Origin: Escherichia coli
GTDB taxonomy: Bacteria; Pseudomonadota; Gammaproteobacteria; Enterobacterales; Enterobacteriaceae
DNA: 64,000 nucleotides
Assembly: GCF_016026235.1 (NCBI RefSeq)
Contig: NZ_CP065613.1
Reading direction: 5' to 3' (one strand)
Shown here: one piece after another, positions 1 through 64,000 of the stretch
How the letters are laid out: each line of letters opens with the position of its first letter
How positions within the stretch are numbered: the first letter of the stretch is position 1
The notes under the pieces: model-generated
What the model saw: only the letters and a program-made list of their open reading frames with translations
Databases searched by the model: none
What the model was told of the DNA's origin: nothing
Position numbers and translations under genes: made by a program

Positions 1-34
1 ACGAAACCATTCGTATCCGGCATTCTTCAATAGA

Positions 35-2353
35 TTACAACGTAATTGTCAGCGCATTCCCTTGAGGAGTCACCACCAGTCCCTGCTCACTTTCAGCCTG
101 CGAACCGCCTTGCAGACCATTTACTTTCACAACATTGCGCAAGCACAGCGTCCAGTTCTTCGCCTCGCCCGCACCAGTCACAGTAATCGTGTTGCCAGTA
201 CGTGCTGCTTTTAAAGTAAAGATCACCGAACCGTCAGCAGCGGGCACTTCACAGACGGCTTCATGCCCGTCTTGCAGTTTAAAGAGCTGGAATGCCGTAC
301 CTTCGTGCCACGCGTAATCGGGACGTTGATCGTTGTTGCCCAGCGCCAGTAGGGTGTTATCACGCACATAAACGGGCAGACTCAGGAAGCCGTGCTGCTG
401 TTTATGCCAGCGACTACCGTCGAGCTCATCGTTGTGCCACAGGTGTGTCCAGCGACCTTCCGGCAAGTAGAACTGCACCTCGCCCTCCTCAGTGAACACC
501 GGAGCAACCATCACGTTGTCGCCTAGCATGTATTGACGGTCAAGGTAATCACAAGCCGGATCGTCCGGGAACTCCATCATCATGGCCCGCATCATCGGCG
601 TACCCCGCGCGTTCGCACGCGCAGCTTCACGATACAGATACGGCATCATGCGGCATTTCAGTTGCGTGAAGAAGCGCACCACATCACAGGACTCATCATC
701 GTAGGCCCACGGCACACGATAAGATTTGCTGCCATGTAAACGACTATGGCTGGAGAGCAAACCAAACGCGCACCAGCGTTTGTAAACGTGCGCCGGCGCG
801 GTATTCTCAAAGCCGCCGATATCGTGGCTCCAGAAGCCAAAACCTGAAAGGCCAATAGACAAACCACCGCGCAGGCTTTCCGCCATTGATTCGTAGTTAG
901 CGTAACAGTCGCCACCCCAGTGTACCGGGAATTTCTGCGCACCGACGGAGGCCGAGCGGGCAAACAAGACAGCTTCTTCCTCACCAACGGTGTCCTTGAG
1001 CACGTTCCACACCAGTTCGTTGTAGATGTACGCATAATGGTTATGCATTTTCTGCGGATCGGAACCGTCAAACCACTGAACATCAGTTGGGATACGTTCG
1101 CCAAAGTCGGTCTTAAAGCAATCAACGCCCATCGCGACCAGACCTTTCAGTTTGTCGGCGTACCATTTGCAGGCATCCGGATTGGTAAAGTCATAAATCG
1201 CCAGACCTGGCTGCCATTTATCCCACTGCCATAGCGAACCGTCCGGGCGTTTGAGTAAATAGCCTTTCTCTTGTAACTCTTTAAAGACGGGGGATTTTTG
1301 ACCGATATAGGGGTTAATCCAGACGCAGATTTTCAGCCCTTTCGCTTTCAGGCGGCGGATCATCCCTTCCGGGTCAGGGAAAGTCAGCGGGTCCCACTCA
1401 AAATCGCACCACTGGAAGGCTTTCATCCAGAAACAGTCAAAGTGGAAAACATGCAGCGGCAGATTGCGTTCCGCCATACCATCGATAAAGCTGTTTACCG
1501 TCGCTTCGTCGTAGTTGGTGGTAAATGAAGTGGTTAGCCACAGGCCGAAGGACCACGCGGGCGGCAGCGCCGGACGACCAGTAAAGCGGGTATAACGATC
1601 AAGTACCGCTTTCGACGTCGGGCCGTCGATAACAAAGTATTCGAGATATTCACTCTCAACGCTGAACTGCACTTTGGAGACTTTCTCCGATCCCACTTCA
1701 AAAGAGACACACTGGGGATGATTGACCAGTACCCCATAACCACGGTTAGTCATGTAGAACGGGATATTTTTATACGCCTGTTCAGTACTTGTGCCGCCGT
1801 CCCGGTTCCAGGTCTCTACCGTCTGGCCATTGCGCACCAGGGCAGTAAAGCGCTCTCCCAGACCGTAAACTGTTTCGCCAACGCCAAGATCAAGCCGCTC
1901 AAACATATAATTGCGTTGATTATTCGTGTCCTGCACGTAGCCATTATTTTTCACCTGACTACCGGTAATACGTTCGCCGTTGCGCAGAAAATCCAGTGAC
2001 CAGAACTCACCTTTGCTGACACGCGCGCTTAAGTTGCCACTTTTAAACTCAGCATAACGTTCTGTGTTTTCGATTGTGACCTTCACGTCCTGCAAAATAT
2101 TGAGCGGATAATGAGGGCCGTTATTCAGCGCCCCCTGAAAATGCTCAATCCGCACCCCGACAATACCTTCCTGTGGGGAGAAAAAGCGCAGCGTAAATAA
2201 AGGCGTGTCAAGCTGCCATGTACGTTCACGTACATCACGGGGGGCAGCATAGACCACCATTTCATTACCCTGCTGTTCAACCTCGAACACCTGAAGCGGG
2301 TGAATCAAATTGAGGCCAGGTTGAATCAACCAGTTTCCATCGCTAATTTTCAT
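35..2353 (-). CDS. yicI: alpha-xylosidase, glycoside hydrolase family 31
   Basis: 772-aa ORF; translation recognised as E. coli YicI, same length as I recall. Confidence 0.9.
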
Positions 2354-2362
2354 TGCCGTTCC

Positions 2363-3745
2363 TTAGTTCTGCACTTCTTGAGAGGTGAATTGTTGCTGGC
2401 AACGGCGTTTGCCCTGAGCCAGCTGTTCCATAACGGTTTTCAGATTGTGCGTCGTGAGTGAGTAGTAGCGTTTAGCGATAATCGCGCTCAGCAAATAACA
2501 GATCGCCGGAACAATCGTGAATAGCGCGATAATGATGCTAATCGTGGCGCTGTTCTGCGCTTTTTCTGCCGCATCATATCCGCCATAAGCCAGCATCCAG
2601 CCGATAAGAGCGCCGCCGAAGGCCAACCCCAGTTTGAGCACAAACAGCGTGCCAGCAAAACTGATCCCGGTCAGGCGTTTACCATTGCACCACTCGCCGT
2701 AATCGACGGTATCGGACATCATTACCCACTGGATAGGTGTCACCAGTTGATGCAACACACCAATCACGAAGATGAAGACAAACATAGTGATGCTGGCCTG
2801 CATGGGAACAAAGAACATTGCGAGGCTAATCACTGCCAGCAGGGCGTTCGTCCACCAGAAGATAGTGACTTTACATTTCCAGTCGGTCAGCGGTTTTGCC
2901 AGTGCGGAACCAATCAGGTTACCCACGCAATAAGTGGTGAGAAAAGCGACAAACACTTCCGGCGTACCCAAAATCCATGTGACGTAATACATCATCGCCC
3001 CACCGCGTACGCACACCGCCAGGATATTGAAAATGGTTAGTAAACCGACAATCCGCCACTGGTCGTTTTGCCAGATATCACGTAAATCTTCCCGCATAGA
3101 CGTCGTTGTAGGTGGTGCTTCAACGCGTTCTTTAGTGGTGAAGAAACAGAATGCCAGCATCATGAATGCCACCACGGAAAGGACCGCGATACCGCCCTGG
3201 AAACCGAGTGGTTTATTATCACCACCAATTAAATTAACCAGTGGCATCATCAGAACAGTAGAGAGCATGCCTCCCGCGGTCGCCAGCACAAAACGCCAGA
3301 ATTGCAGCGAGATACGCTGAGTCGGGTCATTGGTGATTACACCACCCAATGCGCAGTAAGGGATATTGACGACGGTATAAAGTAAGGTAAGTAGGGTGTA
3401 AGTAATTGCTGCATAGATCATTTTTCCGTTCATAGTGAGATCTGGCGTGCTATAGGCCAGTACACAGACGATCCCGAATGGCAGTGCGCCAAACAGTACC
3501 CACGGACGAAATTTACCCCAGCGAGAGCGCGTTCGATCGGCCAACAATCCCATGCAAGGATCGGAAATCGCATCCAGTGCACGAGCGACCAAAAACATGG
3601 TTCCGACAAATCCGGCAGGAATGCCAAAAATATCGGTATAAAAGAACATCATATATAACATTACGTTATCGAAAATAATGTGGCTGGCGGCGTCTCCCAT
3701 GCCATAACCAATTTTCTCTTTAACGGACAACACTTCACTCTTCAT
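2363..3745 (-). CDS. yicJ: sugar:cation symporter (GPH family), likely co-transcribed with yicI
   Basis: Track ORF is 479 aa; trimmed to the internal Met (MKSEVLSVKEK...) giving 460 aa, with an AAGGA-like RBS upstream. Lies 10 nt upstream of yicI on the same strand. Confidence 0.85.
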   Translation of the reverse strand: MKSEVLSVKEKIGYGMGDAASHIIFDNVMLYMMFFYTDIFGIPAGFVGTMFLVARALDAISDPCMGLLADRTRSRWGKFRPWVLFGALPFGIVCVLAYSTPDLTMNGKMIYAAITYTLLTLLYTVVNIPYCALGGVITNDPTQRISLQFWRFVLATAGGMLSTVLMMPLVNLIGGDNKPLGFQGGIAVLSVVAFMMLAFCFFTTKERVEAPPTTTSMREDLRDIWQNDQWRIVGLLTIFNILAVCVRGGAMMYYVTWILGTPEVFVAFLTTYCVGNLIGSALAKPLTDWKCKVTIFWWTNALLAVISLAMFFVPMQASITMFVFIFVIGVLHQLVTPIQWVMMSDTVDYGEWCNGKRLTGISFAGTLFVLKLGLAFGGALIGWMLAYGGYDAAEKAQNSATISIIIALFTIVPAICYLLSAIIAKRYYSLTTHNLKTVMEQLAQGKRRCQQQFTSQEVQN

Positions 3746-4000
3746 CTGCTTTTCCTTGATGCTATAGGGGTGCTGAGACCGATAACGCATTTTGTAAACC
3801 ATCCCTGTGAGAGCGAATATTCCGATATCTGGTTATTAATTTATGATTCTTGTTTTATGTGATCGTGGTAGCGTTAATTCCGCTCATATATCATTGTAAA
3901 ATATGGGTTTTATATGAACTATAATGCTTTCGTGATAATACGCTGCGTGTATTAGGCGGAAAAAACTGATCTGGGGGATGTAGAAACTCAAGGAAGTAGC

Positions 4001-4006
4001 TATAAT
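4001..4006 (+). promoter_or_regulatory. candidate -10 hexamer (TATAAT) for selC
   Basis: Perfect TATAAT about 32 nt upstream of the tRNA 5' end; the -35 is weak. Confidence 0.35.
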
Positions 4007-4037
4007 GCGCCCCGCCTCCATGTAGCAATCGAGGCGC

Positions 4038-4132
4038 GGAAGATCGTCGTCTCCGGTGAGGCGGCTGGACTTCAAATCCAGTTGGGGCCGCCAGCGGTCC
4101 CGGGCAGGTTCGACTCCTGTGATCTTCCGCCA
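4038..4132 (+). tRNA. selC: tRNA-Sec (selenocysteine tRNA)
   Basis: 95-nt sequence GGAAGATCG...TTCGACTCCTGTGATCTTCCGCCA with a long variable arm and encoded CCA; recognised as E. coli selC. Confidence 0.95.
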
Positions 4133-4769
4133 AAATGCCTCTTCTGACGTTCTCCAATCCCTTGTAATACTGTCAATCCAGATATTTTCTACTGCTCAAT
4201 ATTCAATCGGCTTCAGGAATACCTGGTCAAAGGTTTTGTGATGGACGATGAGCAGCTGAAGAATCCGCCTGTCGGTTCTTCTGTCCTCGAACGCATCCGC
4301 GATATTCGCGCCAGCATGCGCCGTGTTTATTTGCAGGTGATTTGCCCCCCTGCTGACTCTCAGCCAACTGTATCGCCATTAAGGTGAAGATGTTGTTTTA
4401 CACGCTCCAGAACACCCTTTTTTATACGACTATTCTATTCCTTTAACAGCTGGCGAAAAAAACTGACCTATAAACCTCACCAATAATCAGACTGCCATCA
4501 AGATTAATTTGTTAATTTAATATATCAAATCAACTTGTTTTATTTTTACTATCAAAAATAGCTCATTGCCTTACTATAATTAATATATAAATTCGGTAAT
4601 TAATTCTTAACATGCTTTTGCTAATAATCTCAATTGCTGGCCCTATAATATTGCGCTAGCATTGCTTTCTGGTTGTATCAGCGATACTCAAAAATTCTTA
4701 ATACAATACTCATTCGACTGGTACTTATTTGTAACTCAGTTATATTTTGTCGCTCGGTGATTCAGAAGA

Positions 4770-5954
4770 ATGCAAAAAACGGCTACCACTCCATCAAAAA
4801 TACTTGATCTCACTGCCGCGGCATTTTTACTTGTCGCCTTTCTGACGGGTATTGCGGGCGCTCTTCAGACTCCTACCCTAAGTATATTCCTCGCAGATGA
4901 ACTGAAAGCCCGTCCTATAATGGTAGGTTTTTTCTTCACCGGTAGCGCTATTATGGGAATTCTGGTCAGTCAATTTCTGGCAAGGCACTCCGATAAACAA
5001 GGCGACCGTAAATTACTGATTCTGCTATGTTGCTTATTTGGAGTGCTGGCCTGCACGCTTTTTGCGTGGAATCGCAACTACTTCATTCTGCTCTCAACGG
5101 GCGTACTTCTGAGTAGTTTTGCTTCCACCGCAAACCCGCAAATGTTCGCCCTCGCCCGTGAACACGCCGATAGAACAGGCCGTGAGACGGTCATGTTCAG
5201 TACATTTTTACGTGCTCAGATCTCGCTTGCCTGGGTTATCGGGCCACCGCTCGCTTATGAACTGGCAATGGGATTTAGTTTTAAAGTGATGTATCTCACC
5301 GCTGCCATCGCATTTGTTGTTTGCGGGCTGATAGTCTGGTTGTTTTTGCCATCAATACAAAGAAATATTCCTGTCGTTACCCAACCCGTAGAAATTTTAC
5401 CCTCCATCCATAGAAAGCGAGATACGCGGCTACTTTTTGTGGTTTGTTCAATGATGTGGGCGGCGAATAATCTCTACATGATAAATATGCCGCTATTTAT
5501 TATTGATGAACTGCATCTAACCGATAAACTGGCTGGAGAAATGATTGGTATCGCTGCCGGTCTGGAAATTCCGATGATGTTAATCGCAGGCTATTACATG
5601 AAACGTATTGGCAAGCGACTATTAATGCTCATTGCTATCGTGAGTGGAATGTGTTTTTACGCCAGCGTACTCATGGCGACGACTCCGGCGGTTGAGCTGG
5701 AATTGCAAATTCTTAATGCCATCTTCCTTGGTATTCTCTGTGGTATCGGCATGCTTTATTTTCAGGACTTGATGCCTGAAAAAATAGGCTCTGCGACAAC
5801 GTTATATGCAAATACTTCACGCGTCGGCTGGATTATCGCCGGCTCTGTTGACGGAATTATGGTTGAAATCTGGAGCTACCATGCGTTGTTCTGGCTGGCG
5901 ATAGGGATGTTGGGTATTGCGATGATTTGCCTGCTGTTTATTAAAGATATTTAG
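4770..5954 (+). CDS. setC: sugar efflux transporter C (MFS)
   Basis: 394-aa multi-pass membrane protein; recognised as SetC. Confidence 0.85.
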   Translation: MQKTATTPSKILDLTAAAFLLVAFLTGIAGALQTPTLSIFLADELKARPIMVGFFFTGSAIMGILVSQFLARHSDKQGDRKLLILLCCLFGVLACTLFAWNRNYFILLSTGVLLSSFASTANPQMFALAREHADRTGRETVMFSTFLRAQISLAWVIGPPLAYELAMGFSFKVMYLTAAIAFVVCGLIVWLFLPSIQRNIPVVTQPVEILPSIHRKRDTRLLFVVCSMMWAANNLYMINMPLFIIDELHLTDKLAGEMIGIAAGLEIPMMLIAGYYMKRIGKRLLMLIAIVSGMCFYASVLMATTPAVELELQILNAIFLGILCGIGMLYFQDLMPEKIGSATTLYANTSRVGWIIAGSVDGIMVEIWSYHALFWLAIGMLGIAMICLLFIKDI

Positions 5955-6064
5955 CTCACCAGTCTGGGCTAAGAAAAATCGGCGTGGCGCAAACAGAGCC
6001 ATCCTCGCCATTTTTGCTATCATGCCTGCATACATAAACGACAAAACAGTATGCAGAGGGAAAA

Positions 6065-6988
6065 ATGGGTTCCACCAGAAAGGGGATGCTGAACGTTCTG
6101 ATTGCCGCCGTGTTGTGGGGAAGTTCAGGGGTCTGCGCGCAATACATCATGGAGCAAAGCCAGATGTCGTCGCAGTTTTTGACTATGACGCGTTTGATAT
6201 TCGCCGGTTTGATTCTACTGACGCTGTCATTTGTTCATGGCGATAAAATCTTTTCTATTATTAACAATCATAAAGATGCCATTAGCCTGCTGATTTTTTC
6301 CGTGGTTGGCGCGCTAACTGTACAGCTCACTTTTTTGCTAACCATCGAAAAATCGAACGCAGCCACGGCAACGGTGCTGCAATTCCTCTCACCGACGATT
6401 ATCGTCGCCTGGTTCTCACTGGTGCGTAAATCGCGCCCGGGCATTCTGGTTTTCTGCGCTATTTTGACATCGCTGGTCGGGACTTTTTTATTGGTGACAC
6501 ACGGTAATCCGACGTCATTATCGATCTCTCCTGCCGCGTTGTTCTGGGGCATTGCCTCGGCATTTGCTGCTGCATTCTATACCACCTATCCCTCAACGCT
6601 AATTGCCCGCTATGGCACGTTACCAGTCGTCGGCTGGAGTATGCTGATTGGCGGTCTGATTCTGTTGCCTTTTTATGCCAGACAAGGAACAAACTTTGTC
6701 GTTAACGGCAGTTTGATTCTGGCGTTTTTTTATTTGGTGGTCATTGGTACGTCCCTGACATTTAGTCTGTACCTGAAAGGAGCACAATTAATTGGCGGTC
6801 CAAAAGCCAGCATTTTGAGCTGTGCAGAACCATTAAGTAGCGCGCTACTCTCTTTGCTGTTGCTGGGGATCACGTTCACATTACCGGACTGGCTGGGAAC
6901 GCTGCTGATTCTGTCATCGGTGATTTTGATTTCAATGGATTCCCGTCGCCGCGCCAGAAAAATAAATCGTCCGGCGCGGCATGAGTGA
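6065..6988 (+). CDS. yicL: EamA/DMT-family inner-membrane transporter
   Basis: 307-aa hydrophobic protein; recognised as YicL. Confidence 0.85.
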
Positions 6989-6991
6989 GAA

Positions 6992-7810
6992 TTACCAGCC
7001 AGGCACCGCGCCACCGTTAAAAATGGTTTCTGCCGCTTTAGCGACTTCGGGTGATTGATAAGATTGCAGAAATTCCTTCACGTTTTCTGCATTCTTATTA
7101 TCTTCCCGTGCCACCAAAATATTCACATACGGCGAATTCTTATCTTCAATAAATACGCTGTCGTGCACCGGAGAAAGCCCTGTCTGCTGAATGTAAGTGG
7201 TGCTGATAATCGCTACATCAACTTTGGGATCATCCAGTACGCGCGGAAGCTGCGCCCCCTCGAGTTCCATAATCTGCAAATGACGAGGATTATCGGTTAT
7301 ATCCAGCGCGGTAGGTAATAACCCTTTTCCCTCTTTCAGAGTAATTAGCTTCTCTTTTTGCAACAGTAAAAGTGCGCGACCAAGGTTGGTCGGGTTGTTG
7401 GGGATCGCCACTGTCGCGCCTTCTTTTATTTGCGCCACGGTTGTGATTTTTTTGGAATAACCCGCCATAGGGAAGACAAACGTATTTCCCACCGCTACCA
7501 GTTTATAACCATGCGCCTGATTATCTTGTTCAAGAAAGGGTCGATGCTGGAAGACATTCGCATCAAGTTCGCCATGATTTGTCGCATCGTTCGGTAGCAA
7601 CGAACCGCTAAATCCTACCAGTTCAACATCGAGGCCATATTTCTCTTTTGCCACCTTTTTAGCGACTTCCGCGACATCTTGTTCTGCGCCATTTATAACG
7701 CCAACTTTAATGTGTTTTGCATCGCTGCTACTCTGGTCGCAACCTGCCAGCAGAATTCCGGCCAGCAATAATGCGGCCCCTGTCCGTAGATGATGTGTTG
7801 TCAGTTTCAT
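6992..7810 (-). CDS. nlpA: lipoprotein 28 (NlpA/MetQ family)
   Basis: 272 aa with signal peptide and LAGC lipobox; recognised as NlpA. Confidence 0.9.
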   Translation of the reverse strand: MKLTTHHLRTGAALLLAGILLAGCDQSSSDAKHIKVGVINGAEQDVAEVAKKVAKEKYGLDVELVGFSGSLLPNDATNHGELDANVFQHRPFLEQDNQAHGYKLVAVGNTFVFPMAGYSKKITTVAQIKEGATVAIPNNPTNLGRALLLLQKEKLITLKEGKGLLPTALDITDNPRHLQIMELEGAQLPRVLDDPKVDVAIISTTYIQQTGLSPVHDSVFIEDKNSPYVNILVAREDNKNAENVKEFLQSYQSPEVAKAAETIFNGGAVPGW

Positions 7811-8031
7811 TTTTTTATCCTTTTATTAATGATTACCTGACTATAGCGGTAAGGTCGCTGCGGTTTAAAAAACGAAACGCTATCGATAAGAATAAAAAGG
7901 AATAAAAGTGGAATATAAAGTCTGGCACTTCTTACTGACCACGCAAGCGCGTTTCGTACAGCATGATGAGAGCGATGAAAGCAAACTACACTTATGCTTC
8001 ATTCGATACACATTTGTAAAAGGTTGAATCC

Positions 8032-8325
8032 ATGAAACCAACGACACTACTGCTTATTTTCACTTTTTTCGCTATGCCAGGCATCGTATACGCCGAGTCG
8101 CCTTTTAGCTCACTGCAGTCCGCAAAAGAGAAAACCACGGTATTACAAGATTTACGTAAAATTTGCACGCCACAGGCGTCATTATCAGATGAAGCGTGGG
8201 AAAAGTTAATGTTGTCAGATGAAAACAATAAACAACATATACGCGAGGCCATCGTGGCGATGGAACGTAATAATCAGAGCAATTATTGGGAAGCGTTGGG
8301 TAAGGTAGAATGCCCGGATATGTAA
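8032..8325 (+). CDS. yicS: small secreted protein of unknown function
   Basis: 97 aa with N-terminal signal peptide; position and size match YicS. Confidence 0.7.
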   Translation: MKPTTLLLIFTFFAMPGIVYAESPFSSLQSAKEKTTVLQDLRKICTPQASLSDEAWEKLMLSDENNKQHIREAIVAMERNNQSNYWEALGKVECPDM

Positions 8326-8365
8326 GAACAGCAACAACTACTGACCAACGCTTCTTTACCTGATA

Positions 8366-9556
8366 TCAGGATTTCTTCATTTTCACCTTTGCAGTAACCA
8401 ACAATGCAGTCAGCAACATCAATGTGCCGGACAACATCAACGGCGAAGTCAGACCAATATTATCCAGCGCATAACCGCCGATTGCCGCACCACAGGTATT
8501 AGCAAGCTGAATAACCGCCACCTGAATAGACCCGGCTTTTTCTGCCTGATCGGCCAGCGAGCGGGTGATCCACGTTGACCAGCCGACGGGAACCAATGCA
8601 AAAGTTAGCCCCCAGATAATCGCCACGCCGGTAGCAACGATTTTATCGCTTCCCCACAACGTCAGTACCAACGCACTCACAGCCAGTATTAACGGCGCGC
8701 CTGCTAAGGCCAGTTTTACCGAACGTTTAAGAATGAACGACGAAAGCGACGTACCAATAAAGCTGGCGATACCAAAACTCAACAGCACCAGCGTTAAGCC
8801 ATCCACGCCGAATCCCGCCAGGTTCATATACACCGGGCGAATATACGTGAAGAAAGCAAACTGCCCGGCGAAAGACATGAAGATGGCGATCATCCCTGCC
8901 ATCACACCCGGACGTTGTAATAAGCGGAAAGTATTTTGTTTCTGATGCGAGGGTTCGCCTGGCAGCGAAGGCAATGATTTGATAATCCAGAAAATACACA
9001 ACACGCCCATCACCGCCGCCGCATTAAAGACATTGCGCCAACCGATAAGCTCGCCTAAAAAACTGCCCAACGGCGCGGCAATCACCAGCGCAATAGAAAC
9101 CGCGCCGAAGATCACCGACAGCGCCTTCGGCACCGTACGCGGCGGTACCAGACGCATGGTCAGCGACGCCGACATCGCCCAGAACCCGCCCAGCGCCAGC
9201 CCCAGACAGGCACGACCGATTAAAAGCAAACTGAATGAGTTAGCAAAGGAAACCAGCAAACAGGAGAGCGTCAGCAAAACGGCAAATAAAATAACAACGT
9301 AGCGGCGGTCAGTAGCCTGAATTGTCTGGGTAATAAACAAACTGGCAAACATTGCCACAAAGGCGGTCACGGTCACCGATTGCCCGGCAACCCCTTCCGA
9401 AATGCCTAAATCCTGGGCCATTGGCGTCAACAAACTGACGGGCAAAAACTCAACGATAATCAGACAGGCGACGCAAAACGCCACCGAGAAAACGGCTGAC
9501 CAGTTCGGTCGGGTGATGGCATCCGCGCCGCGGTTTTCGGCAATAAATTCACTCAT
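8366..9556 (-). CDS. nepI: purine ribonucleoside efflux pump (MFS)
   Basis: Track ORF is 438 aa; trimmed to [15 protein letters not shown]... giving 396 aa, the length I recall for NepI. Confidence 0.85.
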
Positions 9557-9783
9557 GGTGTTACCCGTGGCATGTTTCAGGGGAAAAGCCGACCACTTTA
9601 ACATTGAAATGTGTGACGCATTTAACGTTTTTGCAACTTTTACGGTGTTGTGGGAAAAGTTCGAGGCTGCTCGAAGAAACAAAAATCATAGGGCAAGCTG
9701 ATATGCATTTTCGCGATTGGGTTGGGAATAAGGGATAAAGTATTGCACTTGGTGATATACTTTAATAACAGGACCTCAACGAT

Positions 9784-10143
9784 ATGCGCGTGTTTAAAAC
9801 CAAATGGTTTGCAAGGGAAGCCAGGTCTCATGCAATAACAGATGAAGAGTTGTGCCGGGCCATTTTAGAAACGGAGCAAGGTAAAGCTGATGCACTTGGT
9901 GGTGGCGTTTTTAAAAAGCGCCTTCACCAAAATCGTGAGCGTGCAATTATTCTGGCAAAAGGGGGAAGCAATTGGTTTTACACGTTTTTATATGCAAAAC
10001 AGGATATGTCGAACATCAATAGTCAGGAACTGGCTGGGTTTCGTGAACTTGCAAAGCATTATGCCTTCCTGACGAAAGCCCAGCTAACAGCAATGATTAA
10101 CACTAAAGAACTGACAGAGATCTGCTATGACTGCAAAAACTAA
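9784..10143 (+). CDS. putative type II toxin, RelE/ParE superfamily (HigB-2-like)
   Basis: 119-aa basic protein; overlaps the downstream HTH gene by 17 nt (ATGACTGCAAAAACTAA). Family assignment is from architecture and recalled resemblance, not a search. Confidence 0.55.
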   Translation: MRVFKTKWFAREARSHAITDEELCRAILETEQGKADALGGGVFKKRLHQNRERAIILAKGGSNWFYTFLYAKQDMSNINSQELAGFRELAKHYAFLTKAQLTAMINTKELTEICYDCKN

Positions 10144-10450
10144 ATTTAAAAGTCCTGCATTTGAGGCTATTCACAGCGCAGCGGCTGGATTGTCCAGCGT
10201 CGATGCTATTTCTGCCGAAACAATGCGTACTTTTGACAAAGCCTGCCTGACCAGCGTGCAAGACTTACAACCTGTTGAGATAAAAGCACTGCGGGAAAAA
10301 TTAAAAGTGAGTCAGCCCGTCTTCGCTCACTATCTCAATACCAGCGTTTCAACTGTACAAAAATGGGAAAGTGGCGCTAAACGCCCCAATGGCATTTCAT
10401 TAAAACTGCTCAGCATTGTGCAAAAACACGGGCTGGATGTGCTGCTGTAA
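10127..10450 (+). CDS. putative antitoxin, helix-turn-helix (Xre-like) DNA-binding protein
   Basis: 107 aa with a C-terminal HTH-like segment (...SQPVFAHYLNTSVSTVQKWESGAKRP...); translationally coupled to the upstream toxin-like gene. Confidence 0.55.
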   Translation: MTAKTKFKSPAFEAIHSAAAGLSSVDAISAETMRTFDKACLTSVQDLQPVEIKALREKLKVSQPVFAHYLNTSVSTVQKWESGAKRPNGISLKLLSIVQKHGLDVLL

Positions 10451-10491
10451 ATAGAACGTAGATAATGCGTCACCTACTGTCAGTTCCGATA

Positions 10492-10562
10492 CCGGATGCG
10501 GCGTGAACGTCTTATCCACCCACCAGCTCAGGCGCGGTCTGTAGGCTGATAAGACGAAGCGG
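10492..10562. repeat. pair of REP-like palindromic units (BIME-like)
   Basis: CCGGATGCGGCGTGAACGTCTTATCC and GTAGGCTGATAAGACGAAGCGG in opposite orientation; resemble E. coli REP consensus. Confidence 0.5.
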
Positions 10563-10564
10563 TT

Positions 10565-11017
10565 TTAATGCAGCCAGTGAACGCCCTCGGCAGGCTGAAA
10601 GAATGCGTTATAGCGCATCTGAAAAGCATTAATATCCTGCATTTCAGGTTCAGTTTCGCGCAGAAAACCCAGCGCCAGCCTGACCTGAGCATCGGTAATC
10701 GGCGCGGCAAGGCGGGCTTTTTGTAAAATCCGATGCCATTGCAGCAGGTTCTGTTCGCTACCATCGACAATGACAATTTGCCAGATGAGCAACACCTGCG
10801 CGGCGTTTTGCAGGTGCGACTCATCCGGACGATGCAAATAACGTAAAAATTCGTCACCAGCTGACTTTCCCATTTGATCGACCATCGACTCCACGGGTAC
10901 GACATCGATATTCAGCCGATCGCTGAGACGGCGAATCGCTTTTCTGGCCCCGGATGTCAGCACCCGAAAACCAACCACAAACACTACCGCCAGCGTGGCG
11001 AGCATTATCCAGATCAT
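10565..11017 (-). CDS. yicN: DUF1198-type membrane protein
   Basis: Track ORF is 185 aa; trimmed to MIWIMLATLAVVFVV... (150 aa). Start choice is uncertain. Confidence 0.7.
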   Translation of the reverse strand: MIWIMLATLAVVFVVGFRVLTSGARKAIRRLSDRLNIDVVPVESMVDQMGKSAGDEFLRYLHRPDESHLQNAAQVLLIWQIVIVDGSEQNLLQWHRILQKARLAAPITDAQVRLALGFLRETEPEMQDINAFQMRYNAFFQPAEGVHWLH

Positions 11018-11069
11018 GAGTTCTCCTGCGTAATCAAAACTCATGATATCTGGAAACCCTCGCCAGTTA

Positions 11070-12298
11070 CTAATCCACCAGAATAATCTTGAGTGCAAAC
11101 AGAGCTGCGACCACCACCACACACAGGTTCAGATCGCGCCAGCGCCCGGTGCACACTTTCATGATGCAGTACGACATAAAGCCGAGTGCAATCCCTTCGG
11201 TGATCGAGAAAGTAAAGGGCATCATCACCGTGGTAATAAACGCAGGCACCGATTCGGTAAAATCATCCCAGTTAACGCGCGCCAGGCTCGAAGTCATCAG
11301 CACGCCAACAAAGATTAACGCTCCAGCGGTTGCGTAAGGAGGAACCATCGCCACCAGCGGTGAGAAGAACATAACCAACAGGAACATAACGCCAACCACA
11401 ACCGCAGTCAGCCCCGTGCGGCCACCCACTGCCACGCCAGAAGTACTTTCAATATAGGCGGTAACAGACGAGGTGCCGATAAACGCACCCGCCACCGAAC
11501 TCACGCTATCAACATACAGCGCCTTATTCATATTGGGGAATTTACCGTTACTATCTATTAAGCCAGCTTTATCAGTCACACCAATTAATGTTCCTGATGA
11601 ATCAAATAGGTTGATCAGCATAAAGGAGAAAATGATACCGGCGAGTTCAAGTGTTAACGCGCCGCTCAAATCCACTTCACCAATGACGCCGCTAATATCA
11701 GGCGGAATGGAATAGACACCGCTAAAATGAACATCACCGAAAAATAATCCACAGCAAGACGTCACCACAATAGAAACCAGCACCGCGGCATGAAAATGAC
11801 GTGATGACAACACGGTTATAATAAAAAACCCTAAAATACCTAACAACACGCCGTGAGAACTTAAATCGCCAATCATCACCAGAGTGTCTTTATTGGCGAC
11901 AATAACGCCAGTATTTTTTAATCCCATTAAGGCGATAAATAATCCAATTCCGCTGGTGATACCAATACGTAAACTTAATGGAATGTTGGAGATCATCCAG
12001 TACCGGATACGAAACAGCGTGAGCAAAAATAGTCCAATTGCACCCCAGAATATTGCGCCCATCCCGGTCTGCCATGAGATCCCCATCGCCCCCACGACCA
12101 CGAAGGCAAAGAAGGCGTTCAGCCCCATTGCCGGAGCCAGCGCCACAGGTAAGTTAGCAAATATCCCCATCGCAATGCTGCCGATACCGGCAATCAAACA
12201 GGTGGTAACAAACACCACTTTCGGGTCCATTTGTGCCGCGCCGAGAATTTGCGGGTTCACAAAAACGATGTACACCATGGTTAAAAAAGTGGTCATCC
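11070..12298 (-). pseudogene. adeQ: adenine permease AdeQ, 3' portion (codons ~37-444), separated from its 5' end by an IS insertion
   Basis: 408-aa ORF beginning MTTFLTMVYIVFVNPQ...; the N-terminus (MNNDNTDYV...ELIAGMTT) lies on the far side of the IS. Confidence 0.8.
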
Positions 12299-13593
12299 CC
12301 TGAGGGATCCCCAGAAAATTTAGTAAACCATTATCATATTGGTATACCGTTGCTGTAGAACTTTCAGCCCTGCGTCAAGTGACAGTGTGTTTAGTATGAG
12401 TGGAGAATGTCGAATCACATTCTCCGCCAGTTTTAATAACGAGATGACTCGCCTGTGCTTCACTGTATTTGCCTGATATTTATGATGTATCCCTTTGTTT
12501 TCCAGGCTGAAACCGCTTAACCACATAATGATACTGGCTAATGTTGCGATCAGACTCAATACCGTGACCCGCCCGGATGAATGACTGGCACCAAACCGTA
12601 GTCCAAATCCCCAGCGAGGATTTTTTCATCCCTGAAATTTTGCTCAATTTGCATTCTACGGCTGTATAATTTCATTACCTGTTTTGGCGAGAACTCAGTA
12701 CTGTTTGTGAAAATAAACCATGGTGATTTCCCGGCAGTACGAGCTTTAGCCGTCACCGATGGTCTGGTTGCTCTTTCCTTCGAGCGTTTAAATCTACGAC
12801 CTTTAGACTTACTTTTATAAAGATAAAAATGCCCTTCATGTTGTGCATTTTTATCTCGACCCAGCAGGCCTTCATCTAAATAAATTGCTGTCGTTGATGC
12901 TTTTGTGCCTGAGTCCGACACCTTTTCCCAGCCATTACCAACATTGTAATAATGATTGCCCAGTACCCGGCAAATATAGGTCCAGCCACGGGAGCGGAGC
13001 TGTTGGAACCATCGCCCCTGAAAACCGGCATCTGTAATAACAATGACATCAGTCCCGGGGGAAAAGCACTCAGCAAGCGATTCCAGAAAACGCTCATGTA
13101 CATCTGCATTCGCTGTCTGTGATGATGGAACGACACAACTCATCAACGGTAAAGAACGCCCGTCACATGCCAGGCTTGCCCGCAAAAGCTGAAAACGAGA
13201 GGCATGATAAGCACTCCAGTCAATGAGTATCACAACACGAGACATTCCCCGCGTAATCTTTTGGGTAATTCGCTGAAAAATGGTGGAAACCTCATTTTGC
13301 AAATGTCGATTCCCCAACAGTCGATCCACCCGCTTTATTTTGTTTTTAACTGATGCCGTACCGGTTAAATGACGCCCGATACTGGTAAGTGTGAGGGAAG
13401 CGCCATTTATTACAGCATTAGTTGCGTCAATCAGTGATTTTTGACGGTAAAGATGCAAAGGGGCCAGTATGTTGTTAAGGAAATTTTGGCATAATGAACG
13501 TGCAGGCATAGTGGTGATCTCCTTGAAATTGTTAGCACAATCAATTAGATCACATCTCACTATGCCTGTCTTGTTTTCTGGGGATTCCTCAGT
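12299..13593 (-). mobile_element. IS4-family, IS10-like insertion sequence (~1.29 kb) inserted in adeQ
   Basis: Terminal inverted repeats CTGAGGGATCCCC (left) and GGGGATTCCTCAG (right) resemble IS10 ends; flanked by direct repeat TGGTCATCC at 12290-12298 and 13593-13601. Boundary is ambiguous by 1 nt. Confidence 0.8.
12320..13509 (-). pseudogene. IS10-like DDE transposase, frameshifted
   Basis: Translation from MPARSL... shares blocks with IS10 transposase (NKIKRVDRLLGNRHL, DAGF, YLYKSKSKGRRF, YSRRMQIEQNFRD). Reading frame changes near 12619-12626 at an A6 run; the C-terminal ~80 codons continue in the adjacent frame. Confidence 0.75.
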
Positions 13594-13707
13594 GGTCATC
13601 CCCGCAATCAATTCTGTGCGGACGGTGGTCCCATGCTGAGGTAGTTTAAATAATCGCGAAAGCGTCCCTGATTCATTACTCACGTAATCGGTATTGTCAT
13701 TATTCAT
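13593..13707 (-). pseudogene. adeQ: adeQ 5' fragment (first ~39 codons) plus native promoter side
   Basis: MNNDNTDYVSNESGTLSRLFKLPQHGTTVRTELIAGMTT runs directly into the IS end; the duplicated target repeats the GMTT coding bases. Confidence 0.75.
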
Positions 13708-13881
13708 TTTTTTGTCCATTGGAGGAGATTTAATCCCTTGCTTTTGTAAAACAAATGACAACAACGGTTCAGTGATAATTATCACATTTCAATTGCACAT
13801 TAATGGATATTCTTTAATAATCTCGCGACGTTTCTTTATGATAAATAATAATCAAATTGATAAAATCAAAATGAGAAAAAT

Positions 13882-15648
13882 ATGAATAATTCTATTAACC
13901 ATAAATTTCATCACATTAGCCGGGCTGAATACCAGGAATTGTTAGCCGTTTCCCGTGGCGACGCTGTTGCCGATTATATTATTGATAATGTCTCTATTCT
14001 CGACCTGATCAATGGCGGAGAAATTTCCGGCCCAATTGTGATTAAAGGACGTTACATTGCCGGTGTTGGCGCAGAATACACTGATGCTCCGGCTTTGCAG
14101 CGGATTGATGCCCGCGGCGCAACGGCGGTGCCAGGGTTTATTGATGCTCACCTGCATATTGAATCCAGCATGATGACGCCGGTCACCTTTGAAACCGCTA
14201 CCCTGCCGCGTGGCCTGACGACCGTTATTTGCGACCCTCATGAAATCGTCAACGTGATGGGCGAAGCCGGATTCGCCTGGTTTGCCCGCTGTGCCGAACA
14301 GGCAAGGCAAAACCAGTACTTACAGGTCAGCTCTTGCGTACCCGCCCTGGAAGGCTGCGATGTTAACGGTGCCAGTTTTACCCTTGAACAGATGCTCGCC
14401 TGGCGGGACCATCCGCAGGTTACCGGCCTTGCAGAAATGATGGACTACCCTGGCGTAATTAGCGGGCAGAATGCGCTGCTCGATAAACTGGATGCATTTC
14501 GCTACCTGACGCTGGACGGTCACTGTCCGGGTTTGGGTGGCAAAGAACTTAACGCCTATATTGCTGCGGGTATTGAAAACTGCCACGAAAGTTATCAGCT
14601 GGAAGAAGGACGGCGGAAATTACAACTCGGCATGTCGTTGATGATCCGCGAAGGGTCCGCTGCCCGCAATCTCAACGCACTGGCACCGTTGATCAACGAA
14701 TTTAACAGCCCGCAATGCATGCTCTGTACCGATGACCGTAACCCGTGGGAAATCGCTCATGAAGGGCATATCGATGCCTTAATTCGCCGCCTGATCGAAC
14801 AACACAATGTGCCGCTGCATGTGGCATATCGCGTCGCCAGCTGGTCGACGGCGCGCCACTTTGGTCTGAATCACCTGGGCTTACTGGCACCCGGTAAGCA
14901 GGCTGATATCGTCCTGTTGAGCGATGCGCGTAAGGTCACGGTGCAGCAGGTACTGGTGAAAGGCGAACCGATTGACGCACAAACCTTACAGGCGGAAGAG
15001 TCGGCGAGACTGGCGCAGTCTGCCCCGCCATTTGGCAATACCATTGCCCGCCAGCCAGTTTCCGCCAGCGACTTTGCCCTGCAATTCATGCCCGGAAAAC
15101 GCTATCGGGTCATTGACGTCATCCATAACGAATTGATTACGCACTCCCGCTCCAGCGTCTATAGCGAAAATGGTTTTGATCGCGATGATGTGTGCTTTAT
15201 TGCCGTACTTGAGCGTTACGGGCAACGGCTGGCTCCGGCCTGTGGTTTGCTCGGCGGCTTTGGCCTGAATGAAGGTGCGCTGGCTGCGACGGTCAGCCAT
15301 GACAGCCATAATATTGTGGTGATCGGTCGCAGTGCGGAAGAGATGGCGCTGGCGGTCAATCAGGTGATTCAGGATGGCGGCGGGCTGTGCGTGGTACGTA
15401 ACGGCCAGGTACAAAGTCATCTACCGTTGCCCATTGCCGGGCTGATGAGCACCGACACGGCGCAGTCGCTGGCCGAGCAAATTGACGCCTTGAAAGCCGC
15501 CGCCCGTGAATGCGGTCCGTTACCCGATGAGCCGTTTATTCAGATGGCGTTTCTTTCTCTGCCAGTGATCCCCGAGCTAAAACTAACCAGTCAGGGGCTA
15601 TTTGATGGCGAGAAGTTTGCCTTCACCACGCTAGAAGTCACGGAATAA
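13882..15648 (+). CDS. adeD: adenine deaminase
   Basis: 588 aa; recognised as E. coli Ade. Confidence 0.9.
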
Positions 15649-15678
15649 AAAAAGCCCGGCGTCATGCCGGGCAAAAGT
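15646..15678. terminator. bidirectional intrinsic terminator between convergent adeD and uhpT
   Basis: Hairpin GCCCGGCGTCATGCCGGGC flanked by an A-run and AAAAG. Confidence 0.6.
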
Positions 15679-15690
15679 CACCAGTTACGT

Positions 15691-17082
15691 TTATGCCACT
15701 GTCAACTGCTGAATTTTTTTCTCGCGGCGGATTTTGCGTTCTTCCATCACCGCCACTATCGCCATCAGGCAGATACAACCAATCGCGGCGATATCCAGCG
15801 CGGCGAAGGTGCCTGCCCAGCCGGTAAGGCCGAATACCGGCGTCCCATCGGCAATCATTCCCAGACCTAACTTGGCAAAGCTGTCACCAATCAGGTAAGC
15901 AAAGGTGCCTTTAATACCATCGGCAGCGCCAATCGCTTTTTTAGGTACAAAGCCAACAGCAGCCACACCAATCAACAATTGCGGGCCAAAGACCAGGAAA
16001 CCCAACGCAAAGAGAGAAGCCAGATAGATATATTGATTGCTGGCATGTTGATACACACCGAGCGTGGCGATAATCAGCGCCAGCGCGATGCAGGCCACCA
16101 GGCCACGGCGACCGTTCGCCAGATCAGAGAGCCAGCCCCACAGCAGCGTACCGACCAGCGCACCGGCTTCAAACAGCGTAAAGCCCTGAATCGCCACCGC
16201 TTTAGAGAGTTTCAGTTCCTGGAACGCGTACACGGTTGACCACTGGTCGATACCAATACGCACCACATAGAGGAAAATGTTGGCGAAGCACAGCAGCCAG
16301 ATCACTTTGTTTTTCAGCACATACTCAACAAAGATCTGCCACTTGGTCATATCGGTAGATTCAGTCTCTTTGTCCTCTTCGCTGATCTCCTCGCCGAACA
16401 GCTCTTCAGCTTTGCCGAGGCCATAAGATTCCGGGGAGTCGCTGCCGTAACGCAGGCCGATAAAACCAACAATCAGCGCGATAATCGACGGGAAGATAAA
16501 CATGCCGATGACATGGCCATCGAACAGGTAATTTGCACCGAACAGCGCCACACCTGCTGCGCCTGCACCGCCAAGGTTGTGAGAAATATTCCAGAAACCG
16601 AGGAATGTCCCGCGTTTACGACGCGGCGTCCATTTGGTGATGGTGGAGTAACTGCACGAACCGCCGGTACTCTGGAAAAAGCCGCTTAAGGCGTAGAAGG
16701 CAATCATCAGGAACAGGCTAACCGAGCCGCTGCCCATACTGGCACTGAAGCCCAGCATACAAATGGCAGACAGGATAAGCATAAACGGCAGGAATTGTTT
16801 GGTGTTTTTGCCGTCGGCGTAGTAGGAAACCAGCGTTTTACCCACGCCATAAGTGATGGAGAAACCCAGGCCGATCATCCCCAGCTGCGTCATGCTCAAC
16901 CCGTAGGTCGAAATCATGTCGTTCTGCGCGATGTTAAAGTTCTTGCGAATCAGGTACATCGTCAGGTAGCCGATAAAGACCACCAGGTAGGATTGCATGA
17001 ACGGTTTGAACCACATTTTGCGCCGCACTTCGAGCGGAAGGTCCAGGGTCGGCTTGCGAACCTGGTTTAGGAAAGCCAGCAT
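15691..17082 (-). CDS. uhpT: hexose-6-phosphate:phosphate antiporter (MFS)
   Basis: 463 aa; recognised as UhpT. Confidence 0.95.
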
Positions 17083-17161
17083 GGGTTACTCCTGAAATGA
17101 ATACCTGCGTGAGGCATGCATTGTAAAAATCAGCAGCAAATCAGGCCTGAGATAGCGTCCA

Positions 17162-17224
17162 GGCAAAACCTGGAAAATTTCTTAGTTTTGCCGGATATGA
17201 AGTGAAAAGGTGAGATGCATCACG
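17162..17224 (-). promoter_or_regulatory. uhpT promoter region: UhpA-type inverted repeat plus CRP-like site
   Basis: GGCAAAAC-N15-GTTTTGCC at 17162-17192; GTGA-N6-TCAC at 17209-17224 overlapping the uhpC stop. Confidence 0.5.
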
Positions 17225-18539
17225 CTTCGCGCGGTGTCTGGGCGTTCAAAAAGGGCAGTAACAGCAGTGCGGAAACCCCGGCGGCGATAGAGATAACCAC
17301 AAAAAATCCGCTCCAGTGCCAGGTATCGAGTACTTTCGCCAGCGGCCAACCAGCAAGCGACGCCCCCAGATAAGCAAACAAGCCGACAAACCCCGTCGCC
17401 GCCCCTGCCGCCTCTTTGTGGGAACACTCTGCCGCCGCCATGCCGATTAACATCTGCGGGCCAAAGACAAAAAAACCAATGGTGAAGAAGCAGGTTGCCT
17501 GCATCACGTAGCTGGCAAATGGCATCAGCCACAGCGAGCCGACTGAAAGCAAAATTCCGGCGGCGAAAATCAAATTCATCGGCCCACGGTTGCCGTTAAA
17601 CAATTTGTCCGAGCCCCAACCCGCTACCAGCGCACCGATAAATCCACCCAGTTCAAACATCGTCACTGCCGTATTCGCCGTGACCAGATCGACGCCCAGC
17701 GTCTCGGACATATACAAATTGCCCCAGTCGTTGATCGCCGCCCGGACCACATAGACCAGCACATAGCAAAACGAAAGCAGCCAGATATACGGATTCAGCA
17801 ACACATATTTGGTGAGGATCTCTTTACGCGTCAGCCCTGCCCCTTCTTGTTGTTGAGCAATCTCCAGCGCGTCGTGCCGCCATTCACCGACCGCCGGTAA
17901 ACCTAACGCCTGCGGGCGATCGCGCAGCCGCCAGCAGAGAAAAATCCCCACGACGATCGCCATACAACCAGCAATCATCATCCCGGCACGCCAGCCGTAA
18001 TGTAGTGCAGCCGCTGCCATCACAATGGGAATGAGTGCGCCGCCGACGTTATGCGCCGTGTTCCATAATGCCCACCAACCGCCGCGCTCGGTACGAGAAT
18101 ACCAAGCGGTTAACAGACGCGCACACACCGGTGAACCCCAGCCCTGGAAAAAGGCGTTCAGCACCCAGAGCACGGCAAACGCCCATAGCGACGTCGAGAA
18201 GCCAAACAGAATGTTGATGATGCCCGTGGCAATAAGCCCTATCCCCATAAAATAACGGGCATTTGAACGATCGCTGACAATGCCGGAGACAAACTTCGAC
18301 ACGCCGTAAGTAATGTAAAACAGGGTCGCTAACAGGCCGATATCGCTACGGCTGAGCACGCCGTTAGCAAGGATTTCTGGTACGGCGGCGTTAAAACTTT
18401 TACGCGTGAAGTAAAACAGCGCGTAACCCAGCCAGATGGTCAGCAGAATATGCCGACGCCAGTAGCGATAACGGGCATCAATTTCATGTTTATCAGTCAT
18501 TAATGGCGCATCGGCAGGCGCTTTCAGAAACGGCAACAT
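17220..18539 (-). CDS. uhpC: membrane sensor of external glucose-6-phosphate (UhpT paralogue)
   Basis: 439/440 aa; recognised as UhpC. Start is one of two adjacent Met codons. Confidence 0.9.
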   Translation of the reverse strand: MLPFLKAPADAPLMTDKHEIDARYRYWRRHILLTIWLGYALFYFTRKSFNAAVPEILANGVLSRSDIGLLATLFYITYGVSKFVSGIVSDRSNARYFMGIGLIATGIINILFGFSTSLWAFAVLWVLNAFFQGWGSPVCARLLTAWYSRTERGGWWALWNTAHNVGGALIPIVMAAAALHYGWRAGMMIAGCMAIVVGIFLCWRLRDRPQALGLPAVGEWRHDALEIAQQQEGAGLTRKEILTKYVLLNPYIWLLSFCYVLVYVVRAAINDWGNLYMSETLGVDLVTANTAVTMFELGGFIGALVAGWGSDKLFNGNRGPMNLIFAAGILLSVGSLWLMPFASYVMQATCFFTIGFFVFGPQMLIGMAAAECSHKEAAGAATGFVGLFAYLGASLAGWPLAKVLDTWHWSGFFVVISIAAGVSALLLLPFLNAQTPREA

Positions 18540-18548
18540 CATCGAACC

Positions 18549-20051
18549 TTAGACATAACGTTGAGGTAGAGAAACGCTGACACGCGTGCCGTGCAGACAG
18601 GAAATGTGTAATGTGCCGCCCAGCGCCGTTACGCGCTCGCGCATTCCGGTGAGGCCAAAACCTTGTTGCCCGAAACCCGGCGGCAAACCGCTGCCATCGT
18701 CTTCAATCACCAGCATCAACCGTTCATCCTGCTGCCAGCCTTGCAGCGTGACCGCGCTGGCATCAGCATGTTTCACAATGTTGTTCAGCCCTTCCTGGCA
18801 GACACGAAACAGCGTCACGCGCTGGTTTTCACTTAATGCTGATTCATCGATTCGCCATTCGAGATGGCTGACAATGCCGCGCCCTTCCAGCTCCATTTCC
18901 CGCATCAGTGAGCGGATGGCCTGCTCCAGGGTGAGATCATCCAACTGGCGCGGACGTAACCGTCCTAATAAACGGCGCACCGCGTCGTAAACGCCCAGCG
19001 ACAGTTGTTCGATGAGCTGTCCGCTCTGCTTCACACTGGCGTTATCTGCCGCCAGTCGCTGAACAATGCCCGCCTGAGTACGAATAGCAGTGATGGTCTG
19101 ACCGATATCATCATGCAGCTCACGCGCCACATCACGACGCACGCTCTCTTCGGTTTCCAGCAACCGTTCAGCCAGATGCTGATTGCGCGCCAGTTCCTTT
19201 TGCAGCGACTGGTTAAGTTCACGCAACCGCTGGATGCCAGCGCCCAGTAACAACCCTGTCAGACTTTGCACCAGCAACGAGAGCAATAAATCCACCGGAT
19301 GATCGCGCCAGGTTTGACTGGCGATCAGCGCGATGGCGTTCATCAACGTCGCGATCAGCGCCCCTTGCCAACCGTAGTGCCAGGCCAGCGCGATAATCGG
19401 CAGCGCCAGGCAGAATGGCGTAAAGCGCGACAGTTCGTCCGGCAATCCCAACTGGAGCCAGAGACTAATAACAAACAACAGCAAGTACCAGACCAGATGC
19501 CGCCCGCGCCAGTTGATCGGTTGAGAAACCAGTGACGGGCCGAGCGGCAGCCAGGTGTTATTGGCGAGATAGTGCCAGAACACCAGACATATCGGGGCCA
19601 GCGTCAGGCCGCCAGTTAAAGTCAGCAACAGCGCATTCCACGACTCTTTGCCGTGCCAAAGCCAGGGCAGCGACTGCAACAACGCCGCCGCCGTTAACGC
19701 CGTCCCCTGTAACAGCAAGGTGCGCCAGTCACGCTGATGGCGATAGCGCGAGATCAGCGCTACGGGCAGTAACGTCAGTAAACTACCGATCATCAATAAC
19801 GGAAAATGGGTTAAACCGACCGCCTGCGTTAGCCAGTAAATCAGCAGCCATTCCGCACCCAGCAATACGGGCCAGTATCCGCGCGGGCATTGCAGCATTA
19901 GCCCTAGCCGCAGACCAAACGGAAATAACAGCACCGCCATATCAGGGCGCTCAACCAGGTGCAGGCTGATACTCCACAGGCAAAACCATGCGGCAGAGAA
20001 GATAAAAAAGCAGGCAATAACGGTAATTAAGCGGGAGAACAACGTCTTCAT
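18549..20051 (-). CDS. uhpB: sensor histidine kinase
   Basis: 500 aa with N-terminal membrane domain and C-terminal HisKA_3/HATPase region; stop/start overlap ATGA with uhpA. Confidence 0.9.
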
Positions 20052-20641
20052 CACCAGCCATCAAACATGCGGCGCGCCAGTTCTACGTCGTTACTGACGC
20101 CCAGTTTTTCCATCAGATTGGCGCGATGGACGTGTACCGTTTTCGGTGACAAGCCCAGTTCGGCGGCAATCTCTTTCACCGCCATTCCTTGCGCCAGTTT
20201 TTCCGCCACCTGGCGTTCACGTTTGGTTAGCGGGTCCTGACGACCGGATGCCAGTTTAATGGCAATATCCGCCGTCAGATAACAGCCGCCCGTGGCAACC
20301 GTATGCACCGCAGCAATGAGTTCATCCGGGCTACAGCGTTTGGAAAGAAAGCCACGTGCCCCCGCGTTAAGCGCCTGCTCAACCAGCGCAGGACTGTCGT
20401 GAACGGAGAGCATAATCGTCGCCATACCTTTCGGCAGCTGGCTTAGCAGCTCCAGACCGGAGATATCGGGCATGGAGATATCGCAAATACACACCTGCAC
20501 ACCGCGCCCCGGCAGCCCCGCCAGCGCCTCGCGCCCCGAACCAAACTCGGCAACTACCTGCAAATCAGGTTCCAGCCCCAGCAGCTGCGCAAAGCCGGAG
20601 CGGACGATGAGGTGATCGTCTATAAGGGCAACGGTGATCAT
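20051..20641 (-). CDS. uhpA: response regulator (NarL/FixJ family)
   Basis: Trimmed to [10 protein letters not shown]... (196 aa); receiver domain plus LuxR-type HTH. Confidence 0.9.
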
Positions 20642-20715
20642 GGTCTTGTCCTGGCGGGTAAAAAAAAACGCGCTTACCTTAACGATAAGCGCGATGTTGT
20701 TCAAGCCTTGAGCGG

Positions 20716-21006
20716 TTACTGAAAAAACACCGCGATCTTGTTAAACATCGTCGGATCGGACTGATTACGCTGCACTTTCACGACATCTTCCAGCTTATCG
20801 ATTTGGCTTATCATCTGCTCCAGACGCTGGTCGTCATTGACCAGTAGCCAGATATGGCTTTTGTCGCTGTCCTGAATCGGCAGACAAAGAATGCCTTCAA
20901 CGTTAAAAGCGCGGCGGGCAAAAAGGCCACAAACGTGGGTCATTACGCCCGGATGGTTGCGAACGGTGAGCTCCAGAATTACGTTGTTATGAGTTGTGTT
21001 TTGCAT
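20716..21006 (-). CDS. ilvN: acetolactate synthase I small (regulatory) subunit
   Basis: 96 aa; recognised as IlvN. Confidence 0.9.
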
Positions 21007-21009
21007 GGC

Positions 21010-22698
21010 TTATTCCCCCACCATTTCAGTATTCGCCGCACCTGGCGGCACCATCGGGTAAACTTTTTCTTCGGCATCAATGCGCACATGGATCAGCGCC
21101 GGGCCAGGGCGATTGATGATTTCCTGCAATGCAGCCTGCGGATCGGCTTCGTTATTCAAATCACAGGTTTCGAGGCCGAATCCGGCGGCAATCTGCATAA
21201 AGTTGATTTTGCCCGGATAGGTGGCGGCAAAAACGCCTTGCTCGTAGAACAGACTCTGTTGCTGATGCACCAGCCCCAGCGCTTCGTTGTTCATCAGAAT
21301 GATTTTGACATCCAGCTGATTTTCACTGGCGGTCGCCATCTCCTGAATATTCATCATCAGGCTGCCGTCGCCGGAGAAACACAACACTTTGCGATCCAGG
21401 TTCGCCAGCGCCGCGCCAATCGCCGCAGGCAGGCCAAAACCCATCGTGCCCAGCCCACCGGAGGTCAGCCACTGGCGTGGGCGATTGAGCGGATAAGCTT
21501 GCGCGGTCCACATCTGATGCTGACCCACATCGGTGGTGATAATCGCATTGTCATCGACACAGGCGGCAACGGCGTTGATCAGGCCGTAATGGCTTAATGG
21601 ATCGCACGCTTTCGGGATTGGACACGGGAATTCGCGCTGCAAATCCGCTACCAACTGGTGCCACTCTGCACGCGGTTGCGCTTCCACCTGCGGGATCAAT
21701 TGCGCCAGCACGTCATCAACATCAGCCTGAATCGCCACATGCGGCTGCTTGATTTTACCCAGCTCTGCGCGATCGATATCGACATGAATAATTTTGGCAT
21801 TCGGACAGAACTGCTCGGTTTTGCCAATCGCCCGGTCATCAAAACGCGCACCGAGCACTATCAACAAATCCGCCTCCTGCAAAATATAGTTGGTGCTGCG
21901 CACGCCGTGCATCCCCAGCATACCCAGCGACAACGGATGCGCTTTTGGCAACATGCCCAGCGCCATTAAAGTCATGGTGGTAGGCAGTTGCGCTTTCTCC
22001 GCCAGTTCACGCACCCGTGCGGGCGCATTGATCACACCGCCGCCCAGATAAAGCACCGGGCGTTTGGCAGCGTTAATCATCGCCGCTGCGTCACGAATGC
22101 TTTCTTCGCTAAAGGCGGGGGCGGCGGCTTTTTCTGCCATAGCGGGCTGTGTTTCAATCTCAAAAACTGCCGTTTGCACATCCTTAGGAATGTCTATCCA
22201 CACCGGGCCTGGGCGGCCTGATTGCGCAATGCGGAAGGCATCGCTCATGACCTGCGGGAGTTCTTCGATATGTCTGACCAGATAGTTGTGTTTGGTGATG
22301 GGGATAGAGATGCCGTAGGTGTCCACTTCCTGGAAGGCGTCGGTGCCGATCATCGAGGCGAGAACCTGACCGGTGATGCAAATCAGCGGGATGGAGTCCA
22401 GCCGCGCATCGGCAATGGCGGTCACCAGGTTAGTCGCACCCGGTCCGCTACAGGCCATACAGACCGCCGGTTTACCGTCGGTGCGCGCCATCCCCTGAGC
22501 GATAAATCCCGCGCCCTGTTCATGACGGGCCAGAATATGGCGGATTTGCGTGCTTTGGCTTAAGGCATCGTAAACAGGCAGGATAGAACCGCCCGGAATG
22601 CCCGTCACAATCTTAATGCCCTGCTGTTCCAGGAAATGAACGATAAATTCTGCGCCGGTAAAGCGCTTACGCGTCGATGTTGTGCCCGAACTTGCCAT
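21010..22698 (-). CDS. ilvB: acetolactate synthase I large subunit
   Basis: 562 aa, ThDP-dependent enzyme; recognised as IlvB. Confidence 0.95.
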   Translation of the reverse strand: MASSGTTSTRKRFTGAEFIVHFLEQQGIKIVTGIPGGSILPVYDALSQSTQIRHILARHEQGAGFIAQGMARTDGKPAVCMACSGPGATNLVTAIADARLDSIPLICITGQVLASMIGTDAFQEVDTYGISIPITKHNYLVRHIEELPQVMSDAFRIAQSGRPGPVWIDIPKDVQTAVFEIETQPAMAEKAAAPAFSEESIRDAAAMINAAKRPVLYLGGGVINAPARVRELAEKAQLPTTMTLMALGMLPKAHPLSLGMLGMHGVRSTNYILQEADLLIVLGARFDDRAIGKTEQFCPNAKIIHVDIDRAELGKIKQPHVAIQADVDDVLAQLIPQVEAQPRAEWHQLVADLQREFPCPIPKACDPLSHYGLINAVAACVDDNAIITTDVGQHQMWTAQAYPLNRPRQWLTSGGLGTMGFGLPAAIGAALANLDRKVLCFSGDGSLMMNIQEMATASENQLDVKIILMNNEALGLVHQQQSLFYEQGVFAATYPGKINFMQIAAGFGLETCDLNNEADPQAALQEIINRPGPALIHVRIDAEEKVYPMVPPGAANTEMVGE

Positions 22699-22745
22699 GC
22701 TCCAGTCCTTTTCTTCTGGGCCGACTTTCCGGGAGGTGCTTAAAC

Positions 22746-22780
22746 GAAAAACCCCGCCCGGTTTGCGCCGGCGGGGTTTT
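22746..22780 (-). terminator. ilvB attenuator (leader terminator)
   Basis: GC-rich hairpin CCCCGCCGGCGCAAACCGGGCGGGG followed by a U-run on the minus strand, between ivbL and ilvB. Confidence 0.7.
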
Positions 22781-22803
22781 GGAATCGTGTGTTGTTCCAG
22801 TCC

Positions 22804-22902
22804 CTACGGCGCATTGCCGACGACCACCACCACACGCACGACGACCACTGCGGCGGATGGCGCAGTTGGTAGTAGTTTTGCGTTGAACATGGAAGTAGTC
22901 AT
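22804..22902 (-). CDS. ivbL: ilvB operon leader peptide
   Basis: 32 codons MTTSMLNAKLLPTAPSAAVVVVRVVVVVGNAP read directly from the sequence; Val/Leu-rich, typical attenuation leader. Confidence 0.85.
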   Translation of the reverse strand: MTTSMFNAKLLPTAPSAAVVVVRVVVVVGNAP

Positions 22903-23029
22903 TGGGGACCTTGTTGGTTTTGTGTTTAACAATATTTATACAAGCACAGCTTTACAGGGGAGACAATGGAAAATTTTTCAGCAAGGGAAAATTGAGGGGT
23001 TGATCACGTTTTGCACTGAATTGCAGGTA

Positions 23030-23170
23030 ACAAAAAACCCCGCCGGAGCGAGGTTTCGTCAGCCGCCTGCGGCTGGTAACCGCAAAGCACACTGTATTAT
23101 GTCAACACTGAAAGTATACCTGTTCCGCGCAGAACGCGCAATTTCGGCACGAATTTTGACGTATTTAGTA
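23030..23170 (-). ncRNA. istR: IstR antitoxin sRNA region (IstR-1/IstR-2); 5' ends approximate
   Basis: Minus-strand hairpin plus U6 terminator near 23032-23053; contains a ~21-nt block (23087-23110) repeated upstream of tisB; sits divergent from a LexA-boxed promoter. Confidence 0.5.
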
Positions 23171-23212
23171 CATAGTTGAGTATCGATCACAGTTTGCGTT
23201 TTGTCCAAAAAT

Positions 23213-23232
23213 TACTGTTTATTTATACAGTA
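23213..23232 (+). promoter_or_regulatory. LexA box with adjacent -10 (TATAAT at 23239-23244), tisAB promoter
   Basis: TACTGTTTATTTATACAGTA matches the LexA consensus CTGT-N8-ACAG. Confidence 0.7.
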
Positions 23233-23466
23233 AACTTCTATAATATCACTGTACGCAATGTGTTATGCGGGGGCCGCATCGTTACCCGGCGCACTAAGTC
23301 CTGGCTGAAACGGGTGGTGCCGTCAGCGCCTTAACCCCGCGTGAGCACACTGTGTTATGTCAACAAGCACAACGTTTCTCCTTGAGATACCGCGTGCACA
23401 ACAGCTGGCAACAGGCAGCGGAAAGGTACGTCAGCTGGCAGTGCTCCTGAACCACAGGAGACGCGT

Positions 23467-23556
23467 ATGAGCCTGGTGGATATCGCCATTCTTATCCTCA
23501 AACTCATTGTTGCAGCACTGCAACTGCTTGATGCTGTTCTGAAATACCTGAAGTAA
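23467..23556 (+). CDS. tisB: SOS-induced type I toxin TisB (29 aa membrane peptide)
   Basis: MSLVDIAILILKLIVAALQLLDAVLKYLK read from the sequence; too short for the ORF track. Confidence 0.85.
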   Translation: MSLVDIAILILKLIVAALQLLDAVLKYLK

Positions 23557-23575
23557 TTCAGATTCAAGTCGCACC

Positions 23576-23606
23576 AAAGGGGAGCGGGTAACCGCTCCCC
23601 TTTTAT
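23576..23606 (+). terminator. intrinsic terminator downstream of tisB
   Basis: Hairpin GGGGAGCGGGTAACCGCTCCCC followed by TTTT. Confidence 0.7.
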
Positions 23607-23686
23607 ATTTAGCGTGCGGGTTGGAGTTGGGGGCTTCTTCTACCAGCAGAATGTTTGCACCTGCGCTGCCTGTGCCCCTCACCCTA

Positions 23687-23787
23687 GCCCTCTCCCCAAA
23701 GGGGCGAGGGGACCGTCCCGTGCAATGTTTAGCTCATTTTCTGAAAGGGAACGGTGGTTTCCCCCTCGCCCTTTCAGGGAGAGGGTT
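23687..23787. repeat. two copies of a ~26-nt hairpin-forming element in inverted orientation
   Basis: GCCCTCTCCCCAAAGGGGCGAGGGGA (23687-23712) versus the reverse complement of TCCCCCTCGCCCTTTCAGGGAGAGGGTT (23760-23787). Confidence 0.5.
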
Positions 23788-23974
23788 ACAGTTCGCACGT
23801 AATCCCTTCCGGCAACATTTATTGCCGCTTTTGTTTACATATTCTGCCGTTTTGCTTTTCGCCATTCCCGGCACATATCTGGCTAACATTCATCAATGTG
23901 ATAGATTCCTCTCCCGCATTTATGGGAATGCGTAGTGACTTATTCTAATTATTTTTATAAAAGCATCCGTGATA

Positions 23975-25159
23975 ATGAAAAGGCATAGAAACGTCAATTT
24001 GTTATTGATGTTGGTATTACTCGTGGCCGTCGGTCAGATGGCGCAAACCATTTATATTCCAGCTATTGCCGATATGGCGCGCGATCTCAACGTCCGTGAA
24101 GGGGCGGTGCAGAGCGTAATGGGCGCTTATCTGCTGACTTACGGTGTCTCGCAGCTGTTTTATGGCCCGATATCCGACCGCGTGGGTCGCCGACCAGTGA
24201 TCCTCGTCGGAATGTCCATTTTTATGCTGGCAACGCTGGTCGCGGTCACGACCTCCAGTTTGACGGTATTGATTGCCGCCAGCGCGATGCAGGGGATGGG
24301 CACCGGCGTTGGCGGCGTAATGGCGCGTACTTTGCCGCGTGATTTATATGAACGGACACAGTTGCGCCATGCTAACAGCCTGTTAAACATGGGGATTCTT
24401 GTTAGTCCGTTGCTCGCACCGCTAATCGGCGGTCTGCTGGATACGATGTGGAACTGGCGCGCCTGTTATCTCTTTTTGTTGGTTCTTTGTGCTGGTGTGA
24501 CCTTCAGTATGGCCCGCTGGATGCCGGAAACGCGTCCGGTCGATGCACCGCGCACGCGCCTGCTTACCAGTTATAAAACGCTTTTCGGTAACGGCGGTTT
24601 TAACTGTTATTTGCTGATGCTGATTGGCGGTCTGGCCGGGATTGCCGCCTTTGAAGCCTGCTCCGGCGTGCTGATGGGCGCGGTGTTAGGGCTGAGCAGT
24701 ATGACGGTCAGTATTTTGTTTATTCTGCCGATTCCGGCGGCATTTTTTGGGGCATGGTTTGCCGGGCGTCCTAATAAACGCTTCTCAACGTTGATGTGGC
24801 AGTCGGTTATCTGCTGCCTGCTGGCTGGCTTGCTGATGTGGATCCCCGACTGGTTTGGCGTGATGAATGTCTGGACGCTGCTTGTTCCCGCCGCGCTGTT
24901 CTTTTTCGGTGCCGGGATGCTGTTTCCGCTGGCGACCAGCGGCGCGATGGAGCCGTTCCCCTTCCTGGCGGGCACGGCTGGCGCGCTGGTCGGCGGTCTG
25001 CAAAACATTGGTTCCGGCGTACTGGCGTCGCTCTCAGCGATGTTGCCGCAAACCGGTCAGGGCAGCCTGGGGTTGTTGATGACCTTAATGGGATTGTTGA
25101 TCGTGCTGTGCTGGCTACCGCTGGCAACGCGGATGTCGCATCAGGGGCAGCCCGTTTAA
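23975..25159 (+). CDS. emrD: multidrug efflux MFS transporter
   Basis: Trimmed to MKRHRNVNLLLM... (394 aa); recognised as EmrD. Confidence 0.9.
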   Translation: MKRHRNVNLLLMLVLLVAVGQMAQTIYIPAIADMARDLNVREGAVQSVMGAYLLTYGVSQLFYGPISDRVGRRPVILVGMSIFMLATLVAVTTSSLTVLIAASAMQGMGTGVGGVMARTLPRDLYERTQLRHANSLLNMGILVSPLLAPLIGGLLDTMWNWRACYLFLLVLCAGVTFSMARWMPETRPVDAPRTRLLTSYKTLFGNGGFNCYLLMLIGGLAGIAAFEACSGVLMGAVLGLSSMTVSILFILPIPAAFFGAWFAGRPNKRFSTLMWQSVICCLLAGLLMWIPDWFGVMNVWTLLVPAALFFFGAGMLFPLATSGAMEPFPFLAGTAGALVGGLQNIGSGVLASLSAMLPQTGQGSLGLLMTLMGLLIVLCWLPLATRMSHQGQPV

Positions 25160-25166
25160 GTTCACG

Positions 25167-25664
25167 TCACCGCAGCATCGTCATCAGCTCCATGGGAGAA
25201 CGATGCTGCTTTATCAGATCACGCATTACCCGCATATGCGGTGCGGAGTAAGAATAAAACGCCTGATAGCCCGCACAAAGCACGTTGTCTGGCGTCTCCT
25301 CCCGAGCGTGCGGACACAGCCGATGCCAGTCGCACGCCTGGCAGTCACGGCGCGATTGCGGGTTTTCGCTGCCACACCATTTTTGTAGGGTGGCGTCAAA
25401 AAGCTCAATCGAAATACGACTGATATCTGCCCGCACCCAACACTCAAACAGGGCAATTAAAAATTTCCCCCACAGCTCTGCTGTCACCGAAGCGGCCGTC
25501 ATATCGCCCCAGTCATCAAATTCAAGATGGGGAATAAGCTGTACGGAGCGGATGCCCCGCTGTTTGAAATTGTGATAAAAATCGGCAGGTTGCAGAGTAT
25601 CCTTATACTCTACAACCAGTTTATGCCTGTCCTCTTCAGCATCAATGACCTGACTTCCTGTCAT
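25167..25664 (-). CDS. yidF: short anaerobic-sulfatase-maturase-like protein (Cys-rich C-terminal region, no full radical-SAM core)
   Basis: 165 aa; recognised as YidF. Overlaps yidG by 4 nt. Confidence 0.8.
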   Translation of the reverse strand: MTGSQVIDAEEDRHKLVVEYKDTLQPADFYHNFKQRGIRSVQLIPHLEFDDWGDMTAASVTAELWGKFLIALFECWVRADISRISIELFDATLQKWCGSENPQSRRDCQACDWHRLCPHAREETPDNVLCAGYQAFYSYSAPHMRVMRDLIKQHRSPMELMTMLR

Positions 25665-26023
25665 GCGACTCTCTCAATAAATACGATAAGTTGATGTATA
25701 TGCGTTACAGCAAACAGTATTGCGAGAGATAACACCGCGAGGGAGATCAAAAATTTGTCACGGACTACGTGAAATTGGGAAAAATCGCTATTCGTGACAT
25801 CCATTAAATTGCGATTACGAGTGTAGTGCCAGAGGATCAGCGCCACGATGGCGAGGATGCCAATCGAAATCCAGAATAACATGCCCGCCTGGTGCCAGTT
25901 GTGTTTGATAGCCAACGCCATCAACGCGCCGTAGCCCAGCATGGTACGAAACCACGCCAGTGATGTACGCTCCGGCTGCAGCCCTGGGTCGGCAATGCGT
26001 CTGGCTTTGCGGCTATCCGGCAT
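25661..26023 (-). CDS. yidG: small inner-membrane protein (DUF202)
   Basis: 120 aa, hydrophobic; recognised as YidG. Confidence 0.8.
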   Translation of the reverse strand: MPDSRKARRIADPGLQPERTSLAWFRTMLGYGALMALAIKHNWHQAGMLFWISIGILAIVALILWHYTRNRNLMDVTNSDFSQFHVVRDKFLISLAVLSLAILFAVTHIHQLIVFIERVA

Positions 26024-26360
26024 ACAACACCAGTCCCATAACGATCACTGCTACGACCATCAATATTAAGCTGATGATTAATAAGCTGTTGGTGTAGGGC
26101 AGGTCCTCTTTCAGACGCATCGCTTTTTCATTGCGTAACCAGCGCAAGTAGCCATACATCGCTAACCCGCCGGAAAACAGACACAACAACAACGCCAGCA
26201 GTTCGCGAATGACGGGCGTGGCGAAATCTGGCGCAAGTTGATCAAGCCCAACCCCCGCCGCCAGAAATCCTAGTGCAGTACGGATCCACGCCAGAAAAGT
26301 ACGCTCATTAGCCAGCGAGAAGCGGTAATCGGGCGCTTCTCCGAGGCGGGAAATTTTCAT
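26013..26360 (-). CDS. yidH: small inner-membrane protein (DUF202)
   Basis: 115 aa, hydrophobic; recognised as YidH. Overlaps yidG by 11 nt. Confidence 0.8.
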   Translation of the reverse strand: MKISRLGEAPDYRFSLANERTFLAWIRTALGFLAAGVGLDQLAPDFATPVIRELLALLLCLFSGGLAMYGYLRWLRNEKAMRLKEDLPYTNSLLIISLILMVVAVIVMGLVLYAG

Positions 26361-26468
26361 TGTTGCTCCTTTGCAATTTCACTAACGCTCTACCTTTAGC
26401 GGTTTTTTTTAAGAATTTCGTCCGCCCGTTTCCTGATATGCTTTTGCCATCCGCTACAAGGAGGTCAG

Positions 26469-26918
26469 ATGGGTATCATAGCTCAAAATAAAATCAGTTC
26501 ATTGGGCATGCTGTTCGGTGCCATCGCTTTAATGATGGGGATTATCCACTTTTCATTCGGCCCTTTCTCCGCACCACCGCCAACGTTTGAAAGCATCGTG
26601 GCGGACAAAACGGCTGAAATTAAAAGAGGTCTTCTCGCCGGAATAAAAGGCGAAAAAATTACCACCGTGGAGAAAAAAGAGGACGTAGATGTCGATAAAA
26701 TCCTCAATCAAAGCGGTATCGCACTGGCCATTGCTGCGCTACTTTGCGCATTTATTGGCGGTATGCGTAAGGAAAATCGCTGGGGCATTCGCGGCGCGCT
26801 GGTTTTTGGCGGCGGGACGCTGGCTTTCCATACCTTGCTTTTTGGTATCGGCATCGTGTGCAGCATTTTGCTGATATTCCTTATCTTTTCCTTCCTGACT
26901 GGCGCTTCACTGGTTTAA
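26469..26918 (+). CDS. yidI: inner-membrane protein of unknown function
   Basis: 149 aa with several hydrophobic segments; recognised as YidI. Confidence 0.8.
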   Translation: MGIIAQNKISSLGMLFGAIALMMGIIHFSFGPFSAPPPTFESIVADKTAEIKRGLLAGIKGEKITTVEKKEDVDVDKILNQSGIALAIAALLCAFIGGMRKENRWGIRGALVFGGGTLAFHTLLFGIGIVCSILLIFLIFSFLTGASLV

Positions 26919-26964
26919 GCAGCCTGAATAATGCCCGCCGGGTGTTCATCAGCGGGCATTATCG

Positions 26965-28458
26965 TCAGAACTTCTGTTTTTTCTCTTCCACCTTCACCCC
27001 TTGTGTCGGCAGGCCGGTGTCATAGTCGCGTACCACTGGCGAATAACCATCTTGTGGGCGTGGACGAAATGCCCCCATCCAGCGCGGCTGTGCATCTTTA
27101 CGCCACGGACGCAGGCTCCATTGGTAACTGCGGAACGGATCGCGAATTTTGTCCATATAATCCAATAAGGCATCATGCATTTTGCTGCGAACGTCGGCAA
27201 AATGGGCATCATCGATCAGGTTATGCATTTCATTTGGATCATTACGGCGATCGTAAAGTTCATCACTGGTGAAGAGGTTGAGCACCAGTTTAAAGTCATC
27301 CGTCACCCAGCAACGCACCGGAATAAAACCGCCAAAGCTGTCATGCTCAATCTCATAGCGGTTAAATTCCACCATCACGCCGCGTGGCTCTTTCACGGCA
27401 AGGATATTTTCCCCCGGCAGAATCTCTGGTTTTTCAATATCTGCCAGCGCCATCATTGTCGGCAGTAAATCGATATGACTGACTGGCGTATTGACCTGTC
27501 GCCGCTCCCCTTGCGGCGAACGGATGATCAGCGGAATACGGGTGATGTCGTCATACATCGCCGCTCCTTTACTGATCAGCTTATGTGCGCCCATCATTTC
27601 GCCGTGATCGGATGTATAAATAACCCACGTATTTTCACGTTGCTCTGGCGTTAAGGCATTGATGACCCGTCCTATTTGGTCATCAACAAAGTCATTACAG
27701 GCAAAATAGAGCGGATGGTGATAAAGCCCGTCATCACCGACTGGCGATGGCATCGCCTGCGCCCATAAGCGGTGATGTTCTGGTTTGTTCGCCAGGTCAT
27801 CCTGTGCTTTCTCGCCCAGCTCGTAGTAAAAATCAGCGTATTTCTCTAAATACTCCACCGGACAGGTGAACGGGTGATGCGGCTCATCATACGAAACCAC
27901 CATCAGGAAGGGTTCCTCGGTGCGCGCGGGCTGTTGCAGAAAATCCACCGCCCGATTGCTGATGCGGTGCGCCCAGGTGAAGGTTTCGTCAATATGGTTC
28001 GCCTGTAAATCTTCGACGCTGTTTAGGCCATTGCGCCACAGGCTAATCTCTTTTTCCGTCAGTTCGCTAAGATAGTTCGCCCCATCGAACCAGTAATCAG
28101 CATCCCACTCCGGCGGACACTCGCCAGTGCCGAAATAGTCATGTCCATCGAGATGCCATTTGCCGATGTAACAGGTGTGATAGCCGGCATCCTTAAAGTA
28201 GCGCCCCATAGTAGAGATGTTTTTGCCTGGCGCGACGTTGTTGGTCCACGGGCCGGACTGGTTAGCGTAGATACCGGTAAACAGCCCGGCGCGTGCAGGC
28301 GTACAAACCGGTGAACAGGTGTAGGCGGAATTAAAGCGAATACCTTCCGCCGCCAGACTATCAATATTTTGCGTATTCAGCGGGTTACCGCTATAGCACC
28401 CGACCATATTGGTGGCCTGGGTATCGGTCATGATGAACAGAAAATTGGGGCGTTTCAT
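26965..28458 (-). CDS. yidJ: sulfatase (arylsulfatase family)
   Basis: 497 aa with the N-terminal sulfatase motif C-S-P-V-C-T-P-A-R; recognised as YidJ. Confidence 0.9.
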   Translation of the reverse strand: MKRPNFLFIMTDTQATNMVGCYSGNPLNTQNIDSLAAEGIRFNSAYTCSPVCTPARAGLFTGIYANQSGPWTNNVAPGKNISTMGRYFKDAGYHTCYIGKWHLDGHDYFGTGECPPEWDADYWFDGANYLSELTEKEISLWRNGLNSVEDLQANHIDETFTWAHRISNRAVDFLQQPARTEEPFLMVVSYDEPHHPFTCPVEYLEKYADFYYELGEKAQDDLANKPEHHRLWAQAMPSPVGDDGLYHHPLYFACNDFVDDQIGRVINALTPEQRENTWVIYTSDHGEMMGAHKLISKGAAMYDDITRIPLIIRSPQGERRQVNTPVSHIDLLPTMMALADIEKPEILPGENILAVKEPRGVMVEFNRYEIEHDSFGGFIPVRCWVTDDFKLVLNLFTSDELYDRRNDPNEMHNLIDDAHFADVRSKMHDALLDYMDKIRDPFRSYQWSLRPWRKDAQPRWMGAFRPRPQDGYSPVVRDYDTGLPTQGVKVEEKKQKF

Positions 28459-30170
28459 AGGCTATCCTTTGCATCGGGAGTAAAGGTTACGGCTGGGTCG
28501 TGACGATGCCGCCAGCTGTCAAAAATCAGGTAGACAATCACTACGGCGGCAATGAAATAACTGATCATCGCTAACCAGCGCGTACCGTAGCCGCCGAATT
28601 CAGCCAGCCCGGCATAGACGCCAATCATCGCGAACAGGATGCCAATTGACGCGATCTTGACGTTTTTCCACGGTTTCATGTCCACCGCAAACGCATCTTT
28701 GAAGGTGAACGGCGTGGCGCGCGGTTTGATAAAACCGATCACCAGCATCACGACCACGTTGATGCAGAACGTACAGGCCAGCACATAGAGGAAATGGAAG
28801 TCGAACTTCACCAGATAGTTGATGGTGATATAGCTGATTATGCCAATCCCCATCGCCACTTTTGCCGCCAGCGCCGGGATGCGCGGGAAGAAAAAGCCCA
28901 TAATGATGATGGTAACCAGCGGCACGTTGTAAATGCCGTTGAGCTGTTTCATCCAGCTATACAGCCCCTGCGGCGCGTTGGCGATCCACGGCGCTACCAG
29001 CACCGAAACGATAGCGATAAAGAAACCAAATTTGCGCCCGACGGTGACCAGCTGCTGCGGCTCGGCATTCTGGTTAATGATGCGACGGTAAATACCCATA
29101 CTGAATAACGTACTGGCGCTATTCAGAAAGCCGTTGAAGGTACTGATCACCGCACCAAATAACACCGCGCCGAAGAAACCCACCAGTGGCACTGGCAGAA
29201 CGTTATTGACCAGCGTCGGGTAGGCCATGTCGGCTTTCGGTAGATCCTGATACAGATGAAACGCAATCAACCCTGGCAGCACCAGTACCAGCGGGTCGAG
29301 CATTTTCAGCACCGCCGTTAACAGCGCCCCCTTTTGCCCTTCCGCCAGGCTTTTTGACGCCAGCGTGCGTTGCACGATGCCCTGATTTGTACACCAGTAA
29401 AAGGTGTTCACCAGAATTAAACCGGTAAATGCCGCGCCAATCGGCAAGGGATCGGTCGGGCCACCGACTGAGTTTAATTTCTCGGCGTGAACGGTGGTAA
29501 TTTGCTCAATGCCCTGCATAAAGCTGCCCTTGCCCATCGCGATCAGGCCAAATACCGGCACCATCAACCCGCCGATAACCAGCCCAATACCGTTGATGGA
29601 GTCCGCCACTGCCATTGCGCGCAGTCCGCCGATCACCGCATACAAAATTCCCGCCAGACCAAGCAAAATTACCAGTAGCCAGATAGCCGCACCGTGAGAA
29701 ATCTGTAGCGATTCCCCGACGTGAAACAGGCTGTTGAGCGCCAACGCGCCGGAGTAGAGAACAATCGGCAGAAAGCAGACGCCGGTGGCAATGAGGAAGC
29801 AGAAGTCGATGATAATACGCGTCGTTTTATCATAACGTTCCTCCAGAAAATCGGGGATGGTGGCAATGCCGCGCTTCAGATAGCGCGGTAAAAAGATTAG
29901 CGCGAGGAAGATCAGCGTCACCGCTGAAGTGACTTCCCAGCCCATCACCGACATGCCGCTTTTGTAGGCCTGCCCGGAAAGACCAACCAGTTGTTCCGTG
30001 GAAAGGTTGGTTAACATTAACGAAGCGGCAATAACCGGCGCTTTTAGTGAACGTCCGGCAAGAAAATAGCCTTGTTGCGATCCGGTATCTGTTTTGCGAA
30101 CCTTCCACCAGGTGATGACCGCCACCAGCAGCGTAAAACCGACAAAACTCAAGATTTGTAACGAATTCAT
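28455..30170 (-). CDS. yidK: sodium:solute symporter (SSS family)
   Basis: 571 aa polytopic protein; overlaps yidJ by 4 nt (operon). Confidence 0.9.
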   Translation of the reverse strand: MNSLQILSFVGFTLLVAVITWWKVRKTDTGSQQGYFLAGRSLKAPVIAASLMLTNLSTEQLVGLSGQAYKSGMSVMGWEVTSAVTLIFLALIFLPRYLKRGIATIPDFLEERYDKTTRIIIDFCFLIATGVCFLPIVLYSGALALNSLFHVGESLQISHGAAIWLLVILLGLAGILYAVIGGLRAMAVADSINGIGLVIGGLMVPVFGLIAMGKGSFMQGIEQITTVHAEKLNSVGGPTDPLPIGAAFTGLILVNTFYWCTNQGIVQRTLASKSLAEGQKGALLTAVLKMLDPLVLVLPGLIAFHLYQDLPKADMAYPTLVNNVLPVPLVGFFGAVLFGAVISTFNGFLNSASTLFSMGIYRRIINQNAEPQQLVTVGRKFGFFIAIVSVLVAPWIANAPQGLYSWMKQLNGIYNVPLVTIIIMGFFFPRIPALAAKVAMGIGIISYITINYLVKFDFHFLYVLACTFCINVVVMLVIGFIKPRATPFTFKDAFAVDMKPWKNVKIASIGILFAMIGVYAGLAEFGGYGTRWLAMISYFIAAVVIVYLIFDSWRHRHDPAVTFTPDAKDSL

Positions 30171-30336
30171 CTCATAGCCCTTATTTATGTTTATGTCCCG
30201 GACGCATGAATATAGGGAGAGGTAAAATGCGTCGGGTCAGGCAGTCAGATTCTTAAAATACAAACGTCGTATCCCTGAACGGATTGTTTTCTGTTAAGTT
30301 CAGGTTGTGAGCATAATTCGCTGGAGGGATATTAAA

Positions 30337-33034
<2,698 letters not shown>

Positions 33035-33066
33035 CGGGATCCAGTTTTGCGGTAAAACCTGGTCAA

Positions 33067-34164
33067 TCAGACCTCCGCCCATGTTGCCACCACACCAAAG
33101 AGATACATTACGGTCGACATTGAGGCCGCAAGCACAGCGTGTACCGCAAACAGCAACGGTGAAATGAACAGGAAGGTAAATTCCAGCGGTTCGGTAATTC
33201 CCACCAGCATGGCGGTTAAGGTTGCGGGAATCAGCAAGCCCGCCACTTTTACCCGATTTTCCGGTGCGGCAGTGAAGTACATCGCTAAAGAAATGCCCAC
33301 GGCACCAAAGATTTTTGAGTTACCGTGCAGGGCAAAACCGCCTTCCGGGAACAACGATTTCAGCGGCTCGGCGCTCAGACTGAACTCTTGCAGATGCTGC
33401 GCCCAGTACATCTGAATGCCGCCTTCAACAGCTGCCGGACCAAAGATAAACGGTCCGTAGATGAAGTGGTGTAAACCGGTTGGGATCAGAATACGTTCGA
33501 GGAAGGTGTAAACCCACACCCCAAGCGCACCCGCCGAACGCAGGAACGCTTGCAGAGATTCAATCCCCATTTGTACTTTTGGCCAGCCGAGCAATGTCAG
33601 CCAGGCACAGGGGATCATCACCAGGAAGGCGATAATCACCACATAAGACGTCCCCTGGAAAATGCCGAGAAAAACCGGCAGTTTTTTATCGAACAGACGG
33701 TTATGCAGCGCCGTCACAATGCCGGAAATGATAATTGCGCCGATAATGCTGGTATCGAGGGTTTTAATCCCGGCCATCATTGTCAGACCGCTACCTGCCA
33801 CCGCGTCCTGAGTGAAATCGACGCCGAAGTAGCTTCCCCAGGTCATTCCCATCGCATTGATGAAATAGTTCCAGGTCAGGAAACTCACCATCACCGCCAG
33901 ACAAGCACGCCCCTGCGCTTGCTTAGCAAGGCCAATGGGTAAACCGACAGCAAAAATCAGCGGCATATTACGGAATACCGTCCAACCGCCCTCTTCAATA
34001 ATGTGTACGATTTGCGCGAATAAACTGTTTGGATCGGTCAGTGATTCCCCGACAAACATCGGGTTTTGCAGCAAGATGGCAAGACCCACCACAATCCCGG
34101 CGAAGGGAAACAGCAGCACTGGCGTAAACATCGCGCCGCCAAAGCGTTGAATTTGACTGAGCAT
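33067..34164 (-). CDS. glvC: PTS alpha-glucoside EIIC domain; frame break before the EIIB domain
   Basis: 365 aa from MLSQIQRFGGAMF... with a GAGG RBS; the EIIC ORF end overlaps the EIIB ORF in another frame. Confidence 0.7.
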   Translation of the reverse strand: MLSQIQRFGGAMFTPVLLFPFAGIVVGLAILLQNPMFVGESLTDPNSLFAQIVHIIEEGGWTVFRNMPLIFAVGLPIGLAKQAQGRACLAVMVSFLTWNYFINAMGMTWGSYFGVDFTQDAVAGSGLTMMAGIKTLDTSIIGAIIISGIVTALHNRLFDKKLPVFLGIFQGTSYVVIIAFLVMIPCAWLTLLGWPKVQMGIESLQAFLRSAGALGVWVYTFLERILIPTGLHHFIYGPFIFGPAAVEGGIQMYWAQHLQEFSLSAEPLKSLFPEGGFALHGNSKIFGAVGISLAMYFTAAPENRVKVAGLLIPATLTAMLVGITEPLEFTFLFISPLLFAVHAVLAASMSTVMYLFGVVATWAEV

Positions 34165-34459
34165 TTCCACATCCTCTTTTCTCAATTCTGTAAGTAGGAA
34201 GCCTGATTGGTTATGCGGCAGGCCTGGAGCGAGGATAGGAAGATGCGATCGGCAGAACATGACGACCCAATGGGATTCGTGATCGCTTTCATGCTTTTCG
34301 TTGGGCGGTAGAGATCTACGTTTTCGCGAAAAAGTAGACCTCTGTGAGCACAGGTACACAGCATCGAACACATCTTTAAAAATAAGATGTTTTTTCAATC
34401 GATTAAGCAGAACTTGTGGGCGCATTACCCGGGCTTGCAGGCAAAAAAGAGATCTAGAG

Positions 34460-35176
34460 ATGATCTACAAAAGCATTGCGGAGCGGTTAAGAATTCGACT
34501 TAATTCCGCAGATTTCACGCTAAACAGCCTTCTTCCCGGTGAAAAAAAGCTGGCGGAAGAGTTTGCGGTATCGCGGATGACCATCCGTAAAGCCATTGAC
34601 CTGCTGGTAGCGTGGGGGCTGGTGGTCCGCCGCCACGGCAGCGGCACTTACCTGGTACGCAAAGATGTGCTGCATCAAACCGCCAGCCTGACCGGGCTGG
34701 TGGAGGTGTTAAAACGGCAGGGAAAAACAGTCACCAGCCAGGTGCTGATTTTTGAAATCATGCCTGCGCCTCCGGCCATTGCCAGCCAGTTACGGATTCA
34801 AATCAACGAGCAGATCTACTTCTCCCGTCGCGTTCGTTTTGGGGAAGGGAAACCGCTGATGCTGGAAGACAGCTATATGCCGGTAAAACTGTTCCGTAAC
34901 CTTTCGCTGCAACATCTGGAAGGGTCGAAGTTTGAATATATTGAACAAGAGTGCGGGATTCTGATTGGCGGTAATTATGAAAGCCTGACGCCGGTGCTCG
35001 CCGATAGACTGCTGGCGCGGCAAATGAAGGTAGCGGAACACACGCCACTGCTGCGGATCACCTCGTTGTCATATAGCGAGAGCGGGGAGTTTTTGAATTA
35101 TTCAGTGATGTTCAGAAATGCCAGCGAATACCAGGTGGAGTACCATTTACGGCGACTCCACCCAGAAAAGAGTTAA
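34460..35176 (+). CDS. yidP: GntR-family (HutC subfamily) transcriptional regulator
   Basis: 238 aa from [10 protein letters not shown]...; N-terminal GntR HTH and UTRA-like C-terminus; divergent from the glv operon. Confidence 0.85.
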
Positions 35177-36834
35177 CCGATACTCCAGAAGAGCACCGCC
35201 AGTAATTGGGGGGTGATAATGCGCAGGAACATCACTAACGGATAGACAGTGGCGTAAGAGAGCGCCGCCGCACCGCTAGTTGGATGAAGATTATTAGCAA
35301 ACGCCAGCGCCGGAGGATCGGTCATGGAACCTGCCAGCATCCCGCACATGGTCAGGTAATTCATTTTGGCTAACATCCGCGCCAGAATGCCAACAGTAAT
35401 CAGCGGAACGGCGGTGATCAGGGCACCATAACCAATCCAGCTTAGCCCTTCGCCATTGACCAGGGTATTCACAAAATCCCCACCAGATTTCAGACCAACG
35501 ACCGAGAGGAACAGCACGATCCCCAGCTCCCGCAGCGCGAGGTTGGCACTTGGCGGCATAAACCAGTACAGCTTGCCGATACTGCCGATACGCCCGAGGA
35601 TCAACGCCATAATCAGCGGACCGCCCGCCAGCCCCAGTTTCAACGCGGCCGGGAATCCCGGCACAAAGACGGGAATAGAACCTAACAATACGCCTAGCCC
35701 GATGCCAATAAACACTGGCAGCATCTGAACCTGTTGCAGTTTTTGCTGCGCATTCCCCAGCACATTGGCAACGGCATCAATTGCGGACGGACGCCCCACC
35801 AGATTGAGGATATCGCCGAACTGCAGGCTGATATCGCCACTGGCGACCAGTTCGACCCCGGCACGGTTCAGGCGCGAGATAACAACGTCATAGCGTTCTT
35901 TAAAGTGCAGGTCGCGAATACGTTTTCCGAGCACGTTTTCATTGGTGACCACCACACGCTCGACGCGCAAATCAGTGCCTTTCGTAGACAGCGAGGTATC
36001 AACCTCCTGACCAATCACCAGTTGCGCATTATGTAAATCCGCTGGCTGCCCCACCAGATGCAGCAAATCGCCCAGTTGGATAATGGTATCTGGCGAAGGA
36101 ACTTTTAGGGTTTCTTCGCGTTTCAGACGCGAGCAGATAATTTTGTCGCCGTTGAGAATCGGTACATCTTTAATGGCTAAATCATGCAGGTTAGGGTTCT
36201 CAACGCGAATATTGATAGTCCTGATCAGCGCGCCGCCATTGGTGCGTGAAGATTCGTGCTGCTGGGCTTCTGTCTCGACATTGACGCGGAAAATAACCCG
36301 CAACATCCACATGGTGAACAAAATCCCGCAAATGCCGAATGGATACGCCATCGCGTAACTCATCCCCATCTGATCGACCATTTCCATTGGTGTACCCAGG
36401 TCGCGCAAGATCTGCTGCCCTGCCCCCAGCGCTGGCGTATTGGTTACCGCACCGGAGAAAATCCCCAGCACTACCGGCAGTGGAATATCAAACAGTTTAT
36501 GCAGGATGGCGGTAACCAGACCACCGATGATGACGATCAGAACAGCAAACAGGTTGAGGCGTAATCCGGAGACGCGCAATGAGGCAAAGAAGCCCGGCCC
36601 TACCTGAATCCCGATAGTATAAACGAACAGGATCAGGCCAAATTCCTGAATAACATGCAGCATATCGCTACTTAATGTCATCCCCGCCTGAGAAACAAAA
36701 TGGCCGACGATGATCCCACCAAACAGCACGCCGCCAATACCTAATCCTATGCCGCGAAATTTGACGTTGCCGATAAACAAACCGACGACTGCCACCAAAG
36801 CCAAAATACTGACCGTTAATGCTATATCACTCAT
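35173..36834 (-). CDS. yidE: AAE-family transporter with TrkA-C domains
   Basis: 553 aa from MSDIALTVS...; recognised as YidE. Confidence 0.85.
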
Positions 36835-36987
36835 CGTCCATTTCTCTTGAGATAACATTTTAATTGCTACGGATTATGGCTGAATCGGTGAAGCAGATTT
36901 GCCTTATAGCGCACATTATCACGGGAAAGAACGTGCCGAAATATCTTAAACAGTCGAAATTTAACGCATTGTTGAAGAAGAAAGACA

Positions 36988-37015
36988 AAAAAAGCCCCAC
37001 CAGAATGGCGGGGCA
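36988..37015 (-). terminator. intrinsic terminator after ibpB
   Basis: Minus-strand hairpin GCCCCGCCATTCTGGTGGGGC followed by a T-run. Confidence 0.65.
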
Positions 37016-37029
37016 AAGAGAATAGCTAG

Positions 37030-37458
37030 TTAGCTATTTAACGCGGGACGTTCGCTGATAGCGATACGCTGCGCTGCGATGGGTTCAGGCTCGTTACGAA
37101 TTAAATCAATATGCAGTAAACCGTTTACGAAGGTTGCGCCAGAGACTTCCATATTTTCAGCCAGCGTAAAGCTCAGGCTAAATGGCTGATTCATAAGCCC
37201 TTGATGCAGCCATTTTTTCTCTTCTTTTGGCTGCTCCGGCGTGCCTTTTACGCTCAGGCGCGTACCTTCCAGTTGAATCTCTAAATCTTCCTGACGGAAA
37301 CCTGCCAGCGCAAGGGTAATGCGGTAGTGGTTATCGTCGCTTTTCTCAATGTTGTACGGCGGGAAGCTCTGACTTTCACCGGCGTTTTGCAGTGCGTTGG
37401 CCAGTTTGTCAAAACCGATCCATTGACGCATCAGTGGGGATAAATCGAAGTTACGCAT
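37030..37458 (-). CDS. ibpB: small heat-shock protein IbpB
   Basis: 142 aa from [20 protein letters not shown]...; alpha-crystallin domain. Confidence 0.9.
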
Positions 37459-37569
37459 AGTCATTTCTCCTTCTAAGAAGCGAGTAAGTACCTGCAAATC
37501 CGAAGATTCGCATATGCTCCCTGACGGCGAGCATGGAGATGTCAGGCCGCGCAAGGCGGCCTTAGGGAA

Positions 37570-37983
37570 TTAGTTGATTTCGATACGGCGCGGTTTTTTC
37601 GCTTCCGGAATCACGCGTTCGAGATCGATATACAGCAAACCATTTACCAGGTTAGCGCCACGAACATGAATGTTCTCAGCTAACTGGAATTTGCGTTCAA
37701 AGTTGCGTTCAGCGATGCCCTGGTACAGATAGGTGCGCTCTTTTTGTTCGTCGGCGTGAGCACCTTTCACCACCAGAAGATTATCCTGGGCGGTAATTTC
37801 CAGTTCGCTCTCAGCAAAACCAGCCACAGCGATAGCAATGCGGTAATGGTTTTCGTCTACCAGTTCAACGTTATACGGAGGATAGCCGCCATTACTCTGG
37901 CTCTGGTTGTTTTCTAAGTGGTTAAACAAACGGTCAAATCCAATAGCAGAACGGTAAAGCGGGGATAAATCAAAGTTACGCAT
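37570..37983 (-). CDS. ibpA: small heat-shock protein IbpA
   Basis: 137 aa from [20 protein letters not shown]... Confidence 0.9.
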
Positions 37984-38078
37984 AATCAATAGCTCCTGAA
38001 ATCAGCGAGAATGTAAGACCTTCCACAATGGACAGGTCAGGTAGCCAGAACACCCATCAGGCGCGTCCTCATCGGCTA
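37984..38078 (-). promoter_or_regulatory. ibpA 5' UTR (~100 nt), reported site of a ROSE-like RNA thermometer
   Basis: Long leader between the sigma-32 promoter and the start codon with the SD inside a predicted stem; the fold was not computed. Confidence 0.45.
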
Positions 38079-38084
38079 CGATGT

Positions 38085-38114
38085 AAAAATGGGTCTGGAA
38101 ATGAACTTTTCAAG
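38085..38114 (-). promoter_or_regulatory. sigma-32 heat-shock promoter of ibpAB
   Basis: Minus strand reads CTTGAAA-14 nt-CCCATTTTT, matching sigma-32 consensus CTTGAAA / CCCCATnT. Confidence 0.65.
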
Positions 38115-38288
38115 CCTTATCAGCGGACTTTTTTTTGCAGTTTATGGTCTATTGCATAGACTGAGGGGGCAGCACGAAACGTTAAAGTGCGATAGCCGCC
38201 ACAGAGCGACGTAATGATGATGTTATTTTCAGCAAGGGATCGCTATAACTCATCAGGCCAACACCCACGATCAACAGATGAATTTATT

Positions 38289-38621
38289 ATGATAAGAAAT
38301 GTGTTGTTAGCGTTCATGATATGCAGTGGAATGGCATTACTCGGAGGATGCTCCAGCGTGATGTCCCATACCGGAGGGAAAGAAGGAACGTATCCCGGCA
38401 CCCGCGCCAGCGCCACCATGATTGGCGATGATGAAACCAACTGGGGCACTAAGTCGCTGGCGATTCTCGATATGCCGTTTACCGCTGTGATGGACACGCT
38501 TTTACTACCGTGGGATGTGTTCCGCAAAGACAGCTCGGTGCGCTCACGCGTTGAAAAAAGCGAAGCCAACGCGCAAGCCACCAATGCGGTTATTCCACCG
38601 GCCAGAATGCCTGATAACTGA
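38289..38621 (+). CDS. yidQ: small lipoprotein of unknown function
   Basis: 110 aa from MIRNVLLAFMICSGMALLGGCSS (lipobox LLGGC). Confidence 0.8.
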   Translation: MIRNVLLAFMICSGMALLGGCSSVMSHTGGKEGTYPGTRASATMIGDDETNWGTKSLAILDMPFTAVMDTLLLPWDVFRKDSSVRSRVEKSEANAQATNAVIPPARMPDN

Positions 38622-38622
38622 T

Positions 38623-39870
38623 TTAGCGATCAGTTTCGGTGATCCACAGCTGGCCGCCTTCCATCCACGCCAACCACTGACCATCCGGCGAGAAGACCAC
38701 GGCGTCCGCAGAAGGTGGATTGGCGTGGTTTTCGGTTAAATACTCAACCTCGCCGCTTTGCGCATGGGCACAAGCAATTCGATTATCCAGCACAAAGCCC
38801 AACCATTCTCCTGACGGATGCCAGTTAAATACAGACTGAATATCCGTTTTGTTATGGGTTAACTGGCGCGGCTCGCCGCCCTGTGGCGAGATAAGCCACA
38901 GTTGCACAATGCCGTTATCATCACGCATTAAAAACGCGATTTGCGTACCCTGCGGATTACAGCGCACCCAGTGGCGCGGGACGTTGACTAACCCCGGATA
39001 AGCCCGATGGTGGGTAAAGGTTAAACGTCGCTGCACGACGCCACGCGGTGGCGCGGGCAGGGTGGTTTCCGTTCCACTTAACGGCGCATCACCTGCCGCT
39101 TTCCAGCCCGCTTCATCTTGCGGCAACTCAACGATAAACAGCTCCGGCACTTTCTCACCCTTTGGCGAAAGTGTGTCGCCAATAAACGCCAGCGCGTGAT
39201 TTCCTACCCATCCTTCTTCATAAGCACGATTGATTTCATCACTGCCAGGCTGCGGCGTGGGCGTGGTTTTACTCACCAGCACACACCAGTGGCTGCCGCT
39301 GTATTCACGCGGATGCTGCTTTTGTACGTTGACCGGACCAAACGGCGCAGCAACACCGACGTTTCGCAAATCCAGCGCCGGATCGAGTTCATGCATTACA
39401 TGGTCGTTATAGGTAAAGCTCACCCTTTCACCGTTCGGGCTAAAGACATGCACATGGCTGCCGCCGCGCAGCGCTCCTGGCGTATACGGCGCGGTAATAT
39501 CCATTGCATCGAGATTGCTCACCTTGCCGCCTTCAGCAATGACTCCGCGCCGATGATGGAAGTCGTAATGCCATGTTTCATCAGGATTTTCCGGGCCGTG
39601 AATAAAGACATATTTCTCTGACTTCGGATGAACGGTCACCACGCCGACGTGTGCGCCCTGTGACGCACAGTAGATAACCTCGACCTCACCGGTATGGATA
39701 TTCACACGCTCAATGGTCTCGCCGGTAAACGACGCCCCAGAAGGACGCACGTCAAATACCAGCCACTGGCTGTCGGGCGTCCAGGTATTGGTATTGGTGA
39801 GCAGATGATTACGGGGAGCAAAGGTTATCTGTTTCATGGCGCGGTCCTGATACAAAACGGGTCCAGCCAT
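38623..39870 (-). CDS. yidR: protein of unknown function (DUF3748)
   Basis: 415/416 aa; start is one of two adjacent Met codons. Confidence 0.75.
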   Translation of the reverse strand: MAGPVLYQDRAMKQITFAPRNHLLTNTNTWTPDSQWLVFDVRPSGASFTGETIERVNIHTGEVEVIYCASQGAHVGVVTVHPKSEKYVFIHGPENPDETWHYDFHHRRGVIAEGGKVSNLDAMDITAPYTPGALRGGSHVHVFSPNGERVSFTYNDHVMHELDPALDLRNVGVAAPFGPVNVQKQHPREYSGSHWCVLVSKTTPTPQPGSDEINRAYEEGWVGNHALAFIGDTLSPKGEKVPELFIVELPQDEAGWKAAGDAPLSGTETTLPAPPRGVVQRRLTFTHHRAYPGLVNVPRHWVRCNPQGTQIAFLMRDDNGIVQLWLISPQGGEPRQLTHNKTDIQSVFNWHPSGEWLGFVLDNRIACAHAQSGEVEYLTENHANPPSADAVVFSPDGQWLAWMEGGQLWITETDR

Positions 39871-39937
39871 CATACTTCACAAGGACTTCACTTTCAGACA
39901 ATAGTCTTTTGCCATCGTGATGAATGTGAGTGAAAAG

Positions 39938-41002
39938 ATGGAACATTTCGACGTGGCGATTATTGGCCTCGGCCCGGCAGGGTCGGCGTTGGCACGAAAG
40001 TTAGCCGGCAAAATGCAGGTGATCGCGCTGGATAAAAAGCACCAGCATGGTACTGAAGGTTTCAGCAAACCTTGTGGCGGTCTGCTGGCACCGGACGCGC
40101 AGCGATCTTTTATTCGCGATGGGCTGACGCTTCCTGTCGATGTGATCGCTAATCCGCAGATTTTCAGCGTCAAAACCGTCGACGTCGCCGCATCGCTCAC
40201 GCGTAACTACCAGCGAAGCTATATCAATATTAATCGCCATGCTTTCGACTTGTGGATGAAATCGCTGATCCCCGCCAGCGTTGAGGTTTATCACGACAGC
40301 CTGTGTCGAAAAATCTGGCGTGAGGATGATAAATGGCATGTCATTTTTCGTGCAGACGGTTGGGAGCAGCATATTACCGCCCGCTATCTGGTCGGTGCCG
40401 ATGGTGCCAACTCGATGGTGCGGCGACATCTCTACCCGGATCATCAAATCCGTAAATATGTCGCAATCCAGCAGTGGTTCGCAGAGAAACATCCGGTGCC
40501 GTTCTACTCCTGCATCTTTGATAATGCGATAACTGACTGTTACTCATGGAGTATCAGCAAAGACGGTTATTTTATCTTTGGCGGTGCCTATCCAATGAAA
40601 GACGGTCAGACGCGTTTCGCGACGCTGAAAGAGAAAATGAGCGCCTTTCAGTTCCAGTTTGGTAAGGCGGTGAAAAGCGAAAAATGCACGGTGCTGTTTC
40701 CCTCACGCTGGCAGGATTTTGTCTGCGGTAAGGACAACGCCTTTCTGATTGGTGAAGCGGCGGGATTTATCAGCGCCAGTTCGCTGGAGGGGATTAGCTA
40801 TGCGCTGGATAGCGCAGAGATTCTGCGTTCGGTGTTACTGAAGCAGCCGGAGAAGAGCAACGCCGCCTACTGGCGCGCCACCCGCAAACTGCGTTTAAAA
40901 CTCTTCGGTAAGATAGTAAAAAGCCGATGCCTGACCGCACCGGCTTTAAGAAAGTGGATTATGCGCAGTGGTGTGGCACATATTCCACAGTTGAAGGATT
41001 AG
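39938..41002 (+). CDS. cbrA: FAD-binding oxidoreductase-like protein (CreBC-regulated)
   Basis: 354 aa from [19 protein letters not shown] (Rossmann GxGxxG). Confidence 0.85.
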
Positions 41003-42291
41003 CCAACGCGCTTCACATCGCCCACCAGCAGGATATAAGAGAGCGCGCCAATCAACGCGACGGCGGAGATATAAACCAGTGCAGGTGCGAAACCGTAACC
41101 CTGCGCCAGGTACCCCACCACCAGCGGAACGGTGATGCCGCCCAGACCACCGGCGAAGTTAAATACGCCGCCGGTTAAACCAATCAGGCGCATCGGTGCC
41201 AGAGAAGAAACCAGCGACCAGGTAATCGAAGCAAAACCGTTACCGAAGAATGCCAGCGCCATCAGGCACATAATCATCATCGGATCGTTAGTGTAGTTAG
41301 CGCCCATAATGCAGGTGGAGATCAGCAAGCCGCAGATAATCGGCGTTTTACGCGCAAAGCCCAGTGAAAAGCCCTTACGTACCAGCAGATCCGCTACCCA
41401 GCCAGAGAGCAGGACGCCGACAAACGCCGCGAGGAATGGCACCGTGGTCATAAAGCCTGCTTTCAGCGCCGTGATTCCTTTTTCCTGGGTTAAATAGTTC
41501 GGGAACCAGGTTAAGAAAAACCACAGTGTAGAAGCCACCGCAAATTGCCCAAGATAAACGCCGATCAGTTTACGATGGAACACCAGTTTCCAGTCTTTGG
41601 CTGTTAACGGCTGACGCGCCTCTTTCTTCACCGGCGCATCACCATCCACCAGACCGCCGCCATCACGAATGTAATCCAGTTCAGCTTTGCTGATACCTTT
41701 GGTCAGGCGCGGCGGCTGATAAACCTTAAACCAAATCAGCGACCAGATAATGCCGATACCACCAGTGACAATGAACACCCAGTGCCAGCTCAACATCTCC
41801 TGAATCCAGATCAGCAGCGGAGTCAAAAACGCCAGACCGACAAACTGACCAGACGTATAAAAACCAACGGCGGAAGCGCGTTCATGTTCCGGGAACCAGC
41901 TGGTCACCATCCGGTTATTGGTCGGGAAAGCGGGCGCTTCGAAAATACCGGTTATCGCACGCAGACCAATTAATGACATTAATCCCGTGGCAAAGCCCTG
42001 GAATAAAGTCGCCACTGACCAACCAAATATCGCAATAAAATAAGTCACGCGAGAACCTACGCGATCTAAAAACCAACCGCCGGGGATCTGGCATAGCGTA
42101 TAAAGCCAGGCGAAGGCCGAAAATACATAGCCCATTTCCGCTTTCGTAATGCCGAACTCTTCCTGAATATGGGCGGAAGCCACGGCCAGGTTAGCGCGGT
42201 CAACATAACAAATGACCACCGTAATAAAGATCATCACCAGCGTCAGATAACGCCGACGCCCCGGCTTTGCTGCATTAACGGGAATATCCAT
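40999..42291 (-). CDS. dgoT: D-galactonate:H+ symporter (MFS)
   Basis: 430 aa from [16 protein letters not shown]... Confidence 0.9.
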
Positions 42292-42410
42292 AGCGAGCTT
42301 TCTCCAGATTTTGGGCATAGCGAAGCCGCTCACCATGCCCTGTAATTTACAGAGGGTTATATTTTTGTATTGCTGTTTTAGTGCCCGATGAGGGGCTTAC
42401 GTGGCAGGAA

Positions 42411-43559
42411 TTACCACTCTGCTACGCTGTTATCTTCATGACGCCAGAGCGGATTACGCCAGTCCGGGGCATTTTTACTGAACTCAATAACTTTAGCTTC
42501 GTCGATTTCCACACCTAAGCCCGGTTTCGTTAACGGTTTAAAGAAGCCGCCAACCATACTGAAGTCTTCTTTGTTTTTCACAAAGTCGAGTAACTCCGCG
42601 CCTTTGTTGTAATGAATGCCCATACTTTGTTCCTGAAGTACCGCGTTATAGGAAACAAAGTCGATATGCAGGCAAGCCGCCAGTGCAATCGGTCCGAGCG
42701 GACAGTGCGGCGCAAGGGTCACATCATAGGCTTCTGCCATTCCAGCAATTTTGTAGCATTCGGTAATACCGCCTGCATGGGAGAGATCCGGTTGCAGAAT
42801 CGAAATACCGCCTGCCTCCAGCACGCGTTTAAAATCGAAACGTGAGAACATGCGCTCACCCGCCGCCAGTGGAATATGCGTTTGTGCCGCCAATTTCGGG
42901 TAGTATTCGGCTTGTTCCGCCAGCACCGGCTCTTCAATAAACAGCGGGCGATACGGCTCCAGTTCTTTAATCAGCACTTTCGCCATTGGCGCGCTGACGC
43001 GACCGTGGAAATCAAGACCAAACTCAATCTGATTGCCAAAAGCTTCACGAATTTGTGCCACGGTGTTGACTGCCGCATCTACCGCGCGGGAGTTATCAAT
43101 TAGCCCCAGTTCTTCACAACCGTTCAGTTTGAAGGTATCGAAGCCGATTTCGCGCAGGGTTTTAATGCCGTCGATAACATCCGCCGGACGATCGCCGCCG
43201 ACCCAACTGTAGGCTTTAATTTTGTCGCGAACCAGGCCGCCCATCAGTTGCCAGACTGGCGCATTCAGCACTTTGCCTTTGATATCCCATAACGCCTGGT
43301 CGATCCCGGCGATGGCGCTCATCAGGATTGGACCGCCACGATAAAATCCGGCGCGATACATCACTTGCCATAAGTCGTTGATGCGCGAAGGATCCTGACC
43401 AATCAAATAGTCACCCAGCTCGTGAACTGCCGCTTCCACCGTACGGGCGCGGCCTTCAATCACGGGCTCGCCCCAACCGACCACGCCTTCATCGGTTTCA
43501 ATTTTCAGGAACATCCAGCGGGGAGGTAAACGATACGTGGTAATTTTGGTGATTTTCAT
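42411..43559 (-). CDS. dgoD: D-galactonate dehydratase (enolase superfamily)
   Basis: 382 aa; recognised as DgoD. Confidence 0.9.
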
Positions 43560-44173
43560 TGCACTGCCTCTCGATACGCCTTAACAAATGCTGCTGCCTG
43601 CTGCGCGGTGCGTTCTACGGACTGCCCGGCGCGATAGAGATCGCTGCCTAAGCCCGCCCCAGCACAACCTGCGTCTATCCACTGCGCCAGGTTTTCTGGC
43701 GTCACGCCGCCAACGGCAAAGACTGCGATGTCCGATGGCAATACCGCTTTTAACGCTTTGATGTATTGCGGACCAAAAGCCGATGACGGAAATATTTTCA
43801 GCGCCTGCGCGCCCGCTTCGAGCGCGGTAAAGGCTTCGGTCGCCGTCGCGCAGCCGGGGCAGACGGTCATGCCGTAGCCCACCGCACGGCGGATCACTTC
43901 ACTATGGATATTGGGCGTAACGATGAGCTGACAGCCCATCCTGGCGAGCGCATCGACCTGTTCAGGTTTCAGTACCGTACCTGCGCCAATCAACGCCTTG
44001 TCGCCATACGCATCAACGATGGCGGGAATGCTTTGCTCCCATTGTGGGGAATTCAGCGGGATTTCAACCGCGTCGAACCCGGCGTCAATCACCGCGCCAA
44101 CATGCGCCAGCGCCTCGTCGGGCTTAATGCCGCGCAAAATGGCGATCAGCGGAAGTTTAGTTTGCCACTGCAT
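43556..44173 (-). CDS. dgoA: 2-dehydro-3-deoxy-6-phosphogalactonate aldolase
   Basis: 205 aa; overlaps dgoD by 4 nt. Confidence 0.9.
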
Positions 44174-45035
44174 GAGCGATGCTCCTTATACCAGCCTGAA
44201 ATGCCGTGTCGCCCGCCACCGCCGTCACGTCGCAACCCATCGCCTGAAAGGCTTGCTGGTAGCGCGCGGTCAGCGATGTTCCGGCGACAAGGGTGATGGC
44301 GTGTTGATGGGTCACATAGTCGCGCATACTGGCAACCTCTGCGCCAATCAACAAACCAGAGAGAAATTCGCTGACCTGTTCGCGGGGAAGTGTTCCCAGC
44401 ACATGCGAGGCGCGAACTTCAAAAAGCTGCGGCAATATGGCGGGCGCATTAAGGCCGCGCTCAAGGCCAGCCGCGAAGGCATCGGCAGAGTTTTCCTGCG
44501 GCGGCAAACCTGCGCCAATCAATGAGTGATTTAACAGTAAATGATGTAATTCACCGGTCATCACGGTGCGAAAATCGTTGATTTGCTGGCTATCGGCCTG
44601 CACCCATTTGCAATGCGTACCGGGCATAACATAAAGAGAGGAAGGAGCCAGAGCTCGCGCGCCGATCAATTGTGTTTCTTCGCCGCGCATCACATTGTGG
44701 TTATCGTCATGAGAGACGCATAATCCGGGAATAATCCAGATATTGTCGCCAACAGACGTTAATTGTTCGCCAATAGACGAAAAACGGGCAGGAACAGATA
44801 AATACGGAGCAACTTTCCAGCCGACATTGCTGCCGACCATTCCTGCCATCACCACTGGCGTATTTTCTTCACGCCAGTCGGTCGTGACTTCTGCTAACAC
44901 CGCAGCCGGAGATTTTCCGTTCAGGCGCGTGACGCCTGCTTCTGATTGCCTGCTCTCCAGGCAGTGGTCGCCCTGATAAAGCCAGGCGCGCAGATTGGTC
45001 GATCCCCAGTCAATTGCGATGTAGCGAGCTGTCAT
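44157..45035 (-). CDS. dgoK: 2-dehydro-3-deoxygalactonokinase
   Basis: 292 aa; overlaps dgoA by 17 nt and dgoR by 4 nt. Confidence 0.9.
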   Translation of the reverse strand: MTARYIAIDWGSTNLRAWLYQGDHCLESRQSEAGVTRLNGKSPAAVLAEVTTDWREENTPVVMAGMVGSNVGWKVAPYLSVPARFSSIGEQLTSVGDNIWIIPGLCVSHDDNHNVMRGEETQLIGARALAPSSLYVMPGTHCKWVQADSQQINDFRTVMTGELHHLLLNHSLIGAGLPPQENSADAFAAGLERGLNAPAILPQLFEVRASHVLGTLPREQVSEFLSGLLIGAEVASMRDYVTHQHAITLVAGTSLTARYQQAFQAMGCDVTAVAGDTAFQAGIRSIAHAVAN

Positions 45036-45721
45036 GTGATTTCCTTTAACCTTCGTGTCGAGCTGGCGATCATGGTAAGCGCCGCCTGCTCTGCCGCATC
45101 GCCGTCCTGATGCCGTATTGCATCGAACAGCGCCTTATGTTCCTGGAGCGTTTGCGGCATGTTGGCCTCATCGCCCATCCAGGTTCGTTCAAAAACCGCC
45201 CGCTGCAACGAACTGATCGCAATGCTAAGTTGCTGTAACACCGGGTTATGTACCGACTGCAGCACCGCCTCGTGGTAGCGAATATCCGCTTCGTTAAACG
45301 CTTCGCGGTCCTGATTGTTGGCAATCATCTCGTTCAGCGCCGATTCAATCTGCGCCAGATCGCTGGAAGTCGCGCGCTCTGCTGCCCAACGGGCAATCGC
45401 CGGTTCCACCAGATTTCGCACTTCGCTCATGGCACTGATAAGCCGTGGGTCGTAGTCGTTTTCCAACACCCATTGCAGTACGTCAGTGTCGAGGTAATTC
45501 CACTGGTTACGCGGTGCCACAAACGCCCCGCGATAACGTTTCATTTCAATCAGCCGCTTCGCCATCAGCGAACGGAACACCTCACGGATGATGTTGCGCG
45601 AGGTTGCAAACTCTTCACAGAGCTCCGCCTCAGCCGGAAGTGGCGAGCCAGGTACGTATTTGCCGTGAACGATCTGTTTACCCAGCGTAATGACAATGCG
45701 ATCGGTTTTATTGAGAGTCAT
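45032..45721 (-). CDS. dgoR: GntR/FadR-family repressor of the dgo operon
   Basis: 229 aa with N-terminal GntR HTH. Confidence 0.9.
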   Translation of the reverse strand: MTLNKTDRIVITLGKQIVHGKYVPGSPLPAEAELCEEFATSRNIIREVFRSLMAKRLIEMKRYRGAFVAPRNQWNYLDTDVLQWVLENDYDPRLISAMSEVRNLVEPAIARWAAERATSSDLAQIESALNEMIANNQDREAFNEADIRYHEAVLQSVHNPVLQQLSIAISSLQRAVFERTWMGDEANMPQTLQEHKALFDAIRHQDGDAAEQAALTMIASSTRRLKEIT

Positions 45722-45786
45722 GGAGAGTCCTTGTGCTCTGTATGTTCTTCTCTACTTTACCCCGATCGATGCATAACGCGGCAACT

Positions 45787-45861
45787 TTGTAGTACCAGCG
45801 TGATGACGTTCGCGTTTGCCGTGTGCGTAATGTAGTACAAACTTATATTGTTGTACTACAA
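45787..45861. promoter_or_regulatory. dgo promoter/operator region with three TGTA-N-TACA-type motifs
   Basis: TTGTAGTACCA (45787-45797), ATGTAGTACAA (45830-45840), TTGTACTACAA (45850-45861); the last two cores are reverse complements of each other. Confidence 0.6.
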
Positions 45862-45998
45862 TTTAGATCACAAAAAGAACAATGCATAAAAAAATGACAT
45901 GCGTCGGGCAGAAATCTGAAAAGGGATATCAGGCGCTAAACAGGAGGGAAAGAAGAGTATGCTTTCAACGGCTTAGCTACTCGTTTAAAGGATTAATC

Positions 45999-46655
45999 AT
46001 GAAGTTGAATTTTAAGGGATTTTTTAAGGCTGCCGGTTTATTCCCACTGGCGCTGATGCTTTCAGGCTGTATCTCGTATGCTCTGGTTTCCCATACCGCA
46101 AAGGGTAGTTCAGGAAAGTATCAATCGCAGTCAGACACCATCACTGGGCTATCGCAGGCAAAAGATAGTAATGGAACAAAAGGCTATGTTTTTGTAGGGG
46201 AATCGCTGGATTACCTTATCACTGATGGTGCCGATGACATCGTTAAGATGCTCAATGATCCAGCACTTAACCGGCACAATATTCAGGTTGCCGATGACGC
46301 AAGATTTGTTTTAAATGCGGGGAAAAAGAAATTTACCGGCACAATATCGCTTTACTACTACTGGAATAACGAAGAAGAAAAGGCACTGGCAACGCATTAT
46401 GGTTTTGCCTGTGGTGTTCAACACTGTACCAGGTCACTGGAAAACCTAAAAGGCACAATCCATGAGAAAAATAAAAACATGGATTACTCAAAGGTGATGG
46501 CGTTCTACCATCCATTTAAAGTGCGATTTTATGAATACTATTCACCCAGAGGCATTCCGGATGGTGTTTCCGCAGCATTACTGCCAGTGACTGTTACGCT
46601 GGACATCATTACTGCACCGCTGCAATTTCTGGTTGTATATGCAGTAAACCAATAA
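45999..46655 (+). CDS. yidX: putative lipoprotein of unknown function
   Basis: 218 aa from [24 protein letters not shown] (lipobox). Confidence 0.75.
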
Positions 46656-46662
46656 TCAGTAA

Positions 46663-46693
46663 GCGGGCAAACGCGTTTATGCTGTTTGCCCGC
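46663..46693. terminator. bidirectional terminator between convergent yidX and yidA
   Basis: Hairpin GCGGGCAAACGCGTTTATGCTGTTTGCCCGC. Confidence 0.6.
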
Positions 46694-46700
46694 CCACAGA

Positions 46701-47513
46701 TTAATTCAGCACATACTTCTCAATAGCAAACGCCACGCCATCTTCAAGGTTGGATTTTGTGACAAAGTTCGCCACTTCTTTCACCGAAGGAATAGCGTTA
46801 TCCATCGCCACACCGACGCCTGCATATTCAATCATTGCGATGTCGTTTTCCTGATCGCCAATCGCCATGATTTCTTCCGGTTTAATATCTAACACGTCGG
46901 CCAGTGATTTCACACCCGTACCTTTGTTAACGCGTTTATCGAGGATTTCGAGGAAGTACGGCGCACTTTTCAGCACGGTATATTTCTCTTTCACTTCCTG
47001 CGGAATACGCGCGATAGCCTGGTCGAGGATGGCGGGTTCATCAATCATCATCACTTTCAGGAACTGGGTATTGGGGTCCATTTTCTCCGCTTCGCAGAAC
47101 ACCAGCGGAATGGTGGCAACGAAAGATTCATGCACTGTGTAGTAGCTGATATCGCGGTTGGCGGTGTACAGCGTGGTGCGGTCCAGGGCGTGGAAATGAG
47201 AACCGACTTCGCGAGAGAGTTTTTCCAGGAAACGATAGTCGTCATAACTGAGAGCAGTTTGCGCCACGGTGCTACCATCAGCGGCCTTCTGTACCAGCGC
47301 GCCGTTATAAGTAATGCAGTAGTCGCCCGGCTGTTCCATATGCAGCTCTTTCAGGTAGTTGTGCACACCTGCATAAGGGCGGCCCGTCGTCAGCACGACA
47401 TTTACGCCACGGGCGCGAGCTGCGGCAATCGCATTTTTAACGGCGGGTGAAATGGTGTGATCGGGCAGCAGAAGTGTGCCATCCATATCGATAGCAATGA
47501 GTTTGATAGCCAT
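46701..47513 (-). CDS. yidA: sugar-phosphate phosphatase (HAD superfamily, Cof-type)
   Basis: 270 aa with N-terminal DMDGTLL motif. Confidence 0.9.
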   Translation of the reverse strand: MAIKLIAIDMDGTLLLPDHTISPAVKNAIAAARARGVNVVLTTGRPYAGVHNYLKELHMEQPGDYCITYNGALVQKAADGSTVAQTALSYDDYRFLEKLSREVGSHFHALDRTTLYTANRDISYYTVHESFVATIPLVFCEAEKMDPNTQFLKVMMIDEPAILDQAIARIPQEVKEKYTVLKSAPYFLEILDKRVNKGTGVKSLADVLDIKPEEIMAIGDQENDIAMIEYAGVGVAMDNAIPSVKEVANFVTKSNLEDGVAFAIEKYVLN

Positions 47514-47627
47514 GAGTTCCCCAGGTAGATTGGTTCCTGACCCATGCTAACGCGATTCCGCTCAAAAATCAGTACAACACCCTGGGGAAAAGGGGGATGC
47601 AACGCGCGTTGCGTGCTCCCCTTTTGC

Positions 47628-48026
47628 TTAGCGGAAGAGTTTCCCTTTCAGCAGATCCATGCCTGCGGAAAGCAGATCGTTATTGGCTTGTGGTGACACT
47701 TCACCTTGCGGTGAGAGCGCATCAATAATCTTCGGCAATTGTTCTGCCAGTAAACTGGAAGCTGTACTGGTATCCACGCCAAGTTTTTGCCCGAGATCGG
47801 ACACCGCGTTTGTGCCGAGTGCTGATTCCAGTTGCTCGCCGCTAACTGGTTGATTGCCCTGTTGATTACTCAGCCAGGTTGAGAGAATGGCCCCTAAGCC
47901 GCCACTTTGCAGTTTTTCCAGCAGCACCTGAATGCCGCCCTGCTCCTCAACCCAACTTAAAATCGCCTGATATTTCCCCGCATCGCCTTTCAGAAAGGCG
48001 CCGACAACTTCATCAAAAAGCCCCAT
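47628..48026 (-). CDS. yidB: DUF937-family protein
   Basis: 132 aa from MGLFDEVVGAFLKG... Confidence 0.8.
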   Translation of the reverse strand: MGLFDEVVGAFLKGDAGKYQAILSWVEEQGGIQVLLEKLQSGGLGAILSTWLSNQQGNQPVSGEQLESALGTNAVSDLGQKLGVDTSTASSLLAEQLPKIIDALSPQGEVSPQANNDLLSAGMDLLKGKLFR

Positions 48027-48103
48027 GATAATCACCTGTAAAGCGTTACGTGTTGACCCAAAAAGTATAGAACTGCGGGATGATAATTGCGGATTGCAGA
48101 AAT

Positions 48104-48134
48104 AAAAAGGGCGGAGATGATCTCCGCCCTTTTC
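48104..48134 (-). terminator. intrinsic terminator downstream of gyrB
   Basis: Perfect hairpin GGGCGGAGATGATCTCCGCCC flanked by A- and T-runs. Confidence 0.7.
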
Positions 48135-48146
48135 TTATAGCTTCTT

Positions 48147-48244
48147 GCCGGATGCGGCGTGAACGCCTTATCCGGCCTACAAAAACATGCAAATTCAATA
48201 TATTGCAGGAGTCTCGTAGGCCTGATAAGCGTAGCGCAACAGGC
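48147..48244. repeat. two REP elements in inverted orientation (BIME)
   Basis: GCCGGATGCGGCGTGAACGCCTTATCCGGCCTAC and GTAGGCCTGATAAGCGTAGCGCAACAGGC. Confidence 0.65.
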
Positions 48245-48265
48245 ACGCTCGCATGGTTAACGCCA

Positions 48266-51781
<3,516 letters not shown>

Positions 51782-51782
<1 letters not shown>

Positions 51783-52882
51783 TACAGTCTCATTGGCATG
51801 ACAACATAGGCAGCCGACTGTGATGCGGCATCTTCAATCTGCACGCTGGAAACCGAATCGGTCAGCATCATACGGACGTTTTCACATTTCAGCGCGTTCA
51901 GAACATCCAGCACGTAGCTGACGTTGAAGCCGATTTCCATCTCCGCACCGCTATAGGTAACGTCGAGGATCTCTTCCGCTTCTTCCTGTTCCGGGTTGTT
52001 GGCGGTGATTTTCAGCTGGTTTTCGCTGACATAAAGACGTACGCCGCGGAATTTCTCGTTAGAGAGAATCGCCGCGCGAGCAAACGCCTGCTTGAGCAGA
52101 TCGCAGCCAGCTTCCAGATGTTTGTCCGGGTTCTTCGGCAGAACGCGGCGATAATCCGGGAAGCGACCATCCACCAGTTTGGAGGTGAAGATAAAGTCGC
52201 CAACGTGGGCGCGAATGTTGTTGCTGCCAATCTGTACGCGCAGCGGATTGTCGCCGCCGTCGAGCATACGCATCAGTTCAATCACGCCTTTACGCGGTAC
52301 GATCACCGAATGGCTTGGCAAAGATTGACCAATTGGCATTGAACAGACCGCCAGACGGTGGCCGTCGGTTGCCACGGTGCGCAGTTCTTCACCTTCGGTT
52401 TCAAACAGCATACCATTTAAGTAATAGCGAACGTCCTGATGCGCCATAGAAAACTGGGTCGCTTCAATCAGACGCTTCATCGTTGCCTGCGGCAGGGTAA
52501 ATTCGACTTCACTCTGCCAGTCATCGAGGTTCGGGAAATCCGCCGCTGGCAGGGTAGACAGCGAAAAACGGCTACGCCCGGAGCGTACCAGCATCCGTTC
52601 ACCTTCCAGCTGCACGGCAATTTCCGCGCCTTCAGGCAGACCACGGCAGATATCAAAGAATTTGCGCGCCGGAACGGTCGTCGCTCCTGGCTCGTGTGGC
52701 TGAACCAGCGCAACACGTGCCACCATTTCCATCTCGAGATCAGTACCGGTCAGCGACAACGTACCGTCAGCAACCTGTAACAGCAGATTACCGAGAATCG
52801 GTAGCGTAGGACGACCACCTAACGGACCGCTCACCTGTTGTAGCGGTTTTAATAAATGCTCACGTTCTACGGTAAATTTCAT
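51782..52882 (-). CDS. dnaN: DNA polymerase III beta sliding clamp
   Basis: 366 aa from [21 protein letters not shown]... Confidence 0.95.
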
Positions 52883-52886
52883 AGGT

Positions 52887-54290
52887 TTACGATGACAATG
52901 TTCTGATTAAATTTGAAAAATCTTCTTTGATATCGTGGCTCTCTTCACGCAACTGCTCGATCTTACGGCAGGCATGAAGCACCGTCGTGTGGTCACGACC
53001 ACCAAACGCATCGCCAATCTCCGGCAGACTGTGGTTAGTCAGCTCTTTCGCCAGCGCCATCGCCATCTGGCGCGGACGCGCCACCGAGCGGGATCGACGC
53101 TTGGAAAGGAGATCCGCGACTTTGATCTTGTAGTACTCCGCCACCGTCTTCTGAATATTGTCGATGGTGACCAGTTTTTCCTGCAATGCCAGCAAGTCGC
53201 GCAGCGCCTCACGCACGAAGTCGATGGTGATCGCCCGTCCGGTAAAGTTGGCATTGGCAATGACGCGGTTCAGCGCCCCTTCCAGCTCACGTACGTTAGA
53301 TCGTAGACGCTTGGCGATAAAGAACGCCACTTCGCCCGGCAAACGAATGTCGTTTTCGTCGGCCTTTTTCATCAGGATCGCCACACGGGTTTCCAGCTCT
53401 GGCGGTTCGATCGCCACAGTCAGTCCCCAACCGAAGCGGGATTTCAAACGATCCTCAACGCCGTTGATCTCTTTCGGATAGCGATCCGAGGTGAGAATGA
53501 TCTGTTGATTACCTTCCAGCAGGGCGTTGAAGGTATGGAAAAACTCTTCCTGAGATCGTTCTTTATTAGCAAAAAACTGAATATCGTCGATCAGCAGTGC
53601 ATCTACGGAACGGTAGTAGCGTTTAAACTCTTCGATCGCGTTGTTTTGCAGGGCTTTAACCATGTCCTGAACAAAGCGCTCGGAGTGCATATAAACCACT
53701 TTGGCATTCGGCTTGCGCGCCATAATGCCGTTACCCACCGCATGCAGCAGGTGAGTTTTACCCAGACCCGTGCCGCCATAAAGGAACAACGGGTTATAGG
53801 CACCGCCAGGGTTATCCGCCACCTGGCGAGCCGCCGCGCGCGCCAGTTGGTTAGATTTACCTTCAACGAAGTTATCAAACGTGTGTTTGACGTTTACGTT
53901 AGAACGATAGGTCGGTTCTGCCGGGGCCGGGACGTTATCCCAACCTGAGCGCGTAGAAGGCGCAGCACGTTGCGGCTGCGTTTGCGCCACCTGTGCAGGG
54001 GCCGCGACGTTGCTCGTCACTGCCGCTTGTGGCGTTTGCGTCACCGGTTTGGTGCCGACTTCAAAACGCAGCTGTGGGGCATCCGCTCCGCAGAAACTGG
54101 TTAGCAGTCCATTGATATTATTAAGGTACTTGTCCCGTACCCAATCGAGGACAAAACGGTTTGGCGCGTACAGGGCCAGCGTGTTATCGCTCAGTTCCGC
54201 CTGCAATGGGCGTATCCACATACTGAATTCTGTGGCTGGTAACTCATCCTGCAATCGGGCAAGACACTGCTGCCAAAGCGAAAGTGACAC
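52887..54290 (-). CDS. dnaA: chromosomal replication initiator DnaA
   Basis: 467 aa from a GTG start ([13 protein letters not shown]...); AAA+ Walker [11 protein letters not shown]. Confidence 0.95.
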
Positions 54291-54413
54291 GGCGGACTCC
54301 ACTCGAACAAAAGTCGATAATGACTAAGGCTGAAACATTCATGATTGTTGACGTACGTCGAAAAGACCCTGCTTGAGGGTGACGCACGAACCGCTGTCTG
54401 CGGTTATATGCCC

Positions 54414-54638
54414 GATCAAGATCCTGCAAAACGATCGGGACCGCGGATCATAGCCTAAACTGCGCAAGAGATCTTCTGTTTCTCACAGATTTTCCCGATT
54501 TATCCACAGGACTTTCCAGAACTCGCTAAGTGTAAACGATCCTGCCGCGAGGCGGGCACGATTTACGCCGCATATTGGAAAATTTAATGACCATAGACAA
54601 AAATTGGCTTAATCGATCTAATAAAGATCCAGGACGAT
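54414..54638. promoter_or_regulatory. dnaA promoter region: DnaA box TTATCCACA (54500-54508) within a dense GATC cluster
   Basis: Exact 9-mer DnaA box; nine GATC tetramers within ~225 bp, counted directly. Confidence 0.65.
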
Positions 54639-54884
54639 CCTTGCGCTTTACCCATCAGCCCGTATAATCCTCCACCCGGCGCGCCATGCTGGTTTCCACT
54701 GGTGTGAGGTCGTACATTTTCCCTGCGAAAAGGTGCGGAAAAGCGCGGTAAATAAGGAAAGAGAATTGACTCCGGAGTGTACAATTATTACAATCCGGCC
54801 TCTTTAATCACCCATGGCTTCGGTGTCCATCGTTTCATTTTTCGGCGGATATCCAATAAAGCCATTGAATTTATTCAAGTTTAG

Positions 54885-55037
<153 letters not shown>

Positions 55038-55053
55038 TAAAGCTAACCCCTGA

Positions 55054-55413
55054 GTGGTTAAGCTCGCATTTCCCAGGGAGTTACGCTTGTTAACTCCCAG
55101 TCAATTCACATTCGTCTTCCAGCAGCCACAACGGGCTGGCACGCCGCAAATTACCATTCTCGGCCGCCTGAATTCGCTGGGGCATCCCCGTATCGGTCTT
55201 ACAGTCGCCAAGAAAAACGTTCGACGCGCCCATGAACGCAATCGGATTAAACGTCTGACGCGTGAAAGCTTCCGTCTGCGCCAACATGAACTCCCGGCTA
55301 TGGATTTCGTGGTGGTGGCGAAAAAAGGGGTTGCCGACCTCGATAACCGTGCTCTCTCGGAAGCGTTGGAAAAATTATGGCGCCGCCACTGTCGCCTGGC
55401 TCGCGGGTCCTGA
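55054..55413 (+). CDS. rnpA: RNase P protein component
   Basis: 119 aa from a GTG start; basic protein. Confidence 0.9.
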
Positions 55414-55634
55414 TAGCCCTCATTCGGGTCTATCAACGCCTGATTAGTCCGCTACTCGGGCCGCATTGTCGTTTCACTCCAACCTGTTCAAGCTACGGAA
55501 TTGAGGCATTGCGCAGGTTTGGAGTGATAAAAGGCAGTTGGTTGACGGTGAAACGCGTATTAAAATGCCACCCTTTACACCCTGGTGGTGACGATCCCGT
55601 CCCGCCCGGACCATTTGATACCAGAGAACACTAA
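55377..55634 (+). CDS. yidD: membrane protein insertion efficiency factor
   Basis: 85 aa; overlaps the rnpA 3' end in another frame. Confidence 0.8.
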
Positions 55635-55636
55635 CG

Positions 55637-57283
55637 ATGGATTCGCAACGCAATCTTTTAGTCATCGCTTTGCTGTTCGTGTCTTTCATGATCTGGCAAG
55701 CCTGGGAGCAGGATAAAAACCCGCAACCTCAGGCCCAACAGACCACGCAGACAACGACCACCGCAGCGGGTAGCGCCGCCGACCAGGGCGTACCGGCCAG
55801 TGGCCAGGGGAAACTGATCTCGGTTAAGACCGACGTGCTTGATCTGACCATCAACACCCGTGGTGGTGATGTTGAGCAAGCTCTGCTGCCTGCTTACCCG
55901 AAAGAGCTGAACTCTACCCAGCCGTTCCAGCTGCTGGAAACTTCACCGCAGTTTATTTATCAGGCACAGAGCGGTCTGACCGGTCGTGATGGCCCGGATA
56001 ACCCGGCTAACGGCCCGCGTCCGCTGTATAACGTTGAAAAAGACGCTTATGTGCTGGCTGAAGGTCAAAACGAACTGCAGGTGCCGATGACGTATACCGA
56101 CGCGGCAGGCAACACGTTTACCAAAACGTTTGTCCTGAAACGTGGTGATTACGCTGTCAACGTCAACTACAACGTGCAGAACGCTGGCGAGAAACCGCTG
56201 GAAATCTCCACCTTTGGTCAGTTGAAGCAATCCATCACTCTGCCACCGCATCTCGATACCGGAAGCAGCAACTTCGCACTGCACACCTTCCGCGGCGCGG
56301 CGTACTCCACGCCTGACGAGAAGTACGAGAAATACAAGTTCGATACCATTGCCGATAACGAAAACCTGAACATCTCTTCGAAAGGTGGTTGGGTGGCAAT
56401 GCTGCAACAGTATTTCGCGACGGCGTGGATCCCGCATAACGACGGTACCAACAACTTCTATACCGCTAATCTGGGTAACGGCATCGCCGCTATCGGCTAT
56501 AAATCTCAGCCGGTACTGGTTCAGCCTGGTCAGACTGGCGCGATGAACAGCACCCTGTGGGTTGGCCCGGAAATCCAGGACAAAATGGCAGCTGTTGCTC
56601 CGCACCTGGATCTGACCGTTGATTACGGTTGGTTGTGGTTCATCTCTCAGCCGCTGTTCAAACTGCTGAAATGGATCCATAGCTTTGTGGGTAACTGGGG
56701 CTTCTCCATTATCATCATCACCTTTATCGTTCGTGGCATCATGTACCCGCTGACCAAAGCGCAGTACACCTCCATGGCGAAGATGCGTATGCTGCAGCCG
56801 AAGATTCAGGCAATGCGTGAGCGTCTGGGCGATGACAAACAGCGTATCAGCCAGGAAATGATGGCGCTGTACAAAGCTGAGAAGGTTAACCCGCTGGGCG
56901 GCTGCTTCCCGCTGCTGATCCAGATGCCAATCTTCCTGGCGTTGTACTACATGCTGATGGGTTCCGTTGAACTGCGTCAGGCACCGTTTGCACTGTGGAT
57001 CCACGACCTGTCGGCACAGGACCCGTACTACATCCTGCCGATCCTGATGGGCGTAACGATGTTCTTCATTCAGAAGATGTCGCCGACCACAGTGACCGAC
57101 CCGATGCAGCAGAAGATCATGACCTTTATGCCGGTCATCTTCACCGTGTTCTTCCTGTGGTTCCCGTCAGGTCTGGTGCTGTACTATATCGTCAGCAACC
57201 TGGTAACCATTATTCAGCAGCAGCTGATTTACCGTGGTCTGGAAAAACGTGGCCTGCATAGCCGCGAGAAGAAAAAATCCTGA
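55637..57283 (+). CDS. yidC: membrane protein insertase YidC
   Basis: 548 aa. Confidence 0.95.
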
Positions 57284-57307
57284 TTCGGTGAGTTTTCGCT
57301 AAAATAA

Positions 57308-57337
57308 GGGCGGTCAGTTGACCGCCTTTTTTCTTTT
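57308..57337 (+). terminator. intrinsic terminator after yidC
   Basis: Hairpin GGGCGGTCAGTTGACCGCC followed by TTTTTTCTTTT. Confidence 0.7.
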
Positions 57338-57388
57338 CGTAGGGCGGATAAGCACCGCGCATCCGCCACACAAAGCAACAGGAACATC

Positions 57389-58753
57389 ATGAGCGATAAT
57401 GACACTATCGTAGCCCAGGCCACGCCTCCGGGACGTGGCGGCGTTGGCATCCTGCGCATCTCCGGCTTCAAAGCCCGTGAAGTTGCCGAAACCGTGCTGG
57501 GTAAACTGCCTAAGCCGCGCTACGCCGATTATCTTCCGTTTAAAGACGCCGACGGCAGCGTGCTCGATCAGGGGATTGCGCTATGGTTCCCTGGCCCGAA
57601 CTCGTTCACCGGCGAAGATGTGCTGGAACTGCAAGGTCATGGCGGTCCGGTGATCCTCGACCTGCTGTTAAAACGCATTCTGACCATTCCCGGCCTGCGG
57701 ATTGCTCGCCCTGGTGAGTTTTCCGAACGCGCGTTTCTTAACGATAAACTTGACTTAGCCCAGGCCGAGGCGATTGCCGATCTTATCGACGCCAGTTCGG
57801 AACAGGCGGCCCGTTCGGCACTTAACTCGCTGCAAGGCGCATTCTCCGCACGGGTTAATCATCTGGTAGAAGCCCTCACCCACTTGCGCATTTACGTCGA
57901 AGCGGCAATTGATTTCCCTGATGAAGAGATCGATTTCCTCTCCGACGGCAAAATTGAAGCCCAGCTTAATGACGTGATTGCCGATCTCGATGCAGTGCGT
58001 GCTGAAGCACGTCAGGGTAGTTTGTTGCGCGAAGGGATGAAAGTGGTGATTGCCGGACGTCCTAACGCCGGTAAATCGAGCCTGTTAAACGCGCTGGCGG
58101 GGCGTGAAGCGGCAATCGTAACCGATATCGCCGGAACTACGCGTGACGTGCTGCGTGAGCATATCCACATTGACGGAATGCCGCTGCATATCATCGATAC
58201 CGCCGGGCTACGTGAAGCCAGTGACGAAGTAGAACGTATTGGTATCGAGCGCGCGTGGCAGGAAATTGAACAGGCCGACCGCGTGCTGTTTATGGTCGAT
58301 GGCACCACAACAGACGCCGTGGATCCGGCAGAGATCTGGCCGGAATTTATTGCCCGTCTGCCAGCGAAACTGCCGATCACCGTGGTGCGCAATAAAGCCG
58401 ATATCACCGGCGAAACGCTGGGAATGAGTGAAGTGAACGGTCACGCGTTAATTCGTCTCTCGGCAAGGACTGGTGAAGGCGTGGACGTGCTGCGTAACCA
58501 TCTCAAACAGAGCATGGGCTTTGACACCAACATGGAAGGCGGCTTCCTGGCGCGTCGTCGCCACCTACAGGCGCTGGAACAGGCAGCGGAACATCTACAA
58601 CAGGGCAAAGCGCAACTGTTGGGAGCCTGGGCAGGTGAACTGCTGGCGGAAGAGTTGCGTCTGGCACAGCAGAACTTAAGCGAAATCACCGGGGAATTTA
58701 CTTCAGACGACCTGCTGGGGCGGATTTTCTCCAGCTTCTGTATTGGTAAGTAA
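57389..58753 (+). CDS. mnmE: tRNA modification GTPase MnmE (TrmE)
   Basis: 454 aa with G-domain motif GRPNAGKSS and C-terminal CIGK. Confidence 0.95.
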
Positions 58754-58905
58754 CCGCGCTTACGAAGCCGTATTCTGACTGTCAGATGCGGCTTCGCTTC
58801 ATTGTTAGCACTCCTGTTATTCCTCAACCCTTTTTTTAAACATTAAAATTCTTACGTAATTTATAATCTTAAAAAAAAGCATTTAATATTGCTCCCCGAA
58901 CGATT

Positions 58906-58921
58906 GTGATTCGATTCACAT
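58906..58921 (+). promoter_or_regulatory. CRP binding site of the tna promoter
   Basis: Perfect TGTGA-N6-TCACA (TGTGATTCGATTCACA). Confidence 0.7.
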
Positions 58922-58995
58922 TTAAACAATTTTAGAATAGACAAAATTCTTGAGTATTATACTGTAGCCTCGTGTCTTTCGAGGATAAGTGCATT

Positions 58996-59070
58996 ATGAA
59001 TATCTTACATATATGTGTGACCTCAAAATGGTTCAATATCGACAATAAGATTGTCGATCACCGCCCTTAA
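58996..59070 (+). CDS. tnaC: tna operon leader peptide (24 aa)
   Basis: MNILHICVTSKWFNIDNKIVDHRP read from the sequence, with the regulatory Trp12 and Pro24-stop. Confidence 0.85.
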   Translation: MNILHICVTSKWFNIDNKIVDHRP

Positions 59071-59290
59071 TTTACCCTTCTGTAGCCATCACCAGAGCCA
59101 AACCGATTAGATTCAATGTGAACGATTAGTTTGCTATATCTTAATTTTGCCTTTTGCAAAGGCCATCTCTCGTTTATTTACTTATTTTAGTAAATGATGG
59201 TGCTTGTATATATACATGGCGAATTAATGGATATTGCAGATGTAATATTCACAGGGATCACTGTAATTAAAATAAATGAAGGATTATGTA

Positions 59291-60706
59291 ATGGAAAACT
59301 TTAAACATCTCCCTGAACCGTTCCGCATTCGTGTTATTGAGCCAGTAAAACGTACTACTCGCGCTTATCGTGAAGAAGCAATTATTAAATCCGGTATGAA
59401 CCCGTTCCTGCTGGATAGCGAAGATGTGTTTATCGATTTACTGACCGACAGCGGCACCGGGGCGGTAACCCAAAGTATGCAGGCAGCGATGATGCGCGGC
59501 GACGAAGCCTACAGCGGCAGCCGCAGCTACTATGCGTTAGCCGAGTCAGTGAAAAATATCTTTGGTTATCAATATACTATTCCGACTCACCAGGGCCGTG
59601 GCGCAGAGCAAATCTATATTCCGGTACTGATTAAAAAACGCGAGCAGGAAAAAGGCCTGGATCGCAGCAAAATGGTGGCATTCTCTAACTATTTCTTTGA
59701 TACCACGCAGGGCCATAGCCAGATTAACGGCTGTACCGTGCGTAACGTCTATATCAAAGAAGCCTTCGATACGGGCGTGCGTTACGACTTTAAAGGCAAC
59801 TTTGACCTCGAAGGATTAGAACGCGGTATTGAAGAAGTTGGCCCGAATAACGTGCCGTATATCGTTGCAACCATCACCAGTAACTCTGCAGGTGGTCAGC
59901 CGGTTTCACTGGCAAACTTAAAAGCGATGTACAGCATCGCGAAGAAATACGATATTCCGGTGGTAATGGACTCCGCACGCTTTGCTGAAAACGCCTATTT
60001 CATCAAGCAGCGTGAAGCAGAATACAAAGACTGGACCATCGAGCAGATCACCCGCGAAACCTACAAATATGCCGATATGCTGGCGATGTCCGCCAAGAAA
60101 GATGCGATGGTGCCGATGGGCGGCTTGCTGTGCATGAAAGACGACAGCTTCTTTGATGTGTACACCGAGTGCAGAACCCTTTGCGTGGTGCAGGAAGGCT
60201 TCCCGACATATGGCGGCCTGGAAGGCGGCGCGATGGAGCGTCTGGCGGTAGGTCTGTATGACGGCATGAATCTCGACTGGCTGGCTTATCGTATCGCGCA
60301 GGTACAGTATCTGGTCGATGGTCTGGAAGAGATTGGCGTTGTCTGCCAGCAGGCGGGCGGTCACGCGGCATTCGTTGATGCCGGTAAACTGCTGCCGCAT
60401 ATCCCGGCAGACCAGTTCCCGGCACAGGCGCTGGCGTGCGAGCTGTATAAAGTCGCCGGTATCCGTGCGGTAGAAATTGGCTCTTTCCTGTTAGGCCGCG
60501 ATCCGAAAACCGGTAAACAACTGCCATGCCCGGCTGAACTGCTGCGTTTAACCATTCCGCGCGCAACATATACTCAAACACATATGGACTTCATTATTGA
60601 AGCCTTTAAACATGTGAAAGAGAACGCGGCGAATATTAAAGGATTAACCTTTACCTACGAACCAAAAGTATTGCGTCACTTCACCGCAAAACTGAAAGAA
60701 GTTTAA
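59291..60706 (+). CDS. tnaA: tryptophanase
   Basis: 471 aa from [18 protein letters not shown]... Confidence 0.95.
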
Positions 60707-60796
60707 TTAATACTACAGAGTGGCTATAAGGATGTTAGCCACTCTCTTACCCTACATCCTCAATAACAAAAATAGCCTTCCTCTAAAGGTGGCATC

Positions 60797-62044
60797 ATGA
60801 CTGATCAAGCTGAAAAAAAGCACTCTGCATTTTGGGGTGTTATGGTTATAGCAGGTACAGTAATTGGTGGAGGTATGTTTGCTTTACCTGTTGATCTTGC
60901 CGGTGCCTGGTTTTTCTGGGGTGCCTTTATCCTTATCATTGCCTGGTTTTCAATGCTTCATTCCGGGTTATTGTTATTAGAAGCAAATTTAAATTATCCT
61001 GTCGGCTCCAGTTTTAACACCATCACCAAAGATTTAATCGGTAACACCTGGAACATTATCAGCGGTATTACCGTTGCCTTCGTTCTCTATATCCTCACTT
61101 ATGCCTATATCTCTGCTAATGGTGCGATCATTAGTGAAACGATATCAATGAATTTGGGCTATCACGCTAATCCACGTATTGTCGGGATCTGCACAGCCAT
61201 TTTCGTTGCCAGCGTATTGTGGATAAGTTCGTTAGCCGCCAGTCGCATTACCTCATTGTTCCTCGGGCTGAAGATTATCTCCTTTGTGATCGTGTTTGGT
61301 TCTTTCTTCTTCCAGGTCGATTACTCCATCCTGCGCGATGCCACCAGCACCACTGCGGGAACGTCTTACTTCCCGTATATCTTTATGGCTTTGCCGGTGT
61401 GTCTGGCGTCATTTGGTTTCCACGGCAATATTCCCAGCCTGATTATTTGCTATGGAAAACGCAAAGATAAGTTAATCAAAAGCGTGGTATTTGGTTCGCT
61501 GCTGGCGCTGGTGATTTATCTCTTCTGGCTCTATTGCACGATGGGGAATATTCCGCGCGAAAGCTTTAAGGCGATAATCTCCTCAGGCGGCAACGTTGAT
61601 TCGCTGGTGAAATCGTTCCTCGGCACCAAACAGCACGGCATTATCGAGTTTTGCCTGCTGGTGTTCTCTAACTTAGCTGTTGCCAGTTCGTTCTTTGGTG
61701 TCACGCTGGGGTTGTTCGATTATCTGGCGGATCTGTTTAAGATTGATAACTCCCACGGCGGGCGTTTCAAAACCGTGCTGTTAACCTTCCTGCCACCCGC
61801 GTTGTTGTATCTGATCTTCCCGAACGGCTTTATTTACGGGATCGGCGGTGCCGGACTGTGCGCCACTATCTGGGCGGTCATTATCCCCGCGGTGCTGGCA
61901 ATCAAAGCTCGCAAAAAGTTTCCCAATCAGATGTTCACGGTCTGGGGCGGCAATCTTATTCCGGCGATTGTCATTCTCTTTGGTATAACCGTAATTTTGT
62001 GCTGGTTCGGCAACGTCTTTAACGTGTTACCTAAATTTGGCTAA
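60797..62044 (+). CDS. tnaB: low-affinity tryptophan permease
   Basis: 415 aa aromatic amino acid permease. Confidence 0.9.
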   Translation: MTDQAEKKHSAFWGVMVIAGTVIGGGMFALPVDLAGAWFFWGAFILIIAWFSMLHSGLLLLEANLNYPVGSSFNTITKDLIGNTWNIISGITVAFVLYILTYAYISANGAIISETISMNLGYHANPRIVGICTAIFVASVLWISSLAASRITSLFLGLKIISFVIVFGSFFFQVDYSILRDATSTTAGTSYFPYIFMALPVCLASFGFHGNIPSLIICYGKRKDKLIKSVVFGSLLALVIYLFWLYCTMGNIPRESFKAIISSGGNVDSLVKSFLGTKQHGIIEFCLLVFSNLAVASSFFGVTLGLFDYLADLFKIDNSHGGRFKTVLLTFLPPALLYLIFPNGFIYGIGGAGLCATIWAVIIPAVLAIKARKKFPNQMFTVWGGNLIPAIVILFGITVILCWFGNVFNVLPKFG

Positions 62045-62175
62045 ATCCTTCAAGAAGCCAGTCATTCGCTGGCTTCTTGCCTCTCAGGAAATCACTTATG
62101 TCCAAATGGCAACTCGCCTGATCCTCCTTCACCACGTATGCTTTGCGTCACCTTACTATCAGGACGCTTTAGCCC

Positions 62176-63351
62176 ATGTCCCGCTTTTTGATTTGTAGTT
62201 TTGCCCTGGTTTTACTTTATCCCGCCGGGATTGATATGTACCTCGTTGGTTTACCGCGCATCGCCGCCGATCTCAATGCCAGCGAAGCGCAGTTACATAT
62301 TGCGTTCTCCGTTTATCTGGCAGGTATGGCAGCTGCGATGTTATTTGCCGGTAAAGTGGCCGATCGTTCAGGGAGAAAGCCTGTCGCCATACCAGGCGCG
62401 GCGCTATTTATTATCGCCTCGGTGTTCTGTTCACTGGCTGAAACCAGCACGTTATTTCTTGCAGGCCGATTTCTACAGGGGTTGGGCGCAGGCTGTTGTT
62501 ACGTAGTGGCGTTCGCCATTTTGCGCGACACGCTGGATGATCGACGTCGGGCTAAAGTGCTGTCATTACTCAACGGTATTACCTGCATCATTCCGGTGTT
62601 AGCGCCAGTGCTCGGACATCTGATTATGCTTAAATTCCCGTGGCAGAGTCTGTTCTGGGCGATGGCAATGATGGGCATCGCGGTACTGATGTTGTCTTTG
62701 TTTATTTTAAAAGAAACGCGCCCAGCGTCCCCCGCTGCTTCGGACAAACCACGAGAAAATAGCGAGTCGCTGCTTAATCGGTTTTTCCTCAGCCGTGTTG
62801 TTATCACCACCCTCAGCGTTTCGGTGATCCTCACTTTCGTCAATACATCGCCGGTATTGCTGATGGAAATCATGGGTTTTGAGCGCGGAGAATACGCCAC
62901 CATTATGGCGTTGACCGCTGGCGTCAGCATGACCGTTTCATTCTCCACGCCATTTGCGCTGGGAATTTTTAAGCCACGTACGTTGATGATCACCTCGCAG
63001 GTGTTATTCCTTGCGGCGGGGATCACCCTTGCCGTTTCACCTTCCCATGCGGTTTCTCTGTTTGGTATCACGCTGATTTGCGCCGGTTTCTCGGTAGGTT
63101 TTGGCGTAGCGATGAGTCAGGCGTTAGGACCATTTTCATTACGCGCGGGCGTAGCCAGCTCGACCTTAGGTATTGCGCAGGTTTGCGGTTCGTCACTGTG
63201 GATTTGGCTGGCAGCGGTGGTTGGTATCGGCGCATGGAATATGCTGATCGGGATTCTGATTGCCTGTAGCATAGTGAGCCTGTTGCTGATTATGTTCGTC
63301 GCGCCTGGACGCCCCGTTGCCGCTCATGAAGAAATCCATCACCACGCTTGA
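62176..63351 (+). CDS. mdtL: multidrug efflux MFS transporter
   Basis: 391 aa. Confidence 0.9.
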
Positions 63352-64000
63352 TCTCAATCTGCTGCTCTGTCTGCAACTGCTGATGCAGGAGCGCAGCGTG
63401 ACCAAAGCGGCGAAGCGGATGAACGTGACCCCTTCAGCGGTGAGTAAGTCGCTGGCAAAGTTAAGAGCGTGGTTTGACGACCCGCTCTTTGTGAACTCAC
63501 CGCTGGGGCTGTCGCCCACACCGCTAATGGTCAGCATGGAGCAAAATCTGGCGGAATGGATGCAAATGAGCAATCTGCTGCTGGATAAACCGCACCACCA
63601 GACACCGCGCGGCCTGAAGTTTGAGTTGGCGGCGGAATCGCCGCTGATGATGATCATGCTTAATGCGCTGTCGAAACGGATCTACCAACGTTACCCGCAG
63701 GCGACCATCAAACTACGTAACTGGGATTACGATTCCTTAGATGCCATTACTCGTGGTGAAGTGGATATTGGTTTTTCCGGTCGCGAAAGCCATCCTCGCT
63801 CGCGGGAGCTGTTAAGCTCGCTACCGTTAGCCATTGATTATGAAGTGCTGTTTAGTGATGTACCCTGCGTCTGGTTACGCAAAGATCATCCGGCACTGCA
63901 TGAAACGTGGAATCTGGACACCTTTTTACGTTATCCGCATATCAGCATTTGCTGGGAACAGAGCGACACCTGGGCGCTGGACAATGTGTTACAGGAGCTG
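63326..64000 (+). CDS. yidZ: LysR-family transcriptional regulator, 5' partial (runs off the window end)
   Basis: ATG at 63326 gives [46 protein letters not shown] (LysR HTH); no stop before 64000. Overlaps the mdtL 3' end by 26 nt. Confidence 0.8.

Follow-up and report, generated by a model that had tools for sequence, protein, structure and literature searches.

An unoccupied selC attachment site in Escherichia coli retains a fragment of rhuM

The gene rhuM is known from the selC-proximal (left) end of the Salmonella island SPI-3 (PMC5966662), and among lineages it is often missing or fragmentary at that position (PMC5966662, PMC3680342). We analyzed the surroundings of selC in a 64-kb stretch of E. 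coli DNA (contig NZ_CP065613.1), hereafter the window, and compared them with E. coli K-12 MG1655, with other E. coli haplotypes and islands, and with the selC loci of other Enterobacterales. Positions 12–9650 of the window correspond to MG1655 positions 3,832,196–3,841,834 at 99.07% identity, and both sequences have the gene order yicI-yicJ-selC-yicT-setC-yicL-nlpA-yicS-nepI. No strain-specific cargo block was found beside selC, the window being collinear with K-12 from yicI to nepI. The locus is ordinary and already annotated, and the small ORF singled out in the original prediction is a catalogued pseudogene.

The selC gene occupies positions 4038–4132 on the forward strand and encodes a tRNA-Sec with the anticodon UCA (tca), as located by ARAGORN, by Rfam RF01852 and by the position of K-12 selC (b3658). 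It is the sole tRNA gene that ARAGORN reports in the 64-kb window, and its score against RF01852 (83.8 bits, E = 1.5e-17), above the gathering score of 47, identifies it as a tRNA-Sec gene. A spacer of 637 bp (4133–4769) follows, and setC begins at 4770, in the succession that had been read from the sequence alone.

The attachment (attB) region used by islands comprises the last ~24 nt of selC and ~15 nt downstream (~4109–4147, forward strand), and is intact and present in a single copy in the window. It was delimited from island-bearing E. coli, in which the match to the spacer side begins at query positions 72–74, that is, at window positions 4109–4111 (rows H15–H20 of our comparison); this marks attR, the second copy of the selC 3′ end, located at the distal boundary of the island. 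The reading frames of two predicted proteins (P0001 and P0002) cross the translated selC 3′ end at such attR junctions. All haplotypes have the sequence up to position 4147 in common and diverge beyond it.

An occupied site would be expected to show an adjacent integrase, a tRNA repeat at the far end of the island and a block of cargo genes, and none of the three was found within the window. A search that allowed up to three mismatches detected no second copy of the 26-nt selC 3′ end in the 64-kb window, and blastn-short with positions 4090–4150 as the query gave, elsewhere in the window, only chance matches of at most 12 nt. With the P4-type integrase from the selC island of E. coli MRY15-131 as the tblastn query, the best match in the window had E = 2.4, and nothing credible was found in the window or in the spacer. 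One candidate for an integrase remnant in the spacer, a match of 19.6 bits that surfaced only with a tiny search space and a word size of 2, lies on the antisense strand of the rhuM fragment described below and was rejected as noise. The selC attachment site is intact and currently unoccupied in this window, and selC leads directly into the K-12 spacer. The original prediction of an island-free selC, with neither an integrase nor a direct repeat of the tRNA 3′ end, was therefore correct for the window.

The spacer has a GC content of 38%, compared with 51.3% for the whole window, and its composition is uneven, with 54% GC in positions 4241–4387 and 31% in positions 4388–4769. The region immediately upstream of setC (4373–4769, forward strand) is AT-rich, at 31% GC, and has no detected homology to rhuM, to integrases or to any Rfam family; the Rfam scan of the spacer matched the tRNA and no other structured RNA. 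A consensus scan of the spacer for promoter- and terminator-like sites yielded one weak terminator-like site and one antisense promoter-like site, not above the level of shuffled sequence. The AT-rich part presumably carries the setC promoter. The spacer had been described as AT-rich non-coding DNA, and it indeed contains no intact gene, but ~240 bp of it (4133–4372) are recognizable gene debris.

The spacer could be taken for the ordinary intergenic DNA of a pristine selC site that was never occupied, with a 48-codon ORF open by chance: neither an integrase nor a repeat nor any intact foreign gene is present, and promoter- and terminator-like sites are not in excess. The ORF itself argues otherwise. 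It extends from an ATG at 4241 to a TGA at 4387 on the forward strand, with the coordinates and peptide sequence originally given, and a GTG one codon upstream of the ATG would yield a 49-aa product. Although the ORF had been considered of unknown significance, it coincides with an annotated pseudogene, yicT, and belongs to an internal fragment of rhuM (4211–4372, forward strand) that is recognized by tblastn, Pfam and PADLOC as well as by the K-12 and PGAP annotations. K-12 yicT (b4653, 3836425–3836556) corresponds to window positions 4241–4372 and has the same position between selC and setC, and PGAP labels the stretch as 'rhuM: RhuM family protein', pseudo, 'missing N-terminus and C-terminus'.

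In tblastn, positions 4211–4372 align to residues 121–185 of the 345-aa RhuM, and 42 of the 65 aligned residues are identical (E = 4e-17 with the protein from E. coli ATCC 11775 as the query, 6e-17 with that from E. hormaechei). The fragment has in-frame deletions of 8 and 3 codons, and ~120 N-terminal and ~160 C-terminal codons of the gene are gone. The homology starts 10 codons upstream of the ATG of the ORF and in the same frame (LQEYLVKGFV/MDDEQLK..., with the slash at the ATG), and the ORF is therefore the open remainder of the fragment frame, opening at an internal Met and closing at the first stop codon past the homology. Correspondence residue by residue (LQEYLVKGFVMDDE.LKNPPVGSS...LERIRDIRAS) speaks against a compositional artefact. 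The match to Pfam PF13310 (Virulence_RhuM) spans profile positions 61–98 of 252 and, at 24.8 bits (E = 1.5e-5), stays below the gathering score of 33.7; with no complete domain in an intact ORF of ~340 aa, the homology is real but fragmentary and does not amount to membership of the family in a functional sense. Likewise, the PADLOC model PDC-S05 matches the remnant with E = 3.3e-16 but only at positions 118–166 of 346, short of full length. NCBIfam and PHROGs provided no family for RhuM or for the 48-aa peptide, and a full-text literature search for yicT returned only noise. The window peptide differs from that of most strains by Q instead of R in MDDE(Q/R)LK.

The statement that no foreign genes follow selC thus has to be revised: a fragment of rhuM is present, and rhuM is a gene known from Salmonella SPI-3 and found intact after selC elsewhere. 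The original prediction had pointed to integrase remnants in the spacer, detectable by similarity search, as evidence against itself; a similarity search did reveal a remnant in the spacer, in keeping with the spirit of that proposal, but the remnant is of a cargo gene and not of an integrase.

An intact counterpart is provided by E. coli ATCC 11775, in which selC is followed, after 52 bp, by a 345-aa rhuM gene (PF13310, E = 4.5e-118) whose product matches PDC-S05 with E = 2.8e-173 over positions 1–339 of 346. About 110 bp past the rhuM stop, ATCC 11775 has a degenerate copy of the selC 3′ end together with 13 nt of downstream sequence (CGACTCCTGTGATC[delta TTCC]GCCAAAATGCCTCTTC), distinguished by a 4-bp deletion. 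A gene for a 122-aa hypothetical protein with no Pfam match and then yicL follow this repeat, and setC is absent. The rhuM gene between selC and the degenerate repeat forms a ~1.2-kb integrase-less islet (6069–7247 of the ATCC 11775 locus, L009). The window and ATCC 11775 cease to be homologous at 4147/4148 and become so again at 6036, 29 bp ahead of yicL; window positions 4148–6035 are swapped in ATCC 11775 for rhuM, the selC repeat and the hypothetical gene. Among 5426 complete E. coli genomes, selC is contiguous with yicT in 2489 (46%) and with the 5′ end of an intact-type rhuM in 789 (~15%), and the remaining ~2150 have other sequence after selC.

The DNA between selC and the fragment also derives from rhuM. 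The 77 bp at positions 4133–4209 (forward strand) are a remnant of the rhuM 5′ leader, 80–83% identical to the stretch that separates selC from the rhuM start codon in E. whittamii (L058), in Escherichia sp. E1V33 (L044) and in one further locus (L026). A pristine, never-occupied site accounts neither for this leader, nor for an ORF frame whose homology to RhuM and PDC-S05 begins before its own start codon, nor for the intact rhuM at the same position in 789 E. coli genomes, and we consider it extremely improbable.

The leader meets the codon-120 region of rhuM at a shared GCTT, and a junction of this kind suggests a simple deletion of ~0.4 kb. In E. whittamii and E1V33, all that is left of rhuM is its leader and the initial 14 codons (MSDKRLT.SPTGEF), beyond which the sequence is unrelated (within the first ~160 bp after selC). 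This is an independent and different truncation. In E1V33, ~1.4 kb of unidentified DNA lies ahead of yicL.

We consider it very probable that the locus is the standard K-12-type empty selC–setC interval and that yicT is a decayed relic of rhuM from a former selC-linked element, with support limited by the shortness of the fragment (65 aligned residues). The ancestor would have been a selC-integrated element of the form integrase-rhuM-..., from which the integrase and the far-end repeat were later lost; this integration step rests on other genomes, and the window keeps no integrase trace or attR. With rhuM once directly behind selC, a deletion of ~0.4 kb at the GCTT microhomology would have joined the ~77-bp leader to codons ~121–185. 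The fragment would then have undergone two further small in-frame deletions and been cut off at ~4372. AT-rich DNA and setC occupy the place that, in other E. coli, is held by the 3′ two-thirds of rhuM, the degenerate selC repeat and the hypothetical gene. The site is empty now, yet it is most probably the fossil of a selC-linked element and not pristine.

At aligned DNA positions, the remnant is ~91% identical to the intact rhuM of ATCC 11775, compared with ~99% identity in the flanks, which argues against a recent derivation from the ATCC 11775 allele. The fragment and the ATCC 11775 gene are old alternative forms, neither being a recent derivative of the other. Two ENA metagenome contigs (L003 and L004) and a protein (P0010) join an intact-type RhuM N-terminus to the 3′ part of a K-12-type yicT. 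We considered L003 and L004 as a less-decayed intermediate and rejected this interpretation: the two halves meet in a ~75-bp stretch common to both haplotypes. Both contigs are short, one has low coverage, and none of the 5426 complete genomes covers at least 80% of the L004 arrangement. They are probably assembly chimeras.

The route to the present arrangement may have been decay in place or the import, by recombination, of an already decayed haplotype. The setC gene (4770–5954, forward strand; a 394-aa ORF annotated in K-12 and by PGAP as a sugar efflux transporter) belongs to the haplotype-specific segment 4148–6035, and its GC content is mostly ~41–51% in 300-bp windows. The AT-rich region 4373–4769 has no counterpart in the haplotype of ATCC 11775 or in the selC loci of 80 other species, and neither this region nor setC has similarity to the DNA downstream of ATCC 11775 rhuM or to the 80 species loci. 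The AT-rich remainder of the spacer and setC constitute a segment specific to this haplotype. A broader proposal is that the whole 4148–6035 block was imported by homologous recombination from a divergent Escherichia lineage and replaced an intact rhuM haplotype. Its boundaries at 4147/4148 and 6035/6036 are sharp, with ~99% identity outside; the leader is nearer to those of E. whittamii and E1V33 than to that of ATCC 11775; and the ~9% divergence of the remnant from ATCC 11775 rhuM and the lower GC content of setC point in the same direction. However, none of the 80 other-species loci, many of them short, showed setC downstream of selC, and hence no donor was found. Such an import is possible but doubtful, and it would alter the route rather than the object, which would still be a rhuM relic at an empty selC site.

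The relic could also be conceived of as having been co-opted, its 48-aa ORF acting as a functional small protein or as a regulatory element, for example on setC or on integration at selC. The frame has remained open for 48 codons, both internal deletions being in frame, the same 48–49-aa product is predicted in many genomes (P0022, 186 member sequences), and the stretch is kept in about two-thirds of E. coli genomes. Against this, only ~38 of the 252 positions of the RhuM domain are covered, in strains FORC_042 and N2250 PGAP records a stop codon within the fragment, and the variants differ at several residues, some being truncated (P0004, P0022 and shorter clusters). Moreover, no promoter-like site precedes the ORF, B2-type genomes do not have this form, and the closest complete genome carries an IS1 in the spacer. 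In that genome, FDAARGOS_943 (NZ_CP065615.1), the element is an IS1A inside the selC–setC spacer, an insertion that the window does not have, and the spacer thus tolerates disruption. Co-option is improbable in our judgment, and the sequence features listed here suggest that the 48-codon ORF is most likely functionless.

Beyond E. coli, we scanned one genome per species with a 37-mer of the selC 3′ end, which yielded the 80 Enterobacterales loci referred to above. In 13 of them, a RhuM homolog, intact or fragmentary, is encoded no more than ~3 kb past selC, and in 11 the distance does not exceed 1 kb. The 13 loci belong to Escherichia (E. albertii), Morganella, Erwinia, Citrobacter, Kosakonia, Hafnia, Franconibacter, Huaxiibacter and one metagenome-assembled genome. 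A P4-type integrase directly follows selC in 24 of the 80 loci, and in two of the 13 selC and rhuM are separated by a decayed P4-type integrase. In E. albertii the intervening integrase is truncated; in M. morganii only a scrap of it precedes rhuM, after which the selC end is repeated at +3.5 kb. Of the loci compared, E. coli ATCC 11775 and M. morganii alone showed direct repeats around rhuM, and we accordingly rejected an islet of rhuM bounded by repeats as a general rule.

In E. hormaechei, the order is yicJ-selC-drt3a-drt3b-hicB-symE-rhuM, with rhuM 4.3 kb downstream of selC. The segment concerned (NZ_CP077309.1, locus L006, 1230–6678) encodes the drt3a-drt3b antiviral reverse transcriptases, hicB, symE and a full-length rhuM, has no annotated integrase and represents a small defence island at selC. 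NZ_CP077309.1 is catalogued as a 607-kb 'plasmid' and resembles a chromosome fragment.

An empty selC is accordingly not the same as one that was never occupied: the spacer of the window keeps a scrap of rhuM, a gene of which other E. coli, as well as other genera, have intact relatives at the corresponding position. The recurrence of rhuM right after selC, at times behind decayed integrases or beside defence genes, offers a modest lead to the function of RhuM (PDC-S05). One could go further and propose that rhuM is an ancient gene kept preferentially in first position behind selC and functionally tied to the hotspot, for instance by serving a family of selC-targeting elements in defence or exclusion, with the yicT scrap expressed as a 48-aa peptide of residual role. 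We regard this as a long shot, and our analysis yielded no support for a function of the scrap.

The distribution of the empty state also bears on its proposed 'commensal-type' character, which was not substantiated. The contiguity of selC with yicT is the commonest state in E. coli, as the frequencies above show, and includes strains named STEC384 and ETEC1739; it is therefore uninformative on pathotype and unusable as a sign of commensalism. The genome nearest to the window is, in addition, rich in IS elements.

Several other differences between the window and K-12 lie outside the selC–setC interval. Between nepI and yicN, an 839-bp segment (9651–10489) takes the place of 41 bp of K-12 and contains two forward-strand ORFs (9784–10143 and 10127–10450), which encode a RelE-family toxin (PF06296, E = 8.8e-42) and an HTH/MqsA-like antitoxin; the pair is annotated by PGAP in other E. 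coli genomes, including that of an O157:H7 strain. An IS4-like element of 1.29 kb (12301–13590; of the ISEc60 family according to the PGAP names of its matches) interrupts adeQ, with an overlap of ~13 bp in K-12 coordinates that suggests a target duplication. Among complete E. coli genomes, none matches 80% or more of a query that bridges the insertion. Elsewhere, FDAARGOS_943 contains at least 38 ISEc60 copies, and the element also resides on ~290-kb plasmids, for instance in strain CFSAN029787. In the tisB–emrD interval, 177 bp (23625–23801) replace 38 bp of K-12, and at the yidL/glvG junction (31457–31948) the window has ~0.5 kb of extra DNA relative to K-12, in which glvG is a pseudogene.

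Several described systems are close to this locus. The selC islands of E. coli (LEE, and CP4-like or P4-integrase islands) use the same attachment site and have the yicT–setC spacer after their attR copy (L008; rows H15–H20), as in strain N2250, where the end of a CP4-like island and a partial selC copy are followed by the same yicT–setC spacer. In contrast to the window, which has neither, they carry an integrase or LEE genes directly after selC, exemplified by the integrase in MRY15-131 and the LEE genes in Z1322HEC0003. The likeness to Salmonella SPI-3 is at the level of family and landmark: its rhuM is of the PF13310 family, lies at tRNA-selC and is subject to variable deletion. The gene content of SPI-3 reportedly also includes sugR, misL, marT and mgtCB (Blanc-Potard et al. 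1999). SPI-3 is, however, an island of ~17 kb, and sugR, misL, marT and mgtCB are all absent from the window. PDC-S05 of PADLOC is a phage-defence candidate rather than a demonstrated system, of which the window holds only a non-functional fragment. The haplotype of ATCC 11775 and 788 other genomes has the same flanks (yicJ-selC and yicL-nlpA), with rhuM directly after selC in the same orientation; it differs in having the full 345-aa rhuM, the selC repeat and the hypothetical gene and in lacking setC, whereas the window has codons ~121–185 of rhuM and setC. The selC-yicT-setC interval of K-12 MG1655 has the same genes, in the same order and with the same spacer, and the window is separated from it only by point differences.

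Follow-up and report, generated by a model that had tools for sequence, protein, structure and literature searches.

The window analysed here, a stretch of 64,000 nucleotides of Escherichia coli DNA, carries two small overlapping genes between nepI and yicN that encode a probable toxin-antitoxin (TA) pair. The toxin gene (9784..10143, plus strand, 360 nt) starts with ATG and specifies a 119-aa protein of the Pfam PF06296 / HigB-2 type within the RelE/ParE superfamily. The antitoxin gene (10127..10450, plus strand, 324 nt) also starts with ATG, and specifies a 107-aa protein with an Xre-type helix-turn-helix (HTH) domain at its C-terminus. The stop region of the first gene and the start of the second share 17 nt (10127..10143, plus strand), an arrangement in which translational coupling is presumed. 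The reading frames of 119 and 107 aa and their 17-nt overlap are as reported in the preliminary description of this DNA. Genes of the same 360 and 324 nt, again with a 17-nt overlap, are found in Salmonella, Klebsiella and Edwardsiella, and this recurrence indicates that the overlap is conserved and is not a product of chance. In a 99.9%-identical genome RefSeq labels the first frame 'type II toxin-antitoxin system RelE/ParE family toxin' and the second 'helix-turn-helix domain-containing protein', and places the toxin start at GTG 9790, 6 nt downstream of the ATG at 9784. The latter is the conserved toxin start, with MR[VI]FKT following from it in all relatives. With the toxin named by RefSeq and the Salmonella locus listed in the literature, the pair is an ordinary feature of an already known kind. 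Its immediate neighbours are only nepI (8366-9556) and yicN (10565-11017), both on the minus strand according to the RefSeq annotation of the 99.9%-identical genome.

The spacer between the antitoxin gene and yicN contains a REP pair (10490..10562), which had likewise been recognised to the right of the genes. Its 26-nt unit, CCGGATGCGGCGTGAACGYCTTATCC, stands at 10492-10517 and again at 48148-48173, where no second copy (0) would be expected by chance in the window, and an inverted-repeat scan places its inverted partner at 10541-10556. The element has the composition of a REP pair, that is, a repeated unit and an inverted partner in intergenic DNA; the match of this region to the REP-derived naRNA4 family is below threshold. 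The REP element is present in 5383 E. coli genomes with or without the toxin-antitoxin pair, in occupied and empty alleles alike, and marks the right-hand boundary of the indel described below.

Family and predicted fold of the two proteins

The toxin matches Pfam PF06296 ('RelE') with an E-value of 9.8e-42 over residues 1-113, covering model positions 1-120 of 120, and this HMM search bears out the proposal that the first frame encodes a RelE/ParE-superfamily toxin. The same Pfam family is matched by V. cholerae HigB-2 (VcHigB2; E 3.3e-8, model positions 8-96), for which the query sequence was confirmed to be identical to PDB chain 5ja9_C. According to a 2025 review, the members of PF06296, HigB-2 among them, are mRNases that depend on the ribosome, and their genes stand in toxin-first order. 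PF06296 is the sole Pfam family reported for the toxin, with no match to PF09907 or PF05015. The earlier assignment to a HigB/HigA-type, toxin-first module is thus upheld in gene order and superfamily, with the refinement that the family is HigB-2/HigA-2 and not that of Rts1-type HigB. E. coli K-12 HigB/HigA (YgjN/YgjM) and Rts1 HigBA are likewise toxin-first systems with an Xre-type antitoxin and a toxin of RelE/ParE fold, but they belong to other Pfam families (PF09907, PF05015) and have a lower Foldseek rank, with a TM of about 0.3. HigBA2 of A. baumannii was considered as the closest tested relative and set aside, as its paper assigns it to the GP49-domain family and not to PF06296.

Relatives of the toxin are numerous, with approximately 850 cluster representatives (50% identity) matching it at E below 0.001. 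No NCBIfam model matches the toxin, the PADLOC-DB defence models gave 0 families, and searches of PDB sequences with phmmer and with a 48-sequence profile brought no match for it, so that the toxin is tied to HigB2 by comparison of folds only and not by sequence search of the PDB. An AF2 model of the toxin, built on its relatives (pLDDT 93.4, pTM 0.86), has the topology beta-alpha-alpha-beta4, with two further helices and a last strand at its end, and predicts a RelE/BECR fold in which two N-terminal helices pack on an antiparallel beta-sheet. When this model was compared with the PDB by Foldseek, VcHigB2 chains made up nine of the eleven best matches (probability 0.99-1.0, TM 0.44-0.63, approximately 20% identity), and the next were HigB and RelE; the E-values for the model were only approximately 2e-3. 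In a profile-sequence alignment with a low hhalign probability (13%), toxin residues K44, R46, R53, Y70 and K72 stand opposite K49, R51, R64, Y82 and K84 of VcHigB2, and the five columns are invariant between the toxin and ToxP of Coxiella. Across 48 toxin relatives, conservation reaches 90% or more at four of the five (K44, R46, R53 and K72), and position 70 is occupied by either Y or F. In VcHigB2, alanine replacement of R51, R64, Y82 and K84 has been reported to lower activity 170- to 3000-fold. From these alignments, K44, R46, R53, Y70 and K72 are the predicted catalytic residues of the toxin.

The RelE/ParE superfamily fold is shared by mRNA endonucleases and by ParE-like gyrase poisons, and ParE structures are present among the distant Foldseek matches of the toxin model (rank 36). 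We nevertheless regard it as very improbable that the toxin poisons gyrase instead of cleaving mRNA. Its best structural matches, HigB2, HigB and RelE, are all mRNases, the RelE-like catalytic set of basic residues and a tyrosine is retained, PF06296 is listed as ribosome-dependent in the review cited above, and the related ToxP inhibits cell-free translation.

Residues 52-96 of the second protein match the HTH_3 domain (E 1.2e-7), with a weaker match to the HTH portion of MqsA, and among PDB entries the protein is closest to V. cholerae HigA-2 (5jaa_A; E 9e-10, residues 46-102), in agreement with the C-terminal Xre-type HTH that had been ascribed to it. It matches PHROG 2104 over its full length (E 1.9e-26), and shares 55% identity with AntitoxP of Coxiella over 104 residues. 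With this domain at the C-terminus and its gene directly downstream of that of the toxin, the protein is predicted to be an antitoxin of the HigA-2 type. Membership of the MqsA or NadS families was considered and rejected, since the curated cut-offs were not reached (41.0 bits against 61.8 for MqsA, TIGR03830; 41.3 bits against 60 for NadS, NF041265) and the HTH part alone matches in both cases. The single cysteine of the protein also argues against an MqsA-type zinc protein, as MqsA has an N-terminal CxxC...CxxC zinc module. Searches of PADLOC-DB returned generic HTH matches only. The N-terminal segment of approximately 45 residues is presumed to neutralise the toxin, while by analogy residues ~46-102, comprising the Xre-type HTH, would serve in DNA binding and dimerisation. 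In an AF2 model of the toxin and antitoxin fused by a linker, made from a paired alignment of 35 naturally paired sequences, antitoxin residues 10-24 and 30-40 are helical (pLDDT 89-95; pTM of the whole 0.68). A helical N-terminus of this kind may fit a structured segment that binds the toxin.

Distribution in E. coli and other Enterobacteriaceae

The 787-bp core of the locus was used to survey 5426 complete E. coli genomes. The pair is carried by 1716 of these, or about a third, including O157:H7, O145:H28 and SMS-3-5, in each case on the chromosome at this site, in one copy and in the same orientation, with 97.5-100% identity and with at least 80% of the two-gene segment present in every carrier. 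An empty junction is found in 3667 genomes, including MG1655 and O104:H4 HUSEC2011, and occupied and empty genomes together account for all 5383 that match the region. The claims that the pair is missing from K-12 and is strain-variable content in E. coli are both upheld by this survey. Pairwise alignment of the nepI-yicN region to a K-12-derived genome delimits the variable segment to 839 bp (9651..10489), in place of which K-12-like genomes have a filler of 41 bp, the sequence of which did not differ among the five empty genomes inspected. An allele in HS-02 with 78.8% identity and a 'frameshifted toxin' was considered as a decaying intermediate and rejected, since its long homopolymer runs are of the kind that assembly errors typically produce.

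Outside E. coli, the orthologous Salmonella pair STM3777/STM3778 lies divergently beside nepI, with the same gene lengths and overlap. In K. pneumoniae the pair is also beside nepI and a yicN fragment stands on the far side, and the pair is again beside nepI in K. oxytoca, in K. indica and in the non-coli Escherichia E69 and E1V33. The far side is occupied by yicN in K. oxytoca, K. indica, the Escherichia genomes and one Salmonella place; elsewhere in Salmonella the downstream neighbour varies, and can be a GIY-YIG gene or PTS genes. Relative to the window, NepI is 87% identical in Salmonella and 79% in Klebsiella, the antitoxin 81% and 79%, and the toxin 70% and 65%, so that all three fall in species order. 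Within Escherichia both genes have a dN/dS of 0.07-0.14, and are under strong purifying selection. Between genera the synonymous sites of the TA genes are saturated (nepI dS is ~1.3), which puts the age of the copies at no less than that of the genera.

The preliminary description held that the pair had been inserted between nepI and yicN. This polarity is probably wrong, and the pair is more likely an old resident beside nepI in the Enterobacteriaceae, lost by one deletion from the K-12-like lineage, than a new insertion. Ancestral presence followed by deletion is suggested by the same nepI-toxin-antitoxin(-yicN) order in Salmonella, Klebsiella and other Escherichia, and a single ancestral deletion by the one identical 41-bp filler in all empty sites examined. 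The filler itself may include a remnant of the toxin gene. Its comparison with the 52 bp replaced gave no significant homology, 154 of 2000 shuffles scoring as well (p ~0.08), and its right half matches toxin codons 29-34 with all three mismatches synonymous (60 of 3000 shuffles). The match is suggestive of a remnant; the assignment is ambiguous because the occupied allele has an internal imperfect repeat (9690-9702 versus 9879-9891).

Modules of this family do move. Relatives are common on plasmids. Close ones, with approximately 70% toxin identity, occupy other genomic sites in Erwinia, Pectobacterium, Edwardsiella, Serratia and Yersinia, among other genera; these near-identical modules form a tight cross-genus cluster away from nepI, and the Edwardsiella pair adjoins an integrase fragment and an IS5 transposase. 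This cluster and the Edwardsiella setting indicate that a mobile variant of the module exists. The nepI-linked copies were also not monophyletic in a neighbour-joining tree (0 of 200 bootstraps, in a tree whose root is unreliable owing to a truncated outgroup toxin), and some horizontal replacement is therefore possible. These observations would be in keeping with a mobile TA cassette having entered the nepI-yicN spacer in some E. coli lineages recently, by horizontal transfer, but we consider this unlikely. The E. coli pair does not have the form of a mobile island or cassette: no direct repeats flank the ends of the segment, no integrase was seen at the pair, and all 1716 carriers have it at one site, in one orientation and in near-uniform sequence. 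The same site is moreover used in other Escherichia, in three Klebsiella species and in Salmonella, and both the saturation of synonymous sites between genera and the shared filler of the empty alleles are at odds with recent arrival.

In Salmonella, the exact toxin protein is indexed in approximately 38,000 blocks of an assembly collection. The pair is accordingly very widespread in Salmonella, in contrast to E. coli, in which a minority of genomes carry it.

Upstream DNA and proposed mode of action

An inverted-repeat scan found an imperfect palindrome, TAAAGTATTGCAC-TTG-GTGATATACTTTA, at 9736..9764, with a core GCAC-N3-GTG at 9745-9754. It ends 19 nt before the toxin ATG and is a candidate operator. 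Its right arm is overlapped by a candidate extended -10 element, TGATATACT (TGn + TATACT; 9753..9761, plus strand), that was read by eye, and a Shine-Dalgarno-like AGGA (9770..9773, plus strand) stands 10 nt before the toxin ATG. When the upstream regions of 23 enterobacterial relatives were aligned, the motif (T)AGCAC-N3-GTGCTATA(G/C)T recurred in over 20 Enterobacterales loci, spaced from the start codon by the same distance each time, with the right arm coinciding with an extended -10 box (TGnTATAGT/TATACT), which in relatives reads TGCTATAGT or TGCTATACT; an ACAGGA ribosome-binding site is kept in all of the enterobacterial relatives. The toxP promoter of Coxiella (PtoxP) has a similar motif, TCAC-N3-GTGATATAGT. 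A strict two-hexamer sigma-70 scan and a terminator scan of the locus gave no sites, and because of the former we infer the promoter from these conserved elements. The centre of the Salmonella palindrome, CACCTGGTG, is the sole CCWGG of the nepI-toxin spacer in nine Salmonella genomes. According to a 2026 preprint, an unmethylated CCWGG lies upstream of ten S. Typhimurium genes, of which nepI and STM3777 are two. If the listed site is the one at the palindrome centre, its unmethylated state would fit a protein residing on the operator in vivo.

We consider it probable that the pair is a chromosomal type II TA operon of the HigB-2/HigA-2 type, ancestral at this site and lost once, which acts by a mechanism whose steps are drawn from V. 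cholerae HigBA2 and Coxiella ToxP/AntitoxP. By this analogy, the 119-aa toxin would enter the ribosomal A site and cleave translating mRNA by means of K44, R46, R53, Y70 and K72. The antitoxin would be translated, in a coupled manner, from the overlapping downstream frame; its N-terminal segment would wrap and neutralise the toxin, and it would dimerise through the C-terminal Xre HTH domain. Alone or in complex, it would then bind the palindrome over the extended -10 box and repress the operon, and a fall in antitoxin level would leave free toxin to arrest translation.

V. cholerae HigB-2/HigA-2 (VCA0468/0469; PDB 5JAA, 5JA8, 8A0X) shares with the E. coli pair the PF06296 family, the toxin-first order, the closest solved fold and the five active-site residues, and its HigA-2 also has a C-terminal Xre HTH and an N-terminal segment of approximately 45 residues. 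It is set apart by the low toxin identity given above, by its location in the superintegron in contrast to the fixed core-genome site in E. coli, and by the N-terminus of its antitoxin, which has a helix and a strand where two helices are predicted for E. coli. Residues 80-115 of the E. coli toxin (PF06296 positions 97-120) form an extra helix-helix-strand in the model that is absent from VcHigB2, and the beta2-beta3 loop of the E. coli toxin is short, unlike that of VcHigB2, in which replacement of this loop lowered activity 120-fold. ToxP/AntitoxP of the Coxiella burnetii plasmid QpH1 (CBUA0028/CBUA0027) has the same gene order, overlapping genes and a similar upstream motif, with 31% identity for the toxin and 55% for the antitoxin. 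In experiments, ToxP inhibited growth when overexpressed, an effect that co-expressed AntitoxP relieved, and it blocked translation in a cell-free system; AntitoxP was able to bind ToxP as well as the promoter. The E. coli pair is chromosomal, whereas that of Coxiella is carried on a plasmid, in whose maintenance it serves, and ToxP carries a long basic GKGKRGG loop where that of the E. coli toxin is short, the beta2-beta3 loop of the enterobacterial subgroup being six residues shorter than that of ToxP.

We found no experimental work on the E. coli pair in the literature. The sole functional mention found of its Salmonella orthologue is in a paper since retracted, which lists STM3777/STM3778 as a RelE-superfamily TA locus and places STM3777 among toxins not strongly toxic in E. 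coli. Such weak toxicity, if taken at face value, would agree with an attenuated or domesticated module, in which the toxin is little active and the HTH protein is mainly a transcription factor, possibly acting on the divergent nepI, which encodes a purine nucleoside efflux pump. The short beta2-beta3 loop points the same way, as does the higher conservation of the antitoxin than of the toxin (81% versus 70% in Salmonella, 55% versus 31% in Coxiella). Linkage to nepI is kept in Escherichia, Salmonella and Klebsiella despite a differing other flank, which is unusual for a mobile TA module, and nepI and STM3777 each have an upstream CCWGG listed as unmethylated. Domestication is nonetheless rather unlikely in our assessment. 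All five catalytic residues are retained, and the dN/dS of the toxin gene (0.07-0.14) implies that selection acts on the toxin itself. Among E. coli genomes, 68% lack the pair and retain nepI together with the conserved blocks upstream of it, which indicates that nepI expression is independent of the pair, and the palindrome lies some 180 bp from the nepI start.

There is a slim chance that the antitoxin or the TA complex tunes the NepI efflux pump from the shared intergenic region, and that the loss in K-12-like strains rewired this control; the module, resident beside nepI since before the split of Escherichia, Salmonella and Klebsiella, would in that case have been co-opted into local regulation. 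As MG1655 is a natural knockout, toxicity, phage defence and an effect on nepI are all easily testable.

The preferred reading, that of an ancestral TA operon, is of limited significance, but it would make the locus a clean example of a type II TA system as a long-term chromosomal resident rather than a hopping cassette, with a fixed position across genera, strong purifying selection and one loss within E. coli. The pair is of mild interest because its linkage to nepI is unusually stable from genus to genus, and because it belongs to an enterobacterial PF06296 subgroup for which a search of the literature brought up no solved structure or functional study. As a separate observation, the toxins of this subgroup combine a short beta2-beta3 loop with the extra C-terminal helix-helix-strand.

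Toxin start codon and upstream elements

In RefSeq (PGAP) the toxin is annotated as a 117-aa protein with a GTG start at window 9790, a start that is probably two codons too short. The alternative ATG at 9784, which yields a 119-aa product beginning MRVFKT, coincides with position 1 of the Pfam model and is kept in Salmonella, Klebsiella and Coxiella, as well as in all enterobacterial relatives.

It would fit shielding by a bound protein that a 2026 preprint, in a gene-level list, reports unmethylated CCWGG upstream of genes including nepI and STM3777, the Salmonella toxin orthologue adjoining nepI. The nepI-toxin spacer of Salmonella contains a single Dcm site, a CCTGG which lies at the centre of the operator-like palindrome (4964-4968 in Salmonella locus L004; position 1464 in the Salmonella loci L131-L138). 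The 11-nt core of the candidate operator, TGCACTTGGTG (window 9744-9754), is repeated exactly at 9891-9901 within the toxin gene, 147 bp downstream of the first copy and occupying codons 36-40. This intragenic copy could be a second, weak binding site, and about 0.1 exact repeats of this kind are expected by chance over the region; these codons also encode conserved ALGGG, and the repeat could be a coincidence forced by that coding sequence.

The blocks directly upstream of nepI (window 9557-9650), TAACATT...ATGTGA...TTAACGTTTTnGCAACT, are common to E. coli, Salmonella (L004) and Klebsiella (L005), and are also kept in the K-12-like empty alleles. These blocks are likely to be promoter or regulatory elements of nepI that are independent of the toxin-antitoxin pair.

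Empty and apparently divergent alleles in E. coli

Part of the 41-bp filler at the K-12-like empty site (L002 3960-4000) may be what remains of a toxin allele that has diverged. In a comparison with window 9868-9891, its nucleotides 21-39, GAAACGGAACAGGGCAAAG, align in frame with toxin codons 29-34 with three mismatches, all of them at synonymous third positions, and 60 of 3000 shuffles reached that score. This reading is ambiguous because window 9690-9702 and 9879-9891 themselves form an imperfect direct repeat.

We also considered E. coli HS-02 (NZ_CP172818.1) as carrying a decayed allele, its segment at comparison locus L130, 2355-3333, having 78.8% identity to the window and a toxin annotated as frameshifted. 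This was rejected because the segment contains long homopolymer runs of A, C and G that worsen along its length, most likely reflecting a local assembly error.

Probable mobile variant and genomic surroundings of the module

Near-identical copies of the module are present in distant Enterobacterales, namely Pectobacterium, Edwardsiella, Serratia, Lonsdalea, Tenebrionibacter, Pluralibacter and Yersinia (comparison loci L027, L030, L044, L049, L064, L073, L081, L089 and L123, among others). None of these adjoins nepI, and together they appear to be a variant that has been mobile recently. In Edwardsiella ictaluri the pair has an integrase fragment and an IS5 transposase as neighbours, and Erwinia mallotivora carries two copies (L042 and L043) about 17 kb apart.

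Within Salmonella (L131-L138), the gene 3' of the antitoxin differs by genome, being a GIY-YIG (LEM-3-like) nuclease, PTS/HPr genes or yicN (DUF1198), so in this genus the right side of the module is variable and the nepI side is fixed.

Elsewhere in the window, the 26-nt REP unit has a second exact copy at 48148-48173. The closest RefSeq genome, E. coli FDAARGOS_943, has an IS1A between nlpA and yicS (L001 1422-2119); the window has no IS1A at this position, where the gap is only about 220 bp.

Follow-up and report, generated by a model that had tools for sequence, protein, structure and literature searches.

A relic BIME, made up of the remains of two REP units set head to head, lies between a predicted type II toxin-antitoxin (TA) pair and the 3' end of yicN in the Escherichia coli chromosome analysed here. 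We put at about three in four the probability that the TA pair represents the older state of this site, and that the K-12-type site, which carries a short scar in place of the pair, is the product of an old deletion ending at the outer end of the first REP unit (REP1). The element itself is of an already known kind, ordinary and decayed. Throughout, "the window" denotes the whole stretch of 64,000 nucleotides that was analysed (contig NZ_CP065613.1 of assembly GCF_016026235.1), and positions refer to it unless another record is named.

Genes in this part of the window follow the order nlpA, yicS, nepI (minus strand), the two-gene pair (plus strand), yicN (minus strand), adeQ and adeD. The coding parts of the nepI-yicN interval are the following:

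8366 to 9556, minus strand: nepI, with a conserved block upstream (to ~9650) at which the variable segment ends on the left
9784 to 10143, plus strand: RelE-family toxin gene (PF06296, Pfam E = 8.8e-42), also annotated by RefSeq at identical loci
10127 to 10450, plus strand: HTH (Xre/MqsA-like) antitoxin gene (Pfam HTH_3, E = 6.7e-8)
10565 to 11017, minus strand: yicN (DUF1198), with its stop codon at 10565-10567, 8 nt from REP2

The RelE and HTH genes are a predicted type II TA pair: they are small and co-oriented, overlap by 17 nt and encode both of the domains named above, and the antitoxin matches the NCBIfam models NadS and MqsA below their cut-offs. The antitoxin stop (10450) and the yicN stop are 114 nt apart in the window strain, and a promoter and terminator scan of 9500-10700 predicted none of either. 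Further along, a 1.29-kb insertion relative to K-12 occupies 12301-13590 inside adeQ, with 13 bp of K-12 sequence on both flanks; it holds the open reading frame of an IS4-type (DDE_Tnp_1) transposase (12556-13785, minus strand), so that adeQ is disrupted in the window strain. As RefSeq annotates adeQ as frameshifted in an O157:H7 genome (L008, 2372-2802), the gene has been disrupted twice independently.

The first-pass annotation had placed two REP-like units between the HTH gene and the 3' end of yicN, and both units in the stretch that it marked (10492-10562) do derive from REPs. The parts are:

10458 to 10477, plus strand: possible third REP remnant (GTAGATAATGCGTCACCTAC), internally deleted, present only in the allele that carries the pair (TA+) and weakly based
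10491 to 10524, minus strand: REP1, a Y-type REP unit (ACCGGATGCGGCGTGAACGTCTTATCCACCCACC), its head toward 10524 and its tail at 10491
10525 to 10540, no strand: linker of 16 nt (AGCTCAGGCGCGGTCT), head to head between REP1 and REP2
10541 to 10556, plus strand: REP2 (GTAGGCTGATAAGACG), the head and 5' arm of a Z2-type REP

Rigid REP consensus patterns (at most 3 mismatches) proved too strict, matching nothing in the window and missing even the canonical REP at 48146; REPs were instead detected by sub-motif scans and by direct comparison with the canonical copy. The reference within the window was the canonical intact BIME at 48146-48250 in the yidB-gyrB spacer, in which a second, inverted REP comes after a Y REP. 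REP1, which reads tail to head on the plus strand, is identical to the canonical REP (48146-48181) at 30 of 36 positions and has in common with it the exact 18-mer CCGGATGCGGCGTGAACG (at 48148-48165 in the canonical copy); this 18-mer matches twice in the window, against 0 expected in 100 shuffles. The homology of REP2 is seen at orthologous sites, where its 16 nt form the head and 5' arm of a full Z2 unit, GTAGGCATGATAAGACGCGCCAGCGTCGCATCAGGC, found in MOD1-EC7003 (L009), in E69 (L010), in E. whittamii (L011) and in E1V33 (L012). REP1 on the minus strand and REP2 on the plus strand thus stand head to head across a 16-nt linker, the arrangement of alternating REPs and short linkers that defines a BIME; the pair is extragenic, lying between the stops of the antitoxin gene and yicN, and its intact orthologue is multicopy. 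The MG1655 RefSeq record contains zero REP features, even at a canonical BIME, so that the lack of an annotation in K-12 is uninformative.

The segment at 10458-10477 is a small GTAG...CTAC palindrome lying 7 nt past the antitoxin stop. In the alignment to the Rfam naRNA4 model it takes the place of the second REP hairpin, its local similarity to a Y REP has p = 0.017, and the fifth pair of its stem is G-C in E69 and A-T in E1V33. If derived from a REP, it would fit the alternating orientation, and it may be either a third REP remnant or the 3' hairpin of the TA transcript. The naRNA4 (RF02564) match as a whole (10457-10521, minus strand) scores 29.1 bits against a gathering score of 59.5, and the element is therefore not a member of that family. 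It resembles naRNA4 and REP325 in part, in that a REP hairpin is joined by a tail-to-tail linker to a small second palindrome, but differs from them in its sub-threshold score and in being known from sequence alone, not as a nucleoid-associated RNA.

Both units are decayed, as can be read directly from the comparison. Folded as single-stranded DNA, REP1 reaches -2.6 kcal/mol (z = +0.4) and REP2 -1.0 kcal/mol (z = +0.2); the canonical REP reaches -11.3 kcal/mol (z = -3.4). Neither REP1 nor REP2 forms the stable stem-loop of an imperfect palindrome of about 35 nt. The orthologous element of E69 folds as two REP hairpins, one of them the orthologue of REP1; since REP1 and REP2 fail to fold while these orthologues do, the units in E. 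coli are relics and not working REPs. The damage takes a different form in each: the stem of REP1 has been ruined by point changes, and its head tetranucleotide is GGTG in the window strain, GTCG in K-12 and GTAG in O157:H7; REP2 retains its GTAG head (10541-10544) and has had its 3' arm of about 20 bp (CGCCAGCGTCGCATCAGGCA) deleted. A full REP2 was present at the nepI-yicN locus in none of 5425 complete E. coli genomes, so that the ~20-bp truncation, which the sister species lack, is fixed in E. coli proper. Intact elements of the E69 type have a median of 10 matches per E. coli genome at megablast stringency, and a REP pair occupies the same position in the C. freundii complex (C. werkmanii, C. 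braakii and Citrobacter FP75). The relic BIME descends from an intact two-REP element still found in other Escherichia species, REP1 having decayed in E. coli by point mutation and REP2 by loss of its 3' arm.

Compared with a standard E. coli Y/Z2 BIME, the element agrees in its opposite REP-derived units, its short linker, its extragenic position just past a stop codon and its homology to canonical REPs; it differs in that neither unit folds, REP1 lacks stem complementarity and (in the window strain) GTAG, and REP2 is a half unit. Its units likewise belong to the same REP family as the REPtron substrates of TnpA_REP/RAYT (PMC8266576, PMC2817692). The E. coli enzyme needs an intact GTAG and a bulged hairpin, and tolerates no change in either (PMC8266576), whereas REP1 in the window strain lacks both and REP2 lacks the hairpin. 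The relic REP1 and REP2 are not expected to be substrates of the REP-associated transposase.

The two half units might instead have been kept as a functional 3' element, in which they would form one long imperfect hairpin that stabilizes the 3' end of the yicN mRNA and keeps transcription of the convergent antitoxin gene and yicN from running from one into the other. An inverted repeat does exist between the 3' arm of REP1 and the 5' arm of REP2, which are 81% complementary over 16 nt, and on the yicN-sense strand a stem of 15-17 bp begins 12 nt past the stop codon in both the TA+ and the K-12 alleles; REPs are, moreover, known stabilizers of mRNA 3' ends (PMC3479197). We nevertheless consider retained function doubtful: the fold energy is not significantly better than that of shuffled sequences (z = -1.3 to -1.7), an intrinsic terminator is not predicted, and REP1 varies from strain to strain and is entirely absent from 19 genomes. 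The most economical view is that the half-REP pair is today a neutral relic, possibly with a weak stabilizing role at the mRNA 3' end.

The distribution of the TA pair was examined in the 5403 complete E. coli genomes that have the nepI-yicN locus. The alleles observed, with the segment on which they differ, are:

TA+ allele, pair present: 1715 of 5403 (31.7%)
K-12-type site without the pair: 3668 of 5403 (67.9%)
Deletion extending from within nepI to the REP linker: 19 of 5403
Unaccounted for, by subtraction: ~1 of 5403
9651 to 10489, plus strand: TA+ segment of 839 bp, replaced by the 41-bp scar CTTGAGCTGGAGTTAAGATCGAAACGGAACAGGGCAAAGAT in K-12-type genomes

In the multi-genome comparison the REP pair is kept in all 1715 TA+ genomes, and the K-12-type genomes, which lack the TA pair, retain both REP units without exception (3668 of 3668). 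A BLAST comparison with MG1655 sets K-12 positions 3835-3875 against window positions 9651-10489, and the breakpoints, 9650|9651 and 10489|10490, are identical in every genome without the pair (TA-) that was examined, including K-12, DH5a, O18 and K56-43. Homology between TA+ and TA- sequences picks up again at T10490, 1 nt outside REP1. The left breakpoint is at the edge of a block which lies upstream of nepI and is conserved across genera. The first-pass annotation had suggested that the REP junction is where the pair was gained or lost, and the genome comparison that it proposed came out as predicted. The suggestion held in part: the right breakpoint abuts REP1, at a distance of 1 nt, but the left end has no REP of any kind, and the event was most likely a loss.

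The 19-genome deletion is a separate allele, which removes the 5' end of nepI, the spacer and REP1 (wholly absent) and ends in the REP1-REP2 linker, between direct repeats of 5-8 bp, CAGGC(GCG), the right-hand copy being the CAGGCGCG contained in the linker. Both main alleles occur on B2-like flanks (O18 is TA-, Ecol_745 is TA+) and divergence within each allele class is up to 2-3%, which together indicate that the polymorphism is old and has been shuffled by recombination.

Whether the pair was gained or lost can be judged from its occurrence in other genomes. A scan with YicN as the query, taking one genome per species, gave 57 loci, among which the pair was observed directly between nepI and yicN not only in E69 and E1V33 but also in two other genera, in C. 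amalonaticus ku-bf3 (L016) and Klebsiella indica (L022). Identity to these Citrobacter and K. indica copies is 73% for the toxin and 79-85% for the antitoxin, compared with 89-91% for NepI and 82-85% for YicN; the region upstream of the toxin gene is homologous as well, and the spacers of C. amalonaticus and K. indica contain no REPs. In Citrobacter MGH106 (L029, freundii complex), a remnant of 36 residues of the toxin C-terminus is found, fused to the remnant of another gene.

The K-12-type site itself appears to hold a scrap of the toxin gene:

9868 to 9886, plus strand: toxin codons E29-K34, surviving in the K-12-type scar as GAAACGGAACAGGGCAAAG, directly left of REP1

In the K-12 scar this stretch of 19 nt is followed only by the closing AT, and 16-17 of its 19 nt match the toxin codons, all differences being synonymous and at the third codon position. 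The match has a shuffle p of 0.0007 against the Ecol_745 allele and ~0.02 against other alleles. No match in the TA+ allele was obtained for the 20 nt with which the scar begins. A MAFFT alignment that treated the 41-bp scar as the homologue of the left end of the TA+ segment was rejected (shuffle p = 0.54), the best match lying inside the toxin gene. The same scar is found in E. whittamii, with a further 10-bp loss, and in MOD1-EC7003 it has been eroded more, by a deletion running in from nepI.

Because the pair keeps its place in two other genera and a scrap of its toxin gene persists in K-12, the event points to loss and not gain: the pair is most likely the ancestral state of the nepI-yicN site, and the K-12-type allele most likely goes back to a single old deletion. 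The last ~20 nt of the 41-bp scar would then be toxin codons from codon 29 (to about 34-36), abutting REP1, and the deletion, common to E. whittamii, would have been old and later passed between lineages by homologous recombination. Its mechanism was likely illegitimate recombination with little or no homology.

The opposite reading takes the K-12-type site as the original one, into which the RelE/HTH pair would have been inserted beside a pre-existing REP pair that served as target or recombination site, the insertion then spreading horizontally. REPs are known targets of some insertion sequences, the junction falls 1 nt from REP1, and a short GAT(A) is found at both ends of the right-hand part of the TA+ segment. 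We think a gain very improbable all the same, given that the pair sits at the same place, with homologous upstream sequence, in the REP-free spacers of C. amalonaticus and K. indica; that a decayed remnant exists in a Citrobacter of the freundii complex; that the "empty" allele contains toxin codons differing only synonymously; and that the segment has no integrase, inverted repeats or clean target duplication. Nor were close copies of the toxin found in plasmid and phage collections, true plasmids giving at most 58% identity; a 99% "plasmid" match turned out to be the record of a 4.9-Mb chromosome and was discarded. Separately, a 1075-bp contig binned as a Collinsella MAG (L063), which shares 97-100% identity with the E. 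coli TA pair and the end of yicN, is probably E. coli DNA placed in the wrong bin. The synteny across three genera might in principle also arise from repeated targeting of one hotspot; a different TA pair is indeed present at the site in Citrobacter.

Some observations weigh against loss by one old deletion. The match to the toxin scrap covers only 19 nt, with a p that depends on the allele compared, and the opening 20 nt of the scar are unmatched in the TA+ allele. Both E. coli haplotypes carry the REP2 truncation, and the scar allele in the sister species has a full REP2; to bring the same truncation onto both haplotypes, a crossover within ~50 bp, an interspecies transfer of the scar allele or a recurrent identical truncation is needed.

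A comparable history is that of ccdO157, a chromosomal TA locus between folA and apaH in whose place K-12 has a short intergenic stretch. The two cases are alike in that some phylogroups, O157:H7 included, have a TA pair where other strains have a short scar at exactly the same site, with no signatures of mobile elements. They differ in that the pair studied here combines a RelE toxin (PF06296) with an Xre-type HTH protein, and in that its scar keeps recognizable toxin codons and adjoins a REP.

Given loss, it can be asked what placed the right-hand end of the deletion so close to REP1. A REP hairpin still intact at the time might have helped to set the endpoint, through replication stalling, through gyrase or through cleavage by RAYT; judged from the sequences, we hold this to be less likely than not. 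Otherwise selection would have fixed the endpoint, the 3' region of yicN being kept on one side and the control region of nepI on the other. Deletions that spare yicN must end in a spacer of 114-134 bp, of which about two-thirds is REP sequence, and the chance that an endpoint falls within 1 nt of any of four REP edges is roughly 10%. With so much of the spacer filled by REP, an endpoint at a REP edge is only mildly unexpected, and no enrichment of endpoints in the BIME is claimed here.

That the REPs did not promote the deletion at all, its endpoint being forced by selection into a spacer that is mostly REP, seems to us evenly balanced. This reading accounts well for the left limit, which is the same conserved block upstream of nepI in every allele and every genus, and for C. 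amalonaticus, where the same TA+/TA- polymorphism (L014 versus L016) has the same left limit and a filler of ~40 bp and no REP is present (a search for a scrap of the TA pair in the C. amalonaticus empty allele was negative, p = 0.79). The 19-genome deletion, too, is fully explained by its 5-8-bp direct repeat, CAGGC(GCG). Against coincidence stand the distance of 1 nt from the terminus of REP1 and the other indels that fall at REP centres or edges: the loss of the REP2 3' arm in E. coli; a deletion in E. albertii (L013, 3441-3570) that removes almost the whole of nepI and ends at the centre of REP2, keeping only the REP2 3' arm, which is the half lost by E. coli; a shortened linker in E1V33; and the deletion in MOD1-EC7003, which ends 5 nt from REP1. 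The 19-genome deletion, with its end in the linker, also falls in the element. The target is small, and these cases are suggestive only.

A more specific proposal is that the REP-associated transposase cut REP1 at its tail while that unit was still intact, and that the deletion arose in repair of the cut. On single-stranded DNA, E. coli TnpA_REP cuts at CT dinucleotides on the 5' and the 3' side of REP hairpins (PMC8266576), and the breakpoint does lie at the 3' end of REP1 on the GTAG-first strand. The junction, however, has no CT, the nearest one on that strand being 8-9 nt away (in the TA+ allele); the present REP1 has neither the GTAG nor the bulged stem that the enzyme requires; and the other end of the deletion lies inside a gene without a REP. 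We regard cleavage by the transposase as highly improbable. Literature searches for the nepI-yicN locus and the toxin found nothing relevant, and a search on REP-linked deletion breakpoints found only unrelated papers.

At a larger scale, the nepI-yicN spacer is variable throughout the Enterobacteriaceae. On the left, every cassette or deletion seen stops at the block upstream of nepI (window 9600-9650, TGTGACGCATTTAACGTTTTTGCAACT), which is conserved from Escherichia to Lelliottia, has an AACGTT near-palindrome at its centre and probably serves as the operator or promoter of nepI. Several Citrobacter species and Leclercia (L017-L019, L028 and L032, at 3451 to ~4930; also L025, L027, L033 and L037) hold other cargo in the spacer: a Gp49/HigB-like toxin gene (PF05973) with an HTH antitoxin gene on the opposite strand, a gene of 175 aa with no match in Pfam, or both. 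The spacer of Enterobacteriaceae bacterium UBA5654 (L045, ~3460-4400) is filled by about 10 tandem 80-bp palindromic repeats of the GGGAGAGGG type. Within Escherichia at least five indels, read as independent, end at REP edges or centres. The spacer might accordingly be viewed as an integrase-free hotspot of cassette turnover in which REP hairpins would set the endpoints of deletions and drive the erosion of resident TA genes, a view that we think unlikely. The hotspot pattern is modestly interesting, and none of its components is new in kind.

The overall significance of the locus is small: it comprises one ordinary decayed BIME with an ordinary genome history. On the reading preferred here, a deletion of the older TA pair ending at REP1, this chromosomal TA pair in E. 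coli would be an old resident, deleted in about two-thirds of sequenced strains, including K-12, and not a newcomer. The locus might be used as a small natural test of whether REP hairpins bias the endpoints of deletions, and it illustrates that intergenic sites that seem "empty" in K-12 can be the scars of lost genes.

Follow-up and report, generated by a model that had tools for sequence, protein, structure and literature searches.

The DNA analysed here, referred to as the window, was a 64,000-nucleotide (64-kb) stretch of an E. coli/Shigella-type chromosome. Within it, the adenine permease gene adeQ was broken at codons 36-39 by a 1293-bp element. The first-pass annotation had described a reading frame split by about 1.29 kb of foreign sequence, and this arrangement was confirmed, with both parts of the gene on the minus strand. 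The 5' fragment (13593..13707) comprised codons 1-39 (MNNDNTDYV...ELIAGMTT), with its ATG at 13707. The 3' fragment (11070..12299) held codons 36-444 and the stop codon, severed from the adeQ promoter and start codon; an ORF of 408 codons beginning MTTFLTMVY... (11070-12296) lay within it, and PF00860 (Xan_ur_permease) was recorded for this fragment. The 5' frame ran without a stop across the end of the element into the transposase frame, and in assembly GCA_900449985.1 a 462-aa adeQ/transposase fusion ORF was annotated as a gene. Divergent from adeQ, on the plus strand, was the adenine deaminase gene ade, or adeD (13882..15648), whose ATG was 289 bp from the end of the element.

When 1303 bp, the element plus one copy of its flanking repeat, were excised in silico, an adeQ ORF of 444 codons was restored, as the first-pass annotation had expected. 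Across 2001 bp, the restored sequence matched the unbroken locus of E. coli FDAARGOS_943 with 100% identity, and the healed 444-aa protein was identical to WP_001362489.1, named 'adenine permease AdeQ'. The healed ORF took up a conserved place beside ade, in the order yicN-adeQ-adeD-uhpT (FDAARGOS_943 RefSeq annotation). AdeQ (YicO) is an adenine permease of the NCS2/AzgA-like type; comparison with NCBIfam gave no model matching it.

The element occupied positions 12300..13592, with its transposase on the minus strand. Terminal inverted repeats had been proposed for it, and these proved to be longer than first given: 19 bp with one mismatch. The transposase-distal, 'inside-type' repeat (12300..12318, plus strand, CTGAGGGATCCCCAGAAAA) contained a GATC (Dam) site at 12306-12309, and the proximal, 'outside-type' repeat (13574..13592, minus strand, reading 13592-13574, CTGAGGAATCCCCAGAAAA) contained none. 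Such matches were expected about 0.01 times per shuffled window, and none of 100 shuffles gave two. The 64-kb window contained exactly two copies of a 9-mer, TGGTCATCC, at 12290 and at 13593, on both flanks of the element as the first-pass annotation had noted; the full direct repeat was 10 bp, TGGTCATCCC, and two given 10-mers would match by chance with a probability of about 1e-6. The transposase-distal copy of this target-site duplication (12290..12299) supplied codons 36-39 of the adeQ 3' fragment, the proximal copy lay at 13593..13602, and the same decamer was present once at the empty site of FDAARGOS_943.

A single ORF, short terminal inverted repeats and a direct target duplication conform to the layout of the IS4 family. 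The family match on which the first-pass annotation had staked its reading was found: over its full length the element was 99.8% identical, over 1292/1293 bp, to many copies annotated in RefSeq as 'IS4-like element ISEc60 family transposase', from which the name ISEc60 is taken. The inverted repeats were identical to the ends of reference ISEc60 copies (1294 bp). ISEc60 in E. coli CFSAN029787 (WP_001111632.1) shares the same 19-bp inverted repeats, the gene layout and a 10-bp duplication. All independent ISEc60 insertions examined (8/8) had a 10-bp duplication, as did one variant of 85% identity, and the target consensus was the palindrome G|GGGAWWWYCC|C. The element is a copy of the catalogued IS4-family element ISEc60 and not IS10. 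In a literature search on 'ISEc60', the name was present in two survey papers only.

IS10 is the insertion sequence of Tn10 and is also annotated as ISVsa5; its target consensus is NGCTNAGCN. The element had been called IS10-like, and this description held in that it belongs to the IS4 family and is of IS10 type. The relationship is a distant one: the transposase was 36% identical to that of IS10A (E = 5e-76; alignable over 93% of the length; about 400 aa) and 52% identical to that of ISSfl1, an IS4-family element of Shigella flexneri and the closest separately named relative found. The stronger reading, that this is IS10 itself or a close isoform with the usual 9-bp duplication, draws on the ends, which begin CTGAGGAATCCCC / CTGAGGGATCCCC and are much like the IS10A ends CTGAAGAATCCCC / CTGAAGGATCCCC (IS10/IS10A and ISEc60 ends both start CTGA.GAATCCCC), on a similar length and single-ORF layout, and on the 9-mer that does repeat on both flanks. 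We consider this reading refuted, with essentially no probability left to it, by the low transposase identity, by a repeat of 10 bp at this locus and in every one of the nine other ISEc60-type insertions that were informative, and by an Rfam RNA-OUT score of 16.8 bits compared with 85.9 bits on IS10A. The 9-bp duplication that had been presented as typical of IS10 is therefore a 10-bp duplication regular for ISEc60, and neither protein identity, duplication length nor the RF00240 result placed the element in IS10 sensu stricto. ISEc60 further differs from IS10 in length (1294 bp versus 1328-1329 bp) and in a target consensus unlike that of IS10. ISSfl1 has ends nearly identical to those of ISEc60 (CTGAGGAATCCCCAGAAAA), but it is 1301 bp long and had a 9-bp duplication in the one copy examined.

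The transposase ORF as sequenced (12556..13509, minus strand) encoded 317 aa, of which residues 1-296 were authentic and the last 21, before the stop, were out of frame. The authentic part contained D97, D160 and E289 and the motif Y282/R285/E289/K296. D97/D160/E289 stood opposite D97/D161/E292 of IS10, and the YREK motif opposite Y285/R288/E292/K299. The enzyme is a DDE_Tnp_1-type transposase with the Y-(2)-R-(3)-E-(6)-K motif of the IS4 family. Alignment to two CFSAN029787 ISEc60 copies revealed a 1-bp deletion in a run of A residues: the window had A6 (T6 on the plus strand, 12621..12626), and every other copy examined had A7. Addition of one A to the run gave a transposase of 396 aa, and the out-of-frame remainder (12320..12620, minus strand; codons 297-396 plus stop) aligned with the C-terminal region of IS10A. 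The repaired protein scored 357 bits against NCBIfam NF033591 (transpos_IS4_2; cut-off 152), and PF01609 was recorded for the intact transposase. A PDB sequence search with phmmer gave no meaningful match, because the Tn5 transposase is too distant for this method. Exact-sequence look-up of the 317-aa and repaired 396-aa proteins returned no record; relative to the commonest ISEc60 sequence, this copy had two substitutions (G to D and P to S) in addition to the 1-bp indel.

The transposase gene is a pseudogene as sequenced. Unlike the intact reference ISEc60 transposase, its product is truncated after K296; the A is lost just after the catalytic YREK lysine, and the protein therefore lacks the C-terminal 100 residues. 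With a 317-aa product in place of the intact 396-aa transposase of an autonomous copy, this IS copy is probably non-autonomous; it could be moved by the transposase of other ISEc60 copies, since both of its ends are intact. Programmed frameshifting at the A-run was considered and rejected: all other copies have A7 with one continuous ORF, and the A6 run is out of phase for a canonical X_XXY_YYZ slippery site. Because the same insertion in GCA_900449985.1 has A7, the frameshift either arose very recently or reflects a sequencing error in the homopolymer, and if A6 is an error the ISEc60 copy would be intact.

The end of the element nearest the transposase start carried features reminiscent of IS10 control. 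A putative RNA-OUT-like antisense hairpin (13502..13569, plus strand) overlapped the transposase start codon and ribosome-binding site and was predicted to be stable (MFE -31.6 kcal/mol, z = -7.2). Similar to RNA-OUT of IS10, it is a stable antisense structure with its 5' end 7 nt beyond the ATG. The hairpin is also present in ISSfl1, where compensatory changes have preserved it: two pairs had such changes, and two more pairs turn to G-U on the plus strand in ISSfl1. The Rfam RNA-OUT match on the element was below threshold (16.8 bits; gathering score 41; 85.9 bits for the real IS10A control), and its register relative to the ATG was the same as that of the genuine IS10A match. RNA-OUT was undetected at E <= 10 in ISSfl1, a Salmonella relative and the 85% ISEc60 variant; membership in RF00240 was therefore rejected, and we claim a structural analogy alone.

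Two extended -10-like motifs were read by eye from the sequence. The candidate pOUT-type promoter (13487..13495, plus strand, TGGCATAAT) lay 7 nt upstream of the antisense hairpin, and the candidate Dam-sensitive pIN-type promoter (13544..13552, minus strand, TGATCTAAT) overlapped a GATC. A consensus promoter scan flagged neither the pIN- nor the pOUT-like motif; the pOUT-type motif was missed because it has no -35 element. Of the two inverted repeats, only the distal one had a GATC, at 12306; another, at 13548, lay within the -10-like motif. IS10A and ISSfl1 share with ISEc60 the restriction of GATC to the transposase-distal end, and IS10 and ISEc60 are alike in having a GATC that overlaps a -10-like motif upstream of the transposase gene. 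ISEc60 seems to have retained antisense and Dam control in the manner of IS10, although the two proteins are only 36% identical.

The insertion was common to at least two public assemblies, GCA_900449985.1 and GCA_001907545.1. Searching the literature for the assembly accessions returned no paper. GCA_900449985.1 was identical to the window over 9.2 kb, the sole difference being A7 versus A6, and a contig of GCA_001907545.1 began inside the IS and continued at 100% identity into adeQ. The closest relatives were GCA_900449985.1, with the same insertion, and FDAARGOS_943, the closest complete genome, with an empty site at adeQ. The adeQ::IS junction was found in 0/5426 complete E. coli genomes. 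The first-pass annotation had called the event recent, and the empty site in the closest complete genome agrees with this; the two substitutions and the indel, and the sharing of the insertion by at least two assemblies, indicate that it is recent only in a relative sense.

The closest complete genome bears more than 35 ISEc60 copies, and the element occupies up to 39 places per related genome. Such multiplicity raises the question of an assembly artefact, in which a repeat copy has been misplaced into an intact adeQ: repeats commonly cause misassembly, and the homopolymer difference hints at long-read error. We judge an artefact very improbable, given that the 10-bp duplication is perfect and has the length and consensus typical of ISEc60, that the same junctions are found in GCA_900449985.1, on an independent contig of 4.56 Mb, and that the contig of another independent assembly (GCA_001907545.1) spans from inside the IS into adeQ. 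The event is a real and ordinary mutation of an already-known kind.

The explanation that we favor, and hold with high confidence as a whole, is transposition of ISEc60 into adeQ with a 10-bp duplication, yielding a presumed null adeQ allele and an IS copy that is probably non-autonomous. ISEc60 transposed into the chromosomal gene between codons 36 and 39, presumably by non-replicative cut-and-paste, by homology with IS10. The last 405 codons of adeQ are now cut off from its promoter, its start codon and its first 39 codons, and because of this separation the interrupted gene should, judging from its sequence, be a null allele. A truncated permease might still be expressed at a residual level from the 3' fragment, because an ATG (M37) begins this fragment; gene callers sometimes choose M37 even in intact adeQ loci. 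AdeP/PurP, an adenine permease paralogous to AdeQ, would presumably make up for the loss of AdeQ function.

On a rival reading, the insertion would matter mainly as a gain of function in the neighbouring gene. It may derepress an H-NS-silenced ade, either by breaking the adeQ-ade control region and so separating it from DNA on the adeQ side, or by outward transcription of the pOUT type. The adeQ-ade intergenic region is AT-rich (27% G+C compared with a window mean of 51%), and the IS end that faces ade is the transposase-proximal one, which carries the outward-facing antisense promoter candidate. PMC13274399, citing Petersen et al., reports on IS activation of ade and describes IS insertions upstream of adeD as enriched in evolved cultures, and PMC2753651 ascribes ade activation to relief of H-NS repression. 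The IS-activated cryptic ade of Petersen, Moller and Valentin-Hansen (2002, J Biol Chem 277:31373), as cited in these two papers, likewise had the IS on the adeQ (yicO) side of the divergent control region; those were laboratory-selected Ade+ mutants with other IS elements, whereas this is a natural ISEc60 insertion 289 bp from the ade ATG. Against activation, a T-rich tract after the antisense hairpin (TCTTGTTTTCT) is terminator-like and would limit read-out, and the strong target preference of ISEc60 alone explains the landing site. The activating insertions of Petersen et al. reportedly lay no more than about 145 bp from the start of ade transcription, and the present insertion is farther away. 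We regard activation of ade as unlikely. If it were true, this locus would be a natural case, from an EIEC/Shigella-like lineage whose IS elements are expanding, of the activation of cryptic ade by an IS that had been selected in the laboratory, and purine salvage would be rewired to adenine-to-hypoxanthine conversion with one adenine importer lost.

The significance of the finding is chiefly one of annotation: adeQ here should be labelled a pseudogene interrupted by ISEc60, and the transposase should be labelled frameshifted. For curators of insertion sequences, ISEc60 makes 10-bp duplications at a palindromic target, unlike IS10, and IS10-style antisense/Dam control has apparently been kept at only 36% protein identity. 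The interruption of adeQ adds to the signs of gene decay driven by insertion sequences in a lineage with expanded ISEc60.

Inspection of 10900-14000 and its open reading frames revealed the split adeQ gene described in the first-pass annotation. The 5' reading frame begins at an ATG at 13707 on the minus strand (MNNDNTDYV...ELIAGMTT) and continues into foreign sequence, the rest of the permease occupies an ORF of 408 codons at 11070-12296 (beginning MTTFLTMVY), and a 1293-bp element lies between them at 12300-13592. The inverted repeats at its ends are 19 bp long and differ at one position (CTGAGGGATCCCCAGAAAA / CTGAGGAATCCCCAGAAAA); they are the only two matches to the repeat in the window (chance expectation ~0.01). 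The 9-bp flanking repeat reported earlier, TGGTCATCC, is real and occurs in the window at 12290 and 13593 only, but is one base short: the full repeat is the decamer TGGTCATCCC, corresponding to adeQ nucleotides 106-115 (codons 36-39). In silico removal of the element with one repeat copy, a period of 1303 bp, restored a 444-codon adeQ ORF, as had been expected.

The empty site was found in E. coli FDAARGOS_943, which is 99.9% identical to the window over the flanking 10.4 kb (other genomes ~98.7-98.9%) and in which yicN and adeD flank an uninterrupted 444-aa gene with the annotation 'adenine permease AdeQ'. With 12300-13602 removed, the window matched this genome at 100% over 2001 bp, with one TGGTCATCCC copy, and the healed AdeQ protein was identical to WP_001362489.1. 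The adeQ::IS junction was absent from all 5426 complete E. coli genomes searched. Exact look-up of the 408-aa fragment located the same insertion on a 4.56-Mb contig of GCA_900449985.1, as well as a GCA_001907545.1 contig that begins inside the IS and continues, 100% identical, into adeQ. Because these independent assemblies carry the insertion, a misassembly private to the window is ruled out. Public assemblies already contain the adeQ::ISEc60 allele.

A megablast search of the complete E. coli genomes identified the element: full-length matches at 99.8% were elements annotated 'IS4-like element ISEc60 family transposase', located on chromosomes and large plasmids at up to 39 places per genome. 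ISEc60 was also seen on Shigella dysenteriae and Escherichia albertii plasmids. Annotated reference copies are 1294 bp long with a transposase gene of 1191 nt (396 aa), for which PF01609 (DDE_Tnp_1) is recorded. The window transposase, repaired by one added A, scored 357 bits against the NCBIfam IS4-family model NF033591 (cut-off 152). The nearest separately named relatives in a tblastn search of plasmids were ISSfl1 (52%) and IS10A/ISVsa5 (36%). Pairwise alignment with IS10A (E = 5e-76) placed D97, D160 and E289 of the ISEc60 transposase opposite D97, D161 and E292, and Y282/R285/E289/K296 opposite Y285/R288/E292/K299, the catalytic residues of IS10. With a transposase 36% identical to that of IS10A and 99.8% full-length identity to annotated ISEc60 copies, the element is ISEc60 and not IS10 itself; the earlier term 'IS10-like' is correct for the IS4-family subgroup only.

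Ten further ISEc60 loci were collected by exact look-up of the reference transposase, and their flanks were extracted. Eight independent insertions, the window's included, showed a perfect 10-bp direct repeat, and the loci lacking it contained copies that were in tandem or rearranged. An 85%-identical ISEc60 variant has a 10-bp repeat too, whereas the single ISSfl1 copy examined has a 9-bp duplication. The agreement of the earlier 9-bp value with IS10 was a coincidence of expectation. The target consensus is palindromic (G/GGGAWWWYCC/C), the base immediately outside the duplication on each side (G and C) is invariant at 9/9 sites, and the window site conforms in transposase orientation (G/GGGATGACCA/C). 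Target preference was marked across the extracted loci (flanks in L001, L009-L018 and L022; window 12286-12303 and 13589-13606). Among the sites are several GC-rich hairpins with the pattern GCGGGG-N-CCCCGC, which look like terminator stems adjoining small toxin genes (ibs, hok), and the consensus is similar to the element's own terminal GGGGATCCC motif.

Two arrangements of paired copies were observed. GCA_031665585.1 (L010 1418-4015 = L011 114-2711) has two complete copies head to tail, with 10 bp (GGGATTTACC) between them and GGGATTTTCC at both outer flanks; it looks like insertion of a second ISEc60 into one copy of the first's target duplication. On the E. coli CFSAN029787 chromosome, two copies 340 bp apart (L001 3001-4294 and 4633-5926) share the 10-bp duplication GGGTTTCCCC, and each adjoins a gene for an Ibs type I toxin. 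This reflects either two separate hits on one sequence present in repeated ibs/sib units or duplication of a unit that already contained the IS.

By homology with IS10, ISEc60 would transpose through its DDE transposase by non-replicative cut-and-paste, the mode established for that family, and it appears to retain several regulatory features of IS10. GATC is present in the transposase-distal end (GGGATCCCC) and missing from the proximal end (GGAATCCCC), an asymmetry of potential Dam sites that is also seen in the ends of IS10A and ISSfl1. Upstream of the transposase ATG (13509) is a candidate promoter at 13544-13552 on the minus strand (TGATCTAAT motif), with GATC within an extended -10-like element. 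On the opposite strand, a candidate antisense promoter motif (TGGCATAAT, 13487-13495) precedes a 68-nt hairpin at 13502-13569 (MFE -31.6 kcal/mol, z = -7.2). This hairpin persists across ISEc60, its 85% variant, ISSfl1 and a Salmonella relative, two of its pairs having changed in a compensatory way. In ISSfl1, G-U replaces G-C at two pairs on the antisense strand, whereas the sense strand would have A-C mismatches there; this favours a functional antisense RNA, although the evidence from four sequences is modest. In read-through transcripts, the inverted repeat that forms this hairpin would also mask the ribosome-binding site, an effect known in IS10 as 'fold-back inhibition'. The Rfam RNA-OUT model matched the hairpin stretch at 16.8 bits (E = 8; gathering score 41) and had no match at E <= 10 in ISSfl1, the Salmonella relative or the 85% variant, so membership of RF00240 was rejected. 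The match nevertheless has its 5' end 7 nt beyond the transposase ATG, the same register as in genuine IS10A (85.9 bits), and we therefore claim only a putative structural and positional analogue of RNA-OUT.

The window copy showed three differences from two reference copies. Two of them change an amino acid each (G to D and P to S); the third shortens an A7 run by one A, so that the window reads T6 at 12621-12626. This run encodes the YREK lysine K296; the shifted frame adds 21 aberrant residues before a stop at 12556-12558, and the C-terminal 100 residues are removed. Over 9227 bp the sole difference from GCA_900449985.1 is this run, A7 in that assembly, so that the frameshift is either a mutation that arose very recently or a sequencing error in the homopolymer. 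A genuine frameshift would probably make the copy non-autonomous, but because both ends are intact it would probably still be mobilisable in trans. The 85%-identical variant on an E. coli G6/7 plasmid (L022 385-1574; 1294 bp, 10-bp duplication) is annotated as frameshifted too, and transposase decay may be frequent in the ISEc60 group.

Divergent from adeQ lies the adenine deaminase gene ade (13882-15648), which passages in two papers describe as cryptic in E. coli and activatable by IS insertions (PMC13274399, citing Petersen et al.), through relief of H-NS repression (PMC2753651). Activation of an H-NS-silenced ade by the ISEc60 insertion would be consistent with an ade ATG 289 bp from the IS end, an intergenic region of 27% G+C, and an outward antisense promoter candidate at the IS end facing ade. 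However, a terminator-like T tract follows the antisense hairpin, the strong target preference explains the landing site without selection, and the activating insertions of the original study reportedly lay closer to the ade promoter; we consider activation improbable.

No second IS was detected within the 64-kb window, the rest of which is ordinary yicI-to-mdtL backbone, including gyrB-recF-dnaN-dnaA. Rfam matches above gathering score were tRNA-Sec (selC, 4038-4128), istR (23032-23161), a ROSE_2 thermoregulator upstream of ibpA (37977-38049), ES036 (48181-48223) and the dnaA antisense RNA AsdA (53700-53780). Between nepI and yicN, at 9790-10520, the window lineage and FDAARGOS_943 carry a toxin of the RelE/ParE family paired with an HTH antitoxin (PF06296, PF01381); the pair is not known at this position in K-12.

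The adeQ 5' fragment retains the promoter and 39 codons, and from its start codon the frame stays open across the IS end into the transposase ORF (13510-13707, minus strand). Translation from this start could yield an AdeQ(1-39)-27 aa-transposase fusion, and a 462-aa AdeQ(1-39)-linker-transposase ORF is called as a gene in GCA_900449985.1 (L002 2589-3977). For the 3' fragment, which starts at M37, no ribosome-binding site is evident at a workable distance, and part of the first hydrophobic segment is missing, suggesting that the fragment is non-functional. The event is of a known kind, a textbook insertion into a non-essential transporter gene by an IS that is already named and belongs to a well-studied family; the first reading is corrected in the name ISEc60, the 10-bp duplication, the frameshifted transposase and the intact adeQ of the closest complete genome. 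Since PurP/AdeP, a paralogue of AdeQ, also serves E. coli as an adenine permease, the phenotype of adeQ interruption is likely mild.

Follow-up and report, generated by a model that had tools for sequence, protein, structure and literature searches.

ISEc60 and the interrupted adeQ gene

The window analysed here, a stretch of 64,000 nucleotides of Escherichia coli DNA, carries a copy of an insertion sequence that interrupts adeQ, the gene for an adenine permease, after codon 39. The 5' fragment of adeQ, comprising these 39 codons (13593..13707, minus strand), is in frame with the transposase through the leader of the IS, such that one open reading frame extends over 12556..13785. The 3' fragment, annotated as adeQ in relatives, lies on the same strand at 11070..12299 (ORF 11070..12296). 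When the two fragments (13707-13593 and 12299-11070) are joined and one copy of a 10-bp duplication is subtracted, an intact gene of 1335 bp results, and at the corresponding position in a sister assembly a 462-aa adeQ-transposase fusion has been called. The closest complete genome, that of E. coli FDAARGOS_943 (99.9% identity over 24 kb), contains ISEc60 at about 38 places. Its adeQ gene is intact and the empty target site is present there once, so that the adeQ::ISEc60 insertion must be younger than the split from FDAARGOS_943. The junction of adeQ with ISEc60 was not found in 5,426 complete E. coli genomes.

Judged by its sequence, the element is ISEc60, a member of the IS4 family and probably of its IS10-like subgroup. 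It occupies 12300..13592 on the minus strand, a length of 1293 bp in the window as against 1294 bp in intact copies, and is over its full length (1293 bp) 99.8% identical to copies that carry the RefSeq annotation 'IS4-like element ISEc60 family transposase', from which the name is taken. A pattern search reveals a single ISEc60 copy within the 64-kb window. The copy has inverted repeats of 19 bp at its ends (CTGAGGRATCCCCAGAAAA; 2 matches in the pattern search against 0.01 expected by chance), one on the transposase-start side at 13574..13592, reading CTGAGGAATCCCCAGAAAA on the minus strand (repeat pair I1), and the other at the transposase-distal end at 12300..12318, reading CTGAGGGATCCCCAGAAAA on the plus strand. 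Outside these lie the left and right copies of the 10-bp target-site duplication TGGTCATCCC at 12290..12299 and 13593..13602 (direct-repeat family D1). Comparison of flanks gave a duplication of 10 bp in six of seven ISEc60 copies and of 11 bp in the remaining one, that is, about one helical turn (about 10 bp), as expected under the IS4-family criteria of De Palmenaer et al. 2008 (PMC2266710). The alternative of a 9-bp duplication adjoining a G that forms the end of the IS was rejected, since the duplication of one copy starts with A.

The original prediction had likened the element to IS10, a label that probably holds at the level of the subgroup but not for the element itself, the ISEc60 transposase being 36% identical to that of IS10A/ISVsa5 (over 93% of the length, E 4e-64) and 52% identical to that of ISSfl1. 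The latter, an IS4-family element of the Shigella flexneri virulence plasmid, is the nearest differently named IS (51.6% transposase identity, 100% of the length). Features common to ISEc60 and IS10/ISVsa5 (Tn10) include the 5'-CT ends, the single ORF and the combination of the DDE and Y(2)R(3)E(6)K motifs; the ISEc60 ends (CTGAGG...) and its length of 1293/1294 bp fall within the range of the IS10 subgroup (5'-CT ends, 1200-1350 bp). The duplication, by contrast, is 10 bp as opposed to 9 bp in the IS10 subgroup (Table 1, PMC2266710), and the apparent target preference of ISEc60, which looks like GCGGGG-N4-CCCCGC, is unlike the IS10 hotspot.

At the start of the transposase gene the leader RNA can form a stable hairpin (13503..13568, minus strand; inverted repeats I7 and I8), in which both the Shine-Dalgarno sequence (AAGGAG) and the ATG are paired with the upstream leader. 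The predicted fold has an energy of -37.9 kcal/mol (z = -6.5), and none of 200 shuffled sequences folded as well. This start-codon hairpin may be comparable to the fold-back inhibition of IS10.

The frame break in the transposase gene

As it stands in the window, the transposase ORF extends over 12556..13509 on the minus strand, with its ATG at 13509. A change of frame had been claimed at an A6 run (T6 on the plus strand, 12621-12626), and this is the exact position at which it occurs. The plus strand reads ...gcgagg a tttttt cat ccc..., and frame 0 of the minus strand reads AAT TTC AGG GAT GAA AAA ATC CTC, translated as N F R D E K I L A G D L D..., until a stop at 12556-12558. This stop follows 21 out-of-frame residues, which together with the native residues 1-296 make up a product of 317 aa. 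In the A7 form of the run the same region reads GAT GAA AAA AAT CCT (D E K N P), and it is relative to this form that a base is missing at 12621..12626.

The C-terminal 100 codons of the transposase, N297 to Y396, lie with their stop codon in the -1 frame at 12320..12622 on the minus strand. Read from 12622, this frame gives NPRWGFGLRFGASHSS...QANTV...MIMVY*, 100 codons without a stop. The adjacent frame had been proposed to continue the transposase C-terminus, and its protein is indeed identical to the C-terminus of the reference ISEc60. In a DNA alignment with five other copies, all five have A7 where the window has A6 (GATGAAAAAAATCC), a single base being missing in the run; the five include a relative of only 85% identity. 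With one A added, the ORF encodes 396 aa, of which 2 differ from WP_001111632.1, the 396-aa transposase of the reference ISEc60. The window copy thus has the inverted repeats and the 10-bp duplication of the reference element and is distinguished from it by the A6 run with the ensuing split ORF and by the substitutions G212D and P235S.

The first of these substitutions (12875, minus strand; T on the plus strand as against C in other copies) alters a glycine that is invariant in 67 members of the family; it was found in none of 94 E. coli places and is common only to the assembly GCA_900449985.1. The second (12807, minus strand; plus-strand A as against G in most copies) is present in the same assembly and also in one plasmid copy (Z1323HEC0423).

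What the broken frame encodes

By the same IS4-family definition, D(60-110)D(100-150)E, the catalytic triad of the transposase comprises D97, D160 and E289, separated by 62 and 128 residues; among 67 homologues no variation occurs at D160 or E289, and D97 shows a conservation of at least 90%. The Y(2)R(3)E(6)K signature is present as LYSRRMQIEQNFRDEK, corresponding to Y282, R285, E289 and K296. It is directly after K296, the lysine of this signature, that the frame breaks, such that the 317-aa ORF keeps D97, D160 and E289 as well as the whole of the motif. The Pfam domain DDE_Tnp_1 is detected in the 317-aa ORF with E=1.7e-19, and the NCBIfam equivalog NF033591 (transpos_IS4_2) with 262.2 bits, against a curated threshold of 152 bits; this match spans positions 1-245 of the 340 in the profile. 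An intact copy matches the same profile with 360.5 bits over positions 1-339 of 340.

In an AlphaFold model based on 67 homologues (pLDDT 85, pTM 0.86), the helix 275-296 ends at the break, and the part lost from the 317-aa product is predicted to contain the helices 312-338, 358-368, 370-375 and 378-394. The best structural matches of this model are the Tn5 transposase synaptic complexes 4DM0 and 1MUH (Foldseek E about 1e-9, probability 1.0). The relationship to Tn5 is apparent solely via the predicted structure, a direct sequence search of the PDB having returned no meaningful match. With the Tn5/IS50 transposase (PDB 1MUH, 4DM0; Foldseek E 7e-10, TM 0.57 over the full length) ISEc60 has the YREK motif in common, but the sequence identity amounts to 12% and the ISEc60 protein is about 80 residues shorter. 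According to a published account (PMC6182136, which cites Steiniger-White & Reznikoff 2000), formation of the paired-end complex and synapsis by the Tn5 transposase depend on its C-terminal helix and dimer interface. If the A6 run is real, the model suggests that the 317-aa product, deprived of the C-terminal helices that would match the Tn5 dimerisation region, should be inactive; it would keep the N-terminal DNA-binding region and might bind the IS ends, but should fail to synapse them.

The run in other copies and homologues

The transposases of this family had been claimed to be encoded by a single ORF, and both the lengths of the homologues and the literature support this. Of the 120 best protein homologues listed, about 110 have lengths of 393-405 aa at 100% coverage, and the lack of frameshifting is counted among the hallmarks of the IS4 family (PMC2266710). 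As assembled, the window copy, with A6 and two frames, departs from the single-ORF arrangement to which its relatives conform. Since both the relatives and the orthologous copies have a single ORF, the split in the window must be either a lesion of this copy or an error, and not a property of the element.

A query of 101 nt across the run retrieved the A6 allele in none of 98 places in 20 complete E. coli genomes, the full-length best matches having otherwise identical flanks and 99.0% identity over 102 bases, which corresponds to one gap. A7 was likewise found in three of three metagenome contigs. The sole exception is an A6 copy in GCA_900449095.1, otherwise identical to the reference, which is inserted at another locus with its own 10-bp duplication. 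At the protein level the A6 product of the reference ISEc60 sequence is on record once and the A8 product is not on record, nor did protein look-ups retrieve the products of 317 aa and 383 aa that the window itself encodes. Neither allele occurs in the GTDB representative genomes. Truncated homologues in the database were considered as possible instances of a recurrent break at the A-run, a notion that was rejected, as P0022, P0023, P0033 and P0034 are N-terminally short or cut elsewhere.

The orthologous insertion and the quality of the window sequence

The comparison with other copies that had been recommended to decide the matter yields an intact 396-codon ORF with A7, including the orthologous copy in adeQ in two sister assemblies. 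An exact-protein look-up of the neighbouring AdeD identified 21 contigs forming a tight lineage. Eight of these, from draft or short-read assemblies, end inside the IS or at its edge (window 13406-13574), which implies that they carry the same adeQ insertion, and two long-contig assemblies, GCA_031665325.1 and GCA_900449985.1, span it. In GCA_031665325.1 the run is A7, a 396-aa ORF has been called and both substitution sites have the reference bases. In GCA_900449985.1 A7 is combined with D212 and S235; over the 21,389 bp corresponding to window 2320-23707 there are no mismatches, and the sole difference is T7 versus T6. This identity, together with the presence of both substitutions, indicates the same strain or a near-clonal one. 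The frameshift is thus private to the window's assembly or isolate; it was not carried along with the element, and is absent from its nearest relative. That it might be older than the insertion, a defective copy having been mobilised in trans, was considered and rejected, as the orthologous copies in the two sisters are A7.

The reliability of the window sequence can be gauged elsewhere. Over about 60 kb outside differences in IS content, the window and FDAARGOS_943 are distinguished by 29 substitutions and 2 single-base indels. In an A9/A10 run at 20660-20668 the window (A9) agrees with the outgroup. A one-base deletion at 33086 (CCC to CC) in a PTS IICB gene, causing a frameshift that follows codon 359 of 538, seemed private in a comparison with 4,269 complete genomes; the exact 365-aa PTS product, however, is on record in 24 or more contigs that stem from independent samples, short-read assemblies among them, and the deletion is therefore a real, inherited allele. 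Against a short-read assembly the window shows no indels and no mismatches over 21,098 bp, and against eight other contigs, over about 6.1 kb, seven are identical and the eighth has a single mismatch, which falls within the terminal repeat of the IS. Relatives agree with the window in all ten of the other 7-9 base homopolymers that could be checked. The idea of a generally error-prone assembly was accordingly rejected, with both indels relative to FDAARGOS_943 explained and no differences from the short-read assembly over 21 kb.

Recoding or a slippage switch as unlikely alternatives

It could be envisaged that the A6 run yields full-length transposase by recoding, either by -1 slippage of tRNA-Lys on A_AAA or by insertion of an extra A by RNA polymerase, and that the split is functional and attenuating, as it is in IS1 and IS3; we regard this as extremely unlikely. 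The register of the frames is compatible with it, for in frame 0, GA[A AAA] ATC, a -1 shift after the lysine reads AAT CCT CGC, which is native and restores D-E-K-N-P-R-W, and an extra A in the mRNA likewise gives D-E-K-N-P-R-W. The tRNA-Lys is known to be slippery, C-AAA-AAA having produced 25-60% of -1 shifting in the over-expression vector pDEST17 (PMC1851650), and some IS elements do use transcriptional slippage (PMC1088944). The window copy also resembles the IS1/IS3 frameshift and transcriptional-slippage elements in having an A run at the junction of two transposase frames. What is conserved in those elements, however, is a two-ORF layout, a heptamer A_AAA_AAG/A or a run of at least 9 nt and, usually, a stimulatory structure, none of which is found in ISEc60.

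Programmed frameshifting, which had been raised as a possible outcome from the start, is rejected, since there is no slippery heptamer, no stimulatory RNA structure and no conserved split. Frame 0 (GAT GAA AAA ATC) contains no X_XXZ_ZZN heptamer but only the tetramer A_AAA, and tetramers without a stimulator gave 0.147% shifting compared with a background of 0.112%, A_AA.A being the weakest of six responsive tetramers even in the presence of a strong pseudoknot (PMC4066793). The RNA downstream of the run folds no better than shuffled sequences (46 nt, z = +0.52; 91 nt, z = -1.10). As for slippage by the polymerase, selection against it is evident at about 9 nt in many surveyed genomes, with variation between bacteria (PMC1088944), and the run is 6 nt here and 7 nt, and in frame, in the relatives. 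The split itself is not conserved, the relatives having A7 and one ORF with the exception of one isolated A6 record, and recoding would run counter to the hallmark of the IS4 family noted above. Any full-length protein made from A6 is expected to be at most a background trickle of about 0.1%.

A more elaborate scheme would regard the A7 tract after the YREK lysine as a reversible slippage switch that provides ISEc60 with copy-number control in the style of a contingency locus, which seems to us very improbable. Just as doubtful is the idea that a real A6 protein, catalytically complete and non-dimerising, would act as a monomer on IS ends and damp some 30-40 sister copies in trans. There is equally slender reason to suppose that rare -1 slippage or reversion to A7 serves to restore the full-length enzyme, with the A6 copy of GCA_900449095.1 as a recurrence of the same event.

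Miscall or recent mutation

The two explanations proposed at the outset, an inactivating one-base indel and a sequencing or assembly error at the homopolymer, are both supported and are the only live ones. We infer that the A6 is probably a one-base under-call of the homopolymer, that is, an assembly miscall inside a multicopy repeat. Long-read consensus sequences typically retain errors of just this kind, deletions of one base in a homopolymer, and, as copies of a multicopy IS cannot be uniquely polished by short reads, homopolymer miscalls survive there even when an assembly is clean in other respects. The run is only about 320 bp away from unique adeQ sequence. The under-call is favoured by the A7 of the orthologous copy in GCA_900449985.1, which lies in 21,389 bp of otherwise identical sequence, by the A7 of the same insertion in the second sister, GCA_031665325.1, and by the lack of A6 among the 98 places, the 3 metagenome contigs and the 5 aligned copies. 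The absence of any substitution relative to the closest relatives over 21-27 kb would leave hardly any time for a real mutation to arise at this one run, and the 100 downstream codons, stop-free and identical to the reference, reveal no decay after the supposed inactivation.

The competing explanation is a genuine and very recent slippage deletion of one A, confined to this copy and this isolate, which would have occurred after the insertion had been fixed in the lineage; we hold it to be quite possible, and several observations speak for it while weakening the case for a miscall. The window is free of errors wherever it can be checked, over about 27 kb against short-read assemblies; its other suspicious one-base deletion, the private-looking frameshift at 33086 in the PTS gene, is real; and the assembly resolved the private substitutions of this very copy correctly. 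Runs of A7 are known hotspots of slippage (PMC1088944), and the second, independent A6 copy on record (GCA_900449095.1) suggests that the run may be a true mutational hotspot. That copy, on the other hand, comes from a single assembly with a multi-megabase contig, by its accession probably long-read, and could itself be an error. A loss of function by deletion would also be in keeping with G212D, a change at a residue invariant in 67 homologues that fits a copy drifting without selection, with the fall in NF033591 coverage from 339/340 to 245/340 profile positions and with the loss of helices belonging to a fold that best matches the Tn5 transposase, for which the account cited above describes the C-terminus as needed for synapsis. 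Against a recent deletion, it is common to no independent assembly and has acquired no secondary lesions downstream, and the A7 of a sister identical over 21.4 kb would require the mutation to be extremely young.

On the preferred reading of an under-call, an ordinary single-ORF ISEc60 became inserted into adeQ in the recent ancestor of a clonal E. coli lineage, and the true state of the window copy is most likely A7, with an intact transposase gene of 396 codons.

Implications

In sum, the observation is an ordinary one, namely a homopolymer that differs by one base, privately to this assembly or isolate, in a copy of a known IS that is normal in other respects. Should the A6 prove to be a miscall, the proper annotation would be that of an intact ISEc60, potentially active, in a lineage where the expansion of this IS has produced dozens of copies. 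A genuine A6 would mean that the window contains one more dead IS copy incapable of autonomous transposition, the intact ends of which could in principle be moved by the transposase of other copies, albeit inefficiently owing to cis preference, Tn10/Tn5-type transposases acting preferentially in cis (PMC6182136). In that case slippage back to A7 would restore the frame, although the frame-restored protein might not be active, because G212D replaces a glycine invariant in 67 homologues. Either way, what is known of transposition in the IS4 family is unchanged, and the value of the observation lies mainly in annotation hygiene, the lesson being that a frameshift in a multicopy repeat should not be taken as biology if a clonal sister has the intact frame.

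Length variation in the window and its relatives

The six-A run that interrupts the ISEc60 transposase frame on the coding strand (window 12621-12626; A7 in intact copies) has one counterpart on record, an A6 copy in another E. coli assembly, GCA_900449095.1 (UGBT01000002.1 785123-789076, locus L012, with the element at locus positions 1418-2710), which is otherwise identical to the reference sequence and is flanked by genes for a molybdopterin-binding dehydrogenase and a xanthine/uracil permease. This second run represents either an independent slippage event or a homopolymer miscall of the same kind. Elsewhere in the window, the gene for a PTS IICB sugar transporter (34164 to ~32549, minus strand) is frameshifted at 33086 by a coding-strand deletion, GGG to GG, after codon 359 of 538, splitting it into two ORFs, one of 365 aa for IIC and one of 177 aa for IIB. 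The allele was not found among 4,269 complete E. coli genomes; its exact product is encoded in at least 24 contigs of the window's lineage, and the frameshift is therefore a real lineage marker. In the interval separating uhpA from ilvN, a poly-A tract (20660-20668) has nine residues in the window, as it does in the outgroup DS26-1, but ten in the closest complete genome, FDAARGOS_943; either the tract is polymorphic in length or the FDAARGOS_943 assembly is in error here.

Possible sequence exchange and target preference of ISEc60, and IS turnover

Over 9.77 kb the window (and likewise GCA_900449985.1) differs from GCA_031665325.1 (locus L017), which carries the same insertion, by just two substitutions, at 12807 and 12875, one of which, G212D, alters a glycine invariant in 67 homologues. 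Since both lie within the 1.29-kb element, an arrangement with a chance probability of ~0.018, their clustering points tentatively to gene conversion between copies of the element and away from point mutations arising in situ.

Comparison of seven target sites (window 12285-12299 and 13593-13607, together with the flanks of the copies at loci L001-L005 and L012) gave a duplication of 10 bp for six copies and 11 bp for the remaining one. Five of the seven targets resemble palindromes of the type GCGGGG-N4-CCCCGC, for example gcGGGGTTTCCCCcgc and gcGGGGAAAATCCCCgc, and the adeQ target in the window has only the left half-site. This pattern suggests that ISEc60 strongly prefers GC-rich targets with twofold symmetry, which may be hairpins of the terminator or REP type.

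Comparison with the syntenic region of FDAARGOS_943 (loci L009/L010), which is 99.9% identical, reveals three IS1 insertions and one of the IS5 family, none of them present in the window, where the corresponding empty sites lie at ~4565, 5277, 7838 and 30181; conversely, the adeQ::ISEc60 insertion is absent from FDAARGOS_943. IS turnover in the lineage is very fast relative to point mutation.

Possible control of transposase translation and its possible evasion

The ISEc60 leader RNA is predicted to form a very stable hairpin (window 13503-13568, minus strand; -37.9 kcal/mol, z = -6.5), equalled by none of 200 shuffles, in which the Shine-Dalgarno sequence AAGGAG and the ATG are paired with upstream leader sequence. 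The predicted structure resembles the arrangement in IS10, where read-through transcripts are subject to 'fold-back inhibition'.

On the minus strand of the window, the adeQ start codon (13707) opens a reading frame that crosses the 83-nt IS leader without meeting a stop and joins that of the transposase (adeQ'-leader-transposase reading frame at 12556-13785; compare positions 2438-3826 of locus L018 and 10001-11389 of locus L031). A 462-aa fusion, comprising 39 aa of AdeQ', 27 aa of leader and the transposase, is annotated in a sister assembly, and comparable fusions of host genes to the ISEc60 transposase, of 557-680 aa, are called in other E. coli (proteins P0001-P0008). Because the leader frame is stop-free and such calls recur, about one third of same-orientation ISEc60 insertions in genes could generate translational fusions that would evade the element's own start-site control.

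What the first reader, a model, noticed from the sequence alone, without database searches (positions are those of the whole stretch)
17083..17224. uhpT control region: long perfect inverted repeat and CRP-like site overlapping the uhpC stop
GGCAAAAC-N15-GTTTTGCC (17162-17192) is an 8-bp perfect inverted repeat at the expected position for UhpA binding upstream of uhpT. A TGTGA/TCACA-like CRP motif (GGTGAGATGCATCACG) overlaps the last codons of uhpC. Regulatory DNA embedded in the end of the sensor gene is a compact arrangement.
Basis: partly seen in the sequence, partly recalled or inferred. Interest (0 to 1): 0.25.

Follow-up and report, generated by a model that had tools for sequence, protein, structure and literature searches.

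The report
Known E. coli uhpT promoter control region
This stretch is the well-studied control region of the E. coli sugar-phosphate transporter gene uhpT, with its UhpA activator site and CRP site exactly as in strain K-12, so the finding is correct but ordinary.

Summary
GGCAAAAC-N15-GTTTTGCC lies at 17162-17192 and GGTGAGATGCATCACG at 17209-17224. Both sit in the 137-bp gap between uhpC and uhpT, which are on the minus strand. The gap is 100% identical to E. coli K-12.

This is the classical uhpT promoter. It has a -10 TACAAT and no -35. UhpA binds from about -80 to -32. A CRP site 39.5 bp upstream of the repeat's dyad matches the published -64 and -103.5 positions.

Comparison of 80 Enterobacterales uhpT loci adds three points:
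- Spacing from CRP site to UhpA region to -10 is fixed in about 99% of loci.
- The uhpC stop codon is the TGA inside the CRP half-site GTGA in 72 of 77 loci.
- The perfect 8-bp arms occur in only 6 of 80 loci. The 15-nt "spacer" is more conserved than the arms.

The conserved units are four hexamers fitting CYNRGA, 11 bp apart and alternating in orientation. They span both the strong and the weak UhpA regions.

On sequence alone neither motif is striking. An 8-bp inverted repeat arises by chance in about 5% of such regions, and the CRP core match is at chance frequency. Position, conservation and published binding data make them real.

Novelty: already known. Interest is low.

The parts
17206..17227 (-). 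CRP (CAP) site, 22-mer AAGCGTGATGCATCTCACCTTT. The core is GTGA-N6-TCAC with its dyad at 17216.5, about -103.5. The left half-site contains the uhpC stop codon.
   Evidence: Sequence. It matches 8 of 10 core positions of TGTGA-N6-TCACA. Across 73 distinct promoters the half-sites are conserved (GTGA 1.97 bits, TCAC 1.75 bits) while the N6 spacer varies (0.91 bits). Published CRP binding at about -103 (PMC5352689).
17220..17222 (-). uhpC stop codon TGA, embedded in the CRP half-site GTGA.
   Evidence: ORF 17220-18542 on the minus strand. It is the NCBIfam UhpC family, E 7.6e-261. The same TGA-in-GTGA arrangement is found in 72 of 77 Enterobacterales loci.
17162..17192 (-). UhpA strong-binding region, about -79 to -49. 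It contains hexamers H1 CTAAGA (17185-17180) and H2 TCCAGG (17174-17169).
   Evidence: for the repeat. for conservation: the interior carries 1.74 bits per position against 1.54 and 1.37 for the arms. H1 fits CYNRGA in 72 of 73 distinct promoters and H2 in 68 of 73. Literature: the strong upstream UhpA site.
17145..17163 (-). UhpA weak-binding region, about -50 to -32, overlapping the position of the missing -35. It contains hexamers H3 CCTGGA (17163-17158) and H4 TCTCAG (17152-17147).
   Evidence: Mean conservation 1.65 bits. H3 fits CYNRGA in 66 of 73 and H4 in 69 of 73. CYNRGA-N5-TCYNRG occurs only twice in the 64-kb window, and both copies are in this promoter. Literature: the downstream weak UhpA site.
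17120..17125 (-). -10 hexamer TACAAT, preceded by a conserved T-run.
   Evidence: Mean conservation 1.93 bits. Its distance from the UhpA core is fixed in 76 of 77 loci. No sigma-70 promoter with an acceptable -35 is found by the consensus scan, as expected for an activator-dependent promoter.
17113..17113 (-). Inferred transcription start (+1).
   Evidence: This is an inference. It lies 7 nt downstream of TACAAT, and it is the only choice that places the two dyads at -64 and -103.5, the positions I recall from Merkel et al. 1992/1995. It is not measured here.
17089..17093 (-). Shine-Dalgarno sequence AGGAG of uhpT.
   Evidence: Sequence. Conserved in the alignment.
15691..17082 (-). uhpT, the hexose-6-phosphate:phosphate antiporter and the regulated gene.
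   Evidence: NCBIfam equivalog NF007107, E 1.4e-250. RefSeq annotation of matching genomes.
17220..18542 (-). uhpC, the glucose-6-phosphate receptor. Its 3' end carries part of the CRP site.
   Evidence: NCBIfam NF008661, E 7.6e-261.
18549..20051 (-). uhpB, the sensor histidine kinase.
   Evidence: NCBIfam NF008649, E 6.7e-270. Gene limits taken by analogy with K-12.
20051..20641 (-). uhpA, the NarL/FixJ-family response regulator that binds the repeat region.
   Evidence: NCBIfam equivalog NF007685, E 3.2e-132.

Best explanation
This is the E. coli uhpT promoter (uhpTp), read on the minus strand.

Shown here:
- It lies between uhpC and uhpT of an intact uhpABCT cluster.
- It is base-for-base identical to K-12.
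- It has a conserved -10 TACAAT and no -35.
- It carries a block from about -80 to -32 that is conserved across Enterobacterales, and a conserved GTGA-N6-TCAC element 39.5 bp upstream of the repeat's dyad.

Taken from the literature:
- External glucose-6-phosphate is sensed by UhpC and UhpB, which phosphorylate UhpA.
- Phospho-UhpA binds a strong upstream region and then a weak downstream region next to RNA polymerase. It is indispensable for transcription.
- CRP-cAMP, bound at about -103.5, is a helper that raises activity but cannot act alone.

Inferred here:
- UhpA units recognise four hexamers fitting CYNRGA at -72..-67, -61..-56, -50..-45 and -39..-34. These are 11 bp apart and alternate in orientation, which suggests two dimers on one face of the helix.
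- Because the CRP left half-site is GTGA, the uhpC stop codon is held as TGA.
For: - Gene identities.
- The window is E. coli: 5416 of 5426 complete genomes match.
- 100% identity to K-12 across the gap.
- The repeat sits at the stated coordinates.
- The dyads are 39.5 bp apart, matching the recalled -64 and -103.5.
- Literature summaries.
- Phylogenetic footprint over 80 loci. Spacing from the CRP site to the UhpA core is fixed in 75 of 76 loci and from the core to the -10 in 76 of 77, while the distance from the -10 to the ATG ranges from 38 to 121.
- Conservation is high at the CRP half-sites, at -80..-32 and at the -10. It is low between them.
- The hexamers fit CYNRGA in 66-72 of 73 distinct promoters.
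- Aeromonas carries a perfect GAACTAGGAA-N3-TTCCTAGTTC at the same distance from its -10.
- The 83-bp CRP+UhpA block is 100% identical in 5094 of 5416 E. coli genomes, although the surrounding 1.1 kb is at least 99% identical in only 1860.
Against: - No binding or transcription was measured here.
- The primary Kadner-laboratory papers could not be opened. The exact figures -64, -103.5, -80/-50/-32 therefore rest on my memory plus secondary sources.
- The transcription start is inferred, not observed.
- The CRP-like core is no more frequent than chance, and an 8-bp inverted repeat is only about a 5% event.
- The CYNRGA register was chosen after seeing the data. A register shifted by 1 nt (CCTGRR-like) fits almost as well.
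Confidence: 0.95

Rival explanations
1. The inverted repeat acts at the RNA level, as a hairpin that terminates or stabilises the uhpABC transcript just after the uhpC stop.
For: The minus-strand RNA of 17140-17215 folds into this hairpin at -17.7 kcal/mol, z = -2.65 against shuffles. The hairpin begins 28 nt after the uhpC stop.
Against: - No U-run follows the stem on the minus strand. The terminator scan reports nothing there; its only hit in the repeat region is a + strand hit that reflects the H2/H3 palindrome.
- Pairing is not conserved. Only 6 of 80 loci keep 8 of 8 pairs. The pair 17189/17165 is an A-C mismatch in 54 of 80 loci.
- The would-be loop is more conserved than the stem, the opposite of what a hairpin predicts.
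- No Rfam family matches here.
Confidence: 0.03
2. The CRP-like motif is a chance match, conserved only because it overlaps the end of the uhpC coding sequence.
For: Matches to the core with up to 2 mismatches occur at chance frequency in the window. The left half-site overlaps the last codon and the stop of uhpC.
Against: - The right half-site TCAC and its T-rich flank lie outside the coding sequence yet are conserved (1.75 bits). The N6 between the halves is variable.
- The distance to the UhpA core is fixed in 75 of 76 loci.
- The stop codon is TGA in every one of the 72 loci with this arrangement.
- CRP-cAMP binding and stimulation at uhpT are published.
Confidence: 0.03
3. The repeat is the operator of a different regulator, for example FNR, which affects uhpT expression anaerobically, rather than of UhpA.
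For: FNR shifts a uhpT promoter fragment weakly in gel assays, and an fnr deletion lowers expression moderately (PMC5352689).
Against: The same paper found no FNR footprint and no FNR-like consensus at uhpT. The repeat bears no resemblance to TTGAT-N4-ATCAA. The cognate regulator gene uhpA is in the same cluster, and the published UhpA sites cover this DNA.
Confidence: 0.02

Closest known systems
E. coli K-12 uhpT promoter (uhpTp), characterised by the Kadner laboratory (Merkel 1992/1995; Dahl 1997; Olekhnovich 1999/2002; Chen 2000)
   Same: Identical sequence across the whole uhpC-uhpT gap. Same gene order uhpABCT. Same inverted repeat, CRP site and -10.
   Different: Nothing in the promoter itself. 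The window comes from another E. coli strain, 99.9% identical to FDAARGOS_943 over 1.1 kb.
NarL/FixJ-family response-regulator operators, for example NarL heptamer pairs
   Same: A LuxR-type helix-turn-helix response regulator binds short half-sites in inverted orientation. Several sites are filled cooperatively upstream of a promoter that lacks a -35.
   Different: The half-site sequence here (CYNRGA-like, 5-bp gaps, 11-bp phasing) is not the NarL TACYYMT heptamer in its 7-2-7 arrangement. The register here is inferred from conservation only.
CRP acting as a distal co-activator beyond -90 together with a regulon-specific activator (the mode described in PMC5352689, citing Zhou 1994)
   Same: The CRP site is centred at about -103.5, too far upstream to activate alone. 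It requires UhpA bound between it and RNA polymerase.
   Different: The site overlaps the stop codon of the upstream gene. That overlap is conserved across Enterobacterales, but it is incidental to how CRP acts.

Membership tests
E. coli uhpT promoter (uhpTp) | Lies between uhpC and uhpT in a uhpABCT cluster | tested here: met
   ORFs; NCBIfam equivalogs for UhpT, UhpC, UhpB and UhpA; RefSeq annotation of matching genomes.
E. coli uhpT promoter (uhpTp) | Sequence identity with the experimentally studied K-12 promoter | tested here: met
   200 of 201 aligned bases are identical. The only difference is inside the uhpT coding sequence.
E. coli uhpT promoter (uhpTp) | Inverted repeat centred at -64 and CAP site centred at -103.5 (positions recalled from Merkel et al.; 'centered at -103' in PMC5352689) | tested here: met
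   The dyads at 17177 and 17216.5 are 39.5 bp apart. With +1 at 17113, 7 nt after TACAAT, they fall at -64 and -103.5. The +1 is inferred.
E. coli uhpT promoter (uhpTp) | Protection by phospho-UhpA and by CRP-cAMP, and UhpA-dependent transcription | not testable with these tools
   Reported in the literature. It applies here because the sequence is identical.
CRP binding site | Two-fold symmetric TGTGA-N6-TCACA core | tested here: met
   cGTGA-N6-TCACc matches 8 of 10 core positions and 15 of 22 of the extended consensus.
CRP binding site | Match stronger than expected by chance | tested here: not met
   23 matches with up to 2 mismatches in the window against 24.9 expected. The sequence match alone does not establish the site.
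CRP binding site | Half-sites conserved, spacer free, and fixed phasing to the promoter in orthologous loci | tested here: met
   1.97 and 1.75 bits for the half-sites against 0.91 bits for the spacer. Distance to the UhpA core is fixed in 75 of 76 loci.
NarL/FixJ-type response-regulator operator | Cognate LuxR-type response-regulator gene present, and a dyad-symmetric site upstream of the target promoter | tested here: met
   uhpA equivalog; 31-bp near-palindrome and a second dyad.
   The inner parts AAAAC and GTT(T) are conserved. The outer bases are not: 8 of 8 complementarity in only 6 of 80 loci, with a median of 6 of 8. The interior hexamers are better conserved.
Rho-independent terminator of uhpC | GC-rich stem followed by a U-run on the transcribed strand | tested here: not met
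   No minus-strand terminator-like site at the repeat. The sequence after the stem is UGGACGCUAUC.
Rho-independent terminator of uhpC | Base pairing maintained in relatives | tested here: not met
   The pair 17189/17165 is complementary in only 15 of 80 loci. Only 6 of 80 loci keep all 8 pairs.

The most novel reading that the evidence does not exclude
The comparative footprint may refine the UhpA recognition model. It suggests four CYNRGA hexamers in strict 11-bp phasing and alternating orientation, spanning both the strong and the weak regions. On this reading the textbook 'perfect inverted repeat' is an Escherichia-specific embellishment. A CRP half-site would also have held the uhpC stop codon as TGA throughout Enterobacterales. 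Much of this could already be in Olekhnovich & Kadner 2002, which I could not read.
Probability: 0.15. Interest if true: 0.2.

Novelty: already known. Interest (0 to 1): 0.08.

Why it matters
uhpT is the glucose-6-phosphate-inducible entry route for fosfomycin, and its promoter is a classic example of a response regulator and CRP activating together. Recognising it here only confirms that the first-stage reader can find real regulatory DNA. It adds nothing new about E. coli. The comparative data are a modest by-product. They show which bases of the UhpA region are under selection, and that a stop codon can be fixed by an overlapping regulatory site.

Tried and rejected
- I tried to open the primary papers (Olekhnovich & Kadner 2002; Chen & Kadner 2000; Merkel 1992 and 1995; Olekhnovich & Kadner 1999) by DOI and PMC id. 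None is held. A search for 'uhpT' with '103.5' found nothing. Exact published coordinates therefore rest on memory and on secondary sources.
- The consensus sigma-70 scan found no promoter in 16900-17500. I read this as the known lack of a -35, not as absence of a promoter.
- Rfam found no RNA family in the region.
- The RNA hairpin/terminator reading was rejected: no U-run, pairing not conserved, and the loop more conserved than the stem.
- A half-site register shifted by one base (CCTGRR-like, 6-bp gaps) was considered. It fits the weak site well (GCCTG...CAGGC). It fits less well with the G-to-A change at 17146 in divergent Escherichia and with the symmetric flanks of the strong site. The choice remains open.
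- I looked for an FNR-like site and saw none, in agreement with PMC5352689.

Full report
**Observation.** GGCAAAAC occupies 17162-17169 and GTTTTGCC 17185-17192, with 15 nt between them. GGTGAGATGCATCACG occupies 17209-17224. The repeat finder extends the repeat to a 31-bp near-palindrome, 17162-17176 / 17178-17192, with 12 of 15 positions complementary. It also reports a second, overlapping dyad, 17147-17163 / 17169-17185.

**Context.** All relevant genes are on the minus strand: uhpT 15691-17082, uhpC 17220-18542, uhpB 18549-20051 and uhpA 20051-20641. Each matches its NCBIfam UhpT, UhpC, UhpB or UhpA model, with E-values from 1e-132 to 1e-270. The window is E. coli chromosome: 5416 of 5426 complete genomes carry the segment. 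The uhpC-uhpT gap (17083-17219) and its flanks are identical to K-12 MG1655, apart from one synonymous-looking change inside uhpT. Whatever has been shown experimentally for the K-12 promoter therefore applies to this DNA.

**Chance.** The specific pattern occurs once and in none of 100 shuffles. The appropriate null is any perfect 8-bp inverted repeat with a 3-30 nt spacer. That gives 0.058 expected per 142 bp, and 4.8% of simulated regions have one. The CRP core with up to two mismatches occurs 23 times in the window against 24.9 expected. Neither motif is compelling on sequence alone.

**Anatomy on the coding (minus) strand.**
- TACAAT lies at 17125-17120 and is preceded by a T-run.
- No acceptable -35 exists. 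The consensus scan finds no sigma-70 promoter in 16900-17500.
- Taking +1 as 17113, 7 nt after the hexamer, puts the repeat's dyad (17177) at -64 and the CRP-like dyad (17216.5) at -103.5.
- These are the positions I recall from Merkel et al. 1992 and 1995.
- The 39.5-bp separation of the two dyads does not depend on the choice of +1.
- Held secondary sources agree. CRP-cAMP binds an inverted repeat centred at -103, upstream of the UhpA site, and UhpA is essential (PMC5352689).
- They also state that UhpA binds an upstream strong and a downstream weak region, and that CRP binds a single site upstream of them (PMC4790336).
- The uhpC stop codon TGA (17222-17220) is the TGA of the CRP left half-site cGTGA. 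Eight bases of the 22-bp site (17227-17206) lie within uhpC, counting its stop codon.

**Related sequences.** One scan of species-representative genomes with UhpT returned 80 loci. They include Escherichia, Salmonella, Citrobacter, Klebsiella, Raoultella, Kluyvera, Enterobacter, Lelliottia, Leclercia, Buttiauxella, Cedecea, Pantoea, Rouxiella and Brenneria, plus one Aeromonas. I aligned 218 nt upstream of each ATG.
- **Spacing.** The distance from the CRP half-site to the UhpA core is identical in 75 of 76 loci. The distance from the core to the -10 is identical in 76 of 77. The distance from the -10 to the ATG ranges from 38 to 121 nt.
- **Stop codon.** It is the TGA inside GTGA in 72 of 77 loci.
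- **Conservation profile** in bits per position over 73 distinct promoters.

| Element | Bits per position |
|---|---|
| CRP half-site GTGA | 1.97 |
| CRP half-site TCAC | 1.75 |
| CRP N6 spacer | 0.91 |
| Linker, -92..-81 | 0.87 |
| The 15-nt 'spacer' | 1.74 |
| -48..-32 | 1.65 |
| -31..-13 | 1.03 |
| TACAAT | 1.93 |

- **Arm complementarity.** All 8 positions are complementary in only 6 of 80 loci (the window, four other Escherichia loci and S. enterica arizonae). The median is 6 of 8. The pair 17189/17165 is A-C in 54 loci.
- **Within E. coli.** The 83-bp CRP+UhpA block is 100% identical in 5094 of 5416 genomes. The surrounding 1.1 kb is at least 99% identical in only 1860.

**What is conserved inside the UhpA region.** Four hexamers fit C-Y-N-R-G-A:
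- CTAAGA at 17185-17180, forward.
- TCCAGG at 17174-17169, reverse.
- CCTGGA at 17163-17158, forward.
- TCTCAG at 17152-17147, reverse.

Each is separated from the next by 5 bp, giving 11-bp phasing. They fit in 72, 68, 66 and 69 of 73 distinct promoters. The pair pattern CYNRGA-N5-TCYNRG occurs only twice in the 64-kb window, and both copies are here (0.47 expected). The first pair sits in the region I recall as the strong site (-80 to -50). The second sits in the weak site (-50 to -32).

The most distant relative, Aeromonas, carries a perfect GAACTAGGAA-N3-TTCCTAGTTC at the same 64-nt distance from its -10. In Brenneria the two half-site variants are exchanged. I therefore infer that the hexamers plus their A/T-rich inner flanks are the recognition units. 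The register was chosen after seeing the data, and one shifted by a single base fits nearly as well.

**Mechanism.** From the literature: UhpC and UhpB sense external glucose-6-phosphate and phosphorylate UhpA. Phospho-UhpA fills the strong and then the weak region and is required for transcription. CRP-cAMP at about -103.5 stimulates but cannot act alone. Inferred here: two UhpA dimers sit on one helical face, because of the 11-bp phasing. The weak site replaces the -35. The strict spacing tolerates no insertions or deletions, in line with the invariant distances across genera. The title of Chen & Kadner 2000 indicates this was tested, but I could not read the paper.

**Rivals.**
- **RNA hairpin or terminator for uhpABC.** It is predicted at -17.7 kcal/mol with z = -2.65. 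It has no U-run, its pairing is not conserved, and its 'loop' is more conserved than its stem. No Rfam family matches.
- **Chance CRP motif conserved only through coding constraint.** This is countered by the conserved non-coding right half-site, the free spacer, the fixed phasing and the published binding data.
- **FNR.** It has no footprint and no consensus here.

**Verdict.** The comparative results are small refinements whose novelty I cannot judge without the 2002 paper. They are the lineage-restricted perfection of the repeat, the four phased hexamers, and the stop codon held as TGA by the CRP half-site.

Noticed in passing
window 12301-13591 (flanks 12289-12300 and 13592-13603): An IS4-family insertion sequence of about 1291 bp interrupts adeQ on the minus strand. 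It has a 12-bp target duplication GTGGTCATCCCC and terminal inverted repeats TGAGGRATCCCCAGAAAA. The transposase frame appears split into a 344-aa part (NF033591, E 8e-78) and a 79-aa C-terminal ORF at 12320-12559. Only 14 of 5426 E. coli genomes cover at least 80% of 4000-13900.
   Followed up: partly
window 9784-10143 and 10127-10450: A RelE/ParE-family toxin gene and a helix-turn-helix partner gene lie between nepI and yicN, named from the annotation of the matching strain HD12481. K-12 appears to have only about 260 bp at this position, judging from its gene coordinates, which I recall.
   Followed up: no
L083 about 260-383 (E. coli RIVM_C037794); L002/L003 about 2400-2490; L041 and L043 about 2390-2495: Some strains and species carry an insertion in the uhpT 5' untranslated region that starts right after the -10 hexamer. 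It runs roughly 65 nt in two Escherichia species (E. sp. E1V33, E. whittamii), about 75 nt in Raoultella terrigena and Enterobacter sp. 10-1, and longer in E. coli RIVM_C037794. It resembles an ERIC/IRU repeat (AAGTTGCAGGAA...CTGAAGTATGA), a resemblance recalled from memory and not tested. It is absent from the window. It would change the transcript start and leader of uhpT.
   Followed up: partly
window about 15645-15910, minus strand: This corresponds to uhpU, the sRNA derived from the uhpT 3' end and annotated in K-12. Its evolution was described recently (PMC12704781).
   Followed up: no
window 23032-23161 (-), 37977-38049 (-), 53700-53780 (+), 4038-4128 (+), 48181-48223 (+): Rfam matches above gathering score: istR, a ROSE_2 thermometer, AsdA (antisense of dnaA), tRNA-Sec (selC) and ES036. 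All are expected for this part of the E. coli chromosome.
   Followed up: no
L080 2370-2400 (Aeromonas sp. RU39B): This uhpT homologue has a perfect 10-bp-arm palindrome GAACTAGGAA-N3-TTCCTAGTTC 64 nt upstream of its -10, but no GTGA-N6-TCAC at the enterobacterial CRP position. The UhpA-type site seems older than the CRP site.
   Followed up: partly
window 17126-17134, minus strand: The stretch GCTGATTTTT immediately upstream of the -10 (-21..-13) is nearly invariant across genera, although the -35 region is not. It may be a contact or a bend that I did not investigate.
   Followed up: no

Follow-up and report, generated by a model that had tools for sequence, protein, structure and literature searches.

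The ivbL leader upstream of ilvBN in Escherichia coli: elements, predicted alternative structures and conservation of a transcription attenuator

The region upstream of ilvB in the window (the whole stretch of Escherichia coli DNA that was analyzed, 64 kb) raises the question of whether a short reading frame and the hairpins that follow it control transcription of the ilvBN operon and, if so, which amino acids are sensed. A preliminary description of this DNA, made from the sequence, proposed attenuation by ribosome stalling with sensing of valine and leucine, and this reading is supported by family models, RefSeq annotation, folding and the literature on strain K-12. The feature can be assigned with high confidence to the ivbL–ilvBN transcription attenuator, a system in which the translating ribosome exerts the control and charged tRNA-Val and tRNA-Leu are sensed. 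The attenuator is intact, ordinary and already known, being annotated in essentially every E. coli genome; it was reportedly described in 1982 by Friden, Newman and Freundlich. Its role is to switch on ilvBN, encoding an enzyme of the valine/leucine pathway, when valine or leucine run short.

The gene order at the locus is uhpB-uhpA-ilvN-ilvB-ivbL-istR/tisB-ysdE-emrD-yidF. The stop codon of ivbL (22804) is located directly upstream of the ilvB start codon (ATG at 22698) on the same strand, and ilvN follows. The controlled genes are as follows:

21010–22698, minus strand: ilvB, large subunit of acetohydroxy-acid synthase I, the regulated gene (equivalog NF006016, 1080 bits vs. 870; RefSeq)
20716–21006, minus strand: ilvN, small regulatory subunit, second gene of the operon (equivalog NF006036, 185.5 bits vs. 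128)

A 321-nt query around ivbL was matched with an identity of at least 95% in 5418 of the 5426 complete E. coli genomes, and with an identity of at least 99% in 5378 of them. At every match listed, the RefSeq labels were ‘ilvB operon leader peptide IvbL’ for ivbL and ‘acetolactate synthase large subunit’ for ilvB. The RefSeq entry with DNA identical to the window likewise carries an annotated IvbL leader peptide followed by ilvB.

The leader reading frame extends on the minus strand from ATG at 22902 to TAG at 22806–22804 and contains 32 sense codons encoding MTTSMFNAKLLPTAPSAAVVVVRVVVVVGNAP. The 32-codon leader of the preliminary description, which named no strand, was found where it had been placed, while the peptide quoted there is wrong at residue 6, which in the window is Phe (TTC). 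Its run of Val codons preceded by Leu codons also holds for the nine Val codons and for CTA CTA; the third Leu (codon 6, quoted as MTTSML...) corresponds to the K-12 allele CTC and is Phe here; the peptide quoted is that of K-12 rather than that of the window. The elements of the reading frame are the following:

22804–22902, minus strand: ivbL leader ORF, 32 codons and TAG (sequence, curated family models and RefSeq annotation)
22885–22887, minus strand: codon 6, TTC (Phe); CTC (Leu) in K-12; a common natural polymorphism
22870–22875, minus strand: regulatory Leu codons 10–11, CUA CUA (CTACTA invariant or nearly so in 32 leaders)
22819–22848, minus strand: regulatory Val codons 19–22 and 24–28 (GUG GUC GUC GUG CGU GUG GUG GUG GUC GUC)

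The Val run (22848–22819) is interrupted by Arg23. Two Leu codons (CTA CTA, 22875–22870) are present in ivbL of the window vs. three in the K-12 allele, which gives 11 regulatory Val and Leu codons here vs. 12 in K-12. The codon CUA is among the starvation-sensitive Leu codons, and leucine starvation slows translation at regulatory Leu codons (PMC3783181). The peptide matches the Pfam family PF08049 (IlvB_leader) over its full length, 1–32, with 75.7 bits at a cut-off of 25, and the NCBIfam equivalog NF007579 with 80.1 bits at a cut-off of 60.

Comparison with other species was based on a scan with a degenerate pattern of the Val run, one genome per species, which retrieved 31 other Enterobacterales leaders (32 with that of the window) from the genera Escherichia, Citrobacter, Enterobacter, Klebsiella, Kluyvera, Leclercia, Pluralibacter, Cedecea, Kosakonia, Serratia, Yersinia, Proteus and others. 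All 31 end in LL.TA...AAVVVVRVVVVVG.AP, and ilvB is located 91–163 nt past the leader stop codon in 29 of the 31 loci, no ilvB call being possible in the remaining two. These data bear on the reading in which the frame is open only by chance, the leader being rich in GC, and the role of the terminator is to end istR or other read-through transcripts from upstream. Many short frames do appear at the locus in mechanical ORF lists; however, the Val-run pattern has a single occurrence in the 64 kb window and none in 100 shuffled versions of it, even with two mismatches allowed, conservation of the leader ahead of ilvB extends to 31 other species, curated HMMs match the leader peptide, and istR has its own terminator at approximately 23049–23032. 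The probability of a chance frame is practically negligible. Two plus-strand ORFs lying across the leader, one of 165 aa (22682–23179) and one of 69 aa (22677–22886), were rejected as spurious, having neither a Pfam match nor a RefSeq annotation.

The alleles of codon 6 were counted in 5426 complete E. coli genomes with 41-mers centered on the SNP, every 28-nt seed word being required to include the SNP. Phe was found in approximately 3240 genomes and Leu in approximately 2174; accordingly, the Leu6 allele of the K-12 reference is the minority form among complete E. coli genomes, a fact now documented. The SNP is located in an internal loop, the minimum free energy (MFE) is equal for both alleles and the predicted fold is unchanged. 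Across genera residue 6 is free to vary (L, F, M, T, N, Q and others); the CTA CTA codons, in contrast, show practically no variation. The experiments cited below were all performed with the K-12 Leu6 allele, and we infer that the Phe6 allele behaves like it. A smaller possibility is that the Phe6 allele, with one starvation-sensitive Leu codon fewer, measurably lowers the leucine sensitivity of the attenuator in about 60% of E. coli strains.

Positions in the transcript are counted on the assumption that it starts at 22928, 7 nt past a conserved TATAAA (assumed range 22927–22930). Folding of the transcript gave three structures upstream of ilvB, and the leader comprises the following elements:

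22903–22928, minus strand: 5' UTR of the leader transcript, CA-rich, with an AAGG Shine–Dalgarno sequence at 22912–22909 (sequence)
22799–22910, minus strand: protector, comprising the 1:2 hairpin (22902–22820), an outer helix (22910–22905 with 22804–22799) and a mini-hairpin (22819–22816 with 22810–22807) (folding and pairing in 32 leaders)
22802–22812, minus strand: 5' arm of the antiterminator, GCGCCGUAGGG, i.e., codons Ala31 and Pro32, the UAG stop codon and GG; pairs with 22775–22765
22765–22775, minus strand: 3' arm of the antiterminator, overlapping the 5' arm of the terminator (leader nt 154–156 and 159–161 shared with the terminator)
22781–22799, minus strand: small hairpin within the antiterminator loop (folding; alignment variation, e.g., GGAAC/GAUUCC vs. 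GGAUC/GAAUCC)
22748–22780, minus strand: intrinsic terminator hairpin with 5' arm 22780–22768, loop 22767–22762 and 3' arm 22761–22748 (folding; invariant in 32 leaders)
22745–22751, minus strand: U-tract (22751–22747) and 3' end of the attenuated transcript (22745) (K-12 Term-seq)

The GC-rich hairpin with a U-tract announced in the preliminary description is present as the terminator, which contains 13 pairs (nt 149–161 with 168–181; −21.6 kcal/mol, z = −2.62), is followed by UUUUUCGUUU and is separated from the ilvB ATG (22698) by 49 nt. It was missed by a simple terminator scan, probably because of a one-base bulge that splits the stem. The antiterminator is formed by nt 117–122 with 159–164 and nt 125–127 with 154–156, with −19.5 kcal/mol including the inner hairpin. 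The protector occupies leader nt 19–130 (−46.9 kcal/mol), and its hairpin at nt 27–109 pairs the region of the Leu codons with that of the Val codons. The full leader folds with −71 kcal/mol (z = −3.67). Protector, antiterminator and terminator share nucleotides and are mutually exclusive in the predicted folds; the preliminary description had named a lack of such alternatives as the result that would refute it, and the opposite was obtained.

The MFE structure depends on the length of the transcript: the protector is formed at lengths of 130–156 nt, the antiterminator at 164–176 nt, and the protector together with the terminator at 181 nt and more. At 164–176 nt the antiterminator is the MFE structure even in the ribosome-free transcript (−57.7 vs. 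−49.4 kcal/mol), so the protector can play its role only if it is formed first and then persists. Folding would presumably proceed in the order protector, antiterminator, terminator.

Equilibrium folding of the full leader with a ribosome mask was rejected as a model, since it says nothing about a kinetic switch: at every ribosome position the probability of the terminator was approximately 0.7–0.9. Since the terminator wins at equilibrium wherever the ribosome stands, which is what a kinetic switch would be expected to show, the switch can be argued only kinetically. Models of truncated transcripts were used instead, with folding allowed only downstream of the ribosome and before the 3' arm of the terminator is made. 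In this downstream-only model, the 5' arm of the terminator is sequestered (probability 0.69–0.90) for A-site codons up to approximately 27 and is freed (approximately 0.1) from codon 29–30 to the stop codon, a result stable for footprint edges from +10 to +16 nt. The arm is freed late in the ORF because the 5' arm of the antiterminator consists of the Ala31 and Pro32 codons and UAG. Formation of the antiterminator is thus predicted in silico to depend on ribosome position. For the K-12 allele, longer dwelling of the ribosome on the ivbL UAG stop codon was shown to result in more attenuation (PMC5373646), and the modelled masking late in the ORF agrees with this experiment.

According to the proposed mechanism, RNA polymerase would synthesize a leader of approximately 185 nt while a ribosome translates the 32 codons of ivbL. 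With valine and leucine plentiful, the ribosome would reach the end of the ORF and cover 22812–22802; with the 5' arm of the antiterminator covered in this way, the terminator at 22780–22748 would form and transcription would end at the U-tract, giving the 3' end at 22745. A shortage of charged tRNA-Val or tRNA-Leu would stall the ribosome on the Val codons at 22848–22819 or on CUA CUA at 22875–22870. Segment 22812–22802 would then remain free and pair with 22775–22765 once the latter is transcribed, and this pairing would block the terminator and allow the polymerase to read into ilvBN. If the leader is not translated, the protector at 22910–22799 would form first and hold the 5' arm of the antiterminator.

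The terminator and both arms of the antiterminator are invariant in the 32 leaders, and 99.3% of antiterminator cells pair; because of this invariance, covariation is silent on both structures and speaks neither for nor against them. In the 32 leaders, 78% of the cells of the 1:2 hairpin are paired vs. 28–67% for slid controls, and the outer helix of the protector pairs in 83% of cells. The 1:2 hairpin contains one compensatory pair at synonymous third positions, ACU...GCA vs. ACC...GCG (C-G in 19 leaders, U-A in 11), which lends comparative support to this predicted hairpin.

As a substitute for covariation, codon choice in the leader was compared with that for the same amino acids at conserved ilvB positions of the same genomes. 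The mean frequency of the commonest codon was 0.93 in the last 16 codons of the leader vs. 0.63 in ilvB (Mann–Whitney p = 1.6e-7). The choice of Val codons is nearly fixed across genera, GCG CCG (codons 31–32) is essentially fixed, and the stop codon is TAG in 30 of 32 leaders. Near-fixed synonymous sites indicate selection on the RNA or on specific codons, and not on the peptide alone. This bears on the reading in which the 32-residue peptide is itself the functional product, e.g., a small hydrophobic membrane peptide, and its adjacency to ilvB is coincidental or serves co-expression. The C-terminal half of the peptide is indeed highly conserved and hydrophobic, but the N-terminal third is free to change in both sequence and length, the conserved part is nearly fixed at its synonymous sites down to the stop codon, the end of the ORF forms an arm of the antiterminator, and ilvB adjacency is kept in 29 of 31 other loci, with no ilvB call in the other two. 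A functional peptide is therefore regarded as highly improbable. The coordinate-level structural model, with the antiterminator arm made of the last codons and the stop codon, is backed by these cross-genus and synonymous-site data.

Experimental data are available for E. coli K-12 (ivbL–ilvBN, b3672), in which the locus is the same (uhpBA-ilvNB-ivbL-istR/tisB-emrD) and the 321-nt leader region is identical to that of the window except for one base, with the same terminator, antiterminator, CUA CUA and Val codons. It is the literature on the K-12 allele that supplies the responsiveness to valine and leucine, the influence of ribosomes occupying the stop codon, and the 3' end at the terminator. 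Reporters ivbL-gfp with this allele respond to doses of leucine and valine (PMC11187965). At the terminator, the K-12 sequence is identical to the window, and Term-seq positions were converted by the coordinate offset. The K-12 3' end at 3852831 corresponds to position 22745 of the window, the G after GGGGUUUUUC, with an intrinsic-terminator score of 11.96 and ‘No’ for Rho dependence (PMC7815308).

Other layers of control are likely at this locus. The GcvB sRNA is predicted to bind near the ivbL AUG in the 5' UTR in K-12, and RNase E cleaves in the ivbL–ilvB spacer (PMC11347164). A Rho-dependent K-12 3' end at 3852587, flagged as uORF-associated (PMC7815308), corresponds to position 22501 of the window, minus strand, 197 nt into ilvB, and may represent a second, Rho-dependent checkpoint downstream of the attenuator. 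Together with a conserved CRP-like block upstream, these observations speak for a reading with a constitutive or Rho-assisted terminator, in which control of ilvBN lies mainly with the promoter (CRP–cAMP) or with GcvB and RNase E, and translation of the ORF only shields the RNA. This reading is nevertheless very unlikely: the 3' end at the U-tract is scored as Rho-independent with a high intrinsic-terminator score, the reporters answer to valine and leucine doses, and nine Val codons, CUA CUA and invariance at the codon level across genera would be left unexplained. Most likely, CRP, GcvB and RNase E are controls additional to attenuation rather than alternatives to it.

One K-12 observation is left unexplained by the simple attenuator model and counts against it. 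In two of three Term-seq conditions the dominant 3' end is not that at the U-tract, but 3852897, i.e., position 22811 of the window, or leader nt 118. On the minus strand this position falls inside codon 31, in the antiterminator's 5' arm, and the base of the 1:2 hairpin is 9 nt before it. It could reflect a hairpin-stabilized pause, trimming by an exonuclease as far as the hairpin, or a ribosome stalled at Val27–28, whose 3' edge it would mark. A list of known hairpin-stabilized polymerase pause sites includes ivbL (PMC11077087); the 3' end at nt 118 has the right geometry for such a pause and may be linked to it.

The upstream region contains the following conserved elements:

23002–23007, minus strand: GTGATC block, likely a CRP half-site, approximately 70 nt upstream of the assumed transcription start (kept in nearly all of 32 Enterobacterales upstream regions)
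22934–22966, minus strand: promoter region, TTGTC (22966–22962) and CTGTGCTTGTATAAAT (22949–22934), with a −10-like TATAAA at 22940–22935 (conserved blocks)

The blocks GTGATC, TTGTC and CTGTG.TTGTATAAAT are kept across genera and, judging by this conservation, probably mark the CRP site and promoter of ivbL–ilvBN. The title of Friden et al. 1982 reportedly pairs ‘attenuation and cyclic AMP’, and the likely assignment of GTGATC to a CRP half-site was made from that title. The distance from TTGTCT to TATAAA is 20 nt, an unusual spacing for a −35/−10 pair; a consensus promoter scan called no ivbL promoter at 22934–22966.

The ivbL leader resembles the classical enterobacterial attenuators trpL, leuL, ilvL, hisL, thrL and pheL in its short ORF rich in regulatory codons, in its alternative protector, antiterminator and terminator structures, in the hairpin-stabilized polymerase pause and in the intrinsic terminator preceding the first structural gene. 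It differs from them in sensing two amino acids, valine and leucine, and in having its last two codons and its stop codon built into the 5' arm of the antiterminator. A further difference, here from the Leu, His, Thr and Trp leaders, is the lack of a match in Rfam 15: no family reached the gathering threshold on the minus strand of the leader, the Leu_leader model RF00512 scored 12.1 bits at a threshold of 50, and the other sub-threshold matches were generic terminator hairpins. The structural model of ivbL could, accordingly, seed an Rfam family. In Corynebacterium glutamicum, a leader-peptide attenuator with a three-hairpin model likewise precedes an acetohydroxy-acid synthase operon, ilvBNC, and reportedly responds to branched-chain amino acids (PMC11857589). 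Leader sequence and organism are unrelated in that case, and the likeness is noted with no claim of homology.

Downstream of the terminator, one more conserved element was found:

22720–22741, minus strand: ‘segment 5’, conserved and complementary to the 3' arm of the terminator (32 leaders; formation only in read-through transcripts)

In each of the 32 leaders, which comprise 29 distinct sequences, the 40 nt past the U-tract show higher complementarity to the terminator region than their shuffled versions do (median z = −3.8), and segment 5 pairs in 85% of cells vs. 33–59% for slid controls. In 24 of the 32 leaders this pairing beats the terminator, a result that depends on the stretch folded: with the ilvB start included, the MFE structure of E. 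coli keeps the terminator. There is a small chance that segment 5 forms a fourth alternative structure in read-through transcripts and influences the processing or stability of ilvBN mRNA. The segment would then draw the spent terminator and the U-tract into one long hairpin, close to the ilvB ribosome-binding site on its upstream side; this structure would act, e.g., at the reported RNase E sites of the spacer and would constitute an undescribed post-decision layer of the attenuator. Masking of the ilvB ribosome-binding site by segment 5 with the terminator formed, and its release with the antiterminator formed, was rejected, the difference in mean accessibility (0.54 vs. 0.57 in 31 species) being negligible.

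Just upstream of the ivbL promoter, the window contains the istR sRNA (Rfam RF01400, 144.8 bits; 23032–23161, minus strand) and the type I toxin gene tisB (23467–23556, plus strand). In the soil isolate E. coli SC434, no tisB is annotated between ysdE and ivbL, the gap is approximately 245 nt rather than approximately 780 nt, and the sequence departs from that of the window upstream of the CRP-like block, which suggests that the tisB/istR module is missing or replaced in this strain. In Enterobacter cloacae, Enterobacter asburiae and a Pseudocitrobacter MAG, the ivbL frame is open to an earlier ATG, giving a mechanical ORF of 58 aa (MKIFPLSR...); this longer frame, with the conserved 32-codon start inside it, is probably an artefact that arises when the furthest ATG is taken as the start. 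The N-terminus of TisB is MSLVDIA... in the window and MNLVDIA... in the K-12-derived strain EPI300, i.e., the two differ by N2S.
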